A program made the translations under genes and the position numbers. A stretch of DNA of 56,306 nt, taken from positions 1 to 56,306 of the IMG/VR virus record IMGVR_UViG_3300025888_000014; one strand, 5' to 3'. The notes below the pieces were generated by a model. It was not told where the DNA came from. It did no database searches and saw nothing but the letters and a program-made list of their open reading frames with translations. The DNA is from a virus (lineage: Duplodnaviria > Caudoviricetes). Shown here piece by piece: positions 1 to 56,306 of this stretch. How positions within the stretch are numbered: the stretch's first letter is position 1; the number at the start of each line of letters is the position of its first letter.

Positions 1-127
1 GTCGAGGGCCAGCAACGACTTTCAACTTGCGGGATCATACCAGCCCACCGGGAACTACCAGACGGGCAGCCAGCCGCTGAGCAACCTGACGGCTAATCCT
101 TCTTTGTACCAGGCCACGAACACCACG
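1..127 (+). repeat. Exact copy of 55973..56099 (part of the 351-bp fibre repeat; contig break)
   Basis: Base-by-base identity for 127 nt, then divergence (TTGACC vs CTTACC). Confidence 0.95.
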
Positions 128-3100
128 TTGACCCAGTGGTCGACTATCCCGACGAACTACGTGCCGCCGCAATCGGGCCATGCAACCAACTCGGACCTAG
201 CAACCTTGGCGACTACGGCGATCACCAGCACCAACGCACAAACTTCGATGGTATCCAGTAACACCATCGGGCTGACGAACTTGACTGCGGGTTACCTCGT
301 GAAGTCTCTGGGTGGGAGTGTCGTAACTAATTCGCCCATTTATATTAATGGCAGTAGTCTTTTAGTGGGTACAACCAATAGTGATGTCGGCGGGACTTCA
401 GCGGGGTCGATTATTAAACCAGCAGGCCAAATGTATTTAGCAACCTCTAATTCTTCCGCCTGGAATAATTATCAGTTGAGTTTGGACAACCAGAACAACG
501 CTAGCAATTTACCAAATATTGTGTTCGGTAAAAAGGGAAACATTAAAGCGTATATCGGCTCCGAAGGGTTGTTGAATGGGTCTTTGAATGGCCAGTTGAC
601 ATTCGGTTTAATGACTTCCGCCGGGGCGACTGTGGAGAAAATGAGAATGGATAGCAACGGCAGTTGGGGAATGTCAAACACTCTAACCGTTGCTGGAAGC
701 GTTACTGCAAATTCATTGATACTGAATGGTGCTGCTAGTGGTAACGGAACTTTTGCAGTTCCGAATGCGGCGGGTGCTTTGAAATGGGTTTTCCCAAGCA
801 GCGCGGGTTCAAGTGGATACTTTCTGCAAGGAGACGGGGGGCCAGGTGGAGTTGTGACTTTTAGCATGGCTCCAAATATGATCACGACGAATGTGTTTGG
901 ACTTACTTCCATCAATGGTTCTACGAATCCTGCGCAAACATTGGCAGCTGATCCAGGTGTGTCAATTACTACGACCGGGGCAACAACCAGGATTGGCATG
1001 GCTGCATCCGCTTTGACAATGGGCGCTGGGCTTTCGGGCGGGACGTACAACGTGAGTTCAAATGTGACTGCTGCGGTGGTTTTTGGCGTCACGGCCGGCA
1101 CTTCCATCCAGGGCGACGATATTTCTAGGACAAATAACAGGTATCCGACAGACCATTCTGGTAATACAGTCACCAGTGCGGTGGCCCTGGCCACCTTGGC
1201 GACTACAGCGATCACCAGCACCAATGCTTACAACGTCGTTGGTTTGACGAACCTAACGGCGGGTTACCTAGTGAAATCGTTAGGCGGCAGCGTGGTGACT
1301 AACTCACCAGTGTTCACCGATGGAACGAATACCGGCTTTGGGACAATCACACCAGGGTATATTTTAGATGTCAATGGACCAGCAAGAATAGGGTATCCCG
1401 ACTATACATACACTCCACAACCCCTTTCTCTTTTTGGATCTGATGCCGGTATAAGTATTTTTTCAACTAATACTGATGTCGGTGCAGAGTCCTATGTTGC
1501 AGCGTTCATGAAAGATGGGGCTGGTACATACAGGAAAGTAGGAGCGGACGCTTTTCAATGGACGGACCCTAACGTAACCAATGGTTACGCTTCGTGGAAT
1601 GTTCATACAACATCCTTTACAAATGGTGTTACTTCGGATAATTTTGGATTAACAGTCTGGGCAAAACATGGTGCGGCCTTTTTCCCTTCTAGTTTAAGCG
1701 GTTCACTAGCACCCGGATTAAACACACTCAGAATTTATGGTAATAATGCGTGGATGGGTAATGGTAACGAGGGTCAACTCCAGATTTACAGTACTAACAG
1801 TTATGGAAGGCTTTTAATCGGTTACGATACGACAAGTGATTTTGGATTTATTCAACCAGTAAAGATCGGTTCTGGATGGACGAACTTGGTTCTTAATCCA
1901 TCGGGTGGTTATGTTGGCGTCCACAACACGAATCCCGTTGCAAATCTTGATGTTAACGGCACTATGCGTGTCGGTACTGGAGCTGGTTGGGGTTCAATGT
2001 ACCCTTTAGAACTCGTTGGCGATAATGCTGGACTTGCTATAACATCCACAAACACAGCATTGGGCACTGAATCGTACGTAGCATCTTTCATCAAAGACTC
2101 AGCGGGAGCATACAGAAAGCTGGGGGCAATTTCATTTAACTGGGCGGATAATGATGCAGTCGATGGTTATGCTGCATGGAATGTTCACACAACCGTGTTG
2201 AATGCCGGTGTACCAACAGATTTGTACGGTTTGACAGTGTGGGCAAACCACGGGGCGGCCTTTTTTCCAGCCAATCCAACCAGCGCCAGTGCTCCTGGGA
2301 AAGGTGTAGTTAGGTTCAACGGAGATAATAACAACAATGATCTTGGACAAATATTTATTGTGGGTACGACAGATGTAAACCAAAGGTTAACCTTAGGATA
2401 TAATACTACAAGTGATTATGGATTTTTAGCGGCATACAAGACTGGATCTGGCTATAAACCTCTAGTGCTGAGTCCGGATGGTGGTGGTGTAGGGATTGGC
2501 ACGACGCCGACGGCTGTGTTTCACACAAAACCTGCAACTGGAACGATTACTGGATTATCAAATGCAGTTTCAAATGCGTCGGCCTTTTTTGAATCTGGAT
2601 CATCAACATGGGGGTTAGCAGTTGGTTATCTTCCAACCGTAGTAATGGGTTTGCAAGTAGTGGATAAAGCACAGACTGGAAGTTCCACACTTGCCCTTAA
2701 TCCATACGGTGGGAATGTGATTGTCTCGAATAATCTAGCCGTGGCTGGAACGATCACTGGTTCGATAGCTGGGAGTAACATTACCAGCGCGGTATCAAAT
2801 GCGACTACGGCGACCAGTTCAACCTACGCCGGGATTGCGACGAACTTGTTGGGTGGCGAGCTTGATCCGGGATTCACGGCAGTCAGCAATCTATTTGCAC
2901 CCAAAGCAGCCCCTAAATTCACGGGACTAATTACCATTGGCGGAAACAGGTTTGGTTCTATGTATGCGGGAGATAATTATTATTATGCCGGTTCGAACTC
3001 GTTTGTAGTCGAGAACTGGTTGGGGACTCATGATATTTTTACCGTACTCAGCAACGGTAATGCTACGTTTACGGGAACCATAACTGCGCCCACGGTGGTA

Positions 3101-5209
3101 TCTACCAACCTGGTTGGCAATGCTACCATGGCTACCAACGCGAACCTGGCCACGCTGGCGACGACGGCCATAACCTCGACCAACTCTTACAACGTCGTTG
3201 GTTTGACGAACCTAACGGCGGGTTACCTAGTGAAATCGTTAGGCGGCAGCGTGGTGACTAACTCACCAGTGTTCACCGATGGAACGAATACAGGATTCGG
3301 GACTGTCACGCCGGGGGCGATGATACAAGTCAATGGTACGAGTGCTTTGTATGGCGATATTAATGCCGGATCGTCCGCATTGTTAAACACGTCCACTGCG
3401 GTGAACGGCACGGGTGGAGGCAGTCGGCAGTTTGACGCTTCATTTACAGGAGCAAGTGCAACCGGGTTCACCGGAACGGATTCATCGGATTCCGCACGCG
3501 GTTATTTTCCTGTGACCATCGTGGCCGGAAGGTGGTATAGAATATCGGCGACAACAGTCACGACTAATAGTAATCTCACAACTCTGTTCACAGCTACCGG
3601 ACTTAATTATGTGTTGAACACGGTTGAATCAATTGCAATTCCCGCAGTGTCCGGCACGGTTTATGATTTCCACGCGACCGGAAACGCATCTTACATTGGA
3701 TTCGCCATGACATATACGAGCGGAACAATGTCATTGGTTGTTTCCAACTTCTCGATTGTGGAACTTGGAACTACACTGGTAACCAGTCTCGGAAACGTGG
3801 GAATGTCAAATAACCTCACCGTGGCGAGCAACATCTACGCTGCGAACCTCGGCACCATCGCGAGCCGTGGCAGCAATGAGTACGCTCTGGTGAGTCATAG
3901 CAATGCATGGAGTACAATCACCGGCATTCCGATCTTCACGGATGGAATGGCTATCGGAATCGGCACGACGAACCTATGGAACACGCTAGTAGTCAGTGAT
4001 GGTACTGAAAAGAACATTGAGTTTGTTACTGGAAGTTCGCCGGGCATATTGAGTTATGATAGAATAGCGGACACGTATCTTCCATTAGACTTTTACGCTT
4101 CTGGCGCAACTCCAACACTTCACCTAAACACCAATGGCAACGCGACATTTGCGGGTGTAGTGACTGCTCCATCTCTGACTTTAACTGGCTTGAGTTCAGG
4201 CACGGACACGAACTTTCTGACGATTGACGGCTCTGGCGTGGTGCATTATCGAGTCGGCGGCGTGAATGGAACCAACGGTTTACCGGGAGCCAAGGGTGAT
4301 AAAGGGGATACCGGGAATACGGGAGCGGCAGGAACCAACGGTGTGGGAATTGCTGGAACCAACGGTTTGAACGGGACCAACGGATTAGCAGGAGTCAAGG
4401 GCGACAAGGGGGATACGGGAAACACAGGACTGTCCGGGACCAATGGACTTTCGGGAACCAATGGGCTGGCTGGATCGCCAGGATTGAATGGCACGAACGG
4501 AATTAACGGGACCAATGGTTTAACCGGTTCTCAAGGCGTTTCCGGCACGAATGGACTTGCTGGTTTGAATGGTACGAACGGCATGGCGGGTTCTCCGGGT
4601 GCGGCGGGAACTAATGGATTGGCGGGCTTGAATGGGACCAATGGCCTGCCTGGCGCTACGGGCGCGGCTGGCACCAACGGCCTGAACGGGGTCGGCATGA
4701 CCAACATCATAAACAAGGGGAATACCAACTATTCGCTCGTGTCTGGAAGTAATGGGGTTTTGAGCCTCAGCGCAGAGGACAGCAGTATTACCCTGACCAG
4801 CCAGGGGACAAACATCGCAATTCGAGCAAACTCGACGGGAACGGGCGTTAGCGGATACGCTATTAAATGGACAGGTTCCACGACTTATAATTATTACACT
4901 GCGGCACTTGATGTATCTGGGGTTACAGTTCTAATAATAACAAACCAATCATCATATTTCACTGTCAGCGGCATAGCCGGTGGGTTTGCTGGACGAATGG
5001 TAAAAATTATGAACATGTCTAACGGGGATGTTACCTTTAACCATTTGGGTCATAGTAACACAGGTGATGGATTCAGTCCCGAACCTTCAACAGTAAATTC
5101 AATTGTTCAGTGGGGGTCGGTGCTTGAATATGATGTCTTAGGAAACGGATATTCCAGAGAACTAATCCATAATGGTACTAACTGGGTGGAATTTGTCGGA
5201 ACATATTAA
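2..5209 (+). CDS. Giant tail fibre/adhesin-like protein, C-terminal part (5' end lies at 55437..56306)
   Basis: Frame is open from position 2 (TCG AGG GCC...), upstream of the track's TTG at 104. It is T/N/G/S-rich with fibre-type VGIGTT-like motifs, a duplicated ~190-aa domain and a collagen G-X-Y tract. Its first residues continue the repeat unit of the ORF at the window end. Confidence 0.8.
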   Translation, partial: SRASNDFQLAGSYQPTGNYQTGSQPLSNLTANPSLYQATNTTLTQWSTIPTNYVPPQSGHATNSDLATLATTAITSTNAQTSMVSSNTIGLTNLTAGYLVKSLGGSVVTNSPIYINGSSLLVGTTNSDVGGTSAGSIIKPAGQMYLATSNSSAWNNYQLSLDNQNNASNLPNIVFGKKGNIKAYIGSEGLLNGSLNGQLTFGLMTSAGATVEKMRMDSNGSWGMSNTLTVAGSVTANSLILNGAASGNGTFAVPNAAGALKWVFPSSAGSSGYFLQGDGGPGGVVTFSMAPNMITTNVFGLTSINGSTNPAQTLAADPGVSITTTGATTRIGMAASALTMGAGLSGGTYNVSSNVTAAVVFGVTAGTSIQGDDISRTNNRYPTDHSGNTVTSAVALATLATTAITSTNAYNVVGLTNLTAGYLVKSLGGSVVTNSPVFTDGTNTGFGTITPGYILDVNGPARIGYPDYTYTPQPLSLFGSDAGISIFSTNTDVGAESYVAAFMKDGAGTYRKVGADAFQWTDPNVTNGYASWNVHTTSFTNGVTSDNFGLTVWAKHGAAFFPSSLSGSLAPGLNTLRIYGNNAWMGNGNEGQLQIYSTNSYGRLLIGYDTTSDFGFIQPVKIGSGWTNLVLNPSGGYVGVHNTNPVANLDVNGTMRVGTGAGWGSMYPLELVGDNAGLAITSTNTALGTESYVASFIKDSAGAYRKLGAISFNWADNDAVDGYAAWNVHTTVLNAGVPTDLYGLTVWANHGAAFFPANPTSASAPGKGVVRFNGDNNNNDLGQIFIVGTTDVNQRLTLGYNTTSDYGFLAAYKTGSGYKPLVLSPDGGGVGIGTTPTAVFHTKPATGTITGLSNAVSNASAFFESGSSTWGLAVGYLPTVVMGLQVVDKAQTGSSTLALNPYGGNVIVSNNLAVAGTITGSIAGSNITSAVSNATTATSSTYAGIATNLLGGELDPGFTAVSNLFAPKAAPKFTGLITIGGNRFGSMYAGDNYYYAGSNSFVVENWLGTHDIFTVLSNGNATFTGTITAPTVVSTNLVGNATMATNANLATLATTAITSTNSYNVVGLTNLTAGYLVKSLGGSVVTNSPVFTDGTNTGFGTVTPGAMIQVNGTSALYGDINAGSSALLNTSTAVNGTGGGSRQFDASFTGASATGFTGTDSSDSARGYFPVTIVAGRWYRISATTVTTNSNLTTLFTATGLNYVLNTVESIAIPAVSGTVYDFHATGNASYIGFAMTYTSGTMSLVVSNFSIVELGTTLVTSLGNVGMSNNLTVASNIYAANLGTIASRGSNEYALVSHSNAWSTITGIPIFTDGMAIGIGTTNLWNTLVVSDGTEKNIEFVTGSSPGILSYDRIADTYLPLDFYASGATPTLHLNTNGNATFAGVVTAPSLTLTGLSSGTDTNFLTIDGSGVVHYRVGGVNGTNGLPGAKGDKGDTGNTGAAGTNGVGIAGTNGLNGTNGLAGVKGDKGDTGNTGLSGTNGLSGTNGLAGSPGLNGTNGINGTNGLTGSQGVSGTNGLAGLNGTNGMAGSPGAAGTNGLAGLNGTNGLPGATGAAGTNGLNGVGMTNIINKGNTNYSLVSGSNGVLSLSAEDSSITLTSQGTNIAIRANSTGTGVSGYAIKWTGSTTYNYYTAALDVSGVTVLIITNQSSYFTVSGIAGGFAGRMVKIMNMSNGDVTFNHLGHSNTGDGFSPEPSTVNSIVQWGSVLEYDVLGNGYSRELIHNGTNWVEFVGTY
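1227..1332 (+). repeat. 106-bp exact direct repeat within the fibre gene (second copy 3186..3291; diverged third copy ~270..340)
   Basis: Identical DNA encoding YNVVGLTNLTAGYLVKSLGGSVVTNSPVFTDGTN; preceded in all three copies by LATLATTAITSTN. Confidence 0.9.
4259..4696 (+). repeat. Collagen-like (G-X-Y)n tract dominated by GTN triplets
   Basis: GVNGTNGLPGAKGDKGDTG...GAAGTNGLNGVG in the translation. Confidence 0.9.
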
Positions 5210-5236
5210 CCACAACTCAGGACGAAAGATAAAATT

Positions 5237-5686
5237 ATGGGACGCACGTTTATAAAAGCCTACGGGCAAGTGATTTATAGGGGACTGTCAATAGCACTGT
5301 CGCTATTGATAGCGGGAATAATACTTTACCTTAACAGCAACTATGTAAACATAAAAGAGTATAAGGCCGAACAGGCCATAATCCGAACTGATTTAGTCGA
5401 GCAACAGAAAGAAGTTAGGGCGAGTTTAACTGCACAACAAACAACTATTAAATCGGATTTACAGAGCCAACAAGTATCAATTAAATCCGATTTACAATCT
5501 CAGCAAGTGCTGCTTGGTGCCAATTTGATTGAATTCCAGAATAAAAACACCGGAGAGCACCTTGAATTTTACAAAATTCTCGCGGGAATAAATCAGACAT
5601 TGGCGGTGATAAACGAACAGAATAAGCGGCTTGCCGACCATGAAGACAGACTGCGCATCTTAGAAAAAGGCAAACCGCAACCTTGA
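5237..5686 (+). CDS. Membrane-anchored coiled-coil protein (holin/i-spanin-like)
   Basis: One N-terminal TM helix (LSIALSLLIAGIILYL), 11-aa repeats (IKSDLQSQQVS/L) and C-terminal LADHEDRLRILEK; lies directly after the fibre gene. Confidence 0.55.
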   Translation: MGRTFIKAYGQVIYRGLSIALSLLIAGIILYLNSNYVNIKEYKAEQAIIRTDLVEQQKEVRASLTAQQTTIKSDLQSQQVSIKSDLQSQQVLLGANLIEFQNKNTGEHLEFYKILAGINQTLAVINEQNKRLADHEDRLRILEKGKPQP

Positions 5687-5710
5687 CAACTTCTTTCGAA
5701 GAACGATATT
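5683..5710 (+). promoter_or_regulatory. Putative sigma70 promoter, leaderless geometry
   Basis: TTGACA(5683)-N16-GATATT-N6-ATG(5717); the -10 box is weak. Confidence 0.4.
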
Positions 5711-5716
5711 CAAAAT

Positions 5717-6118
5717 ATGACGCCAGAACTTAGGAACGGAATCATCGCTGGTCTTTGCCGAACGCTGGTCGTTTATATCGCTGCCCGGTTATCCATCGGC
5801 GCGCTGGACCAGGGACACCTTGACCAGGTGGTTGCCGCTATGACAGTCGTGGTGTTCGCCGGTTATTCAGCATTCGCCAAATGGCGGGCGAGTAAGAAAG
5901 CGGCCGTAAAGGTTGAGAATCTGCAAACCGTCGTGGACACCAAGGTCGCCGAAACCCAGGTGCTCCGGGCCGCGGTCGCCGATAGCCAGGCGGAAACCGT
6001 CGTCATGATTGACGCCCTGGTCCAAGCCAAGGCGCCCATCCCCGAACTCCTGCCGACCCAAAAACTGGCCAGCATCGTGGATCCCGCGGCTGTCCTCCCC
6101 AATCTCGGTAAACCGTAA
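5717..6118 (+). CDS. Putative holin-like membrane protein
   Basis: Two hydrophobic segments, then basic KWRASKK and a helical tail; within the membrane/lipoprotein cluster. Confidence 0.5.
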   Translation: MTPELRNGIIAGLCRTLVVYIAARLSIGALDQGHLDQVVAAMTVVVFAGYSAFAKWRASKKAAVKVENLQTVVDTKVAETQVLRAAVADSQAETVVMIDALVQAKAPIPELLPTQKLASIVDPAAVLPNLGKP

Positions 6119-6131
6119 ACCAAAAACCAAA

Positions 6132-6446
6132 ATGTACACACCCCCCGCAAAACCAGTAATCGCACCTAAACAAGACCTGCCATGCGCCACCGGTCCATTA
6201 GGGTCGCAACCAGCGCCCATCTACCAGCCAGGTCCTAAACCTGCGCCTCCCGTTGCATCCCCCGTGGCCAACGCGCCCTACAACCCCGCGCCCACCGTCG
6301 CCTCGTTGACCAGCGATCTGTCGAAAGCGACGTTGACCATTTCCCAGGCATCTCTAGCGCTGGGATTCACCGGCCCGGCTCGCGACTTTCTCGCGTTCGC
6401 CCAGGCTCTAGCGGTCGAACTCAAAACGCTCCGTGCGAAAAAGTAA
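6132..6446 (+). CDS. Pro-rich hypothetical protein
   Basis: ATG at 6132 after an A/C-rich leader; MYTPPAKPVIAPK...; in frame with track ORF 6009..6446. Confidence 0.6.
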   Translation: MYTPPAKPVIAPKQDLPCATGPLGSQPAPIYQPGPKPAPPVASPVANAPYNPAPTVASLTSDLSKATLTISQASLALGFTGPARDFLAFAQALAVELKTLRAKK

Positions 6447-6464
6447 CCCTAAACCCCAAACAGT

Positions 6465-6602
6465 ATGACGAAAATCAAATTGATAATCGGAATCGTCCTT
6501 TGTGGCGCATTCCTTGCCGCCTGTTCCTCAACCCCTCAACCCACGCCGCCCATCGTCTGGCCGCCCATCGCGGATGCCCCGTGCGCCGTACCGGCCAAAT
6601 AA
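6465..6602 (+). CDS. 45-aa Pro-rich lipoprotein, o-spanin (Rz1)-like; absent from the ORF track
   Basis: MTKIKLIIGIVLCGAFLAA-CSSTPQPTPPIVWPPIADAPCAVPAK; LAAC lipobox. Confidence 0.7.
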   Translation: MTKIKLIIGIVLCGAFLAACSSTPQPTPPIVWPPIADAPCAVPAK

Positions 6603-6615
6603 ACGAACCAAATCT

Positions 6616-7020
6616 ATGAACAAAAAAATCCTAACTCCATTCGCCGCGGCCATTGCGATCGCGGCGTGCCTGTTCCTCATATCCACCACGCCGGGCTGTA
6701 ACACGCCCCAGCGGACGGCCTACGTCGCCGTAGGTGTAACTCAATCCCTGGCCGTCGGCGCCATGAACGGTTGGGGCGACTGGGTACGGGCCGGTCGCGC
6801 CACGGATGCTGACCAAGTTGCCGTGCGCCAAGCGTGGGAACGCTACCAGGGTGCCGTGCGCGTCGCCCATTCGGTGGAACTCAGCTTGCAGACTTCGATA
6901 GCGACCACTGATCCGGTCTGGCTTCAAGTCACGGCCGCTGTCGGTGCATCGTCCGACGAGTTGATCGCTCTGATTAAATCCCTAACCTCCACTCCAAAAC
7001 CAATAACCCCAGGAACCTAA
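6616..7020 (+). CDS. Lipoprotein, helical (possible spanin component)
   Basis: MNKK + hydrophobic core + TPG-C putative lipobox; ATG 6616 in frame with track ORF 6502. Confidence 0.65.
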   Translation: MNKKILTPFAAAIAIAACLFLISTTPGCNTPQRTAYVAVGVTQSLAVGAMNGWGDWVRAGRATDADQVAVRQAWERYQGAVRVAHSVELSLQTSIATTDPVWLQVTAAVGASSDELIALIKSLTSTPKPITPGT

Positions 7021-7211
7021 TGCCTCCCGGAACTCTAGAAATAGCCCTACTAATCGGTCAAGCTCTTATGAAATACGGGCCTGACGTAGCTCGTCAGATT
7101 CAGTTGCTTTTCACCAAAACCAACCCGACGGCCGCAGATTGGGAAGTGGTTTTTGCGCTGTCCGAGAAAACCTACGATCAGTTTGTCGCGCCGCTGTCCA
7201 AGCTGCCGTGA
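7020..7211 (+). CDS. Small amphipathic hypothetical protein
   Basis: TAATG overlap with the upstream gene. Confidence 0.65.
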   Translation: MPPGTLEIALLIGQALMKYGPDVARQIQLLFTKTNPTAADWEVVFALSEKTYDQFVAPLSKLP

Positions 7212-7786
7212 AATCTTTAAAACCCAAAACTCCAATCAAGCGCGGGTCGCGCCCGCGTCATTCGTTTGAGGTCCGCCGGTGGGCAGAGAATTCCCCTCCG
7301 GCGGACGTGTCGTGCAAACCAATGAAACGCATAAATCTCAGCGGTGGCAATAATGCAGCGCCAACCAGTAAGTCCAACGCCGCAATCGGCATTCTAAAGG
7401 CAAGGGGTTGGACGGTTGCGGTATCGAAATCAAGGAAACGTTACGGCTTTGGGAAATGCCCCGCTTGCCACAAATCACTGACCAAAACCTATGCCCGCAG
7501 TCTCTCGCCGTTGCAATGGTCAAACCTACAAACTGCATATTGGAGGGACGCTTGGCACTGTGAATGGGCCGCGCACCGAGAGCTTCTTAGGAAGATAAAT
7601 GCCCCAAAAAACGGTATCGCCACACACCAGGAATCCATCGCCGCGCTCCGCAGAGGGGCTAAAGCGTTCGGGCGAAAGGTGGGCATTTCATTGTTCAAGA
7701 AACACGATCCGCTGGAGCGAATTTACTGGCAGAAATGGTGCGCTTTGGATGAAGCAGCAGATTATCTCGCCTGCCTGAAGAAATGA
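7208..7786 (+). CDS. Basic hypothetical protein with CxxC
   Basis: GTGA overlap with the upstream stop; CPACH motif; start uncertain. Confidence 0.45.
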   Translation: MKSLKPKTPIKRGSRPRHSFEVRRWAENSPPADVSCKPMKRINLSGGNNAAPTSKSNAAIGILKARGWTVAVSKSRKRYGFGKCPACHKSLTKTYARSLSPLQWSNLQTAYWRDAWHCEWAAHRELLRKINAPKNGIATHQESIAALRRGAKAFGRKVGISLFKKHDPLERIYWQKWCALDEAADYLACLKK

Positions 7787-7896
7787 TTCCGCTCCCCAAA
7801 AAGCCATTCCCCAAGATCGTTGACTTCGCCGTCGTCCTGGCTGCTATGATGGCCCTCGTCTATTTCCTCATGTACCTTGCCGGCGTCAACCCGTAG
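7783..7896 (+). CDS. 37-aa single-TM peptide
   Basis: ATGA overlap; MIPLPKKPFPKIVDFAVVLAAMMALVYFLMYLAGVNP. Confidence 0.5.
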   Translation: MIPLPKKPFPKIVDFAVVLAAMMALVYFLMYLAGVNP

Positions 7897-7981
7897 CCTA
7901 GTTTTCTTCAACGCCCGACTTCATTTTATGACCAATTGCAAATCGTTTGCAGTTGTGGTTGAAAATAACTTAAATTATTGT

Positions 7982-8010
7982 TTGACACGGGATGCTTAAT
8001 AATTTACTTT
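7982..8010 (+). promoter_or_regulatory. sigma70 promoter of the early/replication operon, leaderless
   Basis: TTGACA(7982)-N17-TACTTT(8005)-N6-ATG(8017), with AT-rich upstream sequence. Confidence 0.7.
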
Positions 8011-8016
8011 CGCGTC

Positions 8017-8175
8017 ATGGCAAATATTCCAGTTTCGCAGAACGAACCAAAACAGTGGACGTTTGAACCCAACATTACCGTGCGGGAAAAGGTCAAGGAG
8101 ATCATGGTAAAAACAAAACTCAAGCGAACACCCATTCTCAACCGCCTCTGCGAAACTGGACGATTGAAAGGCTGA
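8017..8175 (+). CDS. Small ribbon-helix-helix (Arc/CopG-like) DNA-binding protein
   Basis: 52 aa; strand-helix-helix pattern QWTFEP...VREKVKEIMVKTKLKRTPILNRLC; first gene after the promoter. Confidence 0.5.
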   Translation: MANIPVSQNEPKQWTFEPNITVREKVKEIMVKTKLKRTPILNRLCETGRLKG

Positions 8176-8177
8176 CC

Positions 8178-8417
8178 ATGTTTACCCTATACCTCAGCGC
8201 ATTGATTTGTGCGATCGCCATAATAATCTGGCTCGTCCTATGGACCTGCATCAAACAGAAAGCGATCTGGTGGAAATGCTCATGGTGCCATTGGTACTTT
8301 TCAAGCGATGGCGCTTTGGTACCATACCGGCATTTATCCGATGCGTCAGACCCAGTGAGCCACGGAATCTGCCCGGCGTGCGCCCGAAAGATCGAAGAAA
8401 GCGAAAAGCTAAAATAA
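8178..8417 (+). CDS. TM-anchored zinc-ribbon protein
   Basis: N-terminal TM, CSWC...SHGICPAC. Confidence 0.65.
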   Translation: MFTLYLSALICAIAIIIWLVLWTCIKQKAIWWKCSWCHWYFSSDGALVPYRHLSDASDPVSHGICPACARKIEESEKLK

Positions 8418-8640
8418 TTTCCTGGCAGCCAGAGTGTGTCGTCAGAACGCTCAAGCTAAAAACACTCAACCGGGCTTGCAAAGACGGGGCTGCCGGGGAT
8501 TCAATTTCTGATCGAAACCAAAGCAATTAGTGACACCCATTTAACAAAATGCGTTTCTATCTTTCTAATCGCGGAGGTTTTCGCTTCCGCTGATTGGCGG
8601 GGCCGATCAGATCAATCACAGTAAAACAAAACCAAAACCT

Positions 8641-9090
8641 ATGGCAAAGAAAACAAATAAATTCGACGCTCCCAGCGAGGGAGTAAAAGCCGGTGCGCCG
8701 GGCGATGAAACGCCCGTGGTAATTTCGGAGGGAAATCCGAAGCCGGTAAAGTTCAAAAAGAACGGCGATCCGTTCAAAGTTCGTGGGCCAAGCGGGCCGC
8801 GCACGGTCAACCCGAAAATCGAGGCATTCAAGAAAACACAGAAGGATGCCTTGGAAGCATTCGTGACTGACCAAAAGGGTAAACGCTGTTTTTTCATGCG
8901 GGATCTACGTGTCGAATCCGACGCGGCCAAGTTACAGGCCAGGATGGAAAAGACGTGCCAGAGACTATCTCCGGTGCAGTTGGGATGGTTGGATAAACAG
9001 GCCGAAAAGAGGCTCGCCGAAAAAGCGGCCAAGGCGAATGCCCTTCATCCCGATCCTGTGCCGGAAGAACAGCAAAACGACCAACCCTAA
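8641..9090 (+). CDS. Hypothetical protein
   Basis: 149-aa ORF after an A/C-rich leader. Confidence 0.7.
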   Translation: MAKKTNKFDAPSEGVKAGAPGDETPVVISEGNPKPVKFKKNGDPFKVRGPSGPRTVNPKIEAFKKTQKDALEAFVTDQKGKRCFFMRDLRVESDAAKLQARMEKTCQRLSPVQLGWLDKQAEKRLAEKAAKANALHPDPVPEEQQNDQP

Positions 9091-9096
9091 CATCAT

Positions 9097-9182
9097 GGGC
9101 GGCGTAGGGCGCGAAGCCCGGGTCGGGATGCATACGTCCCGAACACCAAGTAAGGTTCGAAACCTTCGCCGTCCGTCAACCA
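9097..9182 (+). ncRNA. tRNA-like cloverleaf element (non-canonical)
   Basis: Acceptor GGGCGGCG/CGCCGTCC, D-like arm GGGC/GCCC, central arm TCGGGATG/CGTCCCGA, T-arm AAGG-TTCGAAA-CCTT, downstream ACCA; exactly fills an intergenic gap. Confidence 0.5.
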
Positions 9183-9190
9183 AAACAATT

Positions 9191-9388
9191 ATGACGAAAC
9201 TCGAAGAACTCAAAGCGGTAGAAACCCAACTCTACAAGGAAATGAAGGCGCTTGAAGATCCGCTAGATGCTAAGCGGAGCGAATGGTCCACTGCGTTCTC
9301 AGCAGTCCAGAAAGCCGAGCGTTTTGCAGAACTCGACCAGCAATATGCCGACGAAAAACTGCTGAAGGAGCAAAATGGAAACGCCTGA
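9191..9388 (+). CDS. Small coiled-coil hypothetical protein
   Basis: MTKLEELKAVETQL...; overlaps the next gene's start. Confidence 0.65.
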   Translation: MTKLEELKAVETQLYKEMKALEDPLDAKRSEWSTAFSAVQKAERFAELDQQYADEKLLKEQNGNA

Positions 9389-10379
9389 CAGCCTGCCTAA
9401 TCCGTTTTCTGCGGCTCGGATTGTGGGCATTGATACCGACCCGAACGCCTATCACAAGCTCCAGGGCGAGCGGGGCAAGCCCGAATTTATCGTCAGCAAC
9501 TCGATGCTGAAGGAGTTTTCCAAGTGCCCGCGCAAGTGGCGCGTTGGCGGCGAACCGGAGCGGGACTCTGACGCCTGTCGGTGGGGCGAACTCCTTGACG
9601 CCCGCGTGCTATCCCCGAAACAATTCGGAAGCCGATTCTCCATCATACCGGCCCAGTACCAGGATGCCAAAACGGGCGAGATGAAGGATTGGACATTCGC
9701 CGCGAATGTCTGCAAGGAGTGGCGAAAAGACCACACCGGGACCATTCACGTCAAAACCGATGAAATGGACGGGGCCGATGATGCCATTGGGCGTCTCCAG
9801 AACGACGAAGGGATCGCCGCGTTGCTCGCCTGCTCTCAAACCCAAGTCCACGTCGCCGCCGAATACCGCGACCGCGCAACCGGATTGACGGTGCCGGTCA
9901 AGGGACTTATAGACTTGGCGCCGTCGAAAGATTCAGAATTCTTCCGCACCCATTTGGCCGATCTGAAAACAGCACGAGACGGCTCGCCGTCAAAATGGAA
10001 GCGAGAAGTGTTCAGTTACGGTTACCACATCCAAGCTGCATTCTATCTCGACATGTTTAACGCCGCCACGGGTGAGGCTCGCGATGGGTTTTACCACGTC
10101 GTCTCAGAGAATATTCCCCCATACGAGCCGGCCCAGTATCTTCTATCTCTGGAATTCATCGAAGTTGGTCGGCGGTTCTATCGGGCCGCGCTCGCATTTT
10201 ATTGCCAGTGCCTAAACCGAGACGAGTGGCCCAGCTACGGTTTTGGACTGAATCAGATTAACGGTTGGACGATTTGCGAACCCGAAGCTTGGATGGTAAT
10301 CACCGAGGGGGTTCAATCGTTTCCTGACGATCCAAAACACGAAACCAATAACGAACAATCTGACGACATCACACCATGA
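9375..10379 (+). CDS. RecE/exonuclease VIII-like PD-(D/E)XK nuclease (DUF3799-like)
   Basis: YH...SNSMLK, KGLIDL...ADLKT, YGYHIQAAFY motifs. Confidence 0.85.
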   Translation: METPDSLPNPFSAARIVGIDTDPNAYHKLQGERGKPEFIVSNSMLKEFSKCPRKWRVGGEPERDSDACRWGELLDARVLSPKQFGSRFSIIPAQYQDAKTGEMKDWTFAANVCKEWRKDHTGTIHVKTDEMDGADDAIGRLQNDEGIAALLACSQTQVHVAAEYRDRATGLTVPVKGLIDLAPSKDSEFFRTHLADLKTARDGSPSKWKREVFSYGYHIQAAFYLDMFNAATGEARDGFYHVVSENIPPYEPAQYLLSLEFIEVGRRFYRAALAFYCQCLNRDEWPSYGFGLNQINGWTICEPEAWMVITEGVQSFPDDPKHETNNEQSDDITP

Positions 10380-10397
10380 GATTTTCTTCCAAGTCAC

Positions 10398-10425
10398 TTG
10401 ACACGCTTTGAATCTGTGTCATATT
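10398..10425 (+). promoter_or_regulatory. sigma70 promoter of HNH cassette 1
   Basis: TTGACA(10398)-N16-CATATT(10420). Confidence 0.55.
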
Positions 10426-10437
10426 AAAAGTGCTAAC

Positions 10438-10545
10438 ATGAATTACGGTCAACAAAATTATCCGCTTGCGAGCGTTTTAGAAACGCACTTCCCGCTTCCG
10501 TGGGTCATGTTAGCAGCGCAAGCGGAATTCTGTTGTTGCTTATGA
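10438..10545 (+). CDS. 35-aa leader peptide spanning a regulatory hairpin, coupled to the HNH gene
   Basis: MNYGQQNYPLASVLETHFPLPWVMLAAQAEFCCCL; its TGA overlaps the HNH ATG (ATGA at 10542). Confidence 0.5.
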   Translation: MNYGQQNYPLASVLETHFPLPWVMLAAQAEFCCCL

Positions 10546-11006
10546 GAACATCTCAAGTTCTAAAAACTCGTGGCCGTCGCGTTTATTATCACGCTGAAGG
10601 CAATCCACATTGGAAGGGCGGAACTTATCGCCATCACGGACGGGTTCAGGTGCTATGCCCTGACCATCCAAACTCAGGACAGAATAATTACGTGCTTCGC
10701 GCTAGATTAGTAATGGAAAAACAATTGGTCCGTTTTCTTAATCAAGACGAAGTGGTTCACCACATCAATCATGTAACCGATGATGATAGGATTCAGAATC
10801 TTCAACTGATGACTATTTTGGAGCATAACACGTATCACGCTCAGCACCAAACAAATGGACGTTGGGCAAGGAATTTTGATTGCTGTGCCCAGTGCGGGAC
10901 TAAAGAAGTTCCGCACGCAGGACGCGGATTATGCAACCGATGTAATGACAAAAGACGTTGGCCCGAGAAGTGGGCGCGTTTGAAAGCGAGACAAAATGCC
11001 ATTTGA
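10542..11006 (+). CDS. HNH homing-type endonuclease (HNH_3-like) with C-terminal zinc finger
   Basis: NPHWKGG, RLVMEK, EVVHHINHVTDDDRIQNLQL, CxxC...GLCxxC. Confidence 0.85.
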   Translation: MRTSQVLKTRGRRVYYHAEGNPHWKGGTYRHHGRVQVLCPDHPNSGQNNYVLRARLVMEKQLVRFLNQDEVVHHINHVTDDDRIQNLQLMTILEHNTYHAQHQTNGRWARNFDCCAQCGTKEVPHAGRGLCNRCNDKRRWPEKWARLKARQNAI

Positions 11007-11985
11007 AATAAAAACAGCTACCAGAACAGGCGTTCGTCCTCTTCTTGGATTTTACGGTAAATCCTCATCGGGCAAGACTATGAGCGCGTTGCTTGTAGGC
11101 CGTGGCATCGTTGGGCCGAAAGGTAGGGTTGTTCTATTGGACACGGAGAGCGGGCGAGGATCGCTCTTTGCCGATTGCATACCAGGCGGTTATTCCGTCA
11201 TGAACCTCGAACCACCGTTCTCCCCAGCCCGCTACCAGGAAGCCATTGAGGTCGCCGAAGCGCAAGCGGATATTGTGATAGTGGATAGTCTAACTCATTG
11301 TCATAATGGCGACGGTGGCATTTTGGATATGCAGGAGGCCGAACTTGACCGCATGGCTGGAAGCGATTGGAAAAAGCGTGAGGCGTGCAAAATGGCGGCA
11401 TGGATCAAGCCAAAGTTAGAGCACAAGAAGTTCATCGGGCGATTGCTTCGGTTGAAATGCGGACTGATTTGTTGTCTGCGGGGCGAGGAAAAAGTTCACA
11501 TGGTAAAGGACGAGGGTAAAACTAAGATCGTTACCGACCAGTTTTCCAGCCCGATTTTCGATAAAAATTTCATCTTTGAGTTGCTCATCAACTTTGAGAC
11601 GATTTCAGTAAACGGGGAGGGTGGATTTGTGATTCCCAGGAAGATTACCCATCCGTCAATTAAGCCATTGTTGCCCAAGGAAGGAGAGCAGATCGGAATT
11701 GCGTTCGGTGAGGCCCTGGCCCGATGGTGCGCTGCCCCTGGCGCCACGCTGCCCGCCAGCGCACCGCAAGCGCCGGAGGGTGCCAAGACGCCACCCGACC
11801 CGCTCAAGGCCGCCAAATCTAAACTGTGGTCGCTTTACAAGCCGTTCTGCAAGTCCGTAGCAGAGGCTGAAACCCAGTTGCGGACATGGAACATCATCAC
11901 GGCGGAACAAACGCTCGCTGGATTGACCCTGCCGCAAATCGAGGAAGCCATCGAGAAAACCGAACTTCAGCTAAAGGGCGAATGA
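10996..11985 (+). CDS. Sak4-like AAA ATPase (single-strand annealing/recombination)
   Basis: Walker A GKSSSGKT, LDTESG, Walker B IVDSLTH; next to the RecE-like nuclease. Confidence 0.8.
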   Translation: MPFEIKTATRTGVRPLLGFYGKSSSGKTMSALLVGRGIVGPKGRVVLLDTESGRGSLFADCIPGGYSVMNLEPPFSPARYQEAIEVAEAQADIVIVDSLTHCHNGDGGILDMQEAELDRMAGSDWKKREACKMAAWIKPKLEHKKFIGRLLRLKCGLICCLRGEEKVHMVKDEGKTKIVTDQFSSPIFDKNFIFELLINFETISVNGEGGFVIPRKITHPSIKPLLPKEGEQIGIAFGEALARWCAAPGATLPASAPQAPEGAKTPPDPLKAAKSKLWSLYKPFCKSVAEAETQLRTWNIITAEQTLAGLTLPQIEEAIEKTELQLKGE

Positions 11986-12170
11986 CGGGTTATCTTTTAA
12001 TGGGAATCGTGCTTTGGCCTGCGCTGAGAGACGCGGGCGCAACATCAAAACCTAATTGCTATTGGAACAAGGACTTCGGTTGACTATAGGAACGCGGCTT
12101 GAACCGCAAGGGACTCTCGCCCTAAAACTCTGCCGGTGTCGATTCACCGGCAGACTTGTAAGGCGACAAA

Positions 12171-12362
12171 ATGAAAACTAAACCTGATATTAAAAAGTTA
12201 GCCGTCGAAATCTACAAGGTGGCGCTTCGCGGAGCCGGGGAGTCTGTGAAGGATCGAATCCCATGGGATGACCTTGACGGACACGATAAGAATGCTCTGA
12301 TTGCGATAGCGCGGTGGCATTTGCGCGAAGTCAAAAAAGCGGTGGATGCCGTGGTATGGTAA
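12171..12362 (+). CDS. Hypothetical protein
   Basis: 63-aa ORF in operon orientation. Confidence 0.6.
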   Translation: MKTKPDIKKLAVEIYKVALRGAGESVKDRIPWDDLDGHDKNALIAIARWHLREVKKAVDAVVW

Positions 12363-12375
12363 AAAGGACAAACCC

Positions 12376-12594
12376 ATGAACCTCGCGCGTGAACGAATGC
12401 TTGCCCGCGTGCGGAAGCAGGCACAAAGGGCTTTCCCGGTGCTTGGACAGTGTGAAGATTGCCCTTGGTTCAGGGCAATCCATAGACATCACGACGATTA
12501 TGAAAAGCCGTCAGAAATCAGAATGTTGTGCCAAATGTGCCACACGGATTGGCACGTCAAACGGAGATCGTGGGGAAGGATGAAATGCTTATGA
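12376..12594 (+). CDS. Small HNH-like zinc protein
   Basis: CEDC...HRHHDDYEKP...LCQMCH..WH; start uncertain. Confidence 0.6.
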   Translation: MNLARERMLARVRKQAQRAFPVLGQCEDCPWFRAIHRHHDDYEKPSEIRMLCQMCHTDWHVKRRSWGRMKCL

Positions 12595-12716
12595 AAACCA
12601 CAGATCGTTGCTCTAAAACTCCAAACCATCGCCATTCATGGTGCGGTTGGTATCGCCACAATCGACTGGTGGGCAACAAACATTGCCTGTTCTGCGGGAA
12701 GGTGAAAAGAAAATGA
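12591..12716 (+). CDS. Small Cys/His protein
   Basis: ATGA overlaps at both ends; CLFC motif. Confidence 0.5.
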   Translation: MKTTDRCSKTPNHRHSWCGWYRHNRLVGNKHCLFCGKVKRK

Positions 12717-12883
12717 ATGCCCGGATCCAAATCGACTATGACAAGAAATGCGCGAAATGCGGCCGCGCCGGTGCCTGCCCAAACGGCTGGTGCCTGGGCT
12801 GTAACTCGAAAAAGGTGGACGCGCTTTTGGCACAAAAACTGCCAAAAAACCCTTTGACAGCGCCTGCGGGTGTGCTAGATTAA
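12713..12883 (+). CDS. Small zinc-finger protein
   Basis: CAKC...CLGC. Confidence 0.55.
   Translation: MNARIQIDYDKKCAKCGRAGACPNGWCLGCNSKKVDALLAQKLPKNPLTAPAGVLD
12854..12881 (+). promoter_or_regulatory. sigma70 promoter of HNH cassette 2 / replication genes
   Basis: TTGACA(12854)-N16-TAGATT(12876) with extended TGn. Confidence 0.6.
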
Positions 12884-12927
12884 CGCTAACGAGACGGATG
12901 TTTCGCCGCGACTGACCCTCGCCATAG

Positions 12928-13044
12928 ATGATGAGCATTATTACACAATCTTCGGTTTGGCGCTCCCGTGGGGGATTCTCCGGCTCCTGCTGGAAATGCT
13001 CGCTCGGGTCAAAGCGGGAGCGCCAAACCGCGCATCATTTATGA
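12928..13044 (+). CDS. 38-aa leader peptide spanning a regulatory hairpin, coupled to the HNH gene
   Basis: MMSIITQSSVWRSRGG...AHHL; TGA overlaps ATG at 13041. Confidence 0.5.
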   Translation: MMSIITQSSVWRSRGGFSGSCWKCSLGSKRERQTAHHL

Positions 13045-13373
13045 CGTACTCCGACCGACTAAAAGATCCGAGATGGCAGCGCAAAAGGCTGCAAATTTTC
13101 GACCGCGATAATTGGAGGTGCCTAGAATGCACCGCAGAATCGAAGCAACTCCAGGTTCATCACATCGTTTATCTGAATCGCGATCCATGGGATTACCCCG
13201 ATTATCTCTTCCAAACTTTTTGCGAACCTTGCCACAAGGAACGCCAAGAACTCACCGATAAAATCGTAAACGCCGTGAAAATGGCCATTGCGCCAGTTCC
13301 AACAATCAGACTCATTCCAACCGCGCTCGAAATATGCTCGCAAGCCATGCTCAAAATCGAGGTGGGAATATGA
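13041..13373 (+). CDS. HNH endonuclease-like protein
   Basis: YSDRLKDPRWQRKR..RD..RCLEC..LQVHH..CEPCH. Confidence 0.85.
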   Translation: MTYSDRLKDPRWQRKRLQIFDRDNWRCLECTAESKQLQVHHIVYLNRDPWDYPDYLFQTFCEPCHKERQELTDKIVNAVKMAIAPVPTIRLIPTALEICSQAMLKIEVGI

Positions 13374-14095
13374 AATGGCTCAACCTGGAACTGGCCAAGC
13401 TCCGGTCACCGGAATACATCGGCAGCGATCCGGTCCACCGGGCAACGTGGTTGAGTCTGACGGCTTATTGTGCAGAACAGGAAAATGGCGGTATCATTCG
13501 AGATTGCGCCGGGTGGAAGAGCCGAATGTGGGAACAGTCCGCCGGCGTCACAAAAGAGGAAGTGTCCGACGATTCCATGCTCTGGAAATGGGATGGAAGT
13601 TCAGTCAAAGTATGGGCCTATCCCGCCGAAAAGGAAGCTGAGGTTCAAGCTAAGCGTGAAGGTGGATATGTGGGCGGAAAAGCCTCTGGAAAAGCACGAA
13701 AAGAAGCTTCCCGCAAAGCATCCATCGAACCTCAGCTTAAAGCTGAGCTTAAAGCTGAGCTTGAACGGAATGGAATGGAAGGGAAGGGAAGTGGAAAGGA
13801 AGTGGAAGGGAATATCCCCTTGGATTCTTCTGAAATGATTCCAGAAAAACCAGATTGGGCGCCAACGTGGAATCAATGTCGGTTTTGGCTGGCTGATGTT
13901 CAAAAGAACGGTGCGAATTATACTGAACCCGAAACCAATACCGCATTCCTGGCGCTCAACGCTAACGGTTGGATGTGGGGGAAAAATCCAGTGGTTGACT
14001 GGCGTTCTGCAATCGAAAGTCGAATTCAAACCGACAGGAATCATAAACCAACAGGATCAAAACCAGAGCGCAAGGGGATGCTCTTCATGCCATGA
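13370..14095 (+). CDS. Putative replication initiator (lambda O-like architecture)
   Basis: Helical N-domain, central low-complexity linker with DNA repeats, C-terminal DWRSAI motif; directly upstream of the primase-helicase. Confidence 0.6.
   Translation: MKWLNLELAKLRSPEYIGSDPVHRATWLSLTAYCAEQENGGIIRDCAGWKSRMWEQSAGVTKEEVSDDSMLWKWDGSSVKVWAYPAEKEAEVQAKREGGYVGGKASGKARKEASRKASIEPQLKAELKAELERNGMEGKGSGKEVEGNIPLDSSEMIPEKPDWAPTWNQCRFWLADVQKNGANYTEPETNTAFLALNANGWMWGKNPVVDWRSAIESRIQTDRNHKPTGSKPERKGMLFMP
13675..13811 (+). repeat. 12-bp periodic iteron-like array plus GGAA purine tract (candidate origin)
   Basis: Eight 12-mers in phase (e.g. GCTTAAAGCTGA x2), inverted repeat CTCAGCTT-A-AAGCTGAG, then GGAAT/GGAAG repeats. 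Confidence 0.55.
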
Positions 14096-15756
14096 CGTTA
14101 ACCGATTTTATTTCACGGTTCGAGAAGAAGACCAAGACGATTAATGGTTTTATTGTTCGATGTCCGGCGCACGAAGACGGGACTGCCTCCCTTTCCGTGG
14201 CCGAAGGAAAGGACTGCGCCATCATCCTGAAATGCTTCGCGGGCTGCAAAACCGAAAGCGTTCTGGCGTCTCTGGGACTCACGTTCAAGGACTTGTTCAA
14301 AGACGCGCCAGCAAAACTATTCAACGTGCCCGCGCCCAGGAAGCCGGTTAAACCTGAATCCACTGAAAAACCCGTCATTGAGAAAATCTACAGCTACCAG
14401 GACAAGTTCGGGACCGAGCATTATCAGGCGATCCGATTAAAACCGAAGTCGTTTCGTCAACGGCACAAGGTTGGGACCGAGTGGGTTTGGAATATGGACG
14501 GCGTAGAGCGGGCGCTTTACCACTTGCCGGAAGTGCTCTCGGCCAAGGAGGTGTTCATCGTTGAGGGCGAAAAAGACGCCGACAACCTGACCTCCCTGGG
14601 ATTGGTTGCTACCTGTAACGTGGGAGGCGCTGGCAAGTGGATGGACGGCTACACCGAGGCCCTAGCCGGCAAGGACGTGGTGCTCTGTGGGGACAATGAC
14701 GAGCCGGGCCGGAAGCACATGGGACTCGTGTTTGACTCGATTGCCGGGACTGCGAAGACGGTAAAAATAATCAAGGTGCCTGAAATCTTGAAAGATGTTA
14801 GCGACTACATAGCGACATTCAAAACGCCAGAAGAGGCCAAACACGCAATTCAAAACATCGTAGATAATTCGTATCCGCACGTCAGAGGAACAAAGTTGCC
14901 AATTTACGCAATACACGAACTCGAAGATCCTTACCGACGTTTGGTGCGGAGCTTTGACAAGGGATCGTTTTCGCTTGGAAAGTGGATTCCATCACTTGGA
15001 AAGATTCGCGCTCTGATTCCGGGGGAGCTTATGGTTGTGCAAGGGGACACCGGAACGGGAAAAACTGGAATTCTGCAAAGCATCGCCCGAGCCGCCCTTC
15101 CTCTTCCAACACTTATGTTCGAGTTGGAACTGCCGAAAGAAATGATGTTTGAACGGTTTATAAGCATGACTCACAACATGACGGGCCAGGCTGTAGAAGA
15201 CATTTACCGATCAGAATATGGTGAAAAAGAATCAAATGCGGCGGAGATTAAAATCCTGTTGAATGGTTTATTCATTTGTCCAGAGGCTCGGCTTACGATT
15301 GAGCAGATTGAGAACTACGTTGTACGGGCGGAACTGAAAATGGGCGAACGCCCAAAGGTCGTGTTGGTTGACTACATCCAATTAATCGGAGGGTCCGGCG
15401 AGAATCGGCGCGACAGGTTTTCAAATATCTCTGAAGGATTAAAGGTCATGGCGAATAAAACCCAGACCATTGTAATATTGGCCAGCCAAATAGCCCGACA
15501 GAAAGAAGAGGAAGAACCGGGACTCCATAGCGCGAAAGAATCTGGCAGCATCGAAAATAGTTGTGGAATCCTGTTGAGTGTTTGGCGGGACTCAAAAGAC
15601 CCTACACTTTTAAGTATCCGTGTTTTGAAAGCAACCAAAGGCGGGGCAGGTTTGCTCGTAGAATGCAACTTTGATGGAGCAAAAATGAAAATAACTGAAC
15701 GGGGCAAAATAGATCGAAGCGATTGTCCTTCTAACGCCCAAACCAACGATCCCTGA
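14092..15756 (+). CDS. Primase-helicase (zinc-binding + TOPRIM + DnaB-like SF4 helicase)
   Basis: CPAHED..CFAGC; VEGEKDAD, DNDEPG; Walker A GDTGTGKT, VDYIQL, ASQIAR, SGSIE. Confidence 0.92.
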   Translation: MTLTDFISRFEKKTKTINGFIVRCPAHEDGTASLSVAEGKDCAIILKCFAGCKTESVLASLGLTFKDLFKDAPAKLFNVPAPRKPVKPESTEKPVIEKIYSYQDKFGTEHYQAIRLKPKSFRQRHKVGTEWVWNMDGVERALYHLPEVLSAKEVFIVEGEKDADNLTSLGLVATCNVGGAGKWMDGYTEALAGKDVVLCGDNDEPGRKHMGLVFDSIAGTAKTVKIIKVPEILKDVSDYIATFKTPEEAKHAIQNIVDNSYPHVRGTKLPIYAIHELEDPYRRLVRSFDKGSFSLGKWIPSLGKIRALIPGELMVVQGDTGTGKTGILQSIARAALPLPTLMFELELPKEMMFERFISMTHNMTGQAVEDIYRSEYGEKESNAAEIKILLNGLFICPEARLTIEQIENYVVRAELKMGERPKVVLVDYIQLIGGSGENRRDRFSNISEGLKVMANKTQTIVILASQIARQKEEEEPGLHSAKESGSIENSCGILLSVWRDSKDPTLLSIRVLKATKGGAGLLVECNFDGAKMKITERGKIDRSDCPSNAQTNDP

Positions 15757-15771
15757 AAACCGGAGTTTAAC

Positions 15772-15969
15772 ATGAAAACAAAATTCTCATACGCTGATAC
15801 CGTTGCAGCATTCATCGGACACGGACTAACCATGCCCGCGACGTCTAAATCGACCGTCGAACAGATCGCTGGAAGAATTCGACACCGCGAATACCGCGCG
15901 CGCCGGGATAAAAAACGTCGGATGAAAGAGGCGGCGCTGACTCCCACCCCTGAAACCAAAACTTTATGA
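15772..15969 (+). CDS. Basic hypothetical protein
   Basis: GGAG RBS; ATGA overlap downstream. Confidence 0.6.
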   Translation: MKTKFSYADTVAAFIGHGLTMPATSKSTVEQIAGRIRHREYRARRDKKRRMKEAALTPTPETKTL

Positions 15970-16274
15970 GCACTGAAAAACGAGAATGCCCGCCCTTTCA
16001 CAGACCGCCTACTGCCGCCGCTCAGATTGAAGAGTGGGATGAGGAAAAGGCAGCAAAGAAGACGACGCCACCACCGACCGATGATCCGACTCCACTTCCC
16101 AGCGACCTGGTTGCCGCCGGGGATGCGCTTCTCCACGCATTGCGGTCAACCCAAGAGCAAAGCGGATGCGAGTGCGGTGACTTCGGGCCATGCAGGCGAT
16201 GCACCGCGGCCAGCATCGAAGCCGCCGACGCCAGCCAGGCGTGGGCAGAGGCGAAGAAGGAAGCCAGCGTATGA
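15966..16274 (+). CDS. Hypothetical protein
   Basis: Overlap chain; CEC..CRRC. Confidence 0.6.
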   Translation: MSTEKRECPPFHRPPTAAAQIEEWDEEKAAKKTTPPPTDDPTPLPSDLVAAGDALLHALRSTQEQSGCECGDFGPCRRCTAASIEAADASQAWAEAKKEASV

Positions 16275-16480
16275 ATCCAATCGTACTATTACCCTGCGAC
16301 ATCTGCGGCCGAAAACCAGCAACGCGGAAAGCTGAAATTATGGATAATCGATCTGGGTACATTCACCGAGGGATGTTGTGTCGAGGTTGCGACGATGGAG
16401 TTAGAACGTGCACTTGCGGCCAAGCGTTTATTGGAGCGGGATCTACGAAATGCCGAACATGCGAGGACAAAAAATCATGA
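16271..16480 (+). CDS. Zinc-finger protein
   Basis: Four Cys pairs; ATGA overlaps. Confidence 0.6.
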   Translation: MNPIVLLPCDICGRKPATRKAEIMDNRSGYIHRGMLCRGCDDGVRTCTCGQAFIGAGSTKCRTCEDKKS

Positions 16481-16881
16481 AGCCAACCGTGCTACCTGAG
16501 AGTTTTCTGCGGCGGATGTCGCCAGAGGATCGCAAGCCAATGGGGGTTTCTGGGATGACCATTCCTGAGATCGACGAAGCAAACGCGATCAAGCTGGAGA
16601 AAGTTTTGCACGGCCAGATCAGTCAGGACTTGCTGCGCCGTGGGATCGAATACGGACACGCGGACATGCGACACAAGTCGAGATTTACGAAAGGTTGGCC
16701 GGATTTCACATTCACTTTTGACCACGAAACCTGGCACGTCGAATGCAAAGTCCCGGGCCGTGGGTTAGATGACGATCAAATCCGAGTGCGGGACAACATC
16801 CTGGCCAATGGTGGGTTGTGGCTCACGGCCTATCAGTTCGCCGATTACGCGACGATATTTCATAATGGAAGGACTGTATGA
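16477..16881 (+). CDS. VRR-NUC/resolvase-like nuclease
   Basis: GWPDF...VECK...DDQ. Confidence 0.75.
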   Translation: MKPTVLPESFLRRMSPEDRKPMGVSGMTIPEIDEANAIKLEKVLHGQISQDLLRRGIEYGHADMRHKSRFTKGWPDFTFTFDHETWHVECKVPGRGLDDDQIRVRDNILANGGLWLTAYQFADYATIFHNGRTV

Positions 16882-17027
16882 CGTTCAAAATGCGACAACC
16901 ACACAAGCCGAGAGTCTGGGCACAATTTACGTTGGCAGACGACCAGTGGAAAGCGAGTTTAGAATTTTGGTATCGGTGGAAAGGCAACGATTACTGGACA
17001 CTGATCTTCCTATCACCATGGAGATAA
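16878..17027 (+). CDS. 49-aa Trp-rich hypothetical protein
   Basis: ATGA overlap; fills the gap; not in the ORF track. Confidence 0.4.
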   Translation: MTFKMRQPHKPRVWAQFTLADDQWKASLEFWYRWKGNDYWTLIFLSPWR

Positions 17028-17028
17028 A

Positions 17029-17220
17029 ATGAAAACACACCCAATGCTAGCACGGATTAGCCGCACCTTTATGATATTCTTGGCCATCATCATCGTCAAC
17101 CTAATCCTAATCGCTGTCGTGGAATTATCATTTCGATATACCCCCGTGATAGGGATTGTGTTCTGGTTATGCCTCATTTTGGGATTGTCCTGGTGGTATA
17201 CCGATGGGAGGTTCAAATGA
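17029..17220 (+). CDS. Two-TM membrane protein
   Basis: Two hydrophobic helices; GGAG RBS. Confidence 0.65.
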   Translation: MKTHPMLARISRTFMIFLAIIIVNLILIAVVELSFRYTPVIGIVFWLCLILGLSWWYTDGRFK

Positions 17221-17408
17221 CCAAAGCACGCCGAAACCGAATCGAGCGTCAGGTGCTAGGAGAAATCCGGGCGCACGGCGGAATGTCGGATTGGTGGATA
17301 ACGGATAATCAGGAGCGGGCTGTTGTCATCACCCAGATGATTCGCCGAGGACAAATCAAACTGACTACAAAATGTTACCCGTGGAGCGACGCGAAAATTC
17401 TTAAATGA
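17217..17408 (+). CDS. Hypothetical protein
   Basis: GGAGG RBS, ATGA overlaps. Confidence 0.6.
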   Translation: MTKARRNRIERQVLGEIRAHGGMSDWWITDNQERAVVITQMIRRGQIKLTTKCYPWSDAKILK

Positions 17409-17593
17409 AAAAAGAAATGAACCCAACCGCCTCCGAACTGCGCGAGAAATACTCCGACGCATACGCCTGGGTTGACGCCCAGCCCGGCATGTCATGGGAC
17501 TTTGTGACGGTGCCAATCGAATCAATCGCAACCCTGTTGCAACCGACGAAACTAGCGAAGAACGATCCTAGCAACCTCCCCTGGCACTCATAA
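17405..17593 (+). CDS. Hypothetical protein
   Basis: Overlap chain. Confidence 0.55.
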   Translation: MKKEMNPTASELREKYSDAYAWVDAQPGMSWDFVTVPIESIATLLQPTKLAKNDPSNLPWHS

Positions 17594-17596
17594 CCT

Positions 17597-18031
17597 ATGA
17601 ATCCCGCAATACCAATAATCGCCGCCGCGCTCGCCGGCGCGCCCGACCTGCCCCGAGGCGCCCAAATCGACGTGGTTGCCGCCGTCATCGCCGCCGAGGG
17701 CCGCGAGCGGTGGAAGTACATGTGCGCCCAGGCCCAGGCCATCCGCCATCGCGGCGGGAGCGCCTACCAGCGCGTCATCGAGCCTGGGCAATTCAGTTGC
17801 CTCAACGGCACCACGCCGTTTGCCCTGGTGGTCAGGATGCGCCGGGAGGTGGGCTACGACGATGCTAGGGTACTGGCTAAGTGGCTGGTTGTGGGCGCAG
17901 AAAAACCATTCCAGGGCGATCCCGTCAATGGCGCCACGCATTTTCACGATACCAGCATTCGAACTCCCGTCGGCTGGGGACCGTGCCTGGCGATGGTGGG
18001 AAAACTAAAGTTTTTCAAACCCGACAAATGA
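17597..18031 (+). CDS. SleB/CwlJ-like cell wall hydrolase (Hydrolase_2)
   Basis: VIAAEGR (catalytic Glu), GQFSCLN, NGATHFH, terminal FFK. Confidence 0.8.
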   Translation: MNPAIPIIAAALAGAPDLPRGAQIDVVAAVIAAEGRERWKYMCAQAQAIRHRGGSAYQRVIEPGQFSCLNGTTPFALVVRMRREVGYDDARVLAKWLVVGAEKPFQGDPVNGATHFHDTSIRTPVGWGPCLAMVGKLKFFKPDK

Positions 18032-18294
18032 AAATCGAAACACCACGAACCGATGCTGCCGAAAAACTGGCGCAAGATAGTTACGAAATGTCCCGAGAAT
18101 GTGGAGATCCGTCATATCCCGGCGCGGATCTAGCCGAATTTGCCCGCGAACTTGAACGCGAACTCTCCGACTGGCGAACGTGCGCTGGGCGGCTTAGGGA
18201 ATTCGCCATCGCCTACAGTTCTCATCCCCGGCGCAATCCTGGGGACAAACTGATGGAGGCGCTCGATGAATACGACCGGCTCACCACCCATTAG
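18028..18294 (+). CDS. Hypothetical phage protein
   Basis: ETPRTDA...FARELEREL pattern, common in phage ORFs. Confidence 0.7.
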   Translation: MKIETPRTDAAEKLAQDSYEMSRECGDPSYPGADLAEFARELERELSDWRTCAGRLREFAIAYSSHPRRNPGDKLMEALDEYDRLTTH

Positions 18295-18517
18295 GAATGC
18301 CATTTGCGCCCTAACCCTATCGCCAAGGACGCATTTTCAGCCGTCGAGGGTATCAAAGTGCTACCCGGACACCAAAATGAGTTCTAGATGCCATACAGCG
18401 CCACTACGAGCAATATGGGTAAATTGACCCATTTTAAGCTTTTCCCGTCGCGGGCATATAGCCGGTGGATGGCGCCGGTCTCGGGTTGTGCCCGTCATTA
18501 ACACCGCGCGGGAAACG

Positions 18518-18550
18518 AAAAGCCCGGCAGGTTTATCGCCTGCCGGGTTT
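18518..18550. terminator. Probably bidirectional intrinsic terminator between convergent operons
   Basis: AAAAG-CCCGGCAGG-loop-CCTGCCGGG-TTT. Confidence 0.75.
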
Positions 18551-18583
18551 GCGTTCGCAGTATCACCGTATCGGGTCAGACTG

Positions 18584-18751
18584 CTATCGTTTCTCCATTG
18601 CTAGAAGCATTTTCTGAAATCTCAGTTCTGCCGTTTGCCTGCATTTTTTGTCGTAAAGCCGGTCGAGCGTTTCCATCGCCCGAACTTGCGCGGCTTCGGT
18701 TTTAGCGATTGCCATTCTGATTTGCTGGATTTCCAGTTCGTGAGTATTCAT
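18584..18751 (-). CDS. 55-aa coiled-coil hypothetical protein
   Basis: MNTHELEIQQIRMAI...; abuts the upstream stop; not in the track. Confidence 0.55.
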   Translation of the reverse strand: MNTHELEIQQIRMAIAKTEAAQVRAMETLDRLYDKKCRQTAELRFQKMLLAMEKR

Positions 18752-18937
18752 TTATCGTTTCTCCCACCCGTTGCCCAATTTTCCCGCCCACTGGTCCAGA
18801 TCCCATCGCTGTTCAAGCGCCGCCGTCATCTCCCGCCGCGCACGCGATTTCCGCCGCCAATCGCGCCCAGCCGATACCGCCAGAATCGCGCCCAGTACCA
18901 CCGGGAGTGCCGCTAAAATATAGTTTTCAATGCTCAT
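18752..18937 (-). CDS. Small single-TM protein
   Basis: AAAGGA RBS; TM followed by a basic tail. Confidence 0.6.
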   Translation of the reverse strand: MSIENYILAALPVVLGAILAVSAGRDWRRKSRARREMTAALEQRWDLDQWAGKLGNGWEKR

Positions 18938-18955
18938 ATTTCCTTTCATTTGTTC

Positions 18956-19234
18956 CTATTTTGCGACCGCTAACAGCGCGTCATATTCTGGGGTTCCCTC
19001 AACGAACGTCACCCGATCTGTCTCAAAATAATCCGTTTGAAAGTCGGTGTCGTTTCTGACGTTGCCCAATTCTCGCGGTAGGTGGCGCAAAATATCCCGC
19101 GCATAAATCGTGATGCACGCCTTCCCGCCGTTCGCCAGCACGTTCTTGGAGTAGTGCGCCGGCGAGTATTTACCATTGAATCGAACACCGTGCTTGCCGA
19201 TTGTAACGCCGTTAATTGTAAGGGTGGTTTTCAT
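18956..19234 (-). CDS. Hypothetical protein
   Basis: MKTTLTINGV...; A-rich leader. Confidence 0.65.
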   Translation of the reverse strand: MKTTLTINGVTIGKHGVRFNGKYSPAHYSKNVLANGGKACITIYARDILRHLPRELGNVRNDTDFQTDYFETDRVTFVEGTPEYDALLAVAK

Positions 19235-19300
19235 TTCGTAATTTTGTTGATTGTTCACCGACCGAAACCCGACATCAGCCGGGCTGCAATCGGGGAACGG

Positions 19301-19558
19301 TTATGCGCCCGTAACCTTCGCCTCTCCCACCACGTTGCCGGTCTGCTCACAAAAAATCCCTGGTTCATCGAAATCCACCGACTCGAAAGCCGGACCAACC
19401 GCGTCGTGAATCATCCCGTCAAGGTTCGCACGGCGTTCAAACCTAATCCCGCGCGACTCCATTTGCCCGCGCGTTTCAATCCGACGACCGTGCAGCAACA
19501 GCGATGGTGAGTAATGGGTTGGGGTTTCTAAACTGGGGGTGTAGGGTATCATTTTCAT
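19301..19558 (-). CDS. Hypothetical protein
   Basis: AAAGGA RBS before ATG 19558. Confidence 0.6.
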   Translation of the reverse strand: MKMIPYTPSLETPTHYSPSLLLHGRRIETRGQMESRGIRFERRANLDGMIHDAVGPAFESVDFDEPGIFCEQTGNVVGEAKVTGA

Positions 19559-19617
19559 TTTTTTCCTTTTGGTTTGCCGACCTGGCCGCCCCGGAAGGCG
19601 GTCACGTCGATAAACGG

Positions 19618-19740
19618 TCACCTGCCCGCCTTCGCCGCCGCCTTCGCAGCGCCCAGATACCAGCGCCGCCAACCCGCTGATTTGGATTCTATCGCCCATC
19701 GGATCAGAGTCCGCACCGTCAATTTGATCTCGCTAGTCAT
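19618..19740 (-). CDS. 40-aa basic peptide
   Basis: MTSEIKLTVRTLIRWAIESKSAGWRRWYLGAAKAAAKAGR; first ORF after the promoter. Confidence 0.5.
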   Translation of the reverse strand: MTSEIKLTVRTLIRWAIESKSAGWRRWYLGAAKAAAKAGR

Positions 19741-19778
19741 AATGTCGTTTTGTTTGATTGTTTTCTGTTACTGAAAAG

Positions 19779-19807
19779 AAACTAAGCGCTTAGCTTTAAT
19801 ATGTCAA
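19779..19807 (-). promoter_or_regulatory. sigma70 promoter with palindromic operator
   Basis: TTGACA-N17-TAGTTT on the minus strand; perfect palindrome CTAAGCGCTTAG at 19782..19793. Confidence 0.7.
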
Positions 19808-19849
19808 AGGATAAGTGAACATATCGAGCATTGAATAGCAAGGGATACT

Positions 19850-20011
19850 TTACGAGGAAACGCCCGCTGGTATTGAAGGAATCACAACCGCTACCTTCTT
19901 AGGCCGCCCGCCCTTCAGCCCGTTCAGCCGTACTGCCGCCGCTTTTGCCTCTGATTTTACCAGCCCACCACGCCGCCCAGCCTCACCGCAACTCATCGTT
20001 TTTTTCGTCAT
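19850..20011 (-). CDS. 53-aa KGG/AT-hook-like basic protein
   Basis: AGRRGGLVKSEAKAAAVRLNGLKGGRPKK; not in the track. Confidence 0.65.
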   Translation of the reverse strand: MTKKTMSCGEAGRRGGLVKSEAKAAAVRLNGLKGGRPKKVAVVIPSIPAGVSS

Positions 20012-20020
20012 AATTTGTTT

Positions 20021-20215
20021 CTAGTTTATGTTCTTTAGCGCCCGTTTAATCCGGTTTATGTCGTGGACAGACAATACCCAACCGCCATCAAGCACGGAAC
20101 GCATCACCTTCACCACCTTGTCCAAATGCTTCTGTTGAATCAAAGCGTGTCGGACCATCACACCGTCAATGGGGATGAAATAGGCAATTGGTGTTTTCGT
20201 GTGTTTGTTGCTCAT
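20021..20215 (-). CDS. Hypothetical protein, paralogue of the C-terminal domain of 44898..45698
   Basis: YFIPIDGVMVRHALIQQKHLD...ALKNI. Confidence 0.7.
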   Translation of the reverse strand: MSNKHTKTPIAYFIPIDGVMVRHALIQQKHLDKVVKVMRSVLDGGWVLSVHDINRIKRALKNIN

Positions 20216-20305
20216 AATTATTGCCCCTTTCAATATAAACTCTTATTTATCTTTCATATTTTGTTTGCTCCGTTGTTGACCGGCAACTCCAATCCGATAG
20301 GCCAT

Positions 20306-20632
20306 TTAATGAATGCTGCCATCCGGCTCAACGCCTCGGAATTCGTGAGTGAATCTGCCGCTCTTTACCATCACAACGCAACTATGATCATTCTCAGATT
20401 CCTTCTCAGCATCAGGATGCGATGATGATGTTCGGTTTGCGAATCTGAATCCACGTTTTAACAGCTTGGTAATTGATGTCGCTTGTGCTGCCGGTGTAGA
20501 TAGCTTGCCTAGCCATACCCACCACCGCCGATACCATTCGCGCCCGACTATCACCAGAAGAATCGTGCCCAGGATAACCCGGAGCACCTCTAAAATCAGA
20601 ATTTCAGTGTTCATTTTAACTTTGATTTTCAT
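20306..20632 (-). CDS. Single-TM protein
   Basis: Hydrophobic N-terminus; ATGA overlap. Confidence 0.55.
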   Translation of the reverse strand: MKIKVKMNTEILILEVLRVILGTILLVIVGREWYRRWWVWLGKLSTPAAQATSITKLLKRGFRFANRTSSSHPDAEKESENDHSCVVMVKSGRFTHEFRGVEPDGSIH

Positions 20633-20970
20633 GAATCGGCTATGGTCGTTTCACGTGGATAAATGTTCGCACCATGCCTAAGCATTATGTCTATCGCCAT
20701 AACCGCACCCCTAATGTCCAACGGCTGAGAACCGTCCAAGCATTTGCGGATGTTCAGCAACCCGGCCCACATAGATTCACAATCCCCGCATAACGGATTG
20801 CCGTGGCTGGTTCGATGCACCAAGCCTAAAATCGGTTTCCCACATTTCAAACAGCAAATTGCTGCCGATTCGTTTTTCCCGGCTCCGTAAAAACATTCTG
20901 AGAGATGTTCGCGCCCTTGCGATTGTCGGCATTCACTGCAAATTATATCCTTAACTGTGTTTGTTTTCAT
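20629..20970 (-). CDS. Zinc-finger protein
   Basis: CSEC, CLKC, CGDC. Confidence 0.65.
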   Translation of the reverse strand: MKTNTVKDIICSECRQSQGREHLSECFYGAGKNESAAICCLKCGKPILGLVHRTSHGNPLCGDCESMWAGLLNIRKCLDGSQPLDIRGAVMAIDIMLRHGANIYPRETTIADS

Positions 20971-21010
20971 TGTGTCTTTTGATTCGTTGTTTTACCGTTC
21001 TACTATCGCT

Positions 21011-21039
21011 ACAATCTATCAATGCCCTTTGGTTGTCAA
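21011..21039 (-). promoter_or_regulatory. Possible leftward sigma70 promoter
   Basis: TTGACA on the minus strand with TAGATT (N15) or GATTGT (N17). Confidence 0.4.
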
Positions 21040-21331
21040 ATGAATTCGTGAGAAATCTTTCAGCCACCGCCGCCGCACCGCCGACAACGTTGCCCATTTG
21101 CCCAAGGACAGCCGCGAAACCCTCAGACGTACAAAGTGACACCCCATGCCCAAAGGGAAGCCAATCGGTAGTTAGGAGGAAGTTGACCGGAAGCTGGGGG
21201 GAAGTTAGAGAGAATCACGACTCGCCTTGTCGTCATTCAATTGTTCCTCAAATGCCCTACAACGTGCGCGTACCCTTAAACCGTACATTGTGACACCCTT
21301 TCAATCAAAACGCGCCCAGCAAGCCGTACAG

Positions 21332-21360
21332 TTGACAGAATCGGCATCCTCATGCATACT
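21332..21360 (+). promoter_or_regulatory. sigma70 promoter, leaderless
   Basis: TTGACA-N17-CATACT-N6-ATG(21367). Confidence 0.7.
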
Positions 21361-21366
21361 GCCATC

Positions 21367-21750
21367 ATGCTGTTTACACCCGAAACCGCCCGATCAGCCT
21401 CCCAAAAGGGTTTGATCGTTCGGATGTCTCATTCAAAAGCTCGCCAAGATCGTGAAGCTCTACTCACCAGGCTGATCGAACAAGCGTCGTTTCAACCCCC
21501 GATCAAACGGCCCGACGACCAAGATTCATATGCGACTGAACAGGTCGTCATTGTCCGTGAACAGTTAGCTCGCCTTCACGACCAGCTACGCAAAGCCGAT
21601 GACACCCGCGATACATTTCGCATTGCCACGGCTATCTGCAAGCTCGGGGATTATGAAGCGGACCTTGCTGGAAGGCCAAGACCAGGCAACCTTCGCCCAG
21701 TAGCCCCTCGTCGCGCTGTTGCAGCGTTCACGCCGCCGGCTGATAGCTGA
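21367..21750 (+). CDS. Helical protein, candidate terminase small subunit
   Basis: FTPETARSASQKG N-terminus and helical core; followed by a long non-coding region. Function is inferred. Confidence 0.4.
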   Translation: MLFTPETARSASQKGLIVRMSHSKARQDREALLTRLIEQASFQPPIKRPDDQDSYATEQVVIVREQLARLHDQLRKADDTRDTFRIATAICKLGDYEADLAGRPRPGNLRPVAPRRAVAAFTPPADS

Positions 21751-22294
21751 TAGATCATGGTAGATGCTGCCCGCTTGACTGTTTCACTCGATTGCCAGCA
21801 TCGATGCAAGTTGGAACCTGTTGTCATTCAACACACAACGCAAATCTTTCGCACAACATCACTTATGCTTAGTGCGTTAACGTTAGCATTCAACCCATTG
21901 ACTGCGTGTATGTTAGTCCTGTTACGCACCCTGTAACATGCGTTACACATAGCGTAACCATGGCCATGCCTGCCATGCTGTGCCTTGTCCTGTGCTCTGC
22001 CTGCCATCGATCAAAGGAATCTATTGTTTTCGTGGGGGAGGGAGGGCCGGGGGGCGGGTACGGCGCCGGGGGGCGCGGATGGATGGGGACGGTTATACGA
22101 CATATGCACTTTTGTGCGAACCCAACTTTGGAACTTTTCTGGCAGGCGATTGGGATTGTCGCAGAAAGGCGGTATTGCCCGCGGGTGGGATGGATGGGCG
22201 AGGACGTGCGATAAGATTGATCTTGAGCTTGAGGTGCTAGCCCACGTCCTCATTATGCTACGGAAAACTATTTTGTCCACATAGACGATTTTAT

Positions 22295-22323
22295 TTGACA
22301 GGGTAGTGGGGGTGTGGGATGAT
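22295..22323 (+). promoter_or_regulatory. Putative sigma70 promoter, leaderless
   Basis: TTGACA-N17-GATGAT-N7-ATG(22331), extended TG. Confidence 0.5.
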
Positions 22324-22330
22324 GGTAAGA

Positions 22331-23335
22331 ATGAAATTAAAAACGCATCCTGTGGCCGAGATATTTCCGATGATGGGCAAGAGTGAATTGAAGGAATTGG
22401 CGGATGATATTAGGGCGAATGGATTGGAACAAGCGGTCGTGATTCAGGGGGACGTATTGCTCGATGGCAGGAACCGGTTGGCGGCTTGTGAGATGGCGGG
22501 GGTGAAGGTGGATTATCGAGAATACGAGGGGGATAATCCGGTGGCCTTCATCATAAGTTCAAATATTCACCGGCGGCATTTGACGGAATCACAACGCGCC
22601 ATGGTGGCGGTGAAACTGGCGAATATGCGGCAGGGCGAGAGAACCGATAAAGAACCTTCGCCGAATTCGGCTAAGGTGTCCCAGAAGCAAGCCGCCACGC
22701 TTCTCAACGTGGGGGTGTCCTCTGTGAAGGATGCAAAGGTGGTGGCGGACGCCTCGCCCGAACTTATGGCACAAGTCCTATCTGGGGATATAACCGTGAA
22801 TGCCGCCAAGCAACAGGTGAGGCCGCATGTGGCCAACAACTCCGGGAATAACGAATGGTATACGCCGAAGGAATATATTGAGGCGGCTCGGCGCGTAATG
22901 GGAGTTATTGATTTAGATCCGGCGAGCAGCAAGGAAGCAAATGGGGTGGTGAAGGCATCCAAGTTTTACACGGAAAAGGATAATGGTTTGAAGGCGGATT
23001 GGAAGGGAAGGGTTTGGATGAACCCGCCGTATGCTTCGGATTTGGTTGGGAAGTTCATCGAAAAGTTGGCGGTATCAATGGAATCAGGAGAAGTAACCGA
23101 GGCCTTGGTTTTGGTAAATAATGCTACCGATACAAAGTGGTTTGCCCGGCTGGCCAGCATAAGCAAGTTTTTATGTTTTCCAACGGGCCGGGTCCGGTTC
23201 TGGAAGACTGGGAAGAAATCGGCGGCACCCTTGCAGGGGCAATGCGTGGCTTACATCGGGAAGCATTACCAAAAGTTCGTTGATGACTTCTGCCAGTTTG
23301 GAATGATGGTCGAAATAATCCATGAACGACGCTGA
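22331..23335 (+). CDS. ParB-like domain fused to phage Dam-family N6-adenine methyltransferase
   Basis: HPVAEIFP..LDGRNRL..SNIHRRHL; WYTP, DLDPAS, WMNPPY. Confidence 0.9.
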   Translation: MKLKTHPVAEIFPMMGKSELKELADDIRANGLEQAVVIQGDVLLDGRNRLAACEMAGVKVDYREYEGDNPVAFIISSNIHRRHLTESQRAMVAVKLANMRQGERTDKEPSPNSAKVSQKQAATLLNVGVSSVKDAKVVADASPELMAQVLSGDITVNAAKQQVRPHVANNSGNNEWYTPKEYIEAARRVMGVIDLDPASSKEANGVVKASKFYTEKDNGLKADWKGRVWMNPPYASDLVGKFIEKLAVSMESGEVTEALVLVNNATDTKWFARLASISKFLCFPTGRVRFWKTGKKSAAPLQGQCVAYIGKHYQKFVDDFCQFGMMVEIIHERR

Positions 23336-23720
23336 TCGGGGAAAGATAAGGAATCGGGAATATGCTCAACAGCTACGGGATTTTAGCGGACTTAGATTTG
23401 GGAAGATTACGCCAACGGATATTGATGGAATGCTTGAAATTCAGGATCGCGTGTTTGTCTTTATCGAAACCAAACATGGTTCAGCACCGCTTCCATATGG
23501 TCAGAAGTTGGCATTGCAGAGATTATGCGATGCTTGTGAGAAATCTGGAAAGCCTTCACTGGTTATAGTAGCTTCCCATAACACCAAGGAAGATGTTAAG
23601 GTTGCAGAACTTCCGGTGCGGGAGATTCGATTAAAAGGGAAATGGCGAGAGCCTAACAAACCATTAACCGTTCGATTGGCTATTGATGGGTTTCTAACCT
23701 GGAATAAAATCACATTATGA
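23322..23720 (+). CDS. PD-(D/E)XK-like nuclease-fold protein
   Basis: PTDIDG...FIETK...GQ. Confidence 0.55.
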   Translation: MNDADRGKIRNREYAQQLRDFSGLRFGKITPTDIDGMLEIQDRVFVFIETKHGSAPLPYGQKLALQRLCDACEKSGKPSLVIVASHNTKEDVKVAELPVREIRLKGKWREPNKPLTVRLAIDGFLTWNKITL

Positions 23721-24202
23721 GTTCAAGTTTTACGCCAATGTTTAGTGATATTGTGGATTCGTCATTATGGTTGGAGAGTGACCTGGTGGTGAAGGTGTTT
23801 ATGACGATGCTAGCCAAACAGGATCGGGATTATGTGGTTCGGGCCAGCGCGTTCAACATTGCCCGATGGGCGAACAAGACGGAGGAGGAGGTTTTGAAGG
23901 CGCTGAAGATATTGCAGGCGCCGGACACGAAGCGGGTGGAGAAACAGGATTTTGAGGGGCGGAGGGTGAAAAAGGTGGATGACGGGTGGCTGAATTTGAA
24001 TGGTGAGAAGTATGCCAGGAAGATGCGGTTGCTGTTCGAGCGGGCGCGAAAAGCGCAGTGGGCGCGGGAGCATAGGGCAAAGGGGCCGGCGCTGCCCGGT
24101 TCCGGTCTGAACGACGCGATGATCGCGGCTGGAGGAGAGGCTTTGGGCGGCGAGACGTTTCTGCCGGAATCGGCCGACGCAGCCGCGGAGGTGACGTTTT
24201 GA
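23717..24202 (+). CDS. Putative DNA-binding/initiator N-domain-like protein
   Basis: MFSDIVDSSLW..VFMTMLA..GW..N..KY pattern. Confidence 0.5.
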   Translation: MSSSFTPMFSDIVDSSLWLESDLVVKVFMTMLAKQDRDYVVRASAFNIARWANKTEEEVLKALKILQAPDTKRVEKQDFEGRRVKKVDDGWLNLNGEKYARKMRLLFERARKAQWAREHRAKGPALPGSGLNDAMIAAGGEALGGETFLPESADAAAEVTF

Positions 24203-24675
24203 AAGCAATATCACTTTGGCAACCGTGGGCGTCCGCAATGGCGTTTGGCTTGAAACACAACGAAACCCGAAGTTGGCCGACGGCCTATCGTGGAGACTTG
24301 GTAATCTGTTCGGCCAAGCGCAAACCAACATCCATGGAAGTGGGCGAATTAGAAGCCTATGTCCGAATTCTCCATCCGATGCCCTATGGGTGCGCTCTAT
24401 GCGTCGTGGAACTGTACGATTGTCTCCCTACGGTCTTGTTGGACCAACCTAAACTCTCGAAGGCTGAGTATGAATTGGGAAATTACGAGCCCGGCCGATT
24501 CGCGTGGTTGACTCGAAACTGCCGTAAATTTAGGAGTCCGATTCAGATTCGCGGTTATCAAGGAATCTGGAATCTAGACGAAAAGACGGAAGCGGAGATA
24601 ATCGCCATGCCGAAGTGGCGGCCAACCGGAGATACGTTTATCGAGCCGCGGTGCGATGGTGAAGGAGAATTATGA
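24199..24675 (+). CDS. ASCH domain protein
   Basis: AISLWQPWAS, GLKHNETRSW, YRGDLVI, GYQGIW. Confidence 0.88.
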   Translation: MKAISLWQPWASAMAFGLKHNETRSWPTAYRGDLVICSAKRKPTSMEVGELEAYVRILHPMPYGCALCVVELYDCLPTVLLDQPKLSKAEYELGNYEPGRFAWLTRNCRKFRSPIQIRGYQGIWNLDEKTEAEIIAMPKWRPTGDTFIEPRCDGEGEL

Positions 24676-25067
24676 GTTGGCCATCAAAGCGTTCAAAAAA
24701 GACCGCCAGAATTTTGGCTGAAATAAAAAAGTACGTAACGCGCAACACAAATGCGCTTGCTGAAGCGCTTGGTGAACCTCCATGGCGAACTGCATCCAGG
24801 TGTTATTCGATGGCCGCATTCGGAGAGATCGTAAGAGTCAGCAAGGGTCGTCCTGGAAGGGGCGGTTATCCGGCATTATGGATTCTTTCGGCCAAACCTA
24901 AAAACAATTTCCCTGTTCCTGCGTCGGAGTTTGCTGTGAGCGGCGATGCTACTAAGCCGAGCAATACCAGCAAATCGTGCGAAGACGCTGCAATTGACTG
25001 GCTCCCGTCGTACGGGACTCGCACGGCAGGGGATTCGTTTGTCGAGCCGCGGGAGGGGACGTTATGA
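24672..25067 (+). CDS. Putative winged-helix protein
   Basis: ALAEALG helix followed by beta-wing-like residues. Confidence 0.45.
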   Translation: MSWPSKRSKKTARILAEIKKYVTRNTNALAEALGEPPWRTASRCYSMAAFGEIVRVSKGRPGRGGYPALWILSAKPKNNFPVPASEFAVSGDATKPSNTSKSCEDAAIDWLPSYGTRTAGDSFVEPREGTL

Positions 25068-25246
25068 CTGTAAAAGCACTGATTTTCAAACTGAGAAAGA
25101 TGCCCCAGAATTCCGAGGTAGCTTGGAGGGATCACGATCAGAATGAAACTGAGATCAACAAGATTGTGGGGGATGTCAGCCCATTTGAACCGGCCACGTC
25201 ATTCGATCCTAAGTTCTGTAAAAACGTCCATGTTGTGTTGTCATAA
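25064..25246 (+). CDS. Hypothetical protein
   Basis: MTVKALIFKLRKMP pattern; GGAGG RBS. Confidence 0.7.
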   Translation: MTVKALIFKLRKMPQNSEVAWRDHDQNETEINKIVGDVSPFEPATSFDPKFCKNVHVVLS

Positions 25247-25270
25247 CGACTGGGAAGGTGAGGGAGAATC

Positions 25271-25453
25271 ATGAACAAACTCGAACTATTGCTTGATTTC
25301 CTGGCCCTCGATCCGGTCATGGCGATGAACGGGTTGCAGGATGCGGGGCTGGTGTCGGATAACTGCGTCGGGCCGGAGACGGTAGCCGCGGCCGACATTG
25401 AACGGGCGTGCGAATGGGTTCAGCATCACGAGTGGGAAGGAGCGAACGTATGA
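25271..25453 (+). CDS. Hypothetical protein
   Basis: GGAG RBS; overlap chain. Confidence 0.65.
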   Translation: MNKLELLLDFLALDPVMAMNGLQDAGLVSDNCVGPETVAAADIERACEWVQHHEWEGANV

Positions 25454-25662
25454 AGACAATTTGGAGTTGCGGGATCTGCAGCGGTAGGATGATCGATATT
25501 CGAGGTCGTCACCCGTATTCTGACCGGCGTATAGTTTGCCCGACATGCCTGGCGGACAAAATGGATTTGATCCGAGACATCACTGACCGGGATTATGGAC
25601 AGGCATTTTCCGAGAAGTCCAGTGTTGCGCCGAAACTGGTGAAGAACAATTGTGCCGGGTAG
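25450..25662 (+). CDS. Zinc-finger protein
   Basis: CGIC...CPTC. Confidence 0.6.
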   Translation: MKTIWSCGICSGRMIDIRGRHPYSDRRIVCPTCLADKMDLIRDITDRDYGQAFSEKSSVAPKLVKNNCAG

Positions 25663-25763
25663 CACCCGTGCTGATTTGAGAGGTAACGAGTAAATCTCAA
25701 TGAGAACCAAAAAATCCAAGAAAGGGCACCAGCAACGGTGAACTCGTCCAACAATTCATCGAA

Positions 25764-26228
25764 ATGGATTTTATGAAGCACAGAATAATATTGATCGGAT
25801 TGATGGGGTTTCTATTTGTTTGGGCGGTATTCCGCATTGGGACTGTTTTGCTGACCGGTGTAATTGAGTACCAGAATCAAAAACTGTTGGAAAAAGTCAA
25901 AAGCAAGAATTTGGACATGGAGTTCGAACGGCTCAACAATTCAATTGACCAGGCTATAACCGATGCGGGTACAAACTTTCTATTTCTACCGATACCCAAA
26001 GTCGAGTGGATGAACGATGCCATTTATTATACCACGAACCAGGTGTTTGATGAGGAACGAACTTTGGAGGCACGCAATCCTAGATCAGTGACGCTCGAAT
26101 ATGTCGCCTACTCAAAAGATGTCATCACCACGAACAATGTCTGGCCGTCTGTTTTCCCCAAGGGAAATGATCGCATCGAACTGGGTTTTAGGTCTGACGG
26201 CGTTATCGTCTGGAGGAACAGGAAATGA
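25764..26228 (+). CDS. Membrane-anchored exported protein
   Basis: N-terminal TM segment; three TN dipeptides. Confidence 0.65.
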   Translation: MDFMKHRIILIGLMGFLFVWAVFRIGTVLLTGVIEYQNQKLLEKVKSKNLDMEFERLNNSIDQAITDAGTNFLFLPIPKVEWMNDAIYYTTNQVFDEERTLEARNPRSVTLEYVAYSKDVITTNNVWPSVFPKGNDRIELGFRSDGVIVWRNRK

Positions 26229-26250
26229 ACGTGATGAGTAAGGAGAATTT

Positions 26251-26997
26251 ATGAACAAAAAAACAGCAGTAATAATCCTCGCCATGGCAATCAGTCTGGT
26301 TGCCTGCAAATCGGGAGAGGTTACCAATGAAGTCAAAACCGTCGTCGTGAGAATGATGTGCGACACGCTGGGATGCAAAGGCGAGATGAAGCCGACAGGA
26401 GTATGCCTCACCACTTATCCCGCGCAATGGCCGCACGCCTGCACGGTCTGTAAGGTAGGCAGGACGTACAGAATCGTCTATCCTGATAAACGGTTTGAAA
26501 CGGTCGCAGACAAAAACAAATTGACTGAAGGTTTCATCCCGTATTTTACGATTGAAACGAACATAATGTCGAAAGATGTGCTTCTAATTCAGCCCAGCAT
26601 CGCCACAAACTGGCAATCCATCGGCACCTACACGCCGAAAACTGGCGCTAGCGAAGATGTCCAGCGCGGGAACATCGTCACCAACACAACGGCTATCCTC
26701 GAATGGAAAGGAAAGCGGCATGAACTTCTGCTTGAAAGCGTCAACGGGCCGGAGTGCGGCGAGAGAAGGGTGCCAATGCAAAATCAGTGGCCCCAACAGT
26801 GGTATGGACTTGGATGGATGGGCACGAATATCACGATTACGAATATTCTGCTTAACGACCTTATACCCCACGAACAACAGGGGTTCACCATCACGAATTC
26901 GGTTTGGATTGACCACATCGAAGGCACGAATATCGGGCCGTGGATTCAAGTCATGACCAACTCCAATCATAATTATAATCTGGAAACGAAATGGTGA
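26251..26997 (+). CDS. Lipoprotein with Cys-rich domain and TN-rich tail
   Basis: MNKK + hydrophobic core + LVA-C lipobox; AAGGAG RBS. Confidence 0.75.
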   Translation: MNKKTAVIILAMAISLVACKSGEVTNEVKTVVVRMMCDTLGCKGEMKPTGVCLTTYPAQWPHACTVCKVGRTYRIVYPDKRFETVADKNKLTEGFIPYFTIETNIMSKDVLLIQPSIATNWQSIGTYTPKTGASEDVQRGNIVTNTTAILEWKGKRHELLLESVNGPECGERRVPMQNQWPQQWYGLGWMGTNITITNILLNDLIPHEQQGFTITNSVWIDHIEGTNIGPWIQVMTNSNHNYNLETKW

Positions 26998-27004
26998 GGA
27001 AATT

Positions 27005-27181
27005 ATGAACATTGACGAGGCGTTATTCTTGGCGGGATATTTAGGACGGGAAGTGGATATAGTTTTAGCGGACGAGGTACGGCGGTTGCGAATCGAGGTG
27101 GATCGAATGGGATGCGGTCAAGATTCAAAGCCGCAAAAAATGACCCCAGCGGTAACAACTCCCGAAGTTCCCACGACATGA
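27005..27181 (+). CDS. 58-aa hypothetical protein
   Basis: GAGG RBS; MNIDEALFLAG..LADEVRRLR; not in the track. Confidence 0.55.
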   Translation: MNIDEALFLAGYLGREVDIVLADEVRRLRIEVDRMGCGQDSKPQKMTPAVTTPEVPTT

Positions 27182-27228
27182 TGCGTAACATGCGTGGCGG
27201 AAGCAACAACCCGCCGGGGCCAAAGTGG

Positions 27229-29511
27229 TTATTCTGACTTCGGAGTCGCCTCCGCCATCATTTTCGTTCGAGAAATCTGGGCATCGTTCATCATGGTTTT
27301 TCGGTTTTCCTCGGCCATCATGCTTTGGTCGGCGCGGTTCTGGTCTTGCTGGTGGGCATCCGCTTTGATCTGGTTCTTCAATCCGGCCTGTTCGGCCTGC
27401 AACTTCATCTTGGATGCAGCGGCTTCCTCGTGCATCTGGACTGCGGCCGTGGCCTTACCCACGATCGAGGCTGTAGCGGCGTCGGATTCCTGCTTGGCAC
27501 CGACCTGGGTGGCGTCTTGTTGCGCCTTGGCCTGGTCCTGGGCCTTCTTCGTCACCGCCTGTTCGATGGTTCGGATGTCGTTTGAGATTTTACCCAGCGC
27601 GTCCGCGGCCGCCTTGGCCATTTCCTGCCGGGCCGGGTCGGCCTGCATCTGTTGAAGCAGCGCGCCGATGTGTTGCTCGACCTGGTGCATCCCCCACACG
27701 TCCCGGGCGGTGGCCAAGCCGTCTTGCATCCCCATCTGAACCTCCTCGCCAAGCAGTTTGATCAGGACCGTGACCTGATCGATGACGTTGGCGTTGTCCA
27801 TAACAGCCGGCTGGTGACCGCGCATGAGCATGGTGAAGTCGGATTCAGCCGATTTCTGGGACGGCGTGGTTTCTGCCTTGTTATCCATAGGGGCGAACTG
27901 GGCGCCCTTGCGCGAGTCGTCCGTCATGACGCTGGTGGCGAAATTGAGGATTTCCTGCTGGGACTGAGGACTGAACGCCATTCGATTTTGCATGAGCCAG
28001 TTGGCCTGGGCGGTCGCCATGGTGGGATTACCGGCGCCAGCGGGAACCTCGATCTCGACCTTCCATTTCTTGATGTCGATCCATTCGTCCGGGATACCGC
28101 GCGCCTTGACCTTTTCGCGGAATAATTTCACAAGTTTATCATTGGACTTGTCGATGCAGAAACGTCGGGCGATCTCCTGGTATTGAAACTTCTTTCGACC
28201 GAAGGCCACGATCATAATGTTGGACATCATAGCGTTAACGAGGCTCAACATAGCGGCAACTTCGTAGGCGGTGCGTTCTTTCTGAGTGCCATTGTCTATG
28301 GACTGGTTGTACTGGGTGGCCGCTTCGTTCATGAGTTGCTTTAATTGGGCCTGAACGGATTCTACGAGAGGCAAGTTGACCTGGTGGCGTTCATTTGACG
28401 GAACAATTTGGGTGCCCTCTGGTAGAATGGAAGAATTGAACAGGTTGATTACCGATGGCCGGGCCTTTCCGGCGGGAGTGGTCTGCTTCAACAGGATGTT
28501 CATATTCTCGAAAGCGTGTTGAATCTTCCGGCAAAGCATCTGGTTTGACCAGAAACAAGGCTCAAAAAGCAGATAGCCAAGGGAACGGACAGCATGGTAT
28601 TTCCTTGGCGCATCAGCGGTAAGATCGCCATATTGAACGTGCAAAAGTTGACCGAGAGAATCAGCAACGCCATCCTTTTCGTAAAAGAATTTGTCGGGTT
28701 TTTCGCCTTTCACGCCTCCGACAGCCGCAAGCATTTTGTGATTCCATTTATCGGTATCGTCGTCTTTGTAATAAAAGCTCCAAAACTTGACCGTGGGAGC
28801 CTTATCAGAGGAAAGAAAACCTACCCCTTGGCGATAGGCTGAAAGAATCTTTTCCTCAGTCAGGTTCATGTCGTTGGTTTGGGTTTCAAATAGATCATCT
28901 TTGTAGAGTGCCATCGTTTTTGTAATGAGAGGCTTATTCCAATGCGTATCAGCATGTGTATCGAATGCCATTTTGATCAGTTCGCCGATGGTGAATTCTC
29001 GGAGCCAGGCAAACCACGGCATTCTGGTCATGGAAGTTTTCGTATCAGTTGGGATACGAAGATCATCAATGGCGATGAATTCAGGGATCGGCTCTTCGTC
29101 GTCTTTCCACATGACCGGAGCGATTCCGTGGGCAATCACGGCGTTATTTTCGTCACCTATGCACTCCATCATTTCAGCGGAGTCCTTCAGCACCTCATTG
29201 ACATCCTCGGTGATTCCGGTTTCATACCCGGTTTTAACTTCCTTCGGGGCCTTGGGCAAAAGAACGCGAAAGAAATACTTCGCCTTTAAAAACGCGCCAT
29301 CCATTTGACGAATGGCGTGGGCGAATAAAACGCACGCTTCCTTGAAGTTGGATTTGATCTCCTGGTGAAGTTTGGCCGCTTCTTCATTGGTGATGAGTTG
29401 CCCGCCATTAAGCATGTTTGTGACCTTGGCGCGGTTGGCTGAACGATCGCGGTTAATGTCGTCACCCTGGGCAATTGTCGTGAGTATGCGTTCTACAGAA
29501 CCGAATTTCAT
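27229..29511 (-). CDS. Portal protein (podovirus-like)
   Basis: 760 aa downstream of the terminase; RTAYEV motif; Q/A-rich helical C-terminal barrel. Confidence 0.8.
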   Translation of the reverse strand: MKFGSVERILTTIAQGDDINRDRSANRAKVTNMLNGGQLITNEEAAKLHQEIKSNFKEACVLFAHAIRQMDGAFLKAKYFFRVLLPKAPKEVKTGYETGITEDVNEVLKDSAEMMECIGDENNAVIAHGIAPVMWKDDEEPIPEFIAIDDLRIPTDTKTSMTRMPWFAWLREFTIGELIKMAFDTHADTHWNKPLITKTMALYKDDLFETQTNDMNLTEEKILSAYRQGVGFLSSDKAPTVKFWSFYYKDDDTDKWNHKMLAAVGGVKGEKPDKFFYEKDGVADSLGQLLHVQYGDLTADAPRKYHAVRSLGYLLFEPCFWSNQMLCRKIQHAFENMNILLKQTTPAGKARPSVINLFNSSILPEGTQIVPSNERHQVNLPLVESVQAQLKQLMNEAATQYNQSIDNGTQKERTAYEVAAMLSLVNAMMSNIMIVAFGRKKFQYQEIARRFCIDKSNDKLVKLFREKVKARGIPDEWIDIKKWKVEIEVPAGAGNPTMATAQANWLMQNRMAFSPQSQQEILNFATSVMTDDSRKGAQFAPMDNKAETTPSQKSAESDFTMLMRGHQPAVMDNANVIDQVTVLIKLLGEEVQMGMQDGLATARDVWGMHQVEQHIGALLQQMQADPARQEMAKAAADALGKISNDIRTIEQAVTKKAQDQAKAQQDATQVGAKQESDAATASIVGKATAAVQMHEEAAASKMKLQAEQAGLKNQIKADAHQQDQNRADQSMMAEENRKTMMNDAQISRTKMMAEATPKSE

Positions 29512-29515
29512 AATA

Positions 29516-30145
29516 TTATAGGGTTAAAAGTTGCTGGCCGAGTGTCATCCAATCGGCAATAAGTTTGTCATGTTTCGATAGATTGCATTTATCACATGAG
29601 ACGCAAAGATTTTCTACTGAGTGCATTCCACCTTTAGAAAGAGGAATCATGTGGTCAAAGTGAATATGATTTGTGGAAACTCTTTTCTGACAGTAGTAAC
29701 AGATCGCTGATGGTTTAGATTTGACAGATTCAATAAAATCCAGGATTGGTTTAGGATTAGTAGTTCTCTGTTGAACAGTTATTCGTCTCTCTGTGGCTCG
29801 GTGAAATAATCCGGCTTTATATTTAGGATCGGTGGCGTATCGTTTCTTGTGATAAGCCGCCATTTTTACTTTTATTACTTCTTTATTCTTTAACGCATAT
29901 CCTTTTGCTTGATTATGTATGCTATCTTTATTAGCTTCGTGGTATTGTTTATTCCTCTGATTAACAATATCTTTGTGAGAATCATAGTATTTCTTTGCAG
30001 TTGCGTGTCTTTTATCTCTATTCTTTTCAGACCACGCTTTAAGCTGAATACGTTTCTTGTCTATGATCTTTGCATGATACTTCATATAAATCCCTGGATG
30101 GTCTTTTCTATACTGTCTCCAATATGCAGCATCGCGTGTGATCAT
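29516..30145 (-). CDS. HNH endonuclease with repetitive basic N-terminus
   Basis: CYYC..HFDHMIPLSKGGMHSVENL..CDKCNLSK; AT-rich. Confidence 0.92.
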   Translation of the reverse strand: MITRDAAYWRQYRKDHPGIYMKYHAKIIDKKRIQLKAWSEKNRDKRHATAKKYYDSHKDIVNQRNKQYHEANKDSIHNQAKGYALKNKEVIKVKMAAYHKKRYATDPKYKAGLFHRATERRITVQQRTTNPKPILDFIESVKSKPSAICYYCQKRVSTNHIHFDHMIPLSKGGMHSVENLCVSCDKCNLSKHDKLIADWMTLGQQLLTL

Positions 30146-30558
30146 AAACTTAACGCCTCCATTTCTAATCTAAGCCAACAAAAAGTAGGATATTCCTTAA
30201 ATTCTTCTACGGAGTGATGAGATGATATATGTTTTATTGGTACATGAATCTTAAGTCTTATATTGCACCCGCACTTGGAGCAGTAATGTGTCTTTGACTC
30301 TAAAGGTTCTGGCAACGCCATCTTCAATTCATTGCGTATCAGTAATTGTTTTAACATTACCCTGGCTATGGGATCGCTAAGATGTTTCTGCGCCCAATTT
30401 GGACTGATATTATTTGGGCATTTCTCACCATTGAAACCATACAAACAGGATTTCACTCGCTCCAAAGCAATCAGGGAACTTACCGGCTCCATACCCTCTC
30501 CCAGCCAATCCAAAAGAATCGGTGCAGCCCCGGCCATCTGTTTTAGGTCTTTGATCAT
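30142..30558 (-). CDS. Cys-rich hypothetical protein
   Basis: ATGA overlaps; C..CP..CSKCGC..K..CW. Confidence 0.7.
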   Translation of the reverse strand: MIKDLKQMAGAAPILLDWLGEGMEPVSSLIALERVKSCLYGFNGEKCPNNISPNWAQKHLSDPIARVMLKQLLIRNELKMALPEPLESKTHYCSKCGCNIRLKIHVPIKHISSHHSVEEFKEYPTFCWLRLEMEALSL

Positions 30559-30857
30559 TTTATGTGCGCTCCGCATCCGCCGCATGGTGTTCGCATGGCA
30601 GTTGACTGATACGTGGGCGATGACGTGGTGATGGTATAGTTGAAATATTTTGGCATACCGCCAAGGCGCATGGCGTTGAAGGAATCAATATCCTCCAGGC
30701 ATTCGTTGAAGGTTGCGCGTGGGAGTTTGTTGCCCTTCCGATAATCTAGGAGCGCTTTTGTGGACTCTTTGATCATCGTCGTTTTGTGGATACCATCTGG
30801 GTACGGATACATGAACCCGCCGGGGATCGAGGATTCTGGAGCTTTGAGTTGCATCAT
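30555..30857 (-). CDS. Hypothetical protein
   Basis: IPGGFMY N-terminus, CGGCG C-terminus. Confidence 0.7.
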   Translation of the reverse strand: MMQLKAPESSIPGGFMYPYPDGIHKTTMIKESTKALLDYRKGNKLPRATFNECLEDIDSFNAMRLGGMPKYFNYTITTSSPTYQSTAMRTPCGGCGAHIK

Positions 30858-30858
30858 A

Positions 30859-32682
30859 TCAAGTTTGGGTTAACAGGCTGTTGCTGATCGCCTCGTCATA
30901 TCGGCGGCGCTCGGCTTCAAAGTAATCTTCCTCGTCATCGTCTTGCGGTTCCACGTTTGAGCCTAGGCGTTCGATAACGAATCCAAGACGGGTCGCCATC
31001 TCCAAACCGATGGCGATCGCGTCGAAATTGTTTGGCGACTTCCCGCCATTGCTCTCTTTCAGGTCCTCTTTTTTCTCAATGGAGATTTTTGCACCGGCTA
31101 CTGTTTTATATTTGCGTTGGCAACCCTCTTCAAGTGCCGTTTCAGGAAGTCCTCGAATCTGATCCGAGTCGATGGCGTAGGACACTCTGAGCCATAGTTC
31201 GGTAATGAAACGGTCAACGTGTTCGACCCAAGTTTTTAGGCGTCTGGTTTGGTTGGTTCCTTCCATGACGTATTCACCATCTCGCACGATTCTATCAGTC
31301 GGGCGACCGCCAGCGTTAATTGGGACCGGGCAGTTAAAGCCGAACACCTGGGCAAACGCCTGGCCAATGGTGCCCTTCCCGAATGAATCGTATCCGCAGT
31401 TTTCAACCGGGCATTTATGAGATTCGAGGTCCGCTTTTACCGCCACGGCAATCTGAGTCTCGGGCGTTTTGAATTTGGGATCATCGCGTTTAAGGATCAG
31501 AATCGGAATGACTCGGAAATCAGTAATGCAGAAAATCGTCTTGCCGTTTGCGGCTGTGCCAAACTCGAAAAAGTAAATCACGCAATCATCACCGCCACCA
31601 TAAGCCGGGTCCAGGGCGCAAATCTTCGTACGAGCCACACCCTTCCATATCGGTTCATCTGAAGCATGGTGCTCGGTGCATTGATCTCGCGTTATGATCC
31701 GTTTGCTCGCCATGGAAAGGCATGTCACACCTTTTACCTGTGACTTAAATGCTTCTGAATCCACGCCGCCAGAATTAGCGGCCATTAACTTTGCATATTT
31801 AGGTCCGATTAGACCCTTGTAATGCTCGGCTTCATCGGGAAATTCGACGATGTTTGGAGAATCGGTTCCCACCAAATTGACGCATTTCCCGCCATAAAGT
31901 TTGGTTGGCCATGTGGTCGTAACGTCTGGTTCAATGTAGGATGTCCAACCTTTGAGCGGTTCTGCGGCCAGTCCAAGGGGAGAATTAACGTCATGATCTG
32001 GGTTGCTCATGGCCGCTACTTTCAACTCGTAATTGGAGTAAAGATTGGGGAGGCAAGCGAGAAATGCCGTTTTCATGAAAGATAAATCATCGGCTGCTAT
32101 CCGCATGTGGGGCGCTTTGATACCGGCGTAATTTCCCAGGCCAGCAGATGATTTATCCCGGCAAGCAATTCCCTGAATCCCTCTATCCATCGCGGTCGTA
32201 GCATCGGGATCATCGTCCTCGTAAATGATGGCGTGTTTGTAGTCAACGATCCGACCCGGTAACCATGGGTGAAGTGCCCGAGCCTCGGTAAACATGGTTT
32301 TGATCTGGGCGAAAATCGAGTTTTCTAGTTTCTTGACGGTGGTCGTGGAAATGATGAAAAGGGTGTTTTTGGGATCAGCCCACCAGTCGAGCATGTAGGA
32401 GGCGGATACCGTGGAGGTCTTTTGAGACGAAGCGGATCCCATGAAAATCGTGAAGATGTTCTCGCTGGACTCCTTCAAAATCAATTCCGTCCAACGGTGG
32501 ACGTATCGTTTCGGCCAGGCGAGTTTGAACGCCTGGAGTTTATGCCAGAACATCCCTTCGCCGCATTCCTCGCCTTTTTTGTTCGTCCAGCGGCCACCTT
32601 TAGCGATACAGAAAAGTTCAATCTGGAGCGGATAATCGTTCACCCCCCAGGTGCAACCGTATTTTTTTGTGCTTTTAGCCAT
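30859..32682 (-). CDS. terL: Terminase large subunit
   Basis: Walker A-like GSASSQKT, Walker B-like IAADD, SNP coupling motif, nuclease LDPAYGGGDD and KSPNNFDA. Confidence 0.88.
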   Translation of the reverse strand: MAKSTKKYGCTWGVNDYPLQIELFCIAKGGRWTNKKGEECGEGMFWHKLQAFKLAWPKRYVHRWTELILKESSENIFTIFMGSASSQKTSTVSASYMLDWWADPKNTLFIISTTTVKKLENSIFAQIKTMFTEARALHPWLPGRIVDYKHAIIYEDDDPDATTAMDRGIQGIACRDKSSAGLGNYAGIKAPHMRIAADDLSFMKTAFLACLPNLYSNYELKVAAMSNPDHDVNSPLGLAAEPLKGWTSYIEPDVTTTWPTKLYGGKCVNLVGTDSPNIVEFPDEAEHYKGLIGPKYAKLMAANSGGVDSEAFKSQVKGVTCLSMASKRIITRDQCTEHHASDEPIWKGVARTKICALDPAYGGGDDCVIYFFEFGTAANGKTIFCITDFRVIPILILKRDDPKFKTPETQIAVAVKADLESHKCPVENCGYDSFGKGTIGQAFAQVFGFNCPVPINAGGRPTDRIVRDGEYVMEGTNQTRRLKTWVEHVDRFITELWLRVSYAIDSDQIRGLPETALEEGCQRKYKTVAGAKISIEKKEDLKESNGGKSPNNFDAIAIGLEMATRLGFVIERLGSNVEPQDDDEEDYFEAERRRYDEAISNSLLTQT

Positions 32683-32692
32683 GAACCCGTGC

Positions 32693-32744
32693 TTGACACG
32701 GCGCTGTTTAGGGGCAAAGTAACGGGGTATAGCGATAACGTCAA
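32693..32744. promoter_or_regulatory. Overlapping divergent sigma70 promoters (packaging operon / tail operon)
   Basis: Plus: TTGACA(32693)-N16-CAAAGT. Minus: TTGACG(32744)-N17-TACTTT. Confidence 0.55.
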
Positions 32745-32772
32745 CAGTAACGTTTGATTAATAGGTGAATTT

Positions 32773-33573
32773 ATGGCATTACCAAGTTTTTTCATGTGCG
32801 GTTGCGGGTGCGGAACGGCGGGGGTTGGAACAGGCGCCGACATTCCGGGGTCCGCCGGGGCAAATGGGATCAATGGCCAGAACGCCTACACGACTCTGGC
32901 CGCGGCGCTGACGATCCCTGCCATCGGGGCGAACGTGACGGCCACGGTGCCAAACGCTTATTTCATGGCATTCGGCCAGGATATTGCCATCGGATCGTCC
33001 ACGATTGGGATGGCTCATTTCAAGGTGGCGGCGAACGTAACTTCCCAGACTAGCGTTGTCCTGACGTTCATGGGGTATCCTGGGGACGCTGCGCCAGCGG
33101 CCGTGTTGCCGATCGGCTCGGTGGTTTCGCCAACGGGAACGTGGGGGTTGCCCGCGCCGTTGAAGGTGTACGGGTCGGGAACGCCTTATGCCATCACTAA
33201 TTTTCATCTTCCAATTATCATGGGAACCACCAGTCCTTCGTTAACCCTTACTTCTCCAGGGACATATCTGATTTTTTCGAGAGTAAAACTCAGAAACAAC
33301 TCGGCAGCCACCGTTGCCGGGGAATATGTAACCATAAATCTGGACAATGCTGGTAATGTTCCGATCCCTAATGCAACTACAGAGTGGGTTTGTCCTGGAA
33401 TTGTGAATGGAGTTGGACGTTATCTGGCCGATCTGGTCCTTCCACCAGTCGTTTACACTACGGCGGTGATAACTGATACGGTGACACTTATGGCCATAGC
33501 CAACGCCGGAGTTACCAATGCTGGCGCGTACAATATCTCAGAGGCTGAAATCGTAGCCATCCGAATTTCTTGA
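32773..33573 (+). CDS. Putative virion/tail protein
   Basis: CGCGCG N-terminus, short collagen stretch, beta-rich C-terminal domain. Confidence 0.55.
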   Translation: MALPSFFMCGCGCGTAGVGTGADIPGSAGANGINGQNAYTTLAAALTIPAIGANVTATVPNAYFMAFGQDIAIGSSTIGMAHFKVAANVTSQTSVVLTFMGYPGDAAPAAVLPIGSVVSPTGTWGLPAPLKVYGSGTPYAITNFHLPIIMGTTSPSLTLTSPGTYLIFSRVKLRNNSAATVAGEYVTINLDNAGNVPIPNATTEWVCPGIVNGVGRYLADLVLPPVVYTTAVITDTVTLMAIANAGVTNAGAYNISEAEIVAIRIS

Positions 33574-33574
33574 T

Positions 33575-35611
33575 ATGGCAGGCGAATTCAAACCCAGGAT
33601 ATTGATCGACGGATTCAACGAGTGTTCCGGTGGGATGAATCGTGGGGTAAAACCTATTCTGCTCGCCAAGAACGTCCTGGCCAACGCCATAAACGTCACG
33701 GTGCGCGGCACCTTCCCTACCGCCCGCCCAGCGTTCAAAAAGCTGACCTTGACCTATTCCAGCCCAGCCGTGCAATCCGCGTTCGAGGCGGGTATCTGGA
33801 AAAGCGGGTGCGCATACGACCCAGACAACGTGGCGGAAAGTTTGGTGGCTTCGTTGACGGGAATTCTGTACCAGGTGACGCCTTTGGCCACTGGCTACAG
33901 CGCCACCGTTACGGAGGTCAGCGCAACGACGACCCAGCAAAACGCGGGTGTTCGTCGGCATTGGCTTTGGCAGTCGGAGAATGACATAAACTGGAATGAT
34001 GGGATTTCCAAACCGGTTTTCTTCAACCAGTTCGATTCTCCCGCCGCTTGCACGCGTTCGGGATACGCGGCTACGCAGAATTTCACCAATTCCAACATGG
34101 CAGATTTTATCATTCCGCCTGTGGGCATGGGTGTCACGGTTACGTTTGCTTCTGCGGCCAATCTTCTGGCTGGGTACATTGTCAAAGTAGCCAACAAGGG
34201 CGCGATGGTGGTGCAGTTAATCACGGGGAACGACGTTGACCTGATGAATCAGAGCACGATGCCTATTGGTGGCAACGTTCTAGCGAATACGGTTCTTTCC
34301 TGGCAGGTTGTAAGCGAAGAACTCCCTCCCGGTCGCATGGGCGTCTATGGAATGGGTCGCAACTCAGTTTGCCTGCCTGACGGAAAGAGCATCGTCATTT
34401 CTGACATGGTGGGAGGGCCTAGCGGCACCGTGGGCAAGCAATACCGGGACGCACAGCGCCACATAACCGAGAATTTCTACCTGAAAGGAGGTGGTCTGTT
34501 TATCATTCCCGGTTCAGTGGGGTCCATAAAGGCCATGCGCCACGTCAGCGTTCTGGATCAGTCCCTGGGCCAGGGGCCAATGCAAATCCTGACGGCCAAG
34601 GAGATTTTCTCCTGCATGGCACCGACCGATCGCTCAAAGTGGCAGACCATGACTGATCCGATCATGCCACAAAGTCTGATTGGCAATGGCGCGACCGGGC
34701 AGGACTCGACGATCAATGCCGGTGGGGATTTGATGTTCCGTTCGCCGGGTGGGATTGCCTCTCTGATCCTGGGACGGCGCGACTTCGCCACATGGGGCAA
34801 CACAACGTGCAGCCGGGAGGTCGATCCGATCCTTTACCGGGACAGCCCGGACCTGCTCGAATTTTCCAGCTCCGTTGAATTCGACAATCGCCTGTTGATG
34901 ACGTGCGGGCCGACACCTTCACCGCAGGGGTACTATTTCAACGGATTGATCGCCCTGAACTTTGATCCGTTGTCGAGTTTGCGCGGGAAAGCGCCAGCGG
35001 TTTATGACGGCCTTTGGACCGGACTCAACATATTGCAAGTCATCGCCGGTGAATTCAATGGCCGTCAACGCTGCTTCGCTTTTACCTACAATGCCATCCT
35101 TGCCAAGATTGAACTTTACGAGATTCTGAAGTCGGGCGATGCGGATTATGACGACGGGAATTATCTCGAACTCCGAAGGATTTCTTGGGTAATGGAAAGC
35201 CCGGTTTTGATGGGGCCGGTGAAGAATCCTGGGCATGATTTGCTGCGGTTGAAAAGTGGCGAGATACGAGTCGATAATTTGAAGGGAAAGGTCGATTTCT
35301 TCACGTTCTACAAACCCGACCAATATCCCGGTTGGATTCCATGGTTTGCTTGGCAGGAATGCGCAAAGCAACCGACAACCGCCGCGGGCACCGAAGATTA
35401 CAAGCCGCAGTTTCGCCCGCGCATGGGTCTGGGCGAGCCGGATGAACGTCTTTGCGATGAAACGACAGGGAGGCCGTTGCGAGAGGCGCACTCGTACCAG
35501 GTGAAGGTTATCGTGGTGGGCCACTGCGATTTCTTGGGATGCGACATCGAGGCCGATGCGATTCCTCAAACCGGATTCGCCCCTCAATCCTGTACTCCAA
35601 TTTGCCCATGA
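33575..35611 (+). CDS. Putative tail nozzle (tubular B / P22 gp10-like)
   Basis: 678 aa, beta-rich, GGMN..NV..RG..RP N-terminus; position in the operon. Confidence 0.6.
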   Translation: MAGEFKPRILIDGFNECSGGMNRGVKPILLAKNVLANAINVTVRGTFPTARPAFKKLTLTYSSPAVQSAFEAGIWKSGCAYDPDNVAESLVASLTGILYQVTPLATGYSATVTEVSATTTQQNAGVRRHWLWQSENDINWNDGISKPVFFNQFDSPAACTRSGYAATQNFTNSNMADFIIPPVGMGVTVTFASAANLLAGYIVKVANKGAMVVQLITGNDVDLMNQSTMPIGGNVLANTVLSWQVVSEELPPGRMGVYGMGRNSVCLPDGKSIVISDMVGGPSGTVGKQYRDAQRHITENFYLKGGGLFIIPGSVGSIKAMRHVSVLDQSLGQGPMQILTAKEIFSCMAPTDRSKWQTMTDPIMPQSLIGNGATGQDSTINAGGDLMFRSPGGIASLILGRRDFATWGNTTCSREVDPILYRDSPDLLEFSSSVEFDNRLLMTCGPTPSPQGYYFNGLIALNFDPLSSLRGKAPAVYDGLWTGLNILQVIAGEFNGRQRCFAFTYNAILAKIELYEILKSGDADYDDGNYLELRRISWVMESPVLMGPVKNPGHDLLRLKSGEIRVDNLKGKVDFFTFYKPDQYPGWIPWFAWQECAKQPTTAAGTEDYKPQFRPRMGLGEPDERLCDETTGRPLREAHSYQVKVIVVGHCDFLGCDIEADAIPQTGFAPQSCTPICP

Positions 35612-36396
35612 GCACACCCTGTCAAGGCTGCAAGGCGCTGGTGGTCCAGACGGCAGATGATTACAACGTCTATTCGCTACAGCGGGCGTTATACCCGGTG
35701 AACCCGCTGATGATTATTCCTCAGCCGAATTCTTGGGTGGATCATGTTTGCGAAGATGGGTTCGTGGTTCATCGGCTTTACACCCAAGGCGAGGACTGGA
35801 CTACGTTCTGGCAGCAAGTGTCGGCAGAGTGTGCGAATCATACGGTGCCGATTGATCCCATTGTGATTTCTGATCCGAACACGGAAACGGGTGGCACTAC
35901 GACGCCCGCGGTTGACCCAAACACCAAAACGAATGATGATCCAGTGCCAGGGCCGGACGACGTTATTACTCCGCCTCCCGTTGTCCCTCCACCTCCTGGC
36001 GATCCGATACCAGCACCTAACTACGGTCCTATGGGTTGGCCGTGGACGCCTCCGAACCCTCCTTATCCTCCCTACCCTCCGGGCACTCCAAATCCGTGGA
36101 TTCCACCAGCGATACCCCCGCTTTGCCACTATGGAGTGGAGTACAATTTCACTTATTCTTGTAGTGCAAATCCAGACGCGGCTGAGAAAGCAATTGCCTG
36201 GGCAGCGATTTACGTAGAATTCTTCATAGTGAAAGCAGTCTTTCCACACCTATATATGTCTTTTAGTTACGAAACACTGAGGAATCTGGACCCCTACCAC
36301 ATGGACCAGCAAAGTTTAGTCATAACCGCTGTTGGCAACCGATTGATTTGCTCCGATGATCCTCCTGATCCATTTGAGCCGGTTTATAATTTGTAA
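35608..36396 (+). CDS. Pro-rich putative virion protein
   Basis: ATGA overlap; long Pro/Asp/Thr linker. Confidence 0.6.
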   Translation: MSTPCQGCKALVVQTADDYNVYSLQRALYPVNPLMIIPQPNSWVDHVCEDGFVVHRLYTQGEDWTTFWQQVSAECANHTVPIDPIVISDPNTETGGTTTPAVDPNTKTNDDPVPGPDDVITPPPVVPPPPGDPIPAPNYGPMGWPWTPPNPPYPPYPPGTPNPWIPPAIPPLCHYGVEYNFTYSCSANPDAAEKAIAWAAIYVEFFIVKAVFPHLYMSFSYETLRNLDPYHMDQQSLVITAVGNRLICSDDPPDPFEPVYNL

Positions 36397-36403
36397 CAAT
36401 TTT

Positions 36404-37366
36404 ATGCTTAAAACATTAGCCGAAGCCAAAGCCAGTCAGATTCTTGATATTGTCGGAGCGTGCAGCAACTCGTCCAAATTCCTGGGCAAGTTGAACGCGG
36501 CCACCGAACGTCTAATGAATCGTGGTGACTTTGCGGGCACGGTGCAACCGATTAACGTTTGCGTGCGCGGCGGGTGGATTGTCTGGCCGCGGTACGTCGG
36601 AAAGATTCGACGGATCAATAATTGCCGCGGGCCGATGCCAGTTCATGCTATGGGTTGGGACTTCCTCGAAAAGCCGACCTACGAAAGTTACCGCGGTCAA
36701 ACGATGTCGCTTACCAACTGGGGGAAGTCACCGATCTACAATGACATTCCTGTGGGCGACCGGCTGATCCGGGTTTACATCGATGCCGCCATTGACGTTG
36801 GCAAGACCATAACCCTTTTCGGGTTGGACAGCGGCGGGCAAGAATTGCGGACCCTGAACATTGACGGCACCTATTCTGACGGTCTGATCATTACTGCGGC
36901 AATGCCCTTCGCTAGCACGTCAATTTACGTTCGCTCAATCTCGCGCGTGATCAAAGAACCCACCCAGGGCAAGATGTGGATGGCCGCGTATAACCCCGTC
37001 AGCAACATTATGTCGGACCTGGCGTTTTATGAACCATCCGAGACGAACCCGGACTACCTTCGGACCTGGCTGGTGGGATGTTGTTCGGCGACTCGGAGCG
37101 TGGTGGCTCTGGTAAAGTTGAAGTTCATCCCGGTGGCCGTAGATACCGATCTGGTCCTGATCCAGAATCTTCACGCGCTTAAATTGATGATCCAGAGCGG
37201 GGATGCCGAAAACGCTCCGGGCGGTCGCGACTTGGCCCGCCAGTACGAGGCTGATGCGATCCGAGAATTGAACTGCGAACTCGAAGATGAAACGCCGGAC
37301 AGTCAAATCCCGGTTGTGATAAACACGTTCGGCGGGACTGACATCGGCAGGCAACACGTTTACTAA
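36404..37366 (+). CDS. Putative head-tail adaptor (tubular A-like)
   Basis: LNAATERL N-terminal helix and helical C-terminus; position. Confidence 0.5.
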   Translation: MLKTLAEAKASQILDIVGACSNSSKFLGKLNAATERLMNRGDFAGTVQPINVCVRGGWIVWPRYVGKIRRINNCRGPMPVHAMGWDFLEKPTYESYRGQTMSLTNWGKSPIYNDIPVGDRLIRVYIDAAIDVGKTITLFGLDSGGQELRTLNIDGTYSDGLIITAAMPFASTSIYVRSISRVIKEPTQGKMWMAAYNPVSNIMSDLAFYEPSETNPDYLRTWLVGCCSATRSVVALVKLKFIPVAVDTDLVLIQNLHALKLMIQSGDAENAPGGRDLARQYEADAIRELNCELEDETPDSQIPVVINTFGGTDIGRQHVY

Positions 37367-37376
37367 AAGGTTAATT

Positions 37377-38468
37377 ATGGCTAAAGCGTTGATCCAAAAA
37401 TATAATCCTCTTGGGGCAAACCCGAACGCGTTGTATAATGCACTTTATGGCACGCTCCCGCTCGGTACGGCAGCGGGTAATGCGCAATATGCGGTGTTTA
37501 ATGGTGGAATGACACCCGCTACCTACAACGTGAACACCACGCCCACGGCAGGCCAGAATAACCCCGCTGGGCTTGTTCCAGGTGCATTGTCTGCGGTGAC
37601 GCCATATCAGGCTGGCGTAACCACCACGCCCCTGCCGGGCGCTCTCACAGCCGCCCAGGTAGGCGCACCGGCCACCGTGGCCATGCCGGACCCCTACGGC
37701 GACCTGTCTAAAATCATTCCCGGATTAGCAGGCATGAACGCCCAAGCTGGCAGCGTGATCAGTAACGACCTATCCGGTCGTATATCGCAGGATGTCCAGC
37801 GGGCTATTCAGACCGGTGCGGCTCAGTTCGGGACGTCGGGAGGGATGCCGGGCAGCGTGGGGCAACCGGGGAGCCTCTACAATTTCAAGGATTTGGCCAC
37901 ACTAGGCACCACGTCGGATGCCAACCAGCAGAGGGGCTTGGCCAGCTACGGCGACTTCCTCAAAACGATCTCGGGTACGCAAACGGTGAGTCCGGGGGTG
38001 CAGGCGGGAGTCAACGAAGCGAACGCCGGGGCGTTGAACCGGGTTGGCGAGTTGAACGCCGCTTCGCTCAACAACTTCGGCCAGTTCAACACGACCATGC
38101 TGGCCGACGCGAACCGTTACAATACCGGGGCGATTAACACGACGGCACTGGCCAACGCGGCGGCCGGGAATGCCACCAATGCGCTGAACGTTGATATTGC
38201 TAACCGAAACTCGATTAATGCGGCGGCACCGGACCCGTGGTTGGCGTTGAATTACAATGCGGACCTTTATGCCCGGAACTCAGCGGCGACCGCGGGCAAA
38301 CCGTACACGTCGATGTTTAATCCGAACACGTCAACAGGTCAATTTGGCGGGTTTGCAAATACGGCGGCTAGCACGGTTGACCCATGGACGGCGTACTTGA
38401 ATAAGATTGCTGGCCAGAGCAATTATGGCAGCACTATGAACTATGGTTATGGCGCTCAGGGATATTAA
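37377..38468 (+). CDS. Putative ejection/pilot protein
   Basis: G/A/N/Q-rich, with six 11-aa Asn repeats. Confidence 0.55.
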   Translation: MAKALIQKYNPLGANPNALYNALYGTLPLGTAAGNAQYAVFNGGMTPATYNVNTTPTAGQNNPAGLVPGALSAVTPYQAGVTTTPLPGALTAAQVGAPATVAMPDPYGDLSKIIPGLAGMNAQAGSVISNDLSGRISQDVQRAIQTGAAQFGTSGGMPGSVGQPGSLYNFKDLATLGTTSDANQQRGLASYGDFLKTISGTQTVSPGVQAGVNEANAGALNRVGELNAASLNNFGQFNTTMLADANRYNTGAINTTALANAAAGNATNALNVDIANRNSINAAAPDPWLALNYNADLYARNSAATAGKPYTSMFNPNTSTGQFGGFANTAASTVDPWTAYLNKIAGQSNYGSTMNYGYGAQGY

Positions 38469-38482
38469 CGAAAGGACACTTT

Positions 38483-39328
38483 ATGGCACTTCAACTTGCA
38501 CCATGGCTACAACCGCCAAACTACCTAGAGTCAATCAATCAGGGCGCCCAGCTTGGCCTTGGCGTGCGGCGTGCGGATCTTGAACAGGCGCAGATGGCAC
38601 AGCGCGCGCGCGAACGGGCGGCACAGTTGCAACAGAACTGGGCGGCGAAGATGATGGAGAATCAGCGCATGACCGAGCAGAACCAGTTGGTTGCGCAAAA
38701 TCGGGCGGATAATCTCAGCCTTGAAGGTCAAAGGAATCTGACTACTGCCTCACACTATCGGGCGTTGGAGAACAGCGCGATGTCTGGGCAGAAACAGGCT
38801 GCGGAACTGGCGGCTGCGACTCAACTTGGTTTGAACACCAGAGCGGCGGCAGTTCAAAAAGGATTGAATGACAGAGCGGGAAATAAGCCAAATCCATTTG
38901 ATCTTTCCCAGTTTGGTTCTGAAAACACGGCATTGCGCCAGAATATGGCCGCGCAAGGGAAACTTGACCTTTCACAGGCAAGTGATCGTGATAAACTGGT
39001 TGAATTACAGGTTCAACAATACGACATTCAAAGTCAGATAGATGGACTAAGGGCCGTAAATCCTGGTAGCAATCTCGGAGGTGTGGGCATGGGTTCACCA
39101 TCCAACATTGCTACAGCGCCGAGTTCAAACGTTCAACGAAACGCATTTTATCCAGATGAAGTTTCACCGACCGGATCGCCTCAACTCGCGCCCCCGTTAC
39201 CGTTAACCAATTCACCGGCTGCGGGGACAGTTGAAAAAATTATCGTAATAAAAGACGGAAAGAAATTCAGACTACCAGCATCCCAACTTGACGAAGCGGT
39301 TAAATCGGGTTATCAACTTTTTCAATAA
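38483..39328 (+). CDS. Putative ejection (internal virion) protein
   Basis: Q/A-rich helical protein. Confidence 0.55.
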   Translation: MALQLAPWLQPPNYLESINQGAQLGLGVRRADLEQAQMAQRARERAAQLQQNWAAKMMENQRMTEQNQLVAQNRADNLSLEGQRNLTTASHYRALENSAMSGQKQAAELAAATQLGLNTRAAAVQKGLNDRAGNKPNPFDLSQFGSENTALRQNMAAQGKLDLSQASDRDKLVELQVQQYDIQSQIDGLRAVNPGSNLGGVGMGSPSNIATAPSSNVQRNAFYPDEVSPTGSPQLAPPLPLTNSPAAGTVEKIIVIKDGKKFRLPASQLDEAVKSGYQLFQ

Positions 39329-42300
39329 TGCCACTCGATCTTGAACCAGTTTTAGACTTGGAACCAATTCAAGATGTTGTAAAACTTGACTTGGAACCGA
39401 TTGCCGATGTCGGACCAAAGCTCCGAAGTGGGGTTCAGTTATCGAATCCATACGGGCCTTCGTGGCAGCCCAACATGGAGTCAATCAAGTCAGGTTTCGT
39501 CAACGCGACTTCGCCTGATGCGCAGACGGTTCAGGATGCTTTGGACGTGTTGAAGAATCCGTTGCCGATTGGACTGCAACCGGGAGTACCAAGCAATCCT
39601 CCCGGTTTAACAGCTCGGATTTTATCTGGTAGTCTTCGGGGTGTAAACGAATCCACCATAGGAACATTAACTGACCCGGTTGCTCTGGCGGCGATGGCTA
39701 CGGGATTGAAACCTGTTCAAGCTGTTTTGGGGCCGGTTGCTCCATTGGTGAATCGAGGTATCACGGCGTACTTCGCTGGCCAGATGGGCAAATCTATTCC
39801 CGAAGCTGGAAAGCAACTTGGGGAAGTCCTTGCCACAGGGACCACGGAAGAAAAAGCGAAGGCGCTTACCGGCGCTGGATTGCTTGCGGGCATGACCGGG
39901 GGTGTTCTGGCGCACGCTGCAAAGCCTGGCCTCGGGCTGGACGTTCGCCAGGCCACCGGAAAATTGACGCCCGCCGAAGTGTACGCCAGAATGACGCCAG
40001 AAGCGCGGGCGGTTGCTGACCAAGCCGCGATCGACGCCTTGAACCCGCGCAACGCGCAACGTGAATCCACGATGCCACCACCCCAAAACGTGTTGATGGG
40101 GGATTTGAACAGGCAACTTGTCCAACGGCCGGGGGCCACGGTGGACGCCATTCAGGGCCAAGTAATGGCTGACGCGGTGCAGAAACAGGCGGCAGAGGCG
40201 ATGATTCAACAGCAAGCGGCGGATCGAATGGCGAAGCAAGCGCCGGTCGTTCCTGCCGTCGAGGCTCCGCCCCTCCCAGCGCCATTGCCGGTGAAACCAG
40301 TCGAGCAACCCGCCCCGGTGGAAGCGAAGCCGGTTGAGCCGTGGTACAAATCTGAAATGCGCCGGATGGGATTGGACCCAAATAGGCCGTTAAATGACAT
40401 TGACCTTGGAAATCCGTCCGTGCGTGAAGCTGTTCTGAATGATCCAACTTTGACCGATGCACAGAAACAGCAGATTCTAAAGACGGGTTCGCCAAAGTCC
40501 GTCGCGCCTCAGCCCGCCGTTGCGCCTGAGCCTCCGGTTGGGTTGAATGTTCCACTTGAACAAGCCAAAGGAAAACTGACATTTTTAACCGATCAGTTCA
40601 ATAACAAGAGAACCACAAAGTCTCAAAAGGTTGAGATTATAAAGGAGGCTGAGGCAACTCGCAGAGAAATATTTAAGGCAGGTGGAACTTCCGAAGATAT
40701 TCAACGCGCAACCTATGGGCAACCAACTGTTGTTTCGCCTGATCCGACGGCAACGAAGTTGATAGCCAAAGAACCTTGGATGATGTCGCCTGCGGAATAC
40801 GTTAAAGTTGCTGGTGATGGGTCAACGAAGATAGGTTCTGAAAGTAAAAACTTCTGGAATGACGTTCAGGCAAGAACTATCGAACTTAGAAAGAAAAATC
40901 CGTCGTTAGATTACGACCAGACACGAAATACAATCGCCCTGGAAAAGGCTGCTGAATCAATCGGATGGTACAAAGAACAACAGAACCTCAAGCCAGTTGG
41001 TGCAGAAAATGCACAGACTGCCATCCCGACCGTTGCCGAGAAACCAATTGAATCGAAACCAAATATTGGCTCAAAGGTTACAATCCAAGTTCACAATCCA
41101 TACGGACTTGCGCCAGAAGGTGAAAAGATTCAAACCGTAACTGGCGTTCATGTTTCAATTCCATCATTTCCAGATGGTGAGTTTGTTGCTTACGGAAAAA
41201 AGGGTGATTGGAGAATAGTTGAAAAAACAACTGGTCTAGGCGCTGGAAAAGGCGAAACCAAAGCCGATGCGATTGCTAATTCAACTAAGAAAGTTGGGGG
41301 GGTAGGCGTTGAGAAAATGCGTTCAATGATCGAACAGGCTGATAAATTGAATCAACCCCCCATCGTCGAGCCTACCGCGAAATCAGTAGTCAAGGAATCC
41401 TTGACCGCTGAACTTCCAGCGAAACCGGCTGCCGCGCAAGAGGCGAGCGCCCCTGAAATCATAGGCATGGGCGGGGCCGTGCCGTCAGAATTCAAACCGT
41501 CCGGCCAGACTCAGACTGGTATCAAGAATGCCGCCATCGACGCCCAGCGCCAGGAACGCGGCGAGTCGCCCATGATTGCGCCCGCCCGCCAATCCAATCA
41601 GTCCGCGTTCGATGAAGCCATGGCGAAGATTGATCGTGATGCGGGTTGGCAAGACCGTTTGATTGAGGAATTAAAACAGAAATCGCGGGCAATTAATCCC
41701 GTCGAGGCCATGGCCATGCTTCAACGCGAAACCGATTTGAGAAACGAGTTTGCCAAGGCCACTCGGGATGGTGCCCAGGCTTATGATGATGGAAGGTTGG
41801 CCGACGTTAAAGACGCCGAACTCCGCACGCAGATTTTCTCTGATAAAATGTCCGAACTCGAAAAGGCCGTTGGCACAGGAGGGGCAGGAACGGAAGCGGG
41901 CCGGGCCTTGCAGATTCGTCGGCGCATGATGAACGATGATTTTACCCTGGCCAACCTTGAATTGCAGAAACGGAAGGACCGTGGATTCGCGCCAATCACG
42001 GCAGATGAACGCATGGCACTCCAAAAGGTTGCTGAAGAACACAAGGCCGTCAGTGAGAAGTTGGAAAAGGAACTGGCCGACAGCCAGGAACAACGGGCCA
42101 TTGCGGAAGCGGAAACGCTGGTGGCCGAGGCCAGACTTGAAGCGGCACGAAAACAGATTCCCAAGGTGCATCCAAAGGTTCTGGAGACGGCTGAAAGGAT
42201 CGTTACTGGATGGGAAGCGGAAGCTAAAAAAGCATCCGTAGAACTTCGTGAAATGCTTTCTAGGATGAGCGCCGGGGTTGACCCGACCATCATTCTGAAA

Positions 42301-44511
42301 GTGGCAACCATCGGCCGGGCGAAGTTTGGGCGGGCCGCGATGGACCTGGCCCAGTGGTCGAAGGCCATGGTGGATGAATTTGGCCCAAAGCTTCAACCCT
42401 TTCTGGCGGAAGCCTACACGGCCAGCAAAAAGATGTTTGAGGATGGTCTTGCCAGGGTGCCAGGGGCCGTATCGGATCACATTAAGCGCGTGGTCAAAAA
42501 GACCGCCGATGTTGCGGAGAAGATTACTGCCGCCACGGAAAACATCGGTGTCAGAATCGAGAAGGGCGAACAGGATCAGATTTTTCATCCGGTTCAAACC
42601 CTAATTCGTGCTTTGGTTGAGAAGAATCCCAAGATCACCCGAGATCAGTTAAACAACGAGGTTCACTCGGTTCTGAAAGGGTTTATCCCTGACATTACGA
42701 TGTTTGATACACTGGAAGCAATTTCCGGTTTAGGCCGTTACACTATACCATCAAAGGCGGCTATTGACATAAAGATTGCGGACTACAAAACTCAAGACCG
42801 ATTTCTTGCCCAACAGATGTTGGTGAAAACCGGGCAGCCAATGCCCCGGACTGGATTTCAACCGCGCCCACTATCCGATGCGGCACGCCAGGAACATCAA
42901 ATATTGAGCGAACTCAAAAAGAAATACGGCGTTGTTGTTACGGATGCGACTACCCAACTTGGATCGAATCTTACAGCCAGGAAAACATGGTTGAACCATC
43001 GCATTGCCGATCTTGAGAAAGAGATTGCCACCAAAGAAAGACTGGCAAAGGCTGCTCCCAGAAAGGAAACCGATGCAGAACTTGAATCTTTGAAGGTGAA
43101 ATACGAACAGGTAAAGTCCGAACACAACGCCATTTTCGCCTACGAGAAAAGCATCGAGACGCGACGGAATTCCATTCAGAAGCGCATTGCCGACCTACAA
43201 GAGAAGATTGCCAAGGGGGACTACAGCAAGAAACCAAAAAAGGAACAGCCGACCAGTCCTGAAATTCTGGACCTGTTAGCCAAGAAACAACAAATCGAGG
43301 AACAGTTCAAACATGGCCGGGAACTTGAACGTCTTGCCAACCGCGGAAAGCTCGAGAAGGCCGTCGATACCGGCAAGGAGGTCGCCAACGCAACGCGCAA
43401 TATTCTTTCGAGTTGGGACGTGTCTGCCGTTATTCGCCAAGGCGGATTCGTTGGAGCCGGACGGCCCAATCTAGCCGCAAAAAGCATCGGACCAATGTTT
43501 AGGGCGTTGGGAAGCGAGAATTACGCCCGCCGCGCAGAACAAGGAATTTTCCAACGCCAGAACTTCAAGAGCGGACTGTATAAACAGGCGGAACTTTACA
43601 TCGCGCCCCACGACAGTATCGCGTTGAGTTTGCAGGAGGAAATGATTCAGAATCACATTGGTAATAAAATACCCGGAGTGAAACAGTCCAACCGGGCATT
43701 CATTACCTACCTGAATCAGTTGCGCGTTGACACCTTCGACGCCATTGCGGCCAATGTCGAAAAGGGCGGATGGCTCACCAAGGGCGGAACATTGACGACA
43801 GCAGAGGCCAAGATCATTGCCAATTATGTCAACGTGGCTACCGGGCGTGGCAACATCGGTAACGCGGCCGGCGCGGCTCAGCAGTTGGCGAACGTGTTTT
43901 TCTCGCCCCGTTTGATGGCCAGCCGGTTTCAATTGATTCTTGGTCAACCGCTATGGCATAAACCGACGCAAGGATCGTTCAGGATCAGAACCGCCATCGG
44001 TAAGGAATATGCACGGTCATTGACCGGACTGGCGGCAGTTATCGCCATTGGTGCCATGGCGGGCGCGACCGTGGAAACCGATTCCAAATCGAGCGACTTC
44101 CTGAAACTGAAATTCGGCAATTCCAGAGTCGATTTGCTTGGTGGGCTAATCCAAAACACCGTGCTTATGTCGCGTCTAATCAGCGGGCAAACCAAGTCCG
44201 CAAAGGGGAAGATCACCGATCTTTATGGGCCAAAGGCCAAGTTTGCGGGCAGAACTGAATCCGATGTAATCATGCAGTTTCTACGTTCCAAACTGGCGCC
44301 TGTTCCCGGTGGTGTTTGGACGGCGTGGACCGGCAAAAATGTGGTGGGTGAGAAAATGACTCCAGGCCAAACGGCTCTGGGGCTTGTTACCCCTCTGAGC
44401 TTTAACGACATTCTCACCGTGATGAAAGAACAGGGAATTCCGACTGGAACTGCCCTTGGAATTCTATCGCTATTCGGTGCAGGATTGCAGTCTTACGAAC
44501 CGAAGAAGTAA
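39328..44511 (+). CDS. Large internal virion/DNA ejection protein
   Basis: 1727 aa, helical, hydrophobic C-terminal segments; last gene of the tail operon. Confidence 0.65.
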   Translation: MPLDLEPVLDLEPIQDVVKLDLEPIADVGPKLRSGVQLSNPYGPSWQPNMESIKSGFVNATSPDAQTVQDALDVLKNPLPIGLQPGVPSNPPGLTARILSGSLRGVNESTIGTLTDPVALAAMATGLKPVQAVLGPVAPLVNRGITAYFAGQMGKSIPEAGKQLGEVLATGTTEEKAKALTGAGLLAGMTGGVLAHAAKPGLGLDVRQATGKLTPAEVYARMTPEARAVADQAAIDALNPRNAQRESTMPPPQNVLMGDLNRQLVQRPGATVDAIQGQVMADAVQKQAAEAMIQQQAADRMAKQAPVVPAVEAPPLPAPLPVKPVEQPAPVEAKPVEPWYKSEMRRMGLDPNRPLNDIDLGNPSVREAVLNDPTLTDAQKQQILKTGSPKSVAPQPAVAPEPPVGLNVPLEQAKGKLTFLTDQFNNKRTTKSQKVEIIKEAEATRREIFKAGGTSEDIQRATYGQPTVVSPDPTATKLIAKEPWMMSPAEYVKVAGDGSTKIGSESKNFWNDVQARTIELRKKNPSLDYDQTRNTIALEKAAESIGWYKEQQNLKPVGAENAQTAIPTVAEKPIESKPNIGSKVTIQVHNPYGLAPEGEKIQTVTGVHVSIPSFPDGEFVAYGKKGDWRIVEKTTGLGAGKGETKADAIANSTKKVGGVGVEKMRSMIEQADKLNQPPIVEPTAKSVVKESLTAELPAKPAAAQEASAPEIIGMGGAVPSEFKPSGQTQTGIKNAAIDAQRQERGESPMIAPARQSNQSAFDEAMAKIDRDAGWQDRLIEELKQKSRAINPVEAMAMLQRETDLRNEFAKATRDGAQAYDDGRLADVKDAELRTQIFSDKMSELEKAVGTGGAGTEAGRALQIRRRMMNDDFTLANLELQKRKDRGFAPITADERMALQKVAEEHKAVSEKLEKELADSQEQRAIAEAETLVAEARLEAARKQIPKVHPKVLETAERIVTGWEAEAKKASVELREMLSRMSAGVDPTIILKVATIGRAKFGRAAMDLAQWSKAMVDEFGPKLQPFLAEAYTASKKMFEDGLARVPGAVSDHIKRVVKKTADVAEKITAATENIGVRIEKGEQDQIFHPVQTLIRALVEKNPKITRDQLNNEVHSVLKGFIPDITMFDTLEAISGLGRYTIPSKAAIDIKIADYKTQDRFLAQQMLVKTGQPMPRTGFQPRPLSDAARQEHQILSELKKKYGVVVTDATTQLGSNLTARKTWLNHRIADLEKEIATKERLAKAAPRKETDAELESLKVKYEQVKSEHNAIFAYEKSIETRRNSIQKRIADLQEKIAKGDYSKKPKKEQPTSPEILDLLAKKQQIEEQFKHGRELERLANRGKLEKAVDTGKEVANATRNILSSWDVSAVIRQGGFVGAGRPNLAAKSIGPMFRALGSENYARRAEQGIFQRQNFKSGLYKQAELYIAPHDSIALSLQEEMIQNHIGNKIPGVKQSNRAFITYLNQLRVDTFDAIAANVEKGGWLTKGGTLTTAEAKIIANYVNVATGRGNIGNAAGAAQQLANVFFSPRLMASRFQLILGQPLWHKPTQGSFRIRTAIGKEYARSLTGLAAVIAIGAMAGATVETDSKSSDFLKLKFGNSRVDLLGGLIQNTVLMSRLISGQTKSAKGKITDLYGPKAKFAGRTESDVIMQFLRSKLAPVPGGVWTAWTGKNVVGEKMTPGQTALGLVTPLSFNDILTVMKEQGIPTGTALGILSLFGAGLQSYEPKK

Positions 44512-44537
44512 ACCCACCTTCCTGATCTGATTTCTTC

Positions 44538-44876
44538 CTAACAGGACACTGGGTTATATTGCCCATTTAATACAGCTAGAGCTTTTAGAATTGGTCGCAA
44601 CCTTGTGGGGTGACGTAACTTTCTTATTGCCTTTGATTCTTTCTGTCTAATAACTTCTCTTGTTACGCCACGAAGTTTCCTTCCTGTTTCTTTTAGAGTT
44701 AATTTGGTGAATGAAAATCTACATCTAATTACAAACTGTTCATCTGGTGTTAACGATGCAAGTTCATCATCTATTGCCCTAATGGTTATCTGATCCAGAT
44801 TTTCTTGATCTCCTGGCGTGTATGAAAGACAATCTGATCCAAGAACAGTGCGTAAAAGTAGAAATCCATTCAGCAT
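44538..44876 (-). CDS. Stand-alone sigma70 region 4 protein
   Basis: LTPDEQFVIRCRF..TLKETG..VTREVIRQKESKAIRKLRHP; start may be 44894. Confidence 0.85.
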   Translation of the reverse strand: MLNGFLLLRTVLGSDCLSYTPGDQENLDQITIRAIDDELASLTPDEQFVIRCRFSFTKLTLKETGRKLRGVTREVIRQKESKAIRKLRHPTRLRPILKALAVLNGQYNPVSC

Positions 44877-44897
44877 ATTAAACGACGGGGTCAACTT

Positions 44898-45698
44898 TTA
44901 TTTCACGCTGATGTTCTTTAGCGCCTGTTCAATGCCTTCAATTCCACGGCAAATCTTCATCCACGTTCTAAACGTAGTGGTCATTTGAAAGGCTTTGATG
45001 CTTGAAAGTCTTTTTAACGCTAGGGTCAACGCCTCATTCGCCTCGTCCAGATGCTTCTTTTGAATGAGGACGTGCTGAACCATAACGCCGTCGATAGGGA
45101 TGAAATAACCGTGCCCTTTCGGAACCTTCTCAAATCCAAGGGCCACCGGAGTTTCTTTCCAATGCCATTCCCCCATACCCCATTTACCGTCACAAACATT
45201 GGCTTTGGGTGGTGGCTGTTGGGTCACAACTTTCAGTCCCGTCTTTTCGGGAGCGGCGTCCACGTAGGCTTTGGCTAATTCGGGATACTTCAAGGCAGCA
45301 GCCGCACCGATCCTTTTGATGGATTCTTGCTCTTGCCGTTGGTATTCCGAGACGAAATATCCTTTTTTGGTTGGTTTCTCTTTCATAGCAATCTGTTTTT
45401 GCCGGTGCGGAGGAACTTGATCAAAGAACTCCTTTATGACTGGTTTCTTTTTCCACAATCGCGCCGCACGCTTATCAAAAATGTGGGTCATCTGGAGCGA
45501 AATTGGTTTCTTATAATGTCGAATCGTTACCGTACCTGGGGACTTGGACCTTTTGGCGTCGGCATAGATTTTCTTCTTCACGATGGCAGCAACCTTCTTC
45601 CGGTCGGGAGAACCTTGCAGCCACCGCCATTTTCCAATTAACGCTTTTTCGTCGATAACATTGCCTTCGGCAGGCGATTTGACAGTTTTCTTTTTCAT
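44898..45698 (-). CDS. Basic hypothetical protein
   Basis: GGAGG RBS, ATGA overlap. Confidence 0.7.
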   Translation of the reverse strand: MKKKTVKSPAEGNVIDEKALIGKWRWLQGSPDRKKVAAIVKKKIYADAKRSKSPGTVTIRHYKKPISLQMTHIFDKRAARLWKKKPVIKEFFDQVPPHRQKQIAMKEKPTKKGYFVSEYQRQEQESIKRIGAAAALKYPELAKAYVDAAPEKTGLKVVTQQPPPKANVCDGKWGMGEWHWKETPVALGFEKVPKGHGYFIPIDGVMVQHVLIQKKHLDEANEALTLALKRLSSIKAFQMTTTFRTWMKICRGIEGIEQALKNISVK

Positions 45699-46876
45699 GC
45701 CACCTCCTTTATTCCTGCCATCAATCCCTTCGACTTCGGTGCTTCCGCGCTGGCGGTAGGTTTTCCGCCCTTGCCCACGGCCAGGCCTTTCATCTTCTCA
45801 ATGACGCCTTCCAACTCGGTGACCTTTGCCGTGGCGCGTTGCAACCTGAGATTGATGCGTGGAAACGCCGCCGCCCGCATTTGTACCGTGGACATCCACT
45901 TGGCATATTCCTGGGGCGTGTTGCCGCGGTTGCCGATCTCCTTGATGGCCTCCTGCAACACGGTGTTGCCCTCGTCATCTTCGCCTGCTGGAGTCATGTT
46001 GTAGGTTTCAGGACTGGCCGCGATGGCCTCCGCGTTGAACTGGGCGAGTGAATCTGAGACGAGTTTTTCTTCCGCCTTTTGGCTAGCTTGGCCCTCCTTG
46101 AACTTTTTCTCGGCGATGTTGGCTGAATTTGCCAGGGCCTCATCGCGTTCGGATGCGATTTGTTTTAGATCGAGAATGTGTTTGATGAAAATAGTGGAGT
46201 TATATCCCCACTTCTTTGCCGCAAACTCCCCGGCTTTTTCTGGACTCATTCCATACAGATCATTGAAATCCTGCCAAGTTGCTACTGGTCCTGTCATTTC
46301 TCCTGTTTCAGGATCAACGGTTCTGAAATATCCAAGTGAAGCAGCCGCCGAAGCTTTCCCTTTTTCAAACGGAACGCTGTATTGCTTCTTGAATTCCTCA
46401 GTGACTGCGGGGTTATACTGGGCCAGTTGCGCCTTGGTGGCGTCCAGTTCCTTCCGCAACGTTTCCCGTTCGGTCTCCAGATTGCCGGTATCCTTGCCCT
46501 TCGACTCATAATCCTTGATCTTGGCCTCCAGGGTGGCCTTTTCGGCGCGCGCGGCCTTCAGATCGTTGGTCAAAACCTCGAATTGCTCATGAGCGATGGA
46601 ACCCTTGCCCTTGGGTGCCTGTTTGGCCGTGGCGGCGTCGGGGGCAGCGGCGGGTGTCTTGACGGCTTCCGGTGTTTCCGACTCGTCCTGGGACATTTCC
46701 TTGGCTTTCTCAGCGGGTTTGAACTCTGGGATTTTGCCCAGAGCATCCGCAAAGCTCGATTTTGAGGGAGTAGCCTTCGATGGAGTCGGGGTTGACGCTG
46801 GGGCGGCGGCGGGTGTGGACGTTACGGGAGTGGCGCCGGAATCTACCGGCAGTGTGGGGGTGTTCATGTCTGGCAT
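45695..46876 (-). CDS. Putative capsid scaffolding protein
   Basis: Disordered P/A/T N-terminus plus long coiled coil; ATG 46876 follows an A/C-rich leader. Confidence 0.55.
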   Translation of the reverse strand: MPDMNTPTLPVDSGATPVTSTPAAAPASTPTPSKATPSKSSFADALGKIPEFKPAEKAKEMSQDESETPEAVKTPAAAPDAATAKQAPKGKGSIAHEQFEVLTNDLKAARAEKATLEAKIKDYESKGKDTGNLETERETLRKELDATKAQLAQYNPAVTEEFKKQYSVPFEKGKASAAASLGYFRTVDPETGEMTGPVATWQDFNDLYGMSPEKAGEFAAKKWGYNSTIFIKHILDLKQIASERDEALANSANIAEKKFKEGQASQKAEEKLVSDSLAQFNAEAIAASPETYNMTPAGEDDEGNTVLQEAIKEIGNRGNTPQEYAKWMSTVQMRAAAFPRINLRLQRATAKVTELEGVIEKMKGLAVGKGGKPTASAEAPKSKGLMAGIKEVA

Positions 46877-46919
46877 AATTGGGTTTGGGTTCTTGTTTGT
46901 TTCAATCCGCGCCCCGTAC

Positions 46920-47207
46920 TTACGTTTGGGGCGATTGTTGTTTAGCGGTGACGGAATTGGGGAAACTTGGGTCAACCAGGCCGGGTTGCGGCTGGCTTTC
47001 CGTTTCCGGTTCTTCCGCATTGGCCAGGGTTAAAAGCGTCTGCTTGTAAAATCGAGCGCCCGCTATGAATTCTGGACCGGTAGAGTGTTGAAACACTTCC
47101 GAGTCAACCGGGACCAGGGCCAGTTGGAACCAAGTGTTTTGCGTCAACGCCTTAAGAGCAGTGGCAAGTTCGGGTTGCTTTTCAATAAAAAGTTCTTTAG
47201 TAGTCAT
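46920..47207 (-). CDS. Hypothetical protein (head module)
   Basis: Small helical ORF before the scaffold gene. Confidence 0.65.
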   Translation of the reverse strand: MTTKELFIEKQPELATALKALTQNTWFQLALVPVDSEVFQHSTGPEFIAGARFYKQTLLTLANAEEPETESQPQPGLVDPSFPNSVTAKQQSPQT

Positions 47208-47209
47208 AA

Positions 47210-48403
47210 TTAAACGATGGTTAACAGTGGCACAGGGATAATAAATTTTCCACCTTTATCTCGAAAGGTTTGTTCCTTGGCAAGGATTTCGTTCTTGTAA
47301 TTCCAGGCGAACAGAATGGCCATATCGGCCTCGGCCAAGCGGTCGGGCGACACGATGGGGATGTTGGTTCCCGGGCTGAACTTTCCTTGCTTCTCGGGCG
47401 TGGTGTCGGTGATAAACTTGATCGAATACTCGCTAAACCGGCAGGCATTGATCCATACGGATGATTTGGCCGAAGCGCCGTAACCGCAAACCAACTGGCC
47501 AGCTTGTCTGGAATAAACCGCCCTGGTGAGTTCACCTATCATCTTCTTCACTTCCTCATTGAAGTCCCGCCATTTCCTTTCCCAATCCATCTTCTTCTCA
47601 AAGTCCAAAAAGGTTTGCACGTTTCCGTCGGCTACAGCATCCCGTCGTTTCAGTAGCATGACGATGGATTGGCCGTGTATGGCATAGCGCACCACGGACA
47701 CCAGTTTGAGGCTGGAAGTGGCTAGCAGGGCATTCATAGCCGTGACGGTCATGTAAGACAGATGCTCGTGATAGATGCAATCAAAGGCACACTGAGAAAG
47801 CATAGGACTACATTCAGGCACCTCGATAGCGATGACGGTTTTATCGTTAGCCAGAATTTCAAGTCCACGGATGAAGTCCTGCCAATCGTCAACGTGGCAA
47901 AAGACGTGGCGGGCAAGAATTAGGTCCGATTTATCGCTAAGTCTATTCGCCAGCTTTTCGTCGAAGAACGCGCAAATTGTCGTGATACCAGAATCATTCG
48001 CCTGCCTGGCGAGATTACTGGCAGGATCAATCCCCGCAACAAATCCCGCTCCCAGTTCCCTAAACCGCCTGAGCAAAGTGCCGGTATTACTTCCAATCTC
48101 CAGGACATTATTCATCGAACAGCGTTTTTTCAGGTCGTTAAAAAGCAGGTCAATGTGGGTTCTATGCGTCTGGCCCTCATCGCTTCGATAGGAGTATTTC
48201 GAGTACAACTCTGCCGGGTCAACCACAACAGAGAGTTGCGCCAGCGTGCAATCCTTGCACAGCATGACGCAAAGCGGGGCGGATGCCGCCACGCCTTCAC
48301 CCGGCCCGCGAAAATCGTTGGCCAGGTGCATGTCGCCCAGGTCAAAGACGGATGTCAGTCGCAACGATCCGCAGGCACGGCATTTAGTGATGGTTCGGTT
48401 CAT
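47210..48403 (-). CDS. NDP-sugar C-methyltransferase (TcaB9/NovU-like)
   Basis: CRACGS..LG..LANDF..CKDCTLAQL zinc domain, LEIGSNTG, IYHEHLSY, IHG, YGASAK, FAWNY. Confidence 0.92.
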   Translation of the reverse strand: MNRTITKCRACGSLRLTSVFDLGDMHLANDFRGPGEGVAASAPLCVMLCKDCTLAQLSVVVDPAELYSKYSYRSDEGQTHRTHIDLLFNDLKKRCSMNNVLEIGSNTGTLLRRFRELGAGFVAGIDPASNLARQANDSGITTICAFFDEKLANRLSDKSDLILARHVFCHVDDWQDFIRGLEILANDKTVIAIEVPECSPMLSQCAFDCIYHEHLSYMTVTAMNALLATSSLKLVSVVRYAIHGQSIVMLLKRRDAVADGNVQTFLDFEKKMDWERKWRDFNEEVKKMIGELTRAVYSRQAGQLVCGYGASAKSSVWINACRFSEYSIKFITDTTPEKQGKFSPGTNIPIVSPDRLAEADMAILFAWNYKNEILAKEQTFRDKGGKFIIPVPLLTIV

Positions 48404-49991
48404 TTTGGAATGTCTTTGTTGCTAAGTTAAAATGCGAATCTGTAATTGTATCTGCGCTTCGAGAATATTGTGCCTTGGTTCTTGGATCAAGGCCAAACCA
48501 TTTATCGCCGTGGTGCCAACCGAGTAACATGTTGCTTTGTCCTCCACGTCGGAAAATGTTGGCTGGTTTTCTCCAATCCCACCAGTCATATTCACCATCC
48601 CACGTTACTAGTTTTACCGGCAAACCTTTCTTGTGAATCATTCTCCAAAAGGTTCTTGCACCATTGGTGTCTGGAGCTTTTATACCCTGGGACTTGTTGG
48701 CCGTACCGTGTTCAAAGTTATAGCGGTCATTCTTGGTAACCATAGGGTAGGGATATTCAGCCAACCATTTCGGCGAACACCAGAAACCAGTGGTGTTTAG
48801 ATGGGGGGATGATTCAAAAGAACTGGTCATTCCGTACATGCCGGGGCCGTGCTTTTGCCACGCTTCCACCATTCGAGTCAGCCATCCAGCGCTATAAAAG
48901 TAGATGCTAGGGCCACAGTACAACGTCATGTCAGCCGTGGATTGTTTAGACGCCGCGATGAAAGCGCCTATGTCTTGACCAGAATTATCATGGTCAAGGT
49001 AGGAAACATTCGGCAGACGGTCAAACATCGCCCGTCGATCTCCGGTTGGCTGGCCACCGTTGCAAACGATGGTAGTCTTGTGTTCTTCGCCTGGCGGGTT
49101 GACAAAATATGTGTTCACGAATCGCTTTGAAAGATTTTCAACTTCCGGGTGCTGCGCCCAGTAAACGTAAACTAGTTCGATCTTCATTTTTGGACCTTCG
49201 CTTTCCTTAATCAATTTCCATCCGTAAATGTAACGCCTTGGCACCATTCGCTTGCCGTGAAAACCGAAAGACTTCCTGGTTCTGTTCAAAAGGTCAACGC
49301 TGAACTTTCCGGCCTGGGACACGGGTGCCCATCGCAGACCCTCAGCCTCTAAACGGGCGCGGTGCGTAATGCAAACGTACTGATCTGCCCAAATCAAGGG
49401 GTCGCTGGTATCCTTTGGCAGCCTCAACTTAGCTTCGAGCATCGCACGCGATTCGATGTAGAACCCGCCATTGCCCACGGTGCCAGGCAAGGGCAACCAC
49501 GGCGCTCCGATGTAGTCGTAGTCGAGAAAGGCAGCATCCCACATTTCAGGGTACAGGATGAACCCATCTTCGTGAACCGAAAATGCGAAATCCGAATCGA
49601 GTAAATGCTGAGGCGCCACCTGGTTTAGGAATGCACTCAACTGGTCGGCTGGCACCTTCTCAACTTTGACCCATTCGAATTCATCCCTAGCTTCAGGACC
49701 TGGATCAAGATGCGAAAGCAGTCGCGTCGTCTTGAACTTGCAGAATCGGTTCATGTAACGAAGAACACGAATCACCTTGTCCAGATAGGCGCGATCATCG
49801 CCGTGCTCGAAGGCGCTCCAAAGCGTAACGTTTGGCAGGTCAATTATGGCAACTGGATCAGTCGTAGGCACGGGCAACCGCTCGGCCTGCAACAGGGAAA
49901 TGCGCGGGTCAATGCCGTGCGCCGCCATCCAGGCGTCATGCAGGCGCTTGTTGTGGGCGACTCGGGGCGGTATTGGGGCGGGCGTGGTCAT
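48384..49991 (-). CDS. Bifunctional glycosyltransferase-like protein (DUF5672-like + RgpF-like)
   Basis: DGF..W..FLDYDYIGAPW..VGNGGF..FS..FGFHG; second domain from MKIELVYVY with NSGQDIGAF, HLNTTGFW, FEHG. Confidence 0.7.
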   Translation of the reverse strand: MTTPAPIPPRVAHNKRLHDAWMAAHGIDPRISLLQAERLPVPTTDPVAIIDLPNVTLWSAFEHGDDRAYLDKVIRVLRYMNRFCKFKTTRLLSHLDPGPEARDEFEWVKVEKVPADQLSAFLNQVAPQHLLDSDFAFSVHEDGFILYPEMWDAAFLDYDYIGAPWLPLPGTVGNGGFYIESRAMLEAKLRLPKDTSDPLIWADQYVCITHRARLEAEGLRWAPVSQAGKFSVDLLNRTRKSFGFHGKRMVPRRYIYGWKLIKESEGPKMKIELVYVYWAQHPEVENLSKRFVNTYFVNPPGEEHKTTIVCNGGQPTGDRRAMFDRLPNVSYLDHDNSGQDIGAFIAASKQSTADMTLYCGPSIYFYSAGWLTRMVEAWQKHGPGMYGMTSSFESSPHLNTTGFWCSPKWLAEYPYPMVTKNDRYNFEHGTANKSQGIKAPDTNGARTFWRMIHKKGLPVKLVTWDGEYDWWDWRKPANIFRRGGQSNMLLGWHHGDKWFGLDPRTKAQYSRSADTITDSHFNLATKTFQNEPNHH

Positions 49992-50185
49992 GATTTTATG
50001 TTGGTACGCTTGACGATTATTGCGTCTCCACCTACCGTGTCGGCATAAGCACGAAAGAAACGCACGTCGGCTTCGGCTTCCTTCTGTGTCATGGAGAACC
50101 TCTCAGGCGTCGATAGGGGCACATAGTCAGAGCCGTGTGCGGATGATCGAGTCGTGTAGTCTCGGCATTCATTCAACTCTTTCAT
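49988..50185 (-). CDS. Hypothetical protein
   Basis: ATGA overlaps at both ends. Confidence 0.55.
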   Translation of the reverse strand: MKELNECRDYTTRSSAHGSDYVPLSTPERFSMTQKEAEADVRFFRAYADTVGGDAIIVKRTNIKS

Positions 50186-50373
50186 GGTTCCATGTGTTTT
50201 ATGTGTCGGCGCAATCTCGCGTTCCATGCCTTGAGCCATTTGATTTTTCCGTTCAACTTAGCCACCACGGCCCCTTCGGTGGCTAACCAGTTGTTGAGCT
50301 TTTCTTGCAGTGCATCTCGTTCTTTTTCTGCCTTCACGGCAGCCTCGTAATATTGTTGGGCAGGTTCAGGCAT
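50182..50373 (-). CDS. Hypothetical coiled-coil protein
   Basis: 63-aa ORF. Confidence 0.6.
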   Translation of the reverse strand: MPEPAQQYYEAAVKAEKERDALQEKLNNWLATEGAVVAKLNGKIKWLKAWNARLRRHIKHMEP

Positions 50374-50381
50374 AAGTTATG

Positions 50382-50558
50382 TTAGCGAAACAGGATTTTC
50401 ATAATTCTCCAGACGATGGCGATTCGTTCTTTCCGGCTGAGATAGACAAAGGACACGTTCACAAGCATTTCAGAAACGCTTTTTATTCTGTCCGCCTCGA
50501 TCAGCGCTTCAATGTAGTCCCGGCATTCCTTTAACTCTTTTGAGGCAGGTTCAGGCAT
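50382..50558 (-). CDS. 58-aa hypothetical protein
   Basis: MPEPASKELKECRDYIEAL...; not in the track. Confidence 0.55.
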   Translation of the reverse strand: MPEPASKELKECRDYIEALIEADRIKSVSEMLVNVSFVYLSRKERIAIVWRIMKILFR

Positions 50559-50561
50559 AGG

Positions 50562-50807
50562 TCATTGAGGATTAGCCGTGGCGGCGATCAATCGTTTTAT
50601 GAATTCTAGATTCTCGACGTGCGTAGCAGCCTTCCCCCTTGTCCCGACCAGATAATCTCTGGTCTCTCCGCTGACGTTTGCGGGGTGGATATAAAAGTCA
50701 ACTAGACCATCTTCACGAATCCTAGCCCGAATGGAAAAGTCAATATTCCCGGCCCTAACATTGTCCTTCAGATATACACCGAATGCAGCAGTTGTAGTTG
50801 TGGTCAT
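50562..50807 (-). CDS. Hypothetical protein
   Basis: GGAG RBS; FYIHP motif. Confidence 0.65.
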   Translation of the reverse strand: MTTTTTAAFGVYLKDNVRAGNIDFSIRARIREDGLVDFYIHPANVSGETRDYLVGTRGKAATHVENLEFIKRLIAATANPQ

Positions 50808-50822
50808 ATTGTTTTCTCCAAT

Positions 50823-50945
50823 TCAACGCCTTACCAAATGGGTAATGAATGCCACAGTCAATAAAACATTCCAAACAATCAGTACAAGAATGGCGTGTCT
50901 GTTCCACGTCACCATGCGAGTTACTAAATCTATCCAAGGTTCCAT
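50823..50945 (-). CDS. 40-aa single-TM peptide
   Basis: GGAG RBS; MEPWIDLVTRMVTWNRHAILVLIVWNVLLTVAFITHLVRR. Confidence 0.5.
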   Translation of the reverse strand: MEPWIDLVTRMVTWNRHAILVLIVWNVLLTVAFITHLVRR

Positions 50946-50979
50946 ATTTAATTCTCCAGTTCAACGCCACCGTGAGACT

Positions 50980-51420
50980 TCATTTCCAGTTTTCCTTTTC
51001 GTTTCTAAATGCTGAGGCTATTTCGGTATTCCAAGCGACTCCAAGCTCCTTTGAAGAAAAATGTTTGGCCAACGATTCAAGCAGTCGTCTAATGGATACG
51101 TTAGTGAAACCGGCAACGTCGTCGAAGGTGGGTGTGTTTCGCAGGCGGGTGGGTTTTTTGCCTGTTTGGAATACTGGGTCTTTTTTCAAATAGAGAGCAT
51201 CCAAATCAGGCGTAGCCGGTTTATCAGGTATATCCATGCCCGTTATCCTTGCCTCTCCGACCGCATTACCTTTGTTGTCCGTGATTTCATGATTCCAGCC
51301 AGATTGCAGTTCTTCACCACGCAATTCGTCTGCCAACTCACACAATATTCTCGCCGCATCGGTTCCATTAGTGGGTTTGAAATCAGCCTCGTCCATTTTG
51401 ATCATTAGTATCAGTTTCAT
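50980..51420 (-). CDS. Hypothetical phage protein
   Basis: ARIL..D.KGNAVG pattern; ATGA overlap. Confidence 0.65.
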   Translation of the reverse strand: MKLILMIKMDEADFKPTNGTDAARILCELADELRGEELQSGWNHEITDNKGNAVGEARITGMDIPDKPATPDLDALYLKKDPVFQTGKKPTRLRNTPTFDDVAGFTNVSIRRLLESLAKHFSSKELGVAWNTEIASAFRNEKENWK

Positions 51421-52784
51421 AAATTACTTTCAATCTCCGTTCCCCCGTTTGCCTTCATTATCTCCCAAAGAACACGGTGCCAGTTCTGGTCATGGCCGAA
51501 AACGAAATCCGGGAAATCCTTTTTGATCGAATCCCACCACGCCTTGCTGAAAGCGAACATGTCAACGGCAGGATGATATTGCCCGCCAATTGATCGGTGG
51601 GCAAAGCATGGCGACTTTGCCAAAATCTCTTTTCCAATTCCCGGCCAAAACTTGAAGTTCGCCCGAGTCAGGCAAATCACGTCATCGTCATTGGCCATTT
51701 GTCGGGCGCGTTGCACAATGTCCCGGACGAAGGGCAATCGCTTTGTTTCCTTGGCGTCAATCAGGCGAGAATCTCGACCGAATGCGCCTATGCCAAGGCG
51801 GCAGGAAATCCATTCGCAAGAAGTCTCAAGATATTCCTCTTCCCAAGACTCGGAGACTTCCTCATGTTCCGTCTTGGCTTCCTTCGCATCTTTCGGCGAC
51901 CAAACGTCAGCAGGTGTCCAGACGTGAATGATATGTTGATCTTCTTTTTCATAAAAACCATCCATGAATGAGGCTAGTCCTTTGATATTCTCAATCGCGT
52001 GCAGCATGTCAACCGCCTCCGCCGCGAAGTCGCTGTAGCGGATGTGGGCAATGTGGTTTGGCCTCCATGCCGACCCGTACCACAACCGGGGCTTGTCCTG
52101 AACCAAGGCGACCACGGGCAGCGTCATAACCGCCCTGGCGAGATGTAGGGGCGCGCTGTCCGTGGTCACCAAGACGGTTGCCTGCTCGAATAATCCGAGC
52201 AGGTCATAAATTCGATGGCATTTGATCTCCGAGATATCGATGATGTTGTACTGCGGAAATTGTAGGCGAAGCAGTATCATCAACAGATCGGTGTATGAGA
52301 ATGGCGATGACGTGCCCGACGTGCAAACCAACATGATCGGTTTGCTGGGGCCGCGATGCTTCTTCGGCAACCATCCTGCCCCTCTCACGGGATCGCGCTG
52401 GTCTATCACCAGCGGCAGGGTGCCCCATTCGGCCAGTCTGCCGGCCAGTTTCCACGCCTCTTTGTCGAAAGCGTCCGTGACGAAATGGTCAGAGCCAATC
52501 TGCGCATAGGCCAGGGCCTTCACCGTCTCCGCTGACCCGCCCGTCTGGCAGACCTTCACATCATAGGACAGTTTGACGGCATCGGCGTGGGCGCGGGCGA
52601 GTTCAAGCCAGTTGCCGTCAAAGACCACGCAATCCGCATAGGACACACCGTCCATGATGTTGGCGTATTCCTTGGCGACCATAATGGCGGAGCGGTGGCC
52701 GTCTTGGGCATCCGCCCAGAGCAGGGGCAGAATGTTCAGGATGTCGCCGTACCTTCCCAAACAGATATAGATGCGCTGATTCAT
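51417..52784 (-). CDS. GT9 (heptosyltransferase-like, GT-B) glycosyltransferase with extra C-terminal domain
   Basis: LGRYGDIL..LP and VTTDSAPLHLA motifs. Confidence 0.8.
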   Translation of the reverse strand: MNQRIYICLGRYGDILNILPLLWADAQDGHRSAIMVAKEYANIMDGVSYADCVVFDGNWLELARAHADAVKLSYDVKVCQTGGSAETVKALAYAQIGSDHFVTDAFDKEAWKLAGRLAEWGTLPLVIDQRDPVRGAGWLPKKHRGPSKPIMLVCTSGTSSPFSYTDLLMILLRLQFPQYNIIDISEIKCHRIYDLLGLFEQATVLVTTDSAPLHLARAVMTLPVVALVQDKPRLWYGSAWRPNHIAHIRYSDFAAEAVDMLHAIENIKGLASFMDGFYEKEDQHIIHVWTPADVWSPKDAKEAKTEHEEVSESWEEEYLETSCEWISCRLGIGAFGRDSRLIDAKETKRLPFVRDIVQRARQMANDDDVICLTRANFKFWPGIGKEILAKSPCFAHRSIGGQYHPAVDMFAFSKAWWDSIKKDFPDFVFGHDQNWHRVLWEIMKANGGTEIESNL

Positions 52785-52978
52785 TTCCAAGCAGGGTAAT
52801 ATTTCGTTAACCACTGTTCAGCCTGTTGGTGCTTGTGTTCTATTCCAGTAGTGCCCACCGATTCGATTATCAATAACGCCGCATCGAGGGCAACTGTGCA
52901 TTCTTTATGAGTCAATTCCGTTCCACCACGCAACATTAACGTAGGTTCAGTTGAAATTTCTGGTGGTATATGGCTCAC
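52781..52978 (-). CDS. Hypothetical protein
   Basis: GTGA/ATGA overlaps. Confidence 0.55.
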   Translation of the reverse strand: MSHIPPEISTEPTLMLRGGTELTHKECTVALDAALLIIESVGTTGIEHKHQQAEQWLTKYYPAWK

Positions 52979-53280
52979 TTCCAGTTCTCCTTTTCGGCGC
53001 GATATATTTCTGCCGATGCAGTACTGCCATAACGATCACACCGTCTGGCCAGTGATTCGAGCAACATTGCGATGTCATGTCGGCCCATAGTGCGTTTTTC
53101 TTTCGGATAACAGCGCAAGTCCGGTCCAGTCCACGGATCGGCAGGGGCAGGCTGAGTCTCCGGCTGTTTCGGTGAAGGAATGCAGATGTCGATCCCTTCC
53201 TTGGTGAACAGTTTGTACGAAGCTGACGTTTTATATATCCCGTCAACCGTCACGTAGCCGTCTATTATTTTTATGTTCAT
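52975..53280 (-). CDS. Hypothetical protein
   Basis: AGGAG RBS before ATG 53280. Confidence 0.6.
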   Translation of the reverse strand: MNIKIIDGYVTVDGIYKTSASYKLFTKEGIDICIPSPKQPETQPAPADPWTGPDLRCYPKEKRTMGRHDIAMLLESLARRCDRYGSTASAEIYRAEKENWK

Positions 53281-53287
53281 TTGACTC

Positions 53288-53494
53288 CTATTTTGTTTCA
53301 ATCCGCGCCTCCCGTACGCACGGGGGGCGATCCATTTTGGCCAGCAGGCACGGTGCGCAGTGTTTTGCCGGCCGTGTTTTACCGTACCACCAGCCCCGAA
53401 ACGTCCACAATGGAACGCCTAGGACATCTGCCGCCTCTTTGTGACGCATCGTACCGGTCCACTTCCTGAGTACAGCTTGGAAGGAATCGGGCAT
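53288..53494 (-). CDS. Cro/XRE-like HTH protein
   Basis: HKEAADVLGVPLWTFRGWWYGKTRP. Confidence 0.75.
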   Translation of the reverse strand: MPDSFQAVLRKWTGTMRHKEAADVLGVPLWTFRGWWYGKTRPAKHCAPCLLAKMDRPPCVREARIETK

Positions 53495-53497
53495 GAC

Positions 53498-53725
53498 TCA
53501 GTTATTTTGGAACATCGGAGTTTGGGGCGAGATCCCCATTTCTTGACGAAGCAATCCCTCAGCTTCGATGCTGTCCGTTAAGGCGAGGGCAAACTCGACC
53601 GCGTTCTTTTCCTTCGCGGCATCATCAGCAGGTACCGGGGTGTTTTTGAAGGCATCGAGCGCTTTGCGTTTCCGGTGAGCGTCGATTGCCAGTAGCGTGA
53701 TTTTCTCTCTTTTTAGTTCGTTCAT
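53498..53725 (-). CDS. Hypothetical protein
   Basis: MNELKREK...; first gene after the promoter. Confidence 0.6.
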   Translation of the reverse strand: MNELKREKITLLAIDAHRKRKALDAFKNTPVPADDAAKEKNAVEFALALTDSIEAEGLLRQEMGISPQTPMFQNN

Positions 53726-53732
53726 AGGATTC

Positions 53733-53761
53733 AATCTCTCATTCTTCCATTGTCGCGTCAA
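53733..53761 (-). promoter_or_regulatory. Putative sigma70 promoter, leaderless, for the glycan/scaffold operon
   Basis: TTGACG-N17-GAGATT-N7-ATG(53725). Confidence 0.5.
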
Positions 53762-53985
53762 CAACATTCTCCATTTGTTTTTTGGTTTCGCAAGTGCCAC
53801 ATTGTCAACGGTACGAGCCGGGGCCACCCGGTAGATGCGTGACGGTGACCAGTTCGCTGACGGTCAAACGGCGTGAACAGTGCGGGCATAGCCAACCTGC
53901 CGGCGTGAACTTCTGGATTTAGCCAACCCATTCCCGACAGATTAACCGTAGCCAAATTGTTTGGTTACATAACCCTTTTGATATT

Positions 53986-55365
53986 ATGGCTTTAAGTGAT
54001 TATCAGTGTGCTCAAATTGCGAGTCTTTTGGCTGAAAGGCCAGTGCAATACGATGAGGATTTCGTAAAAGAGCGAATTCCTTCCCAAAGCGTTTACCTGA
54101 ATGCCTACCCGTCCAAGACGTGGAAGGCGGACACCGGGGACGAAAAGAATTTTGACGTTTACCACGTCACGGCACCGAACGACAACGGTATCTGGGACAA
54201 GGTTGATGCGACGGATTGCATGCAGCCTCTCTGCAACATGCCCCGCAAACAGATCGGATGGGGTCACACGCTCCTGAACTATGGCAAATACCGGACGGAA
54301 TACACCACCCCGCCGTTCTGCTACACCAAGCTTCGCAACATGAATCACGTTCAGATTCAGTTAGCGGAAATCATCAAGGGCCTCAAGAAGATGCCCGATC
54401 AGGTGGTTAATTCCTTCGTTGAATACCATGCAATGCGTCAGTTCGGCAGTGGCGGAGATGGCATGATTTACATCGCCGGTGAAGCCAGGATCGAATTGCC
54501 GGTAAACGATTCCGCCGCTGCGGCCAACCAGGCCTTTTTCATGCCAAACGGCGACATCAACTTGGGTGGGGCCGGAAACGTGCCTACCAGCCAGTTGAAA
54601 ATGGAGTACCTGAATTCCTACGCGGATGTTTTACGGGCCAACGGTTACCACGATGGCGAGTACAACATCGACGGCAAATTCACCATCATACTGGATCTCC
54701 AAACGGCGTTGAATCTGACGACCCAGAACCCAGTTCTGGCCAATATGTGGGCGCTCGCGGACTTCAAGAAAGGCACCGAGTATTACCAGTATGGTTTGAG
54801 CAATGGTTGCGGGAATTTCTTGTTCAAATACAACCATGAACAGCCGCGGTTTAACGACCTCGGTGGCGGGATTATTCGCCGTGTCCTTCCGTGGGAAAAC
54901 GTTCCGACCAATGAAAGCGGTCTCAAGCGGAAATACAGCGCGGCATACCGGAATGCCAAAATCGCCGCATACCACATCTACAGTCGGGCGGCTCGAACCC
55001 TGTTCACTTCGGACGAGGAATCGATCAATCCCGAGATGAAGTTCGGCATTGGCAAGGGCCTCATGGGTGCTTGGCAATGGCTCACGCCGGATGTGATTAT
55101 CACCAACGACCCGCTTACGGGCGTGCAGTGCCAGATCCGAAACGACACTCACAAGCAGGGTTACTGGGTCGGCGAGTACGAGTTGGGCATCAAAAACGAG
55201 AACCCGCTGATCGAGATGTGGATCTTGGCCCTGCGCGAGCCGGCGGCTCCTGGCGATGACGTGCCGATTACCAACGCGAGTGCCGGGTATTGGGACACTG
55301 ACGCCGCGAACGGCTACCAAGACCTGAGGGCGTACAACGACTTGTTCTGCCCGATTGAGGAATAG
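53986..55365 (+). CDS. Probable major capsid protein
   Basis: 459 aa, C-ending codon bias suggesting high expression, long leader, downstream hairpin; no other capsid candidate in the genome. Confidence 0.65.
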   Translation: MALSDYQCAQIASLLAERPVQYDEDFVKERIPSQSVYLNAYPSKTWKADTGDEKNFDVYHVTAPNDNGIWDKVDATDCMQPLCNMPRKQIGWGHTLLNYGKYRTEYTTPPFCYTKLRNMNHVQIQLAEIIKGLKKMPDQVVNSFVEYHAMRQFGSGGDGMIYIAGEARIELPVNDSAAAANQAFFMPNGDINLGGAGNVPTSQLKMEYLNSYADVLRANGYHDGEYNIDGKFTIILDLQTALNLTTQNPVLANMWALADFKKGTEYYQYGLSNGCGNFLFKYNHEQPRFNDLGGGIIRRVLPWENVPTNESGLKRKYSAAYRNAKIAAYHIYSRAARTLFTSDEESINPEMKFGIGKGLMGAWQWLTPDVIITNDPLTGVQCQIRNDTHKQGYWVGEYELGIKNENPLIEMWILALREPAAPGDDVPITNASAGYWDTDAANGYQDLRAYNDLFCPIEE

Positions 55366-55389
55366 TCGGATGGCGGTTTAACGGTTCAC

Positions 55390-55417
55390 GGGGCGCTCGG
55401 TTTAGGCCGGGTGCCCC
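55390..55417 (+). terminator. Hairpin after the capsid gene (no U-tract; attenuator or mRNA stabiliser)
   Basis: GGGGCGCTCGG-TTTAGG-CCGGGTGCCCC. Confidence 0.55.
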
Positions 55418-55436
55418 AAATTCCATGCCTTTACTC

Positions 55437-56306
55437 ATGAAACGATTCATCTTCCTGGCCGTTTTTCTTTTTCAAACGTTGCTTTTCGCTCAGGCACCAC
55501 CGCCGTACTTCAATACATGGATCAAAGGGACCAGTAACCAGATCGTGGTTACGGCGAAGCCATACGGCGTTCAACTTTCTCTGGCGACGAATATTCCTTG
55601 GACGAATTGGACGCTTGGCGCGGGGACGAATATCTGGATCGTGACAAATGCCGGGAGTTACGATATCAACCTGATAACTACGAATCTTGTAGCGACATCG
55701 GGCTGGCCTACGACGTGGAACTGGTCGGCAATCCTGGCCACCGGCAATCTGTCCAACTGGTTCAACATCCCCACGAACTACGTGCCACCGCAAGCGGGGC
55801 ATGCGACCAATGCTGATCTGGCGACCTTGGCCTCTGGCGGCTGGCCGACGACGTGGAGCTTGGCGGCGAACATCACGGATGAGGGGACTGCGGCTTACTC
55901 GAATGCCACGGCGTTTGCACTGGCGGCGCACAACCAGGCGCTGAGCACGATTACGGGCGCTGGAACGATAGCGTCGAGGGCCAGCAACGACTTTCAACTT
56001 GCGGGATCATACCAGCCCACCGGGAACTACCAGACGGGCAGCCAGCCGCTGAGCAACCTGACGGCTAATCCTTCTTTGTACCAGGCCACGAACACCACGC
56101 TTACCCAGTGGGGGACGATACCCACGAACTACGTGCCGCCGCAAGCTGGCCACGCGACCAATGCGGACCTGGCGACCACGGCCTCTGGCGGCTGGCCGAC
56201 GACGTGGAGCTTGGCGGCGAACATCACGGATGAGGGGACTGCGGCTTACTCGAATGCCACGGCGTTTGCACTGGCGGCGCACAACCAGGCGCTGAGCACG
56301 ATTACG
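55437..56306 (+). CDS. N-terminal part of the giant fibre, with Sec-type signal peptide (runs off the window; absent from the track)
   Basis: 290 open codons: MKRFIFLAVFLFQTLLFA-QAPPPYFNTW...; alternative ATG at 55425. Confidence 0.85.
   Translation, partial: MKRFIFLAVFLFQTLLFAQAPPPYFNTWIKGTSNQIVVTAKPYGVQLSLATNIPWTNWTLGAGTNIWIVTNAGSYDINLITTNLVATSGWPTTWNWSAILATGNLSNWFNIPTNYVPPQAGHATNADLATLASGGWPTTWSLAANITDEGTAAYSNATAFALAAHNQALSTITGAGTIASRASNDFQLAGSYQPTGNYQTGSQPLSNLTANPSLYQATNTTLTQWGTIPTNYVPPQAGHATNADLATTASGGWPTTWSLAANITDEGTAAYSNATAFALAAHNQALSTIT
55770..56306 (+). repeat. 351-bp (117-aa) tandem repeat
   Basis: PTNYVPPQ units start at 55770 and 56121; 56180..56306 is identical to 55829..55955. 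Confidence 0.95.

Follow-up and report, generated by a model that had tools for sequence, protein, structure and literature searches.

The HMW1 adhesin is modified at N-X-S/T by a cytoplasmic enzyme (NGT/HMW1C), and the sequon of PglB is D/E-X-N-X-S/T. BclA of Bacillus has collagen-like G-P-T repeats with O-linked glycans on Thr, and the cytoplasmic, GT9-like enzymes Aah and TibC decorate many Ser/Thr residues of the repeat-rich adhesins AIDA-I, TibA and Ag43 before export. General O-glycosylation in Bacteroidota is described as acting at D-(S/T)-(A/I/L/V/M/T), a motif shared by numerous exported proteins within a single phylum (PMC8550257, PMC12871550). For mycobacteriophage virions, phage-encoded glycosyltransferases are described as being thought to decorate the phages' own structural proteins (PMC11256854).

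The DNA analyzed here, called the window, is the whole 56,306-nt IMG/VR record IMGVR_UViG_3300025888_000014, a virus contig from peat metagenomes. In the signal-bearing proteins of this peat-soil phage and of a few relatives, the dipeptide Thr-Asn (TN) occurs 2-6 fold above chance, and in the other proteins it does not. Triplets of counts are given throughout as TN / NT / expected from composition, with significance by shuffling (5000 shuffles), and signal peptides were predicted by a hydrophobicity heuristic together with inspection by eye. Features are listed in Table 1. Searches of IMG/VR and of the 50,697 phage genomes recorded in INPHARED gave no relatives of the terminase, and IMG/VR gave none of P0009; no tRNA genes were found in the window, ESM Atlas look-ups returned no host taxa, and the sole match in a methyltransferase scan of genome contigs was 28% identical and lay in a Saccharibacteria MAG.

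Table 1. Features of the window relevant to the Thr-Asn bias (count triplets are TN / NT / expected)
Feature	Position	Strand	Details
N-terminal part of giant fibre-like protein	55425..56306	+	294 aa, open at contig end
Remainder of giant fibre-like ORF	2..5209	+	1735 aa, open at 5' end
repA, copy 1	125..403	+	aa 42-134; 6 / 1 / 1.55
repA, second copy	1142..1390	+	aa 381-463; 4 TN
repB1 domain	1364..1966	+	aa 455-655; 6 TN
repB2, paralogue of repB1	1946..2515	+	aa 649-838; ~50% identical to repB1; 1 TN
repA, third copy	3077..3349	+	aa 1026-1116; 6 TN
Collagen-like region	4259..4696	+	aa 1420-1565; PF01391 E=1.4e-19
C-terminal domain of fibre	4700..5206	+	aa 1567-1735; 5 / 2 / 1.9
TM protein	25764..26228	+	154 aa, N-terminal TM segment, directly upstream of lipoprotein
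Lipoprotein	26251..26997	+	248 aa, lipobox LVAC
Large signal-less protein (internal negative control)	39328..44511	+	1727 aa; 0 / 2 / about 3.8-3.9
NDP-sugar 3-C-methyltransferase, TylC3/TcaB9-like, cytoplasmic	47210..48403	-	PF08421, PF13489, PF08484
DUF5672 protein	48384..49991	-	535 aa; PF18922 E=1.5e-10
Weak GT9-like protein	51417..52814	-	465 aa; PF01075 E=0.019

Thr-Asn bias in signal-bearing proteins

When the ORFs of the window, the related viral contigs G001 and G002 and the metagenome loci L005 and L006 were pooled, the 12 with a signal or an N-terminal TM segment (4,540 aa) gave 136 / 41 / 51.2, against 76 / 75 / 78.2 for the remaining 99 (28,945 aa). TN is the most over-represented dipeptide in five separate proteins, and the excess was replicated in proteins found only once the hypothesis was already fixed. 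The sequences that carry it have Sec or lipoprotein signals by heuristic and inspection (LLFAQA-P, AFVSNA-A, SSAFA-A and the lipobox LVAC). TN lay far above NT, rather than about equal to it as composition in Thr and Asn would give.

The main ORF of the giant fibre-like protein gave 50 / 19 / 21.9, a TN count reached in none of 5000 shuffles, with TN ranking first among all dipeptides (z=6.0). Its N-terminal part, at the other end of the contig, gave 10 / 2 / 4.1 (P=0.003, shuffles); it begins with a predicted Sec-type signal (MKRF..LLFAQA, about aa 1-24, by the same heuristic and inspection), followed by a Trp/Thr/Asn-rich region and then by copies of a ~117-aa tandem unit. Residues 1-71 of the main product are 93% identical to residues 184-254 of the N-terminal product. 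The contig is broken inside a tandem repeat of the fibre gene, so that the protein has at least 2029 aa. Read depth in run X1 was 109 at window positions 1-177 vs ~19 elsewhere, and one contig of run X2 extends back 205 bases, with 146 between. Variants in the four read runs were too few for a microdiversity test of selection on TN codons.

About half of the fibre TN come from repeats, namely 13 collagen G-T-N and 16 in repA, a ~90-aa module found by blastp of the window against itself in three copies (6+4+6); this multiplication is an observation that speaks against a modification. With one copy kept per repeat and the collagen removed, the fibre (1364 aa) still gave 32 / 12 / 15.5 (0 of 5000 shuffles), and stripped of all repeats (999 aa) it gave 18 / 8 / 10.9 (P=0.017). 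Some 920 aa (C135-380, C649-1025 and C1117-1417) show no excess, with 9 TN vs 9.7 expected, and these stretches also speak against a modification, as a general sequon shield might cover them too. Four of the six repB1 TN are missing from repB2 and from most of 41 outgroup homologues, and comparison of these sequences suggests that repB1 gained TN relative to both.

The collagen-like region scores 70 bits against a PF01391 cut-off of 27.2 and also matches PDB collagen chains; of its 48 G-X-Y triplets, with one interruption, 13 are G-T-N, the triplet on which the original prediction saw the collagen built, and 20 have Asn at Y. Outside that region the fibre has no PHROG, Pfam family or PDB sequence match, and the collagen and C-terminal part has no relatives in INPHARED. 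The collagen-bearing tail fibres of PHROGs 6320, 5073, 26246, 366 and 1806 match aa 1377-1680 via the collagen part only, and Foldseek gave weak matches to fibres, E=0.01 at best, with TM 0.24-0.29. The gene stands apart from the structural block at 32773..44511, upstream of a presumed lysis cassette.

The lipoprotein gave 9 / 1 / 2.0 (0 of 5000 shuffles), again with TN as the top dipeptide (z=4.9), and the adjoining TM protein gave a marginal 3 / 0 / 0.78 (P=0.03). All of these TN counts agree exactly with the hand counts first reported (about 50 for the main fibre ORF, 10, 9 and 3). No relatives of the lipoprotein were found in IMG/VR. In an alignment of five sequences, the TN at aa 119, 144 and 226 are invariant in all five with varying flanks, and the C-terminal part, where conservation is low, holds more TN; the AlphaFold model (pLDDT 32) is too low in confidence to place the TN positions.

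The excess was present in all homologues found (four for the lipoprotein, six for the fibre N-terminus), all of them with predicted signal peptides. Counting the window proteins, each lipoprotein family member reached P<=0.002 and each fibre-N member P<=0.005; the seven fibre-N members are mutually homologous and therefore not seven independent observations. The fibre-N homologues P0159-P0161 and ORFs in L003, L005, L006 and G2 all have A-x-A signals, and in P0159, P0160 and P0161 Thr precedes 47-54% of all Asn (TN z=5.6-9.3). The excess also extends to other families: two ORFs of G2, at 20772..21485 (8 / 2 / 2.0) and 21485..21898 (5 / 3 / 1.8), have no BLAST similarity to the fibre-N or lipoprotein families.

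Proteins without a signal behave differently. The large signal-less protein, which has no PHROG or Pfam family, contains no TN at all, as the original prediction had noted, and all other window ORFs pooled (n=45, 13,246 aa) gave 31 / 33 / 36.5. Thr/Asn-rich proteins without a signal gave 1 / 6 / 3.9 for the product of window 37377..38468, 1 / 4 / 2.9 for a 776-aa ORF of L005 with an N-terminus that is tail-spike-like by eye, and 1 / 3 / 1.8 for the major head protein of G2; an exception is the signal-less G1 ORF 6819..8495, with 9 / 3 / 4.7. The lysis-cluster lipoproteins do lack TN, as had been claimed, with at most 0.5 expected in each, so that their lack of TN says nothing. The excess is restricted to this lineage: among 150 fibre-domain homologues of other lineages pooled, TN/expected was 1.18 and NT 0.91, with TN/expected 1.15 in the 33 with signal-like N-termini and 1.19 in the other 117. 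The exported Thr/Asn-rich beta-helix adhesin Ag43 of E. coli gave 4 / 8 / 8.3, and lambda Stf orf401 gave 5 / 1 / 1.3.

Character of the motif

The bias acts on protein and not on DNA, because TN is encoded by eight codon pairs and in frame only (ACNAAY occurs 50 times in frame vs 7 out of frame); a DNA-level motif was rejected on the same grounds (50 of 57 in frame). Local Thr/Asn-rich composition was likewise rejected, since NT, NN and TT stand at or below expectation and such patches are thus not the cause. The bias has a direction (TN, not NT) and very little context: across 134 distinct TN-centred 15-mers each flanking position carries only 0.14-0.34 bits, and TN recurs at no regular interval. 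Among the flanking residues Trp is over-represented, by 3.7-fold at +1 and by 4.1-fold at -6. In the window fibre SN is raised as well (31 vs 17), and in most homologues it is not, so that the motif is not sharply defined; VN and IN stand at 0.51 and 0.59 of expectation, and Asn before L, I, W or Y lies above it. The bias is independent of fold, as TN is found at collagen X-Y positions, in loops and at strand edges of a beta domain, and in regions without an assigned fold.

A diversity-generating retroelement with an AAY-rich variable region was set aside, given that the bias extends over more than 2000 aa and that no reverse transcriptase occurs in the ORFs scanned, which included part of the small ORFs. 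Asn deamidation or extracellular stability was set aside as well: virion proteins also end outside the cell and lack the bias, so the difference would seem to lie in the route through the envelope rather than in extracellular life.

None of the known sequons is enriched. The fibre without its collagen has N-X(not P)-S/T 44 times vs 38.4 expected (P=0.17), [DE]-X-N-X-[ST] 3 vs 1.7 (P=0.24), and D[ST][AILVMT] 3 vs 6.5 in shuffles. Across the 12 members of the fibre-N and lipoprotein families, D-(S/T)-(A/I/L/V/M/T) occurs 0-5 times each, never significantly, and N-X-S/T is significant in P0161 only (15 vs 9.6, P=0.03). Sequons in glycoproteins are usually not strongly over-represented. Full-text literature searches found no report of a TN sequon.

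Candidate explanations

A bias that is linked to signals, restricted to a lineage and placed in varied structural settings is the pattern to be expected if a process peculiar to the host lineage acts on exported proteins. We favour, at a probability of about 0.4, the reading that TN is an acceptor or recognition site of a modification on exported proteins in the host lineage. TN would be selected at the protein level only in Sec-routed proteins of this phage lineage: the collagen-bearing fibre-like protein, the lipoprotein and, in related phages, proteins with signals that are unrelated to these two. Exported proteins would be modified at TN in a host lineage yet to be identified, most probably by glycosylation of Thr or Asn, which would leave both the exported fibre and the lipoprotein heavily decorated. 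We infer the existence of any modification, along with its residue, enzyme and place. The acceptor motif of the original prediction has gained from the tie to Sec and lipoprotein signals, which extends to related viral contigs, and from the absence of bias in virion and cytoplasmic proteins and in exported homologues of other lineages; what weighs on it is that known sequons are not enriched and that the literature searches found no TN sequon.

The window also holds sugar genes, which count among the points in favour of a modification. The 3-C-methyltransferase matches the D-mycarose 3-C-methyltransferase of PDB 4rv9 (E=4.7e-73, aa 3-396 of 397), in line with its TylC3/TcaB9 assignment, and represents a possible phage-borne capacity for glycan tailoring, as judged from its sequence. 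The DUF5672 protein is possibly glycosyltransferase-like, a lead only: GT9 or GT2 domains accompany DUF5672 in clusters of the ESM Atlas, and the C-terminal half of the window protein is similar to a cluster bearing the name GT2 (TM 0.81). The weak GT9-like protein scores 14.7 bits vs a PF01075 cut-off of 22, over 32 residues only, and no multi-TM, OTase-like ORF was found in the window. The methyltransferase and the putative glycosyltransferases could act in glycan tailoring, or in transfer before export. It speaks against a modification at TN that these phage enzymes are cytoplasmic, and their target may instead be DNA or the host surface. The DUF5672 protein was unmatched in G001 (62% complete) and G002 (52%), as was a control search, which makes that comparison uninformative.

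A more specific form of the acceptor-site reading, decidedly doubtful in our estimate, makes TN the sequon of a general modification system not yet described, in an uncultured peat-soil bacterial lineage, most plausibly Thr O-glycosylation. Phages of this lineage would fill fibre-like proteins and lipoproteins bound for export with TN, so densely that Thr precedes half of all Asn, and the phage sugar proteins would remodel or attach the glycan. In that case the fibre with its signal would be exported and glycosylated, unlike the usual tail fibre, whose assembly is cytoplasmic.

The main rival is structural and stands on the unlikely side: in beta-rich proteins of fibrous or adhesin-like kind, a hydroxyl residue would end a beta strand and Asn would come after it, either within the turn or where the following strand begins, and repeats together with collagen G-T-N would multiply the pair in an Asn-rich lineage, with no modification involved. 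The AlphaFold model of fibre aa 381-660 (pLDDT >90 at aa 481-580) fits this, as T160 (model numbering, here and below) is predicted to end a strand, N161-G162 to form a turn and the TN at 146-147 to lie in a hairpin loop preceding a strand; all six repB1 TN are in or adjoin modelled loops, and at two of these sites homologues keep T while the next residue varies among G, S, N and D. The raised SN and the favoured N-L, N-I, N-W and N-Y fit a strand-start pattern, yet the depletion of VN and IN argues against a plain rule by which any strand residue favours Asn after it. The mild preference for TN over NT in the fibre-domain class and the counts for lambda Stf orf401 also agree with structure, although the class-wide 1.18 is far below the 2-6 fold of this lineage. 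The excess is limited to particular modules of the fibre, as structure would have it, but the paralogue repB2 manages without five of the six repB1 TN. Collagen X-Y positions offer no beta turn, signal-less fibrous proteins of the same phages and the exported Ag43 lack the excess, and the near-informationless flanks and irregular spacing also count against structure.

An improbable account is that TN arrays form hydrogen-bonding patches for a host polysaccharide or envelope polymer, the fibre and the lipoprotein sharing a kind of ligand. Thr, Asn and Trp are residues that typically contact sugars, TN often adjoins Trp, and the proteins are fibre- or adhesin-like; Bdellovibrio fibre tips, among them a structure with bound GlcNAc, are weak fold matches (E>=0.01). 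However, a Pfam scan of the window fibre and the lipoprotein found no lectin or CBM family in these two proteins, TN runs along whole proteins, the collagen stalk included, instead of concentrating at a tip, and at least four unrelated families would have to bind through one dipeptide; the lipoprotein and the fibre N-terminus share no sequence similarity (E=2.6).

It is very improbable that an envelope chaperone, a folding pathway or Sec-coupled vectorial folding favours TN-rich chains: the restriction of the bias to exported proteins and to this lineage would suit such a signal, but downstream the lipoprotein and the fibre would go separate ways, the data give no hint of a chaperone, and we know of no TN-type chaperone or export-folding motif. 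An artefact of composition, repeats or chance, suggested by the share of fibre TN that repeats contribute and by the choice of TN only after the sequence had been viewed, is negligible in view of the excess that remains once repeats are collapsed, the first rank of TN in five proteins, the low NT, NN and TT and the replication in proteins found later.

If TN does mark a modification site, a plain sequence count would reveal a new bacterial protein-modification code; such a count would flag substrates in uncultured soil phages and their hosts, and TN would be a sequence signature linking phages to a host lineage. The phages would also route large fibre-like proteins via host secretion, unlike the accepted making of tail fibres. 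Even if the cause is structural, a bias that is strong, directional and export-specific is a useful marker for an unexplored phage group.

Comparison with known systems

As in Bacteroidota O-glycosylation, a short motif here marks exported proteins; unlike the Bacteroidota motif, TN has no preceding Asp, Thr is followed by Asn and not by an aliphatic residue, and the Bacteroidota motif itself is not enriched. A large exported protein of fibrous adhesin type with many candidate acceptor sites recalls HMW1 and HMW1C, while in contrast to N-glycosylation sequons the hydroxyl residue precedes Asn instead of standing at +2. Like BclA, the exported fibre has a collagen-like stalk that repeats a triplet with Thr, with the difference that the triplet here is G-T-N, with Thr at X and Asn at Y. 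The weak GT9-like ORF and the DUF5672 protein give the window a likeness to the Aah and TibC systems, from which it differs in the sub-threshold GT9 match and in that their substrate Ag43 has no TN excess. The mycobacteriophage targets, capsid and tail-tube proteins, are products of the cytoplasm, whereas here the bias lies in signal-bearing proteins and is absent from head proteins. Unlike collagen-bearing phage tail fibres, the fibre-like protein has a predicted signal peptide, which is conserved among its relatives.

Thr-Asn excess in the fibre and the lipoprotein

The original prediction held that the dipeptide Thr-Asn (TN) is in excess in exported proteins of this phage, and each of its hand counts was reproduced exactly. 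When TN was compared with Asn-Thr (NT) and with expectation protein by protein, the excess was not mirrored by NT; in the fibre without its collagen-like region, observed/expected was 2.03 for TN, 0.82 for NT, 0.58 for NN and 0.81 for TT, indicating a directional bias. TN was the top dipeptide by z-score in both the fibre (6.0) and the lipoprotein (4.9). The fibre count is inflated by repeats, with 13 TN in collagen G-T-N triplets and 16 within three copies of the repeat repA. With collagen removed and one copy kept per repeat (1364 aa), the fibre contained 32 TN and 12 NT for 15.5 expected, and 0 of 5000 shuffles reached 32; without any repeats (999 aa), it contained 18 TN and 8 NT for 10.9 expected (P = 0.017). 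The excess is uneven along the fibre, and residues 135-380, 649-1025 and 1117-1417 of the larger fibre ORF (~920 aa) hold 9 TN vs 9.7 expected. The rest of the window, 45 ORFs totalling 13,246 aa, holds 31 TN and 33 NT for 36.5 expected. A 760-aa protein without a signal had nine [ST]N vs one N[ST] for 4.0 expected (P = 0.02, a significance removed by multiple testing), mainly as SN (6/1/1.8).

The bias operates at the protein level, because TN is encoded by eight codon pairs and ACNAAY is in frame in 50 of 57 occurrences. VN (0.51) and IN (0.59) are depleted in the collagen-free fibre and SN is raised (31 vs 17 expected), and none of the known sequons N-X-S/T (44 vs 38.4), D[ST][AILVMT] (3 vs 6.5) and [DE]-X-N-X-[ST] (3 vs 1.7) is enriched there. 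The 134 distinct TN sites are irregularly spaced, and their flanking positions hold only 0.14-0.34 bits each; [A/I/L]-T-N-[A/G/W] is weakly preferred.

Features of the window
Feature	Position	Strand	Description
Fibre, N-terminal part	55425..56306		294 aa, 3' end open
Fibre signal	55425..55496		apparently cleavable Sec signal
Fibre, rest	2..5209		1735 aa, 5' end open; continues 55425..56306
repB1 and repB2	1364..2515		~190 aa each, ~50% identical
Collagen-like region	4259..4696		48 G-X-Y triplets
Lysis cassette (presumed)	5237..5686		small protein, N-terminal TM segment, coiled-coil-like repeat
Lysis cassette (presumed)	5717..6118		small protein, N-terminal TM segment
Lysis cassette (presumed)	6502..7020		ORF with internal start giving lipoprotein-like N-terminus
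Lipoprotein	26251..26997		248 aa
760-aa protein	27229..29511	-	no signal
NDP-sugar 3-C-methyltransferase	47210..48403	-	TylC3/TcaB9-like; clear (PDB 4rv9, E=4.7e-73)
DUF5672 protein	48384..49991	-	relatives found alongside GT9 and GT2 domains; C-terminal half GT2-like by Atlas structure
GT9-like ORF	51417..52814	-	weak, sub-threshold match
459-aa protein	53986..55365		upstream of fibre

Conservation, lineage restriction and signal peptides

Homologues of the lipoprotein number four among 5.8 billion proteins, with TN/NT/expected counts (the order used hereafter) of 9/1/1.5, 9/1/2.0, 6/1/1.6 and 6/1/1.7; three TN columns are invariant in their alignment amid variable flanks, and the divergent C-terminal part holds further TN. 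Three longer homologues of the fibre N-terminus, all with A-x-A signal peptides, gave 34/5/9.8, 39/3/9.8 and 18/3/5.2, and 47-54% of all their Asn are preceded by Thr. Signal-bearing relatives in metagenome loci gave 11/4/4.9, 11/0/2.6 and 12/6/4.1. All 12 members of the lipoprotein and fibre-N families were significant by shuffling (P ≤ 0.005), the fibre-N members being homologous to each other. The TN excess is a family trait that is more pronounced outside the window.

Beyond these families, 150 homologues of the repB region of the fibre had TN/expected of 1.18 and NT/expected of 0.91, and the 33 with signal-like N-termini (1.15) were similar to the other 117 (1.19). Among these, the lipoprotein homologues and the outgroup protein P0003, only 4 of 66 proteins with an expectation of at least 3 reached a TN ratio of at least 2. 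Comparison proteins gave 4/8/8.3 (E. coli Ag43), 1/3/4.7 (lambda J) and 5/1/1.3 (lambda orf401). The TN excess is specific to this phage lineage. Within the fibre, repB1 has six TN vs one in repB2, which is similar to outgroup homologues, P0003 among them; four of the six repB1 sites lack TN in repB2 and in most outgroups, as if TN had been gained after duplication.

A heuristic and visual inspection served to call signal peptides, and two related viral contigs, G001 and G002, were examined in full length. G002, which has terminase and major head protein genes, carries after its head genes three consecutive signal-bearing ORFs (20772..23177) with 8/2/2.0, 5/3/1.8 and 17/3/6.3. Neither of the leading two ORFs had BLAST similarity to the other families, and none of the remaining G002 ORFs showed TN excess. 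The trio adjoins the head genes 3', where tail genes would be expected. Across the window, both contigs and the metagenome loci L005 and L006, the 12 ORFs with a signal or N-terminal TM segment (4,540 residues) contained 136 TN and 41 NT for 51.2 expected (2.66 and 0.80 times expectation), vs 76 TN and 75 NT for 78.2 expected (0.97 and 0.96) in the 99 other ORFs (28,945 residues). Two ORFs of the exported set have zero TN, and the only non-signal ORF leaning toward TN, with no signal detected, was a 559-aa ORF of G001 (6819..8495; 9/3/4.7, P = 0.05). Apparently cleavable Sec signals are conserved in the fibre-like proteins, namely the window fibre, its three longer homologues (P0159-P0161), the metagenome loci L003 (272..1447), L005 (337..1170) and L006 (2090..3202), and the G002 trio.

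The fibre gene and its genome

The N-terminus of the fibre is a typical Sec signal, MKRFIFLAVFLFQTLLFAQA, as judged by heuristic and by eye, followed by modules comprising three repA (~90 aa), two repB domains, a collagen-like region and a C-terminal domain. Residues 1-71 of the larger ORF match residues 184-254 of the smaller at 93% identity. Read depth in metagenome run X1 is 109 over window 1-177 vs ~19 elsewhere, and the tandem unit is visible in one contig of run X2; therefore, the contig is broken within a tandem repeat of ~117 aa (~351 bp), and the fibre protein has at least 2029 residues. The contig ends (1..205 and 55974..56306) are out of frame by one base, so that sequence is missing between them. 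PHROG tail-fibre matches were restricted to the collagen part, in which Asn occupies Y in 20 of 48 triplets and X is Leu in 14 and Thr in 13, combinations that are poor triple-helix formers in host-guest data. Six N-G-T sequons arise there where an Asn-ending triplet precedes G-T-N. A structure model of residues 381-660 (pLDDT 70 overall, >90 for 481-580) weakly matched Bdellovibrio, T4 and T5 fibres. A presumed lysis cassette (5237..7020) lies just 3' of the fibre gene.

The window is a whole IMG/VR record, classed linear with 100% CheckV completeness, and encodes a primase-helicase, a Dam methylase, a PD-(D/E)XK exonuclease, an HNH endonuclease and a sigma-70 region-4 protein, with no tRNA genes found in its 56,306 bases. 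Most large ORFs matched no PHROG or Pfam family, and the terminase, itself a weak match, had no relative in IMG/VR or among 50,697 phage records. Near-identical DNA is present in peat metagenome runs; two of the ten listed contained at least half of the sampled words, and the source sample may be one of these two runs. Locus L006 shares synteny with the window, and a 459-aa protein encoded upstream of the fibre gene, which matched no Pfam, PHROG or NCBIfam family, has a distant homologue at the same position there (1..1320; tblastx, 27-33% identity).

Modification or structure as the possible cause

A structural origin of the TN excess, the main alternative, draws on the fibre model, which places TN at strand-loop boundaries, on homologue columns that retain T while the next residue varies (G, S, N or D), and on a mild TN-over-NT asymmetry across the whole class of fibre-domain homologues. 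However, structure accounts poorly for the collagen G-T-N triplets, for how strong the effect is and for its restriction to one lineage, and we regard this cause as somewhat less likely than modification.

A bias that is confined to signal-bearing proteins, independent of fold, nearly context-free, conserved and restricted to one lineage is the pattern expected if exported proteins meet a TN-recognising factor in the host. Virion proteins lack the bias though they also end outside the cell, and therefore the route through the envelope, rather than the extracellular milieu, seems to matter. Based on these sequence patterns, we tentatively propose as the best explanation, with a probability of about 0.4, that the bias is due to modification of exported proteins, glycosylation being the leading candidate.

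Three sugar-related genes form a module on the minus strand (47210..52814). Their proteins are cytoplasmic, and no multi-TM, transferase-like ORF was found in the window; the products may modify a glycan whose target could be protein, DNA or the host surface. No TN sequon turned up in the literature searches. Precedents for protein glycosylation include BclA, HMW1C, Aah/TibC and the glycosylation of mycobacteriophage virions.

What the first reader, a model, noticed from the sequence alone, without database searches (positions are those of the whole stretch)
10398..10545. Leader-peptide/antisense-hairpin switch in front of HNH gene 1
Seen: a promoter, then TGCTAACATGA (10431-41, covering the leader AUG). 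Its perfect complement TCATGTTAGCA (10505-15) lies inside a hairpin TCCGCTTGCG/CGCAAGCGGA (10461-70/10517-26), which has an inner stem GCGTTT/AAACGC. The pairings cross, giving a pseudoknot or mutually exclusive folds. The 35-aa leader ORF ends in an ATGA overlap with the HNH gene. Established analogy: P1 c4 and P4 CI antisense RNAs control coupled genes. Inference: a translational switch or RNA immunity module limiting nuclease and Sak4 expression.
Basis: partly seen in the sequence, partly recalled or inferred. Interest (0 to 1): 0.72.

Follow-up and report, generated by a model that had tools for sequence, protein, structure and literature searches.

The report
Structured leader before phage homing endonuclease
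A mobile nuclease gene that has inserted between two recombination genes of a peat-soil phage carries its own promoter and a folded, translatable leader that probably keeps the nuclease at a low level; this is a variation on a known theme, not an RNA immunity system.

Summary
The pair of crossing perfect repeats is only modestly above chance: 5.5% of shuffled windows contain an overlapping pair.

The context explains most of it. Bases 10381-10995 (promoter, 35-codon leader ORF, HNH_3 gene) form a free-standing homing-endonuclease cassette. It sits at the start/stop overlap between a RecE-like exonuclease gene and a Sak4-like ATPase gene. Contigs from two other runs leave the window exactly after 10380 and continue into a Sak4 N-terminus. 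In 12 related phages the two genes overlap by 4 nt.

A second, non-homologous HNH cassette 2.4 kb downstream has the same design: a similar promoter, a 38-codon leader ORF ending in an ATGA overlap, and a long helix pairing the leader start with the HNH start (z -4.49).

Best reading (about 0.45): structure-gated, leader-coupled translation that limits HNH output. This resembles the control of T-even homing-endonuclease genes and leader-peptide coupling.

Limits and negatives:
- No Rfam match, including c4.
- No homologous leader could be retrieved, so covariation is untested.
- No RNA data.

The c4/CI immunity analogy is not supported.

The parts
9375..10379 (+). RecE-like exonuclease gene (DUF3799 / PD-(D/E)XK). 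Its stop TGA at 10377-79 overlaps ATG 10376 (ATGA).
   Evidence: Pfam DUF3799 at 3.6e-19; phrog_412 exonuclease VIII at 1.3e-50.
10381..10995 (+). Inserted cassette (promoter, leader, HNH gene). It is absent from sibling genomes.
   Evidence: Contigs in runs X4 (record 5) and X6 (record 15) match up to 10380. They then continue with sequence that reads as a Sak4 N-terminus (tables 7 and 8; hand translation). 0 of 72 related loci encode this HNH. 12 loci have a direct 4-nt exo/sak4 overlap.
10376..10411 (+). 11-codon remnant ORF (MRFSSKSLDTL) starting at the ancestral ATGA junction. Its stop TGA at 10409-11 overlaps TTG 10408 of the extended leader frame.
   Evidence: Function is inferred only.
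10398..10425 (+). Sigma-70-type promoter: TTGACA, 16 nt, TG-extended CATATT. The predicted start of transcription is about 10431-10434.
   Evidence: 10 of 12, TG present. Aligns with the second cassette's promoter, including GCTAAC just downstream. No transcript data.
10431..10448 (+). Arm A: an 11-nt perfect core at 10431-41, a 3x3 internal loop, then 4 bp. It covers the leader AUG at 10438.
   Evidence: I1.
10498..10515 (+). Arm A', the partner of A.
   Evidence: I1.
10461..10470 (+). Arm B.
   Evidence: I3, 10 of 10 complementary.
10517..10526 (+). Arm B'. It follows A' after a single base. It can also pair 8 of 9 with the degenerate direct copy of B at 10492-10500.
   Evidence: I3, I4, D2.
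10472..10486 (+). Inner hairpin C (GCGUUU / AAACGC).
   Evidence: pair probability 0.99.
10491..10504 (+). Inner hairpin D (CCCGC / GUGGG, with one G-U pair).
   Evidence: MFE structures.
10447..10455 (+). 5' strand of helix E, which extends fold B. It pairs with 10533-10541.
   Evidence: MFE; pair probability 0.47-0.69.
10533..10541 (+). 3' strand of helix E. It ends one base before the HNH AUG.
10438..10545 (+). 35-codon leader ORF with no Shine-Dalgarno sequence. Its stop overlaps the HNH ATG (ATGA).
   Evidence: The chance of an ATG ORF of 35 or more codons ending there is 0.040. No database protein resembles it.
10542..11006 (+). HNH_3 homing-endonuclease gene (154 aa). Some gene callers prefer GTG 10500 as the start (168 aa).
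   Evidence: Pfam HNH_3 at 28.9 bits, cut-off 24.8; 11 PHROG families, 9 of them named HNH endonuclease, hit it; cluster members.
10996..11985 (+). AAA_24 / Sak4-like ATPase gene. Its start overlaps the HNH 3' end by 11 nt.
   Evidence: phrog_1366 at 7.8e-45. phrog_124 (Sak4-like) only at 0.0017. Pfam AAA_24 at 23.3 bits, below its cut-off of 27.
10527..10556 (-). Weak promoter-like site on the minus strand (TTGAGA, 18 nt, CAGAAT). It would start an antisense RNA near 10520.
   Evidence: 9 of 12. Such sites are not enriched over shuffles.
12854..12881 (+). Promoter of the second HNH cassette (TTGACA, 16 nt, TG-extended TAGATT).
12928..13044 (+). 38-codon leader ORF of cassette 2. It ends in an ATGA overlap with the HNH start at 13041.
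   Evidence: chance 0.084.
12923..13043 (+). Long hairpin of cassette 2. The outer helix 12923-36 / 13030-43 pairs the leader AUGAUG and the HNH AUG. The inner perfect 16-bp helix is 12953-68 / 13015-30.
   Evidence: 16-nt repeat; z -4.49, 0 of 200 shuffles; pair list, unpaired probability 0.00; rank 7 of 4,496 windows.
13041..13373 (+). Second promoter-bearing HNH gene. Its stop overlaps ATG 13370 of the next gene.
   Evidence: 15 PHROG families, 13 of them named HNH endonuclease, hit it; homologues align from residue 1-3; sequence.

Best explanation
Bases 10381-10995 are a free-standing HNH_3 homing-endonuclease cassette. It inserted at the ATGA start/stop overlap that normally couples the phage's RecE-like exonuclease gene to its Sak4-like ATPase gene. 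The cassette carries its own sigma-70-type promoter and a 162-nt leader.

The HNH start has no Shine-Dalgarno sequence, and helices B and E partly bury the bases just upstream of it. The proposed mechanism has three steps:
1. HNH is made mainly by ribosomes that translate the 35-codon leader ORF.
2. Those ribosomes melt helices B and E and re-initiate at the AUGA overlap.
3. Access to the leader AUG is itself gated by helix A:A'. This helix starts at the predicted 5' end of the transcript and is the first long helix able to form as the chain grows. It competes with B and E.

The net effect would be a small, possibly time-limited dose of nuclease per transcript. The promoter still feeds the downstream recombination and replication genes.

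Shown: the mobile insertion, the sequence elements, the alternative folds in silico, and the repeated design in a second cassette.
Inferred: use of the promoter, translation of the leader, coupling, and the gating role of A:A'.
For: Mobile cassette:
- HNH-less contigs in runs X4 and X6 diverge exactly after 10380. They read on as M-S-Y-E-I-K-Q-A-S-R-T, compared with the window's Sak4 start MPFEIKTATRT (hand translation).
- An HNH-bearing variant differs from the window at 72 of 1,038 aligned bases (about 93% identical) (record 16).
- 0 of 72 related loci carry this HNH.
- Of 53 loci with exo upstream of sak4, 12 have an exact 4-nt overlap. 26 carry inserts longer than 100 nt at this junction. 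Three of 10 tested insert ORFs are other HNH_3 genes.

Leader elements:
- Promoter scores 10 of 12 with TG.
- Arm A begins at 10431, 6 nt after the -10 element.
- Folds A and B are -38.2 and -39.1 kcal/mol, with probabilities 0.24 and 0.76.
- In growing chains, A has probability 1.00 for 3' ends at 10510-10524 and gives way to B from 10527 on.
- A leader ORF of 35 or more codons ending on the ATGA has chance 0.040.

Same design in a second cassette with non-homologous leader sequence:
- The promoters align.
- A 38-codon ORF ends in ATGA (chance 0.084).
- A helix pairs both start codons and contains G-U pairs that only the plus-strand RNA can form.
- z is -4.49.
- Initiation-region accessibility is 0.14 and 0.19, below all 21 other genes tested, which span 0.24-0.72.

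Precedent: hairpins that hide the RBS, and overlapping stop/start codons, limit expression of T-even homing endonucleases (PMC2988022, passages read).
Against: - No comparative support. No homologous leader was found in viral, metagenome or genome collections or in the fetched loci. Covariation is therefore untested.
- No RNA run holds the region, so the promoter, the transcript 5' end and leader translation are all unverified.
- In cassette 1 the equilibrium ensemble leaves the leader AUG mostly open (0.72). The HNH initiation region is unremarkable at 0.35; 4 of 21 other genes are lower.
- The A/B balance depends on a transcription start at or before 10432. With a start at 10434 or later, or in read-through transcripts, B wins outright with P of 0.97 or more.
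- The structure ranks only 76th of 4,496 windows.
- The minus strand folds as well.
- The pair of helices occurs by chance in 5.5% of shuffled windows.
- Related HNH_3 insertions at the same junction manage without any leader.
- Short ATGA-terminated upstream ORFs are not general among 73 homologues of the second HNH (noisy start calls).
Confidence: 0.45

Rival explanations
1. The helices have no regulatory role. They are chance complementarity, or a by-product of how the 166-bp promoter-leader segment was acquired. HNH is simply translated from ATG 10542 or GTG 10500.
For: - An overlapping pair of helices of 10 nt or more occurs in 5.5% of shuffled windows.
- The region ranks 76th of 4,496 windows.
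- HNH start accessibility is ordinary at 0.35.
- Three of four gene calls in the protein cluster use GTG 10500.
- No protein resembling the leader peptide exists in the database.
- Related HNH_3 insertions need no leader.
Against: - Both helices lie exactly in a promoter-proximal leader, and arm A starts at the predicted transcript 5' end.
- A second cassette repeats the design with much stronger statistics.
- Joint chance of the two ATGA-terminated leader ORFs is about 0.003 (product of 0.040 and 0.084).
- The 14 codons of the GTG frame (10500-10541) are unchanged in a variant that differs at 72 of 1,038 bases.
Confidence: 0.2
2. The structure acts on the transcript, not on translation. One version is a 5'-terminal helix (A:A') that protects the mRNA from 5'-end-dependent decay. 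The other is a leader-peptide transcription attenuator: B:B' (or B*:B') plus the U-rich run AAUUCUGUUGUUGCUU is the terminator, and A:A' is the anti-terminator.
For: - A:A' begins at the predicted +1.
- B' is followed by a U-rich tract. There are 5 T in the 8 bases at 10528-35.
- B has a degenerate direct copy at 10492-10500 that also pairs with B' (D2, I4). This gives three-way alternatives, as in attenuators.
- A leader ORF spans all segments.
- The trp attenuator logic is described in PMC4615214 (passages read).
Against:
- The U tract is interrupted and begins after AA.
- There is no obvious regulatory-codon logic for a nuclease gene.
- A terminator here would also cut off Sak4 and the replication genes.
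- Cassette 2 has no U tract after its hairpin.
Confidence: 0.12
3. A sense/antisense pair, as in plasmid R1 CopA / tap-repA or IncB RNAI / repB-repA. A roughly 95-nt antisense RNA starts near 10520 from the minus-strand promoter-like site. It ends after arm A at CUUUUAAUAU. It blocks leader translation and hence the coupled HNH.
For: - A minus-strand site TTGAGA, 18 nt, CAGAAT at 10556-10527 places a start 3-4 nt before arm A'.
- On that strand the A'/A stem is followed by a U run (read).
- The minus strand folds well, z -2.76.
- The leader ORF with an overlapping stop/start is the arrangement of tap-repA. This comparison is recalled, not checked in a paper here.
Against: - The promoter scores only 9 of 12. 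Such sites are at chance frequency: 18, 31 and 7 found against 16.1, 19.4 and 11.5 expected.
- The would-be terminator stem encloses 63 nt, which is atypical.
- The inner hairpin loops are 3-4 nt, too small for classic kissing loops.
- Cassette 2 has no antisense promoter-like site.
- No RNA data.
Confidence: 0.08
4. The repeats act as DNA. They would be protein-binding half-sites at and downstream of the promoter (operator or looping), or cruciform-prone sequence tied to the endonuclease or to recombination.
For: - Both helices are perfect Watson-Crick repeats with no strand asymmetry.
- Arm A overlaps the +1 region, where operators often sit.
- GCTAAC recurs just after both cassette promoters.
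- The A and A' centres are 74 bp apart, about 7 helical turns.
Against: - Neither arm is itself palindromic.
- GCTAAC is not enriched: 17 found against 15.2 expected.
- No DNA-binding regulator is encoded in the cassette.
- The extensions of the helices in the folds use G-U pairs and bulges typical of RNA.
- The homing target should be the empty site, which the insertion destroys.
Confidence: 0.08
5. A c4 / CI-type processed antisense RNA immunity module.
For: Only the general resemblance: complementarity to a leader start codon upstream of coupled genes. The c4-icd-ant arrangement is summarised in PMC8198154 (passages read).
Against: - No Rfam match at gathering score in the window. No c4-like hit at E up to 10 in 10200-10800.
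- The arms are single-copy.
- The complementarity is in cis within one ORF.
- The unit belongs to a mobile nuclease gene, not to an immunity region.
- No repressor or antirepressor genes are adjacent.
Confidence: 0.02

Closest known systems
Translational control of T-even phage homing-endonuclease genes (I-TevI, I-TevII, I-TevIII, segB, Aeh1 mobE), reviewed in PMC2988022
   Same: A free-standing or intron-borne nuclease gene sits among essential phage genes with a nearby promoter of its own. RNA secondary structure around its translation start limits expression. Overlapping stop/start codons (mobE UAAUGA) suggest coupling (passages read).
   Different: In those cases a local hairpin hides a consensus Shine-Dalgarno sequence. 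A late promoter placed inside or after the hairpin relieves it. Here there is no Shine-Dalgarno sequence and the promoter lies upstream of all arms. The structure is long-range with two competing helices. A dedicated 35-codon leader ORF, not the upstream gene, supplies the coupling. The host and phage group are unrelated to T4.
Leader-peptide translational coupling in plasmid replication control (R1 tap-repA with CopA; IncB / IncI-alpha repB(repY)-repA(repZ) with a pseudoknot). Recalled; no paper read here.
   Same: A short leader ORF's stop overlaps or abuts the start of a dose-sensitive gene. The downstream start is buried in structure that leader translation opens. Long-range pairing or a pseudoknot is involved.
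   Different: Those systems depend on a demonstrated antisense RNA. Here only a 9-of-12 promoter-like site hints at one. There is no sequence or family relationship, and the gene controlled is a nuclease, not a replication initiator.
Kinetic gating of the MS2 maturation gene by a long-distance interaction (PMC4615214)
   Same: A start region near the 5' end is accessible only before a long-distance pairing forms. Translation is therefore limited to nascent chains (passages read). The same logic is proposed for A:A' here and for the outer helix of cassette 2.
   Different: In MS2 an upstream complementary sequence pairs with the Shine-Dalgarno sequence in an RNA genome, and this is supported by covariation and experiments. 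Here the pairing partner is downstream, the start has no Shine-Dalgarno sequence, and nothing has been tested.
P1 c4 / P4 CI antisense RNAs
   Same: Complementarity to the start region of a leader gene whose translation is needed for the downstream gene (c4-icd-ant; PMC8198154, passages read).
   Different: Those are trans-acting processed RNAs with repeated target boxes in an immunity operon. None of these features was found here.

Membership tests
HNH_3 endonuclease (Pfam PF13392) acting as a free-standing homing endonuclease | Match to the HNH_3 profile above the curated cut-off | tested here: met
   28.9 bits against a cut-off of 24.8. 11 PHROG families hit it, 9 of them named HNH endonuclease.
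HNH_3 endonuclease (Pfam PF13392) acting as a free-standing homing endonuclease | Presence/absence polymorphism at a precise site between conserved genes | tested here: met
   HNH-less contigs break at 10380 and continue into sak4. 12 relatives have a direct exo/sak4 overlap, and other HNH_3 genes occupy the same junction.
HNH_3 endonuclease (Pfam PF13392) acting as a free-standing homing endonuclease | Cleavage of the empty site, and homing | not testable with these tools
   Needs enzyme assays or co-infection experiments.
P1 c4 / P4 CI antisense RNA | Similarity to the curated RNA family models | tested here: not met
   0 matches at gathering score in the whole window. Only 4 chance-level hits at E 0.97-9.5 in 10200-10800, none c4-like.
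P1 c4 / P4 CI antisense RNA | Trans action on repeated target boxes elsewhere in the operon | tested here: not met
   Each arm occurs once. No further copy of the leader appears in the window or in 213 loci.
T-even type homing-endonuclease regulatory hairpin | Stable structure occluding the RBS or start codon of the endonuclease gene | tested here: inconclusive
   Cassette 1: helix E ends at position -1, but the accessibility of 0.35 lies within the range of other genes. Cassette 2: both starts have unpaired probability 0.00.
T-even type homing-endonuclease regulatory hairpin | Promoter placed so that its transcripts lack the inhibitory arm | tested here: not met
   The promoter at 10398-10425 lies upstream of all arms. 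What changes between transcript classes is instead the A/B balance.
Leader-peptide translational coupling (tap-repA type) | Leader ORF stop overlapping the downstream start, with no independent Shine-Dalgarno sequence | tested here: met
   ATGA at 10542-45. No GGAG, GAGG, AGGA or AAGG in the 25 nt upstream of either start.
Leader-peptide translational coupling (tap-repA type) | Cognate antisense RNA | tested here: inconclusive
   Only a 9-of-12 promoter-like site on the minus strand. No RNA run holds the region.
Leader-peptide transcription attenuator | Terminator hairpin followed directly by a U run, with competing anti-terminator pairing | tested here: inconclusive
   Competing pairings exist. 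The scan calls no terminator here and the U tract is interrupted.

The most novel reading that the evidence does not exclude
Homing-endonuclease genes in this phage have twice, independently, acquired a modular 'promoter plus translated, self-closing leader'. This module acts as a co-transcriptional timer. The leader AUG is open only until its downstream partner is transcribed. Each transcript would then yield roughly one burst of leader-coupled nuclease before locking shut. In cassette 1 the lock can flip between two near-isoenergetic folds, or form a pseudoknot in which A'-G-B' is one continuous strand.
Probability: 0.2. Interest if true: 0.55.

Novelty: new variant of a known kind. Interest (0 to 1): 0.35.

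Why it matters
Homing endonucleases must be expressed strongly enough to spread but weakly enough not to damage their carrier. How they manage this outside the T4 group is largely unstudied.

If the leader-coupled, structure-gated design is real, it would be a second general solution alongside RBS-hiding hairpins. It would also be a compact natural part (promoter plus self-limiting leader) for low-dose expression of toxic genes.

The population data also give a clean example of intron-less homing at a translationally coupled gene junction that appears to be an insertion hot spot in a whole group of soil phages.

If the leader is not functional, this remains an ordinary mobile HNH gene.

Tried and rejected
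Searches for homologous leaders, needed for covariation:
- The window's HNH in viral contigs: none found.
- HNH alignment in metagenome contigs: 66 loci, all 59% identical or less (best matching segment) and covering only part of the protein.
- HNH alignment in genome contigs: 2 distant loci.
- An exact 26-nt leader pattern in viral contigs: 0 hits.
- The exonuclease in viral contigs: one 29% hit.
- blastn-short and nhmmer of both leaders against 213 loci plus the window: only self hits.
- The only true orthologue (P0002, 54% identical, on a 1,021-nt contig) and the three near-identical contigs of 1,415, 3,526 and 7,603 nt could not be fetched.

Other attempts:
- Read laying showed that a variant (record 16) with 72 differences covers the leader. 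The table of differences was cut off before 10350, so its leader substitutions are unknown.
- No RNA holder was listed among the sequencing runs.
- The 45-aa extended leader peptide found no database protein.
- A survey of 73 homologues of the second HNH for short ATGA-terminated upstream ORFs gave a few cases (39, 39, 34, 54 and 49 codons). Start calls were too noisy to use.
- The similarity between the exo-stop junction and the HNH start is limited to ATGAGA plus TCT without gaps. I keep it only as a weak hint that the promoter-leader segment entered a formerly direct exo-ATGA-HNH junction.
- GCTAAC as a repeated site: not enriched.
- TTGACA followed within 14-20 nt by GCTAAC: no match, because the spacing is longer.
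Full report
**What the window is.** The window is a complete 56,306-bp virus record. Its DNA is held by peat and soil metagenome runs. GC content is 51%. Some genes have strong Shine-Dalgarno sequences, but most have only A-rich upstream regions.

**The observation.**
These are a TTGACA-16-CATATT promoter with an extended TG (10 of 12), the 11-nt arm A at 10431-41 over ATG 10438 with its perfect complement at 10505-15, the 10-bp helix B (10461-70 / 10517-26), and the inner GCGTTT/AAACGC stem.
- The order A, B, A', B' means the helices cross.
- A:A' extends to 15 bp around a 3x3 internal loop.
- The 35-codon ORF ends in an ATGA overlap with the HNH start.

**Is it more than chance?**
- The window has 11 perfect inverted repeats of 10 nt or more with spacers up to 100 nt. 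Shuffles gave 5.2 +/- 2.0.
- An overlapping pair of such helices occurs in 5.5% of shuffled windows.
- The fold z-scores are -2.56 for 10428-10560 and -3.15 with flanks.
- The region ranks only 76th of 4,496 sliding windows.
- The complementary strand folds equally well.

**Genes and context.**
- Upstream is a RecE-like exonuclease gene (DUF3799; phrog_412 at 1e-50).
- The gene after the leader is an HNH_3 endonuclease (28.9 bits against a cut-off of 24.8).
- Next comes an AAA_24 / Sak4-like ATPase (phrog_1366 at 8e-45; the Sak4 label itself is weak, E 0.0017).
- Its start overlaps the HNH 3' end by 11 nt.

**The unit is a mobile insertion.** Contigs from four other runs were laid on 9900-11400.
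- Two contigs (X4 record 5; X6 record 15, the deeper one) match the exonuclease gene at about 90%. Both leave the window exactly after 10380.
- Read in frame with ATG 10376, which overlaps the exonuclease stop, their next letters translate by hand to M-S-Y-E-I-K-Q-A-S-R-T. The window's Sak4-like protein starts MPFEIKTATRT.
- These genomes therefore lack the cassette and couple exo to sak4 through an ATGA overlap.
- Another X6 contig (record 16, 1,415 nt) carries the leader, HNH and sak4 5' region at about 93% identity. HNH-bearing and HNH-less alleles thus coexist in one sample.

**Related phages.**
- Among 72 related viral loci found with the ATPase, none encodes this HNH.
- Of the 53 loci with exo upstream of sak4, 12 have an exact 4-nt overlap and 24 have gaps of 10 nt or less. 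26 carry inserts longer than 100 nt at the junction.
- Three of ten insert ORFs tested are other HNH_3 genes (L013, L035, L043). One is a cytosine methylase.
- In L013 and L043 the HNH is chained exo-ATGA-HNH-ATGA-sak4 with no leader (junction strings).
- The junction is an insertion hot spot. The window's cassette is unusual in having a 162-nt promoter-leader module.

**A second cassette with the same design.** Six of the 11 long inverted repeats lie between 10.4 and 13.8 kb. The longest, 16 bp at 12953-68 / 13015-30, sits in front of another HNH gene (13041-13373).
- That gene has a promoter (12854-81) that aligns with the first one, including GCTAAC just downstream.
- It has a 38-codon ORF (12928-13044) ending in ATGA on the HNH start.
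- An outer helix (12923-36 / 13030-43) pairs the leader AUGAUG with CAUCAU and pairs the HNH AUG as well. It includes G-U pairs that only the plus-strand RNA can form.
- The fold has z -4.49, with 0 of 200 shuffles as stable. It ranks 7th of 4,496 windows.
- Both start regions are less accessible (0.14 and 0.19) than all 21 other genes tested, which span 0.24-0.72.
- Beyond the promoter the two leaders share no sequence.
- The chance of ATG ORFs of 35 or more codons ending on the ATGA is 0.040 for cassette 1 and 0.084 for cassette 2.
- Two unrelated leaders with one architecture is the best evidence available that the architecture is selected.

**Folding of cassette 1.**
- From a start at 10432, the fold containing A (leader AUG paired at the very 5' end) and the fold containing B plus its extension E (10447-55 / 10533-41, ending at -1 of the HNH AUG) differ by 0.9 kcal/mol. 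Their probabilities are 0.24 and 0.76.
- In growing chains, A has probability 1.00 while the 3' end lies at 10510-10524. B competes only once 10527 is reached.
- With a start at 10434 or later, or in read-through transcripts from the exonuclease gene, B wins (0.97 or more). In read-through transcripts an outer helix (10377-88 / 10545-56) also encloses the whole leader.
- B' can also pair with a degenerate direct copy of B at 10492-10500.
- Both helices might coexist as a pseudoknot. A'-G-B' would be one continuous strand, with B and the transcript's 5'-terminal arm A as the other strand. This is my geometric inference and was not computed.

**Most likely mechanism (confidence about 0.45).** HNH has no Shine-Dalgarno sequence, and its upstream bases are partly buried. 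It would be made mainly by ribosomes that translate the leader, melt B and E, and re-initiate at the AUGA. A:A' gates the leader AUG, closing it soon after synthesis or in part of the molecules. The nuclease dose per transcript stays small while the promoter still drives the downstream genes.
- This matches the known need to restrain homing endonucleases. In T-even phages this is done by RBS-hiding hairpins and by overlapping stop/start codons (PMC2988022, passages read).
- It also matches the kinetic gating of the MS2 maturation gene (PMC4615214, passages read).

**Evidence against.**
- Cassette 1's equilibrium accessibilities are unremarkable: leader AUG 0.72, HNH 0.35.
- The A/B balance depends on an unverified transcription start.
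- There are no RNA data.
- There are no homologous leaders for a covariation test.
- The only comparative hint is that the 14 codons of the GTG frame over 10500-10541 are unchanged in a variant with 72 differences over 1,038 nt.

**Rivals.**
- Chance or a historical by-product: 0.20.
- A transcript-level role, either 5' stabiliser or leader-peptide attenuator using B:B' plus the U-rich run: 0.12.
- A CopA-like antisense RNA from the weak minus-strand promoter-like site at 10556-10527: 0.08. Such sites are at chance frequency.
- DNA-level binding sites: 0.08.
- The c4/CI reading: 0.02. It fails the Rfam test and the repeated-target test.

**Verdict.** This is a new variant of a known kind: regulated expression of a free-standing homing endonuclease. 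Interest is moderate. It rests mainly on the repeated promoter-plus-leader design and on the clear population evidence for homing at a coupled gene junction.

Noticed in passing
window 12854-13373: A second HNH cassette. It has a promoter like the first, a 38-codon leader ORF ending in ATGA on the HNH start, and a 120-nt hairpin that pairs both start codons (z -4.49). Its structural signal is stronger than that of the reported finding.
   Followed up: yes
window 10400-13750: Six of the window's 11 perfect inverted repeats of 10 nt or more (spacer up to 100 nt) cluster in this 3.4-kb stretch. They include 13292-13301 / 13386-13395 across the HNH3 / next-gene boundary, and 13635-46 / 13727-38 inside ORF 13370-14095.
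   Followed up: partly
loci L005-L073 (exo/sak4 junction): The exonuclease/ATPase junction is an insertion hot spot in this phage group. 26 of 53 loci carry inserts of 175-1,780 nt. These include other HNH_3 genes (L013, L035, L043) and a C-5 cytosine methylase (L072). Many of these loci keep ATGA or GTGA at the exonuclease stop.
   Followed up: partly
window 10996-11030, compared with contigs of runs X4 and X6: HNH-less alleles are about 90% identical to the window in the exonuclease gene. They match only about half of the first 30 bases of sak4 (hand comparison). This fits a diverged, cleavage-resistant target next to the endonuclease gene.
   Followed up: partly
window 22295-22323: A third TTGACA promoter-like site with the same GTGTG motif before the -10 element. 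Its -10 element overlaps ATG 22319 of a 338-aa ORF, which suggests a leaderless or near-leaderless start.
   Followed up: no
window 12040-12170: The 185-nt gap after the ATPase gene is strongly structured on both strands (sliding-window z -2.60 and -2.95). It contains a 10-bp hairpin at 12129-38 / 12145-54 with no clear U run. It could be a terminator or a small RNA.
   Followed up: no
window 10462-10475 and 10492-10505: An in-frame 14-nt direct repeat (79% identical, 30 nt apart) inside the leader ORF. It gives the peptide motifs Y-P-L-A and F-P-L-P. The second copy is an alternative partner for arm B'.
   Followed up: partly
window 12376-12594: A third small HNH-like gene (phrog_2340 at 1e-11). 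It has an ordinary AAGGA Shine-Dalgarno sequence and no leader. That makes three nuclease genes within 3 kb of the recombination/replication module.
   Followed up: no

Follow-up and report, generated by a model that had tools for sequence, protein, structure and literature searches.

The window analyzed here, the whole 56,306-nt stretch of a peat phage genome (Caudoviricetes; IMG/VR record IMGVR_UViG_3300025888_000014), carries a perfect inverted repeat directly ahead of a small HNH gene, HNH2, and the question that this locus raises is whether the repeat acts as a regulatory RNA and, if so, on which genes. A sequence-only reading had proposed a two-state switch, in which the hairpin loop pairs with the leader so as to gate both HNH2 and a set of coupled replication genes. 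We favor a narrower answer. At a probability of roughly 45%, the element is a lineage-specific, cis-acting hairpin in the mRNA leader, recently born, that would throttle the translation of HNH2.

Read directly from the sequence, the two arms of the repeat, CGGTTTGGCGCTCCCG and CGGGAGCGCCAAACCG, are 100% complementary over 16 nt and are separated by a 46-nt spacer, and every position previously given for the arms, the loop motifs, and the leader motifs proved exact (Table 1). A perfect 16-bp inverted repeat whose spacer measures 3 to 200 nt occurs once in the real genome and in none of 12 shuffled genomes. The segment from 12921 to 13050 ranks first among 5618 windows of 130 nt by GC-corrected folding energy (z of −4.27), and the fold of the leader (−69.9 kcal/mol; z of −4.09) was equaled in stability by 0 of 200 shuffles. 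The element is unchanged in contigs from three sequencing runs (X1, X2, and record 10 of X3, with X1 and X2 possibly representing the source sample) and so is not an assembly artifact. A fourth run retains it at 98% identity (4 differences in 198 nt) beside a rearranged upstream region, which, together with the identity across the other three, indicates that it persists in the population.

The stem had been placed correctly, and its perfection stands, but the predicted fold is larger than the one first described: an irregular hairpin of about 121 nt that comprises an outer helix, a 17-nt bulge on the 5′ side, a core of 16 to 17 bp, and an apical region that is partly paired. Both the minimum free energy (MFE) structure and the ensemble pair positions 13033-13043 with 12923-12933 at a probability of 0.99 to 1.00, and the duplex energy of the outer helix is −14.6 kcal/mol. 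This helix is thus predicted to join the HNH2 start codon to the region of the leader-ORF start codons.

Table 1. Features of the HNH2 leader, its downstream genes, and the comparison locus (all on the + strand of the window).
Feature	Position	Strand	Basis or remark
Promoter-like site TTGACA-16-TG-n-TAGATT	12854-12881	+	10/12 consensus matches; TG ahead of −10
Small 6-bp hairpin	12890-12905	+	In MFE structures; near the predicted transcript 5′ end (putative start)
Leader segments TGACCC (12913-18) and GAGCATT (12933-39)	12913-12939	+	Complementary to loop; helices of −8.7 and −7.4 kcal/mol
Whole imperfect palindrome (long hairpin, ~121 nt)	12923-13043	+	Computed pair list; folding z −4.27
Outer helix, 5′ strand	12923-12936	+	Holds leader-ORF AUGs 12928 and 12931; partner 13030-13043
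Leader ORF, 38 codons	12928-13044	+	Spans hairpin; ends in ATGA on HNH2 ATG 13041
5′ arm of 16-bp core stem	12953-12968	+	Duplex energy −33.7 kcal/mol
46-nt "loop"	12969-13014	+	Partly self-paired; holds AATGCTC 12995-13001, GGGTCA 13006-13011, in-frame ATG 12996
3′ arm of core stem	13015-13030	+	Inverted-repeat search
Outer helix, 3′ strand	13030-13043	+	Includes HNH2 AUG 13041-43
HNH2, 110 aa, CxxC...HH...N...CxxCH	13041-13373	+	PHROG 144, 119, and 589 at E 1e-13
Protein without family match (earlier "initiator")	13370-14095	+	Position conserved; iteron-like repeats 13635-13815
Primase-helicase (Zn-ribbon, Toprim, DnaB_C)	14092-15756	+	Family matches
Locus 1	10398-11006	+	Promoter-like site 10398-10425; ORF 10438-10545; HNH1 10542-11006
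Locus 1 inverted repeat	10431-48/10498-515	+	83% (15/18)
Locus 1 crossing helix	10461-70/10518-27	+	Computed pairing

The consequence of this fold for translation initiation was estimated from the energy needed to open the region from −20 to +15 around a start codon. For HNH2 the predicted cost is 25.0 kcal/mol; 60 crude gene starts of the same genome have a median of 11.0 and a maximum of 20.3 kcal/mol, and five orthologous HNH starts are predicted to require only 2.9 to 9.8 kcal/mol. The two leader AUGs, with modeled costs of 10.1 and 7.5 kcal/mol, lie near or below the genome median; the leader-AUG cost becomes 14.9 kcal/mol when folding begins at the predicted transcript start. Shine-Dalgarno-like motifs precede 16 of the 46 gene starts in this phage, and none was found ahead of HNH2 or its orthologues. 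With so few such motifs, initiation should depend upon an open start region, and direct initiation at HNH2 would be strongly reduced. A cis-acting RNA element ahead of HNH2, as the sequence-only reading supposed, is therefore plausible, for the predicted fold buries the start. Such occlusion is not, by the same modeling, general in the HNH2 family: across the 42 of 73 loci that were usable (31 were left out because they had no ATG within 4 codons, had <150 nt upstream, were duplicates, or were reversed matches), the median predicted opening energy was 8.2 kcal/mol, compared with 12.2 for 84 random ATGs, and values of at least 20 kcal/mol were obtained for 6 of the 42 family loci and 5 of the 84 controls.

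Comparison with related phages bears on how widely the element occurs. The promoter claimed upstream of the stem exists as a promoter-like site within the 3′ end of a small Zn-ribbon ORF (12713-12883), and it is a putative promoter. Of the five relatives with the orthologous HNH gene, four (L002, L097, L099, and L096) retain such a site, 51 to 81 nt upstream of the ATG; L002 has TTGACAGCGC in common with it, and L097 and L099 have TTGAAC...TGGTAGAA 55 nt upstream of the orthologous ATG. The same distance is 187 nt in this phage, so that some 106 to 136 nt are extra in this lineage. None of these five relatives has the hairpin itself, nor does it occur in the 32 nt that precede an HNH variant of 85% identity in run X4. 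Since no relative has the element, neither covariation nor conservation supports the throttling reading; judged from these sequences, the hairpin is lineage specific and most likely not a conserved replication switch.

Searches were also made beyond these relatives. The exact 16-nt arm occurs at 11 IMG/VR loci, always as one arm and never as a two-armed copy, in unrelated contexts (L082 and L083 being the same), and we regard all 11 as chance matches. Inner arms of 10 + 10 nt with a gap of 36 to 56 nt recover 10 IMG/VR loci (L121 and L122 are a single element on opposite strands), whose loops and flanking sequences show no relation to the window; these too were rejected as chance matches. Distant blastn of 9300-16000 against 50,697 phage records returned four records, each matching only 61 to 95 nt of the primase gene, and alignment of the primase-helicase to genome contigs returned 13 distant loci, at ≤32% identity over stretches of >170 aa, with no prophage relative among them and none that points to a host. 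HNH1, the second HNH gene of this phage, has no relative in IMG/VR. Rfam 15 gave no match at gathering scores and none at E ≤5 over 7900-13200, and ARAGORN found no tRNA or tmRNA gene. A MITE-like mobile element was considered because inverted repeats are present; it was rejected, as ...ATCTT on one flank and CGCAT... on the other do not form a direct repeat, and blastn-short of three leaders against the window and all collected loci yielded no second copy, in keeping with the lack of any two-armed copy in IMG/VR.

The genes around the hairpin bear directly on what it could control. HNH2 has the motif residues C27/C30, H40-H41, N46, and C61/C64-H65 in its translation, and we class it as an HNH endonuclease by its beta-beta-alpha-metal motif and its PHROG matches; its score against Pfam HNH (15.1 bits) falls under the 21.4-bit cutoff, and no other domain was matched. 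As a candidate homing endonuclease, HNH2 has orthologues that are 56 to 61% identical and are present in five of seven relatives, missing from L093 and L098. HNH1, like HNH2, is lacking in some relatives, and both genes are atypical in codon usage (1st to 5th percentile of in-frame segments), as would be expected of semi-selfish genes kept at low expression.

The short leader ORF does not look like a coding sequence: its codon-usage score of −0.21 is non-coding-like (0 of 3000 in-frame gene segments score equally low), it has no Pfam match, and it is missing from all five relatives with the orthologous HNH gene. On the same codon usage and lack of a Pfam match, the reading that it encodes a real small protein was rejected. 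It does end in ATGA on the HNH2 start, as had been observed, but this overlap is no sign of design: all HNH orthologues begin with ATGAC (Met-Thr), and a TGA in the leader frame is inherent in that start. ATGA overlaps are likewise real at 13370-73 and 14092-95, where they join HNH2 to the next gene and that gene to the primase-helicase, although the control of replication that had been drawn from them is unsupported. The protein encoded at 13370-14095, proposed earlier as an initiator, matches no initiator family and no other credible one, and has weak C-terminal similarity to its counterpart in L002; its gene has its own purine-rich GAGGTGGGAAT ahead of the ATG. That independent signal, the missing initiator match, and the optional nature of HNH2 all argue against control of replication through this locus. 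The earlier remark that the phage has no evident CI/integrase module was borne out, with no integrase, resolvase, or HTH_3 repressor family found in the whole record.

We propose the following scenario for how the hairpin might work. Transcripts from the putative promoter at 12854-12881, or upstream read-through, would fold in vivo into the irregular hairpin. The G+C-rich core of 16 to 17 bp would stop 10 nt short of the HNH2 AUG, and an outer helix of 11 to 13 bp would tie that AUG and the 10 nt upstream of it to the leader-AUG region. The next gene should remain translatable through its own purine-rich pre-start sequence; were HNH2 and the downstream genes truly coupled, repression would reach the replication genes too, which looks costly. 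Residual HNH2 might be made if ribosomes first load at the leader AUG, which is more accessible, then open the hairpin and begin anew at the AUGA; alternatively, it might be made after endonucleolytic processing of the long helix. The hairpin may have originated when an inverted duplication or a template switch copied the ancestral HNH start region.

Well-studied phage systems offer a close parallel. In T-even phages, I-TevI, I-TevII, I-TevIII, segB, and mobE (of Aeh1) each have their initiation region locked within a stable RNA structure (PMC2988022). The two cases have in common a very stable RNA structure over the initiation region of a nuclease gene that lies amid essential genes, several non-homologous hairpins per genome with one for each endonuclease gene, and a rationale in which a semi-selfish nuclease is held low without blocking its neighbors. 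The structure predicted here likewise includes the initiation region (pairing of ~1.0; opening energy of 25.0 vs 11.0 kcal/mol). They differ in that T4 sequesters a Shine-Dalgarno sequence, whereas here there is none and the AUG itself is predicted to be paired, and in that T4 has a late promoter, within the structure or adjoining it, whose transcript is unfolded and translatable. In this phage the sigma-70-type scan placed just two + strand sites here, at 12854 and 13099, and found no second promoter between 12882 and 13040 that could give a transcript lacking the 5′ half; with its only predicted promoter upstream of the entire structure, the locus would always yield the repressed form. Unlike the T-even hairpins, moreover, this one is traversed by a short ORF, has no sequence homology to them, and is known from a predicted fold. 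On the reading that we favor, the hairpin is analogous, not homologous, to those of T-even endonuclease genes. A similar case is described for seg43(25) of Aeromonas phage 25, in which, as here, a highly stable hairpin of unproven regulatory effect lies directly upstream of the endonuclease start; the ribosome-binding site is free in that gene, whereas the start codon here is predicted to lie within the outer helix (PMC2988022).

The main rival to translational throttling is that the palindrome is a neutral by-product of a recent inverted duplication or template switch, tolerated and without a selected role, any effect on HNH2 being incidental; we judge this unlikely, if the most serious of the alternatives. 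The 5′ half (12923-12968) reads, save for the 17-nt interruption, as the reverse complement of an ancestral 3′ half (13015-13043) that ends in the conserved ...CGCAT..ATGAC start context. The core is perfect and without sign of age, and a perfect stem of which there are no diverged copies suits a mutation so recent that it has yet to be judged by selection; the element is absent from the five orthologous leaders and from the HNH variant of run X4. Template switching is a documented origin of perfect hairpin stems (PMC8794818); in such cases, as here, a long perfect stem arises abruptly in one lineage, with one arm resembling an inverted copy of neighboring sequence that was already there. That work concerns origin and not function. 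Weighing against neutrality are the predicted pairing of the AUG itself, which puts the palindrome just where HNH2 translation is most sensitive, the analogous arrangement at the second HNH gene of the same genome, and persistence in the population, identical in three runs and 98% so in the fourth.

Other readings grant the hairpin a function of a different kind. It is quite improbable that it serves as an RNase III-type processing site or mRNA-stability element, separating read-through RNA from the replication operon and unmasking the HNH2 start. RNase III sites in the lambda N leader and the T7 early region are long irregular hairpins with an internal loop, and the present hairpin, also long, irregular, and placed between promoter and first cistron, has about 29 predicted pairs, divided between two coaxial helices by an internal loop that is asymmetric, and a helix length compatible with the roughly two turns of double-stranded RNA of an RNase III substrate. 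A cut there could unmask the start, and several other stable hairpins stand just before gene starts in the 8- to 14-kb early region. Unlike the lambda N and T7 sites, however, it matches no Rfam family model, and the relatives manage without it.

A more elaborate proposal is that of a riboregulator at its birth, which we consider quite improbable as well. An inverted duplication of the HNH start would have made a two-state leader in a phage-host system poor in Shine-Dalgarno sites: in one state the AUG-to-AUG outer helix would hide both starts, and in the other a pseudoknot, or translation of the 38-codon ORF, would open the hairpin and bring ribosomes to the AUGA, so setting when, or how strongly, the replication operon's first cistron is expressed, with an independent origin at the second, unrelated HNH gene. 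Translational attenuation of the erm and cat type also relies upon a short ORF that overlaps a hairpin hiding the start of the next gene. In those leaders, however, stalling occurs inside the ORF; the ORF here runs through the whole hairpin to a stop codon on the downstream AUG, a geometry of termination and reinitiation, and it is neither conserved nor coding-like in codon usage.

The pseudoknot switch of the sequence-only reading, in which the loop-leader toggle gates HNH2 and coupled replication genes and may be processed to a trans-acting hairpin, is very unlikely. The complementary segments do exist in nested antiparallel order, and the two pseudoknot helices sum to −16.1 kcal/mol, comparable to the outer helix; as they would free the HNH2 AUG, a toggle is energetically possible by this estimate. 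The pattern was nevertheless picked after inspection, and nested 7 + 6-nt complementarity is near chance, arising in 1.4% of 20,000 shuffles and in 2.4% of 8016 samples of the same geometry from the window. GAGCAUU overlaps the outer helix, stronger (−14.6 kcal/mol; pairing of ~1.0) than either pseudoknot helix taken singly (−7.4 and −8.7 kcal/mol), and freeing 13031-46 would cost 12.7 kcal/mol before any loop penalty for the pseudoknot. The loop-target complementarity is not conserved, since the element is absent from all five HNH-carrying relatives; the gene downstream carries an initiation signal of its own; and blastn-short found no other site of at least 12 nt in the window complementary to leader 2, so that no trans target was seen.

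Locus 1 had been cited as a first copy of the same architecture. A promoter-like site, an inverted repeat, a short ORF, and an unrelated HNH gene (HNH1; HNH_3 at E 8.7e-7) do recur there without homology, and the presence at locus 1 of two helices that cross (−22.6 and −19.7 kcal/mol) counts in favor of the switch model. The repeat is only 83% complementary, however, and the extra pairing involves downstream, not upstream, sequence, so that the two architectures differ. Nine inverted repeats of this class occur in the genome against 1.25 expected from shuffles, locus 1 ranks 64th of 5618 windows in folding, and the HNH1 start, which is predicted to cost 16.2 kcal/mol to open, ranks 12th against the 60 crude gene starts.

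A DNA-level role, in which a cruciform or hairpin would mark a replication origin, prime single strands, or bind a protein, is still harder to credit: no palindrome of the genome is stronger, and the primase-helicase gene begins only about 1 kb downstream of it, but a better origin candidate is found in the iteron-like direct and inverted repeats and purine tract inside 13370-14095, relatives share the replication genes without the palindrome, and a 46-nt spacer is atypical of operators. A reading as an origin or telomere-type palindrome was rejected. Least credible of all is an attenuator, at which a short leader RNA would end in the absence of an antiterminator or of leader-peptide translation. 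In its favor, a very stable G+C-rich hairpin, spanned by a short ORF, comes ~70 to 150 nt past the promoter; against it, the stem is followed by CGCAUCAUUUAUG with no U-tract, the 46-nt loop is atypical, and a terminator scan placed no + strand site at 12953-13045. An intrinsic terminator was rejected.

Structured RNAs upstream of HNH-domain ORFs also occur as guide RNAs of the HEARO and IsrB type. Such a guide RNA was rejected here, with no Rfam match at E ≤5 and an HNH2 protein of 110 aa that has no other domain.

If the hairpin does repress HNH2, then uncultivated phages of soil and peat, in which Shine-Dalgarno sites are few, would tame their resident HNH nucleases just as T4-like phages do, by a structure of very recent origin in which the start codon itself is paired, and the locus would be a small, clean case of a regulatory RNA structure being born. 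The result opens no long-standing question and lends no support to a conserved RNA switch over replication. It does carry a caution for annotation, namely, that a promoter, a palindrome, and a short ORF ending in ATGA can arise together from a conserved Met-Thr start and an inverted duplication. Elsewhere in the early region, between 8 and 14 kb, stable hairpins also lie just upstream of gene starts at 12117-66, 10431-515, and 8023-8165.

The stem in front of the HNH2 gene is well above chance expectation, and the structure that contains it is real and an extreme case within this genome. Perfect 16-bp inverted repeats spaced by 3 to 200 nt number one in the genome and zero in 12 shuffled genomes, and positions 12921-13050 are the most stable of 5618 GC-corrected 130-nt windows (z = -4.27). 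Direct reading of the sequence bore out every coordinate quoted in the sequence-only reading, the four short complementary words included. Assembly artefact was ruled out, since the hairpin shows no difference in contigs of X3 (record 10, 12947-13198) or of X1 and X2, metagenome runs that may represent the source sample. A contig from a fourth run, X4, has 4 differences over 12845-13042, of which the one with a known position, 12875, lies in the promoter spacer. Elsewhere, the windows 52081-52210 (z = -4.15) and 18431-18560 (z = -4.10) are also very stable; within the latter, the minus strand has a terminator-like hairpin (18520-18550).

Features of the HNH2 leader and of locus 1, the region in front of HNH1
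Feature	Coordinates	Strand	Details
Promoter-like site	12854-81	+	TTGACA-16-TAGATT, TG before -10
Outer helix	12923-33 and 12935-36, with 13033-43 and 13030-31	+	predicted fold
Bulge		+	17 nt, 5' side of hairpin; predicted fold
Core and apex		+	core 16-17 bp, apical region partly paired; predicted fold
Core stem arms	12953-68/13015-30	+	perfect 16-bp inverted repeat, 46-nt spacer
Leader ORF	12928-13044	+	38 codons; ATGA end on HNH2 ATG 13041
HNH2 gene	13041-13373	+	start ATG 13041, overlapped by leader ORF end (ATGA)
Locus 1 promoter-like site	10398	+	promoter scan
Locus 1 inverted repeat	10431-48/10498-515	+	15/18 matched
Locus 1 short ORF		+	35 codons; ends in ATGA on HNH1
HNH1 gene	10542-11006	+	HNH_3

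The predicted transcript folds beyond a simple stem-loop, into an imperfect palindrome of ~121 nt (12923-13043). Its outer helix, with a duplex energy of -14.6 kcal/mol, is predicted to pair the HNH2 AUG (13041-43) with CAU at 12923-25, and the leader AUGAUG (12928-33) with CAUCAU at 13033-38, with pairing probabilities of 0.99 to 1.00. Opening the HNH2 start from -20 to +15 is predicted to cost 25.0 kcal/mol, more than at any of 60 crudely called gene starts elsewhere in the genome, whose median is 11.0 and maximum 20.3, and opening the two leader AUGs 10.1 and 7.5 kcal/mol, or 14.9 kcal/mol if folded from the predicted transcript start. Shine-Dalgarno-like motifs lie upstream of 16 of 46 gene starts and are absent at HNH2. 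An open start region probably matters for initiation in the host.

The element is most simply read as a new, non-homologous case of a hairpin that occludes the start of a phage HNH gene, and it is possibly only just born. We tentatively model it as a cis-acting translational damper of HNH2, with a probability of about 0.45. The hairpin would form on every transcript containing it and mask the HNH2 start, and the gene after HNH2 would initiate from its own signal. Low HNH2 output may be supplied by ribosomes entering at the leader AUG, which is more open, then opening up the helix and starting again at the AUGA; alternatively, it may result from processing of the hairpin. The closest precedent lies in the T-even phages, where, according to PMC2988022, non-homologous hairpins sequester the initiation regions of I-TevI, I-TevII, I-TevIII, segB, and mobE. 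The same paper describes a late promoter that bypasses the T-even structures, whereas a sigma-70 scan found no structure-bypassing promoter at the HNH2 leader.

Relatives of the primase-helicase in IMG/VR and metagenomes share 42 to 59% identity with it, and an HNH2 orthologue lies directly 5' of the replication genes in 5 of 14 loci by tblastn (56 to 61% identity in L097, L096, L099, and L002; 41% in L003). Two of the seven closer relatives with upstream sequence (these five plus L093 and L098) have no HNH gene, and their promoter-like region lies directly 5' of the next gene; HNH2 is thus a common but optional first cistron. Of the five relatives that carry the HNH gene, four have a promoter-like site, at 51 nt (L002), 55 nt (L097 and L099), or 81 nt (L096) upstream of the ATG, against 187 nt in the window; TTGACAGCGC in this region is common to L002 and the window, and a TG-n-TAGA type of -10 to L097, L099, and the window. 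All five lack a leader ORF, and inverted repeats of at least 10 nt are absent from the stretch that separates their promoter-like hexamers from the ATG; their HNH starts are predicted to open at 2.9 to 9.8 kcal/mol. An X4 contig carries an 85%-identical HNH2 variant, which differs at 43 positions and has 2 gaps over 13039-13322, and the 32 letters upstream of it hold no match to the 3' arm of the hairpin. Exact-arm and inner-arm searches of IMG/VR returned chance matches only, and the 106 to 136 nt that bear the hairpin are therefore lineage specific. The sequence-only reading had staked its switch on conservation in relatives, and on those terms the claim of a conserved switch fails. Two further features of these loci deserve mention. 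The primase-helicase of L093 (3570-6191) is a single 873-amino-acid ORF in which an in-frame insert of ~320 amino acids falls precisely on VEGEKDA, the Toprim motif; this insert begins with C, ends in GN, is followed by C, and looks like an intein. In L099, a tRNA-like 3' end with a GGTTCGAGTCC-type T-arm (3420-3510), recognized by eye, precedes the promoter-like site of the HNH gene by ~170 to 250 nt.

The main rival, which we regard as unlikely, is an inverted duplication that is neutral and very recent. Apart from an interruption, the 5' half of the hairpin reads as the ancestral start region in reverse complement, the core stem is still perfect, and template switching is known to generate such stems (PMC8794818). 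A role as a stability element or RNase III site is improbable. Systems drawn on for comparison were the lambda N leader, the RNase III sites of T7, and erm- and cat-type attenuation.

Slightly less probable again is the switch first proposed, in which a pseudoknot between loop and leader gates HNH2 and the replication genes. The words are in place, but 1.4% of 20,000 shuffles show nested 7-mer and 6-mer complementarity, as do 2.4% of 8,016 genome samples of the same geometry, and GAGCAUU overlaps the more strongly pairing outer helix; as a signal, the complementarity is weak, the pattern having been picked after inspection. The two pseudoknot helices total -16.1 kcal/mol, a figure that includes no pseudoknot loop penalty, and giving up the outer helix costs 12.7 kcal/mol, so a toggle is energetically possible and nothing favors it. 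The ATGA overlaps invoked for coupling exist, also from HNH2 to 13370-14095 and from there to the primase-helicase (14092-15756), but all HNH2 orthologues start with ATGAC (Met-Thr), such that the start itself supplies a +1-frame TGA, at which every upstream frame that stays open would terminate. Nor does the leader ORF look coding in its codon usage: its score of -0.21 is matched or undercut by none of 3000 in-frame gene segments and is reached or exceeded by 13% of out-of-frame segments. The leader ORF also has no Pfam match. The HNH frame 5' of 13041 is coding-like (score, 0.17) and contains an ATG at 12996 in the loop; we retained 13041 as the start because four of the five orthologues begin at MTY, an N-terminal extension occurring in L003 only. 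A DNA-level element is a shade more doubtful than the pseudoknot switch, and an attenuator is the least credible reading of all.

Control of replication is not supported either: 13370-14095 has its own GAGGTGGGAAT before the ATG, and HNH2 is optional. The identification of 13370-14095 as the initiator found no family match, the best being PHROG 15768 (unknown function; E = 1.5e-4), and its similarity to the L002 counterpart is short and C-terminal only. Within it, 13635-13815 holds direct and inverted iteron-like repeats built of AAGCTGAGCTT-type words, alongside a purine tract of GGAAG/GGGAA units. This segment is a candidate origin within a possible initiator or organizer gene, and the repeats make 13370-14095 a better origin candidate than the hairpin.

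The same architecture had been claimed for locus 1. Its elements are all present, but the resemblance is looser: repeats of its 83% class number 9 in the genome versus 1.25 in shuffles, its fold ranks 64 of 5618, its extra pairing is with downstream sequence, and the predicted HNH1 opening energy is 16.2 kcal/mol. The parallel argues for each HNH gene having its own leader hairpin and not for one defined switch. HNH1, which has no relatives in IMG/VR, is flanked by an exonuclease-like gene and an AAA_24-like gene; at the orthologous site of G001, the closest complete relative (L100 comparison), there is no HNH gene, and a different 73-amino-acid ORF precedes the AAA_24-like orthologue. Codon-usage scores of -0.08 (HNH1) and 0.07 (HNH2), the 1st and 5th percentiles of in-frame segments, fit a possible foreign or mobile origin of both genes.

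Beyond this phage, 73 IMG/VR loci encode HNH2-family proteins, of which 42 were usable; the other 31 had no nearby ATG, had less than 150 nt upstream, or were duplicates or reversed matches. On the whole, their starts are more open than random ATGs (median, 8.2 versus 12.2 kcal/mol; Mann-Whitney P = 0.04), and 6 of 42, versus 5 of 84 controls, reach at least 20 kcal/mol, so start occlusion is occasional in the family, not defining. By eye, over 25 upstream nt, several of these six appear just 3' of G-rich, T-tract sequence.

The record is a complete IMG/VR virus from peat metagenomes (56,306 bp), with almost no recognizable protein families except in the tail fibre and replication region and no close phage among 50,697 deposited genomes. 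Tyrosine integrase, serine recombinase, and HTH_3 repressor families were not detected in it, in agreement with the earlier remark that no CI/integrase module is evident. Both ends fall within open frames, a tail-fibre-like ORF (2-5209, 5' open) and another at 55425-56306 (3' open), whose frames are 1 base apart, so that the two would stay unfused if the ends were simply joined into a circle.

Other structures were seen in the record. A third TTGACA promoter-like site (7982) precedes a 19-nt (89%) inverted repeat (8023-41/8147-65) bracketing a 52-amino-acid ORF (8017-8175) whose codon usage resembles that of coding sequence; folding of 7982-8175 is unremarkable (rank 987 of 5618). A Zn-ribbon-like ORF with CxxC...CxxC (12713-12883; 56 amino acids from ATG 12713) has a GAAGGTGA motif upstream, and its 3' end contains the promoter-like site of the HNH2 leader. 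An X4 contig skips 12718-12844, with 10 other letters instead, so a near-identical strain either lacks this gene or has another sequence in its place. Finally, a 22-nt (86%) hairpin at 12117-12166 stops 4 nt short of an ATG (12171). An X4 variant contig has C insertions after 12137 and 12139 in its 5' arm and G insertions after 12145 and 12147 in its 3' arm, and X3 carries only one of the insertions; they look compensatory, and this hairpin may thus be under selection.

Follow-up and report, generated by a model that had tools for sequence, protein, structure and literature searches.

Tailed phages assemble wholly in the cytoplasm, their fibres normally carry no export signal, and we know of no tailed phage that exports a virion fibre. 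T7 gp17 and the P22 tailspike, which combine a conserved N-terminal anchor with variable distal domains, resemble the proteins described here in architecture, with a collagen-like stalk, a short common N-terminal module and shuffled distal domains of lectin, beta-helix or glycosidase type. Known tail fibres differ from the present one in having no export signal (T7 gp17 and lambda J and Stf are negative with our detectors), and no tail-fibre family in Pfam or PHROGs matched its N-terminal part. Other phage proteins do use the host Sec pathway, among them T5 Llp and the SAR endolysins, and lambda Lom and Bor are further phage genes of this kind, some of them located among tail genes. However, Lom, Bor, Llp and the SAR endolysins are small envelope proteins or enzymes that are not fibre-like, with no module common to receptor-binding-type paralogues. 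PblA and PblB of Streptococcus mitis phage SM1 are tail-fibre-like and also act on the host cell surface, but they reach it by phage lysis, have no signal peptide and belong to a monoderm host.

Two further systems share individual traits with this locus. WceF of Pantoea stewartii is a tailspike-fold trimer with an N-terminal export signal that acts on envelope glycans outside the cytoplasm; it differs in being bacterial and not phage-encoded, in using a Tat signal and in having no collagen stalk (PMC7949094). Prophage proteins of Porphyromonas gingivalis are phage-encoded and have type-I signals with Gln at +1 (PMC10367356, PMC5837995), whereas in the main text they are discussed as host modifiers and not as fibre-like proteins behind a capsid gene (PMC10367356). 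Sec-dependent phage proteins (Lom, Bor, spanins, SAR endolysins) are already known, as are tail fibres. What appears to be new, judging from sequence, is a conserved type-I signal on the fibre- or tailspike-like proteins of a clade of tailed phages; the main text of the literature searched on signal peptides of phage tail fibres and tailspikes and on collagen-like prophage fibres held no description of the trait.

Virus and genome context

The window, meaning the whole stretch of 56,306 bases analysed here, is an IMG/VR record of class "linear" with a CheckV completeness of 100, and the source runs of the sequence are labelled peat metagenome. The features relevant to this study are as follows.

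53986..55365, + strand: major capsid protein, HK97 fold according to AF2 and Foldseek; 459 codons
55390..55417, + strand: hairpin between the capsid and fibre genes, 12-bp, G+C-rich, no U tract
55425..56306, + strand: 5′ part of the fibre gene; ORF of 294 codons, 3′ end open at the contig end
55437..55490, + strand: signal-peptide-like segment MKRFIFLAVFLFQTLLFA, 18 residues (22 from 55425), with a predicted cut after Ala18
55491..55583, + strand: conserved module that would form the mature N-terminus once the predicted cut is made (QAPPPYFNTWIKGTSNQIVVTAKPYGVQLSL), from alignment
55767..56306, + strand: 351-nt tandem repeat (117-codon units), with copy A followed by the initial 189 nt of copy B
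1..210, + strand: the tandem repeat resumed at the opposite end of the contig, with a gap of 17 nt (or 17+351n) ahead of base 1
2..5209, + strand: rest of the fibre gene, 1735 codons; ORF open at the 5′ end
4253..4693, + strand: stalk of collagen-like Gly-X-Y repeats, spanning roughly residues 1418-1564 of the 1735-aa part
4694..5206, + strand: C-terminal globular part past the stalk; likeness to the C-terminal end of homologue P0009, by eye only
5237..7020, + strand: small membrane or lipoprotein-like ORFs 3′ of the fibre, from translations and detector matches

The capsid gene had 0 matches in Pfam and 0 in PHROGs, found no close relatives in IMG/VR when used as a single-sequence query and, like the fibre N-terminus, had 0 matches among 50,697 GenBank phage records. 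Its collected relatives comprise 7 database homologues, 80 IMG/VR loci, 8 metagenome loci and 3 contigs of metagenome-assembled genomes (MAGs). An AF2 model of the protein made with 38 homologous sequences (pLDDT 75, pTM 0.71) retrieved 275 PDB chains at E<=0.001 with Foldseek, the best being N4 (E 4e-11), Moo19, LME-1, GP4, P-SCSP1u, DEV and T7, with E-values ranging to 1e-7. On this model the capsid fold is closest to N4-like and podophage capsids, and by its HK97 fold the virus is a tailed phage, probably of podovirus-like type; it belongs to a clade of uncultivated phages with genomes of 50-59 kb. The contrast drawn between an exported fibre and cytoplasmic virion assembly in our starting point, a reading of the sequence alone, is a fair one for a virus assigned to the tailed phages on this basis. 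A 607-aa ORF (30859-32682) has a weak match to the large terminase family PF04466 (E 0.0064, under the curated cut-off) and is kept in 34 related loci; a 760-aa portal-sized ORF, likened to a portal by size only, is kept in 47. The ORFs 3′ of the fibre encode proteins of 149 aa (a TM segment and a coiled coil), 133 aa (two TM segments) and 134-172 aa (a lipoprotein-like start); none has a family match, and from their sequence features they are a possible holin/spanin set.

A fibre gene divided between the contig ends

The contig ends fall within the 351-nt tandem repeat, so that the fibre gene is split in the record. Positions 55767-55955 and 56118-56306 are 95% identical, as are 1-210 and 55973-56182 at 92%. 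Joining base 56306 directly to base 1 shifts the frame by one base, the 5′ part consisting of 294 whole codons and the other ORF running from base 2; comparison with the complete repeat copy shows a gap of exactly 17 nt between the two ends (GGCGCTGGAACGATAGC in copy A), and 17+1 nt (6 codons), or 17+351n nt, restores one frame across both halves. The sequence-only reading had joined the halves in frame to give a protein of at least about 2030 aa: they do belong to the same gene, although the literal join fails and 17 nt (or 17+351n) must be supplied, and the length holds after this correction, with a minimum of 290+6+1735 = 2031 aa. Public contigs from four peat-metagenome runs have the repeat collapsed to a cyclic piece of 381 nt that "goes back 351", at depths of 86.7, 26.8, 8.9 and 10.3 against 20.1, 4.9, about 3 and about 3.8 in the flank, or about 2.7-5.5x. 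Since the collapsed piece is deeper than its flank, we infer that assembly broke inside the repeat and that the copy number is probably above that assembled.

Beyond the repeat, the product of 2..5209 contains three internal repeats of a "ATLATTAITSTN...GLTNLTAGYLVKSLGGSVVTNSP" junction, followed by the stalk, which matches Pfam PF01391 at E 1.4e-19 and PDB collagens at E-values as low as 2.8e-68. Collagen is the sole Pfam family in the 1735-aa part, and the N-terminal part matched 0 families in Pfam and 0 in PHROGs. When the two fibre parts were compared by BLAST with ORFs from related loci, the one match was to collagen; an ESM Atlas search gave scores <=0.84 and no lead, and neither the fibre N-terminus nor P0009 had close relatives in IMG/VR.

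The fibre contains no cysteine, and its N-x-S/T sequons number 50 against 42.9 expected from composition (z = 1.3). Periplasmic disulfide formation is ruled out by the former, and sequon-driven glycosylation was rejected on the latter, a number close to expectation. The suggestion in the sequence-only reading that the fibre is exported in order to be folded or modified in the periplasm accordingly finds no support in either property.

A signal-peptide-like N-terminus

The fibre ORF starts 60-72 nt past the capsid stop codon, at ATG 55425 or at a second ATG at 55437. The nearest upstream in-frame stop lies at 55356, with zero other start codons between it and 55425, and the N-terminus can therefore be no longer than MPLLMKRF... 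A variant contig of low depth (3.78) has T for G at 55439, and thus ATT at 55437-55439, so the true start is perhaps 55425; the signal-like segment is retained with either start. No Shine-Dalgarno motif precedes ATG 55425 or ATG 55437, and the majority of genes in the window are also without one. The stretch between the capsid and fibre genes holds no promoter-like or terminator-like site, and its folding z-score is only -1.78.

Read from ATG 55437, the fibre begins with MKRFIFLAVFLFQTLLFA and continues QAPPPYFNTW. Translation thus confirms what had first been noticed, namely an ORF that immediately follows the capsid gene and encodes a basic n-region, a hydrophobic core and Ala at -1. The n-region MKR (or MPLLMKR) has a net charge of +2, the core FIFLAVFLF a Kyte-Doolittle value of 3.26 over 9 residues, and the c-region reads L-F-A and then Q, with Leu at -3, Ala at -1 and Gln, not Pro, at +1. 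Every element of a Sec/SPI signal is found here: an n-region, an h-region of 9-15 residues and a c-region. Sec/SPI signals of diderm bacteria have the same basic n-region, 9-15-residue core, small residues at -1/-3 and no Pro at +1; what sets this case apart from typical Sec/SPI substrates is that the predicted cleavage would act on a fibre of >2000 aa encoded in the late structural region of a tailed phage. The segment FIFLAVFLFQTLLFA is the top 15-residue hydrophobic window of the whole fibre (2.49 vs 1.73 for the runner-up), the 19-residue window reaches only 1.93, and a hydrophobicity scan of the whole protein found no second membrane-like segment. In an AF2 model of the first 130 residues (11 sequences), residues 3-18 form a helix (block pLDDT 86 and 71) that stops at the predicted cut, while the remainder has pLDDT <50 and the mean is 44.6.

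Both of our crude rule-based detectors, which score the charge of the n-region, how hydrophobic and how long the core is, and agreement with the -3/-1 rule, flagged the fibre N-terminus. Among the 48 CDS of lambda they flagged Lom, Bor, Rz and Rz1, with RexB added by detector 1, the laxer of the two; among the 33 CDS of T7, gp18.5 alone was flagged, by detector 1. All the proteins flagged in these two phages are established envelope proteins. None of the lambda and T7 capsid, tail and fibre proteins, T7 gp17 and lambda J/Stf included, was flagged by either detector.

Other types of targeting signal were considered for the fibre. A lipoprotein (SPII) signal is ruled out by the zero cysteine count, a Tat signal by an n-region M-K-R-F without R-R, and a SAR domain by a core rich in Phe, Leu and Ile rather than Gly, Ala and Ser. 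T9SS CTD, PEP-CTERM, TPS and autotransporter readings were likewise rejected, Pfam finding none and the C-termini showing no anchor by eye.

Recurrence in related loci and homologues

The survey of related loci covered 85 loci with a complete capsid gene and non-nested ORFs >=300 aa, near-identical loci being kept in the counts. Signal-like long ORFs made up 67/183 of those in the 8 kb that follow the capsid gene vs 5/204 upstream of it. At least one signal-bearing long ORF on the capsid strand was present in 49 of the 76 loci with >=3 kb of downstream sequence, and the other 27 had none; the clade carries one to three signal-bearing fibre- or tailspike-like genes behind the major capsid gene. 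The signal-like ORFs have 61 distinct N-termini, among which the hydrophobic core sequences vary freely, and the residues ahead of the shared motif (AFA, LFG, ALA, VSA, ARA) fit the -3/-1 rule by eye. The retention of the property while the core sequence drifts points to real signal peptides.

Two motif families follow the predicted cut. The first, [AQ]-x-P-P-Y-x-x-[FW]-..-G-T-N-G-I, occurs in the window, in P0009, in L035 and in others, and the second reads Q-P-x-x-R-[SN]-x-[FWL]-T-T-N. With the caveat that both search patterns were chosen post hoc, P[PASN]Y is found in 10/61 N-termini vs a background of 0.01 per equal-size window, and [FWYLMV][TD]T[NQ] in 18/61 vs 0.01-0.036. The module of the window aligns with P0009 and with signal-bearing ORFs of 10 related loci, and in PPY the P and Y are invariant across 12 sequences.

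Nine database protein clusters have the "GTAAYSNATAFAL..H.Q.LSTIT" and "IPTNYVPPQAGHATNADLAT" repeats of the fibre. Homologues without a hydrophobic N-terminus, or a true start downstream of it, had been named in the sequence-only reading as evidence that would tell against a signal. On the first point the clusters divide: 5/9 are signal-like (P0010/P0017, P0012, P0013, P0014 and P0019), whereas no such N-terminus is seen in P0015, P0016 or the repetitive P0011. On the second, a downstream start is disfavoured by P0009, the closest homologue (47-49% identity over the first 100 residues), which retains ...SLFG before QAPPPYFN; its sequence begins ...VSLFG and then QAPPPYFNLW, the start lying 8 residues before the identical QAPPPYFN.

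Distal domains and fibre-like proteins without a signal

Downstream of the shared motif the signal-bearing proteins are mutually unrelated. A Pfam scan of 10 proteins, namely P0009 and nine ORFs with a signal from related loci, found a beta-helix/pectate-lyase domain in P0009, Laminin_G_3 in 2 ORFs, a GH27 melibiase/alpha-galactosidase domain in 1 and no match in 6; neither Pfam nor inspection by eye found a C-terminal anchor or sorting domain in the signal-bearing proteins. By analogy with phage receptor-binding proteins, a shared short N-terminal module combined with shuffled, putatively glycan-binding distal domains is the build of that class.

Fibre-like proteins without a signal occur as well, namely the product of a 266-aa ORF at 32773-33573 of the window, the "Cys-motif" proteins, which occur in 31 loci, and proteins of 1537-1813 aa. 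The signal-bearing proteins of L035, L039, L050 and L082 have stretches of 30-50% identity with the 1537-1813-aa proteins, and the C-terminus of the signal-bearing protein of L068 is 48.5% identical to that of the Cys-motif protein of L052. The sole giant fibre of the window is the signal-bearing one.

Probable export and proposed destination of the fibre

On the sequence anatomy described above, Sec export of the fibre precursor and its cleavage behind Ala18 are likely. The precursor would be targeted to the host Sec translocon and cross the cytoplasmic membrane, and signal peptidase I would then cut after Ala18 and expose Gln19. The module at the new N-terminus (PPY...GTN or QPxxR..TTN) may serve as a docking piece, and the exported, already trimerised fibres would meet progeny virions once lysis merges periplasm and cytoplasm. 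If the fibre is exported, we put the virion as its destination at a little below an even chance. The whole chain, from split fibre gene and Sec signal through export to docking on the virion, is correspondingly tentative, and we would sooner doubt it than assert it. The wider proposal that this clade of uncultivated tailed phages from soil and peat routes its receptor-binding fibres through Sec and attaches them outside the cytoplasm by the exposed module, at or after lysis, we regard as somewhat unlikely. The docking role of the mature N-terminal module is a guess by analogy with tail-fibre architecture, the AF2 model of the module being of low confidence (pLDDT <50).

We nevertheless lean slightly towards docking on the virion as the fate of an exported fibre, because a shared module lies at the new N-terminus, because the gene follows the capsid gene in a late-operon position, the interval holding no promoter-like site, and because the sole giant fibre of the window is the one that bears the signal. 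Several observations run against the virion route: 27 of the 76 loci contain no long ORF with a signal, the lysate would dilute released fibres before they contact virions, the signal-free fibre-like proteins of the same genomes could be the real virion fibres, and periplasmic folding brings no visible benefit to a protein with no Cys and no excess of sequons.

The principal alternative is a fibre that is exported without becoming part of the virion, a protein of the periplasm or cell surface that would bind, mask or cut glycans of the host envelope while infection proceeds and would have the distal domains of true virion fibres owing to the same glycan targets; we hold this to be possible, if on the unlikely side. 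Such a protein might block superinfection, keep progeny off debris, loosen capsule or EPS, or alter host adhesion. The signal evidence serves this explanation equally, GH27, pectate-lyase-like and ConA-like lectin domains fit secreted carbohydrate-active proteins, and the signal-free fibre-like proteins in the same genomes have distal domains in common with the signal-bearing ones. Precedents include lambda Lom, located among tail-fibre genes, as well as WceF, a tailspike-like bacterial enzyme exported by Tat (PMC7949094), and the signal-peptide proteins of P. gingivalis prophages, which follow the Q-rule and have no assigned function (PMC10367356). Against it, a 2031-aa collagen-stalked fibre directly behind the capsid gene appears structural, and a mature N-terminal module common to proteins with unrelated distal domains is a hallmark of virion docking; moreover, outer-membrane sorting signals (T9SS CTD, PEP-CTERM, autotransporter barrel, TPS) are absent by Pfam and a C-terminal anchor is absent by eye. 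The sequence-only reading had itself offered a phage protein acting on the host surface as an alternative, and we rate it about as likely as a virion fibre. As to export itself, the Sec/SPI anatomy and its recurrence support that reading, in contrast to the periplasmic folding or modification that it gave as the reason.

It is improbable, in our judgement, that the fibre stays in the cytoplasm and that its N-terminus is a structural helix (for trimer bundling, or as a tail or capsid plug) or an uncleaved assembly anchor that mimics a signal. AF2 does predict a confident helix for residues 3-18, and false signal calls on phage capsid proteins have been ascribed to prohead-protease leaders in the P. 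gingivalis phage study (PMC10367356). However, the n/h/c layout, with its small residues at -1/-3, is kept by about 61 distinct N-termini whose core sequences drift, a core of 9-15 residues is too short for a stable membrane span, and the detectors flag 0 structural proteins of lambda and T7 and only 5/204 long ORFs upstream of the capsid gene. Chance or mis-annotation, with translation beginning downstream (e.g. at TTG codon 15) or the ORF not expressed, is very improbable: neither ATG is preceded by a Shine-Dalgarno motif, but neither are most genes of this genome, P0009 retains ...SLFG before QAPPPYFN, the trait recurs in 49/76 related loci, and the repeat register carries the ORF on into the 1735-codon fibre. 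Least probable of all, to the point of being barely credible, are enveloped or membrane-bearing particles with the fibres as spike proteins that take the secretory route. Signal peptides on spikes are the rule for enveloped viruses and the window holds several small membrane or lipoprotein-like ORFs, yet the fibres have no C-terminal membrane anchor, the capsid is modelled as an ordinary HK97 fold nearest podophage capsids, one ORF is of portal size and another matches TerL weakly, and no membrane-remodelling genes were recognised.

Sec-signal fibres would mean either that part of virion maturation is extracytoplasmic, a step not so far described for tailed-phage assembly, should the virion route prove right, or that exported proteins resembling receptor-binding proteins work on the host envelope, and either alternative would be a mode of phage-host interaction for which we found no description. 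On a practical level, annotation filters that use signal peptides to separate "host-like" or "moron" genes from structural genes would misfile such fibres.

Host signals

The only cellular bins holding the capsid gene are 3 MAGs, assigned to Verrucomicrobiota, Planctomycetota and Lentisphaerae, and because the MAG contigs are short their presence may reflect binning rather than integration. The binned contigs agree with their bins in GC content, but binning by composition would produce such agreement anyway, so it is uninformative. Gln at +1 is found in the fibre (A18, then Q19) and in 31/125 signal-like ORFs of the clade, against 1/39 and 3/42 in 200-kb samples of two PVC MAGs, the excess being in part the conserved "QP..R" motif itself. 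A Q-rule, with Gln at +1 of the SPI site, has been described for Bacteroidetes in an analysis that did not extend to PVC phyla (PMC5837995). The host signals diverge: the MAG bins point towards PVC phyla and the Gln +1 bias towards Bacteroidota.

Copy-number variation in the fibre and a second fibre-like class

A second, smaller repeat is visible in the public contigs (peat-metagenome assemblies holding window sequence) within the N-terminal part of the collagen-stalked fibre, at window 55701-55832. In one public-contig piece, recovered in 3 runs, position 55832 is followed by 15 other letters and then again by 55701, and depth over the repeat in these contigs is 2-4x that of the flank; the fibre's "SGGWPTTW" region is therefore also copy-number variable between genomes.

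Another class of fibre-like protein is encoded downstream of the capsid gene in 31 of the related loci (uncultivated phage loci with a homologous capsid gene).

Examples of the second fibre-like class
L046: 9418-11279
L052: 3744-5800
L057: 11757-12290

These proteins share the N-terminal pattern M-x-C-D-P-N-T-L...C-x-x-C, commonly occur as tandem paralogues, and in some the N-terminus is followed by GPT collagen-like repeats. A signal peptide is absent from the class across the 31 loci, and the class is not present in the window.

Other candidate exported and membrane proteins

The 144-aa ORF at 17597-18031 (+) has a weak, sub-threshold match to the cell-wall hydrolase family PF07486 (E 9e-4), and its N-terminus, MNPAIPIIAAALAGAP, is weakly hydrophobic and rich in Gly and Ala. 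This N-terminus resembles that of a SAR-type endolysin, and the phage would then have a second protein that may use the Sec pathway. Lipoprotein-like starts were seen in two further ORFs, one at 26251-26997 (+), with a textbook lipobox in MNKKTAVIILAMAISLVAC followed by K, and the other at 6502-7020 (+), which begins MNKKILTPFAAAIAIAACLFLISTTPGC and lies within a series of small membrane ORFs (5237-7020) downstream of the fibre. This series may represent a holin/spanin set; no family match was obtained for its members or for either lipoprotein-like ORF.

Capsid, accessory and regulatory features

In the HK97-fold capsid protein (53986-55365), C83 and C112 are invariant across 38 sequences that are otherwise 18-85% identical to that of the window, and could form a disulfide or metal site. 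Two HNH endonuclease genes were also found.

29516-30145, - strand, HNH endonuclease gene between the portal-sized (760-aa) and terminase-like genes
10500-11006, + strand, HNH endonuclease gene in the replication module

The 47210-49991 region (- strand) encodes a sugar C-methyltransferase (PF08484, E 1.8e-36, plus PF08421 and PF13489) adjoined by a DUF5672 protein (E 1.5e-10), with homologues in 6 and 11 related loci; the pair looks like a small phage glycan-modification module, which may act on either the virion or the host surface. One 117-aa protein, encoded at 44538-44894 (- strand), has the region 4 domain of sigma-70 factors (E 2.1e-13). The start of its gene is overlapped by one copy (44890-44933) of a 44-nt element, whose other copy, 77% alike, immediately precedes the gene at 20063 (20007-20050), and this element may be a phage-specific regulatory site.
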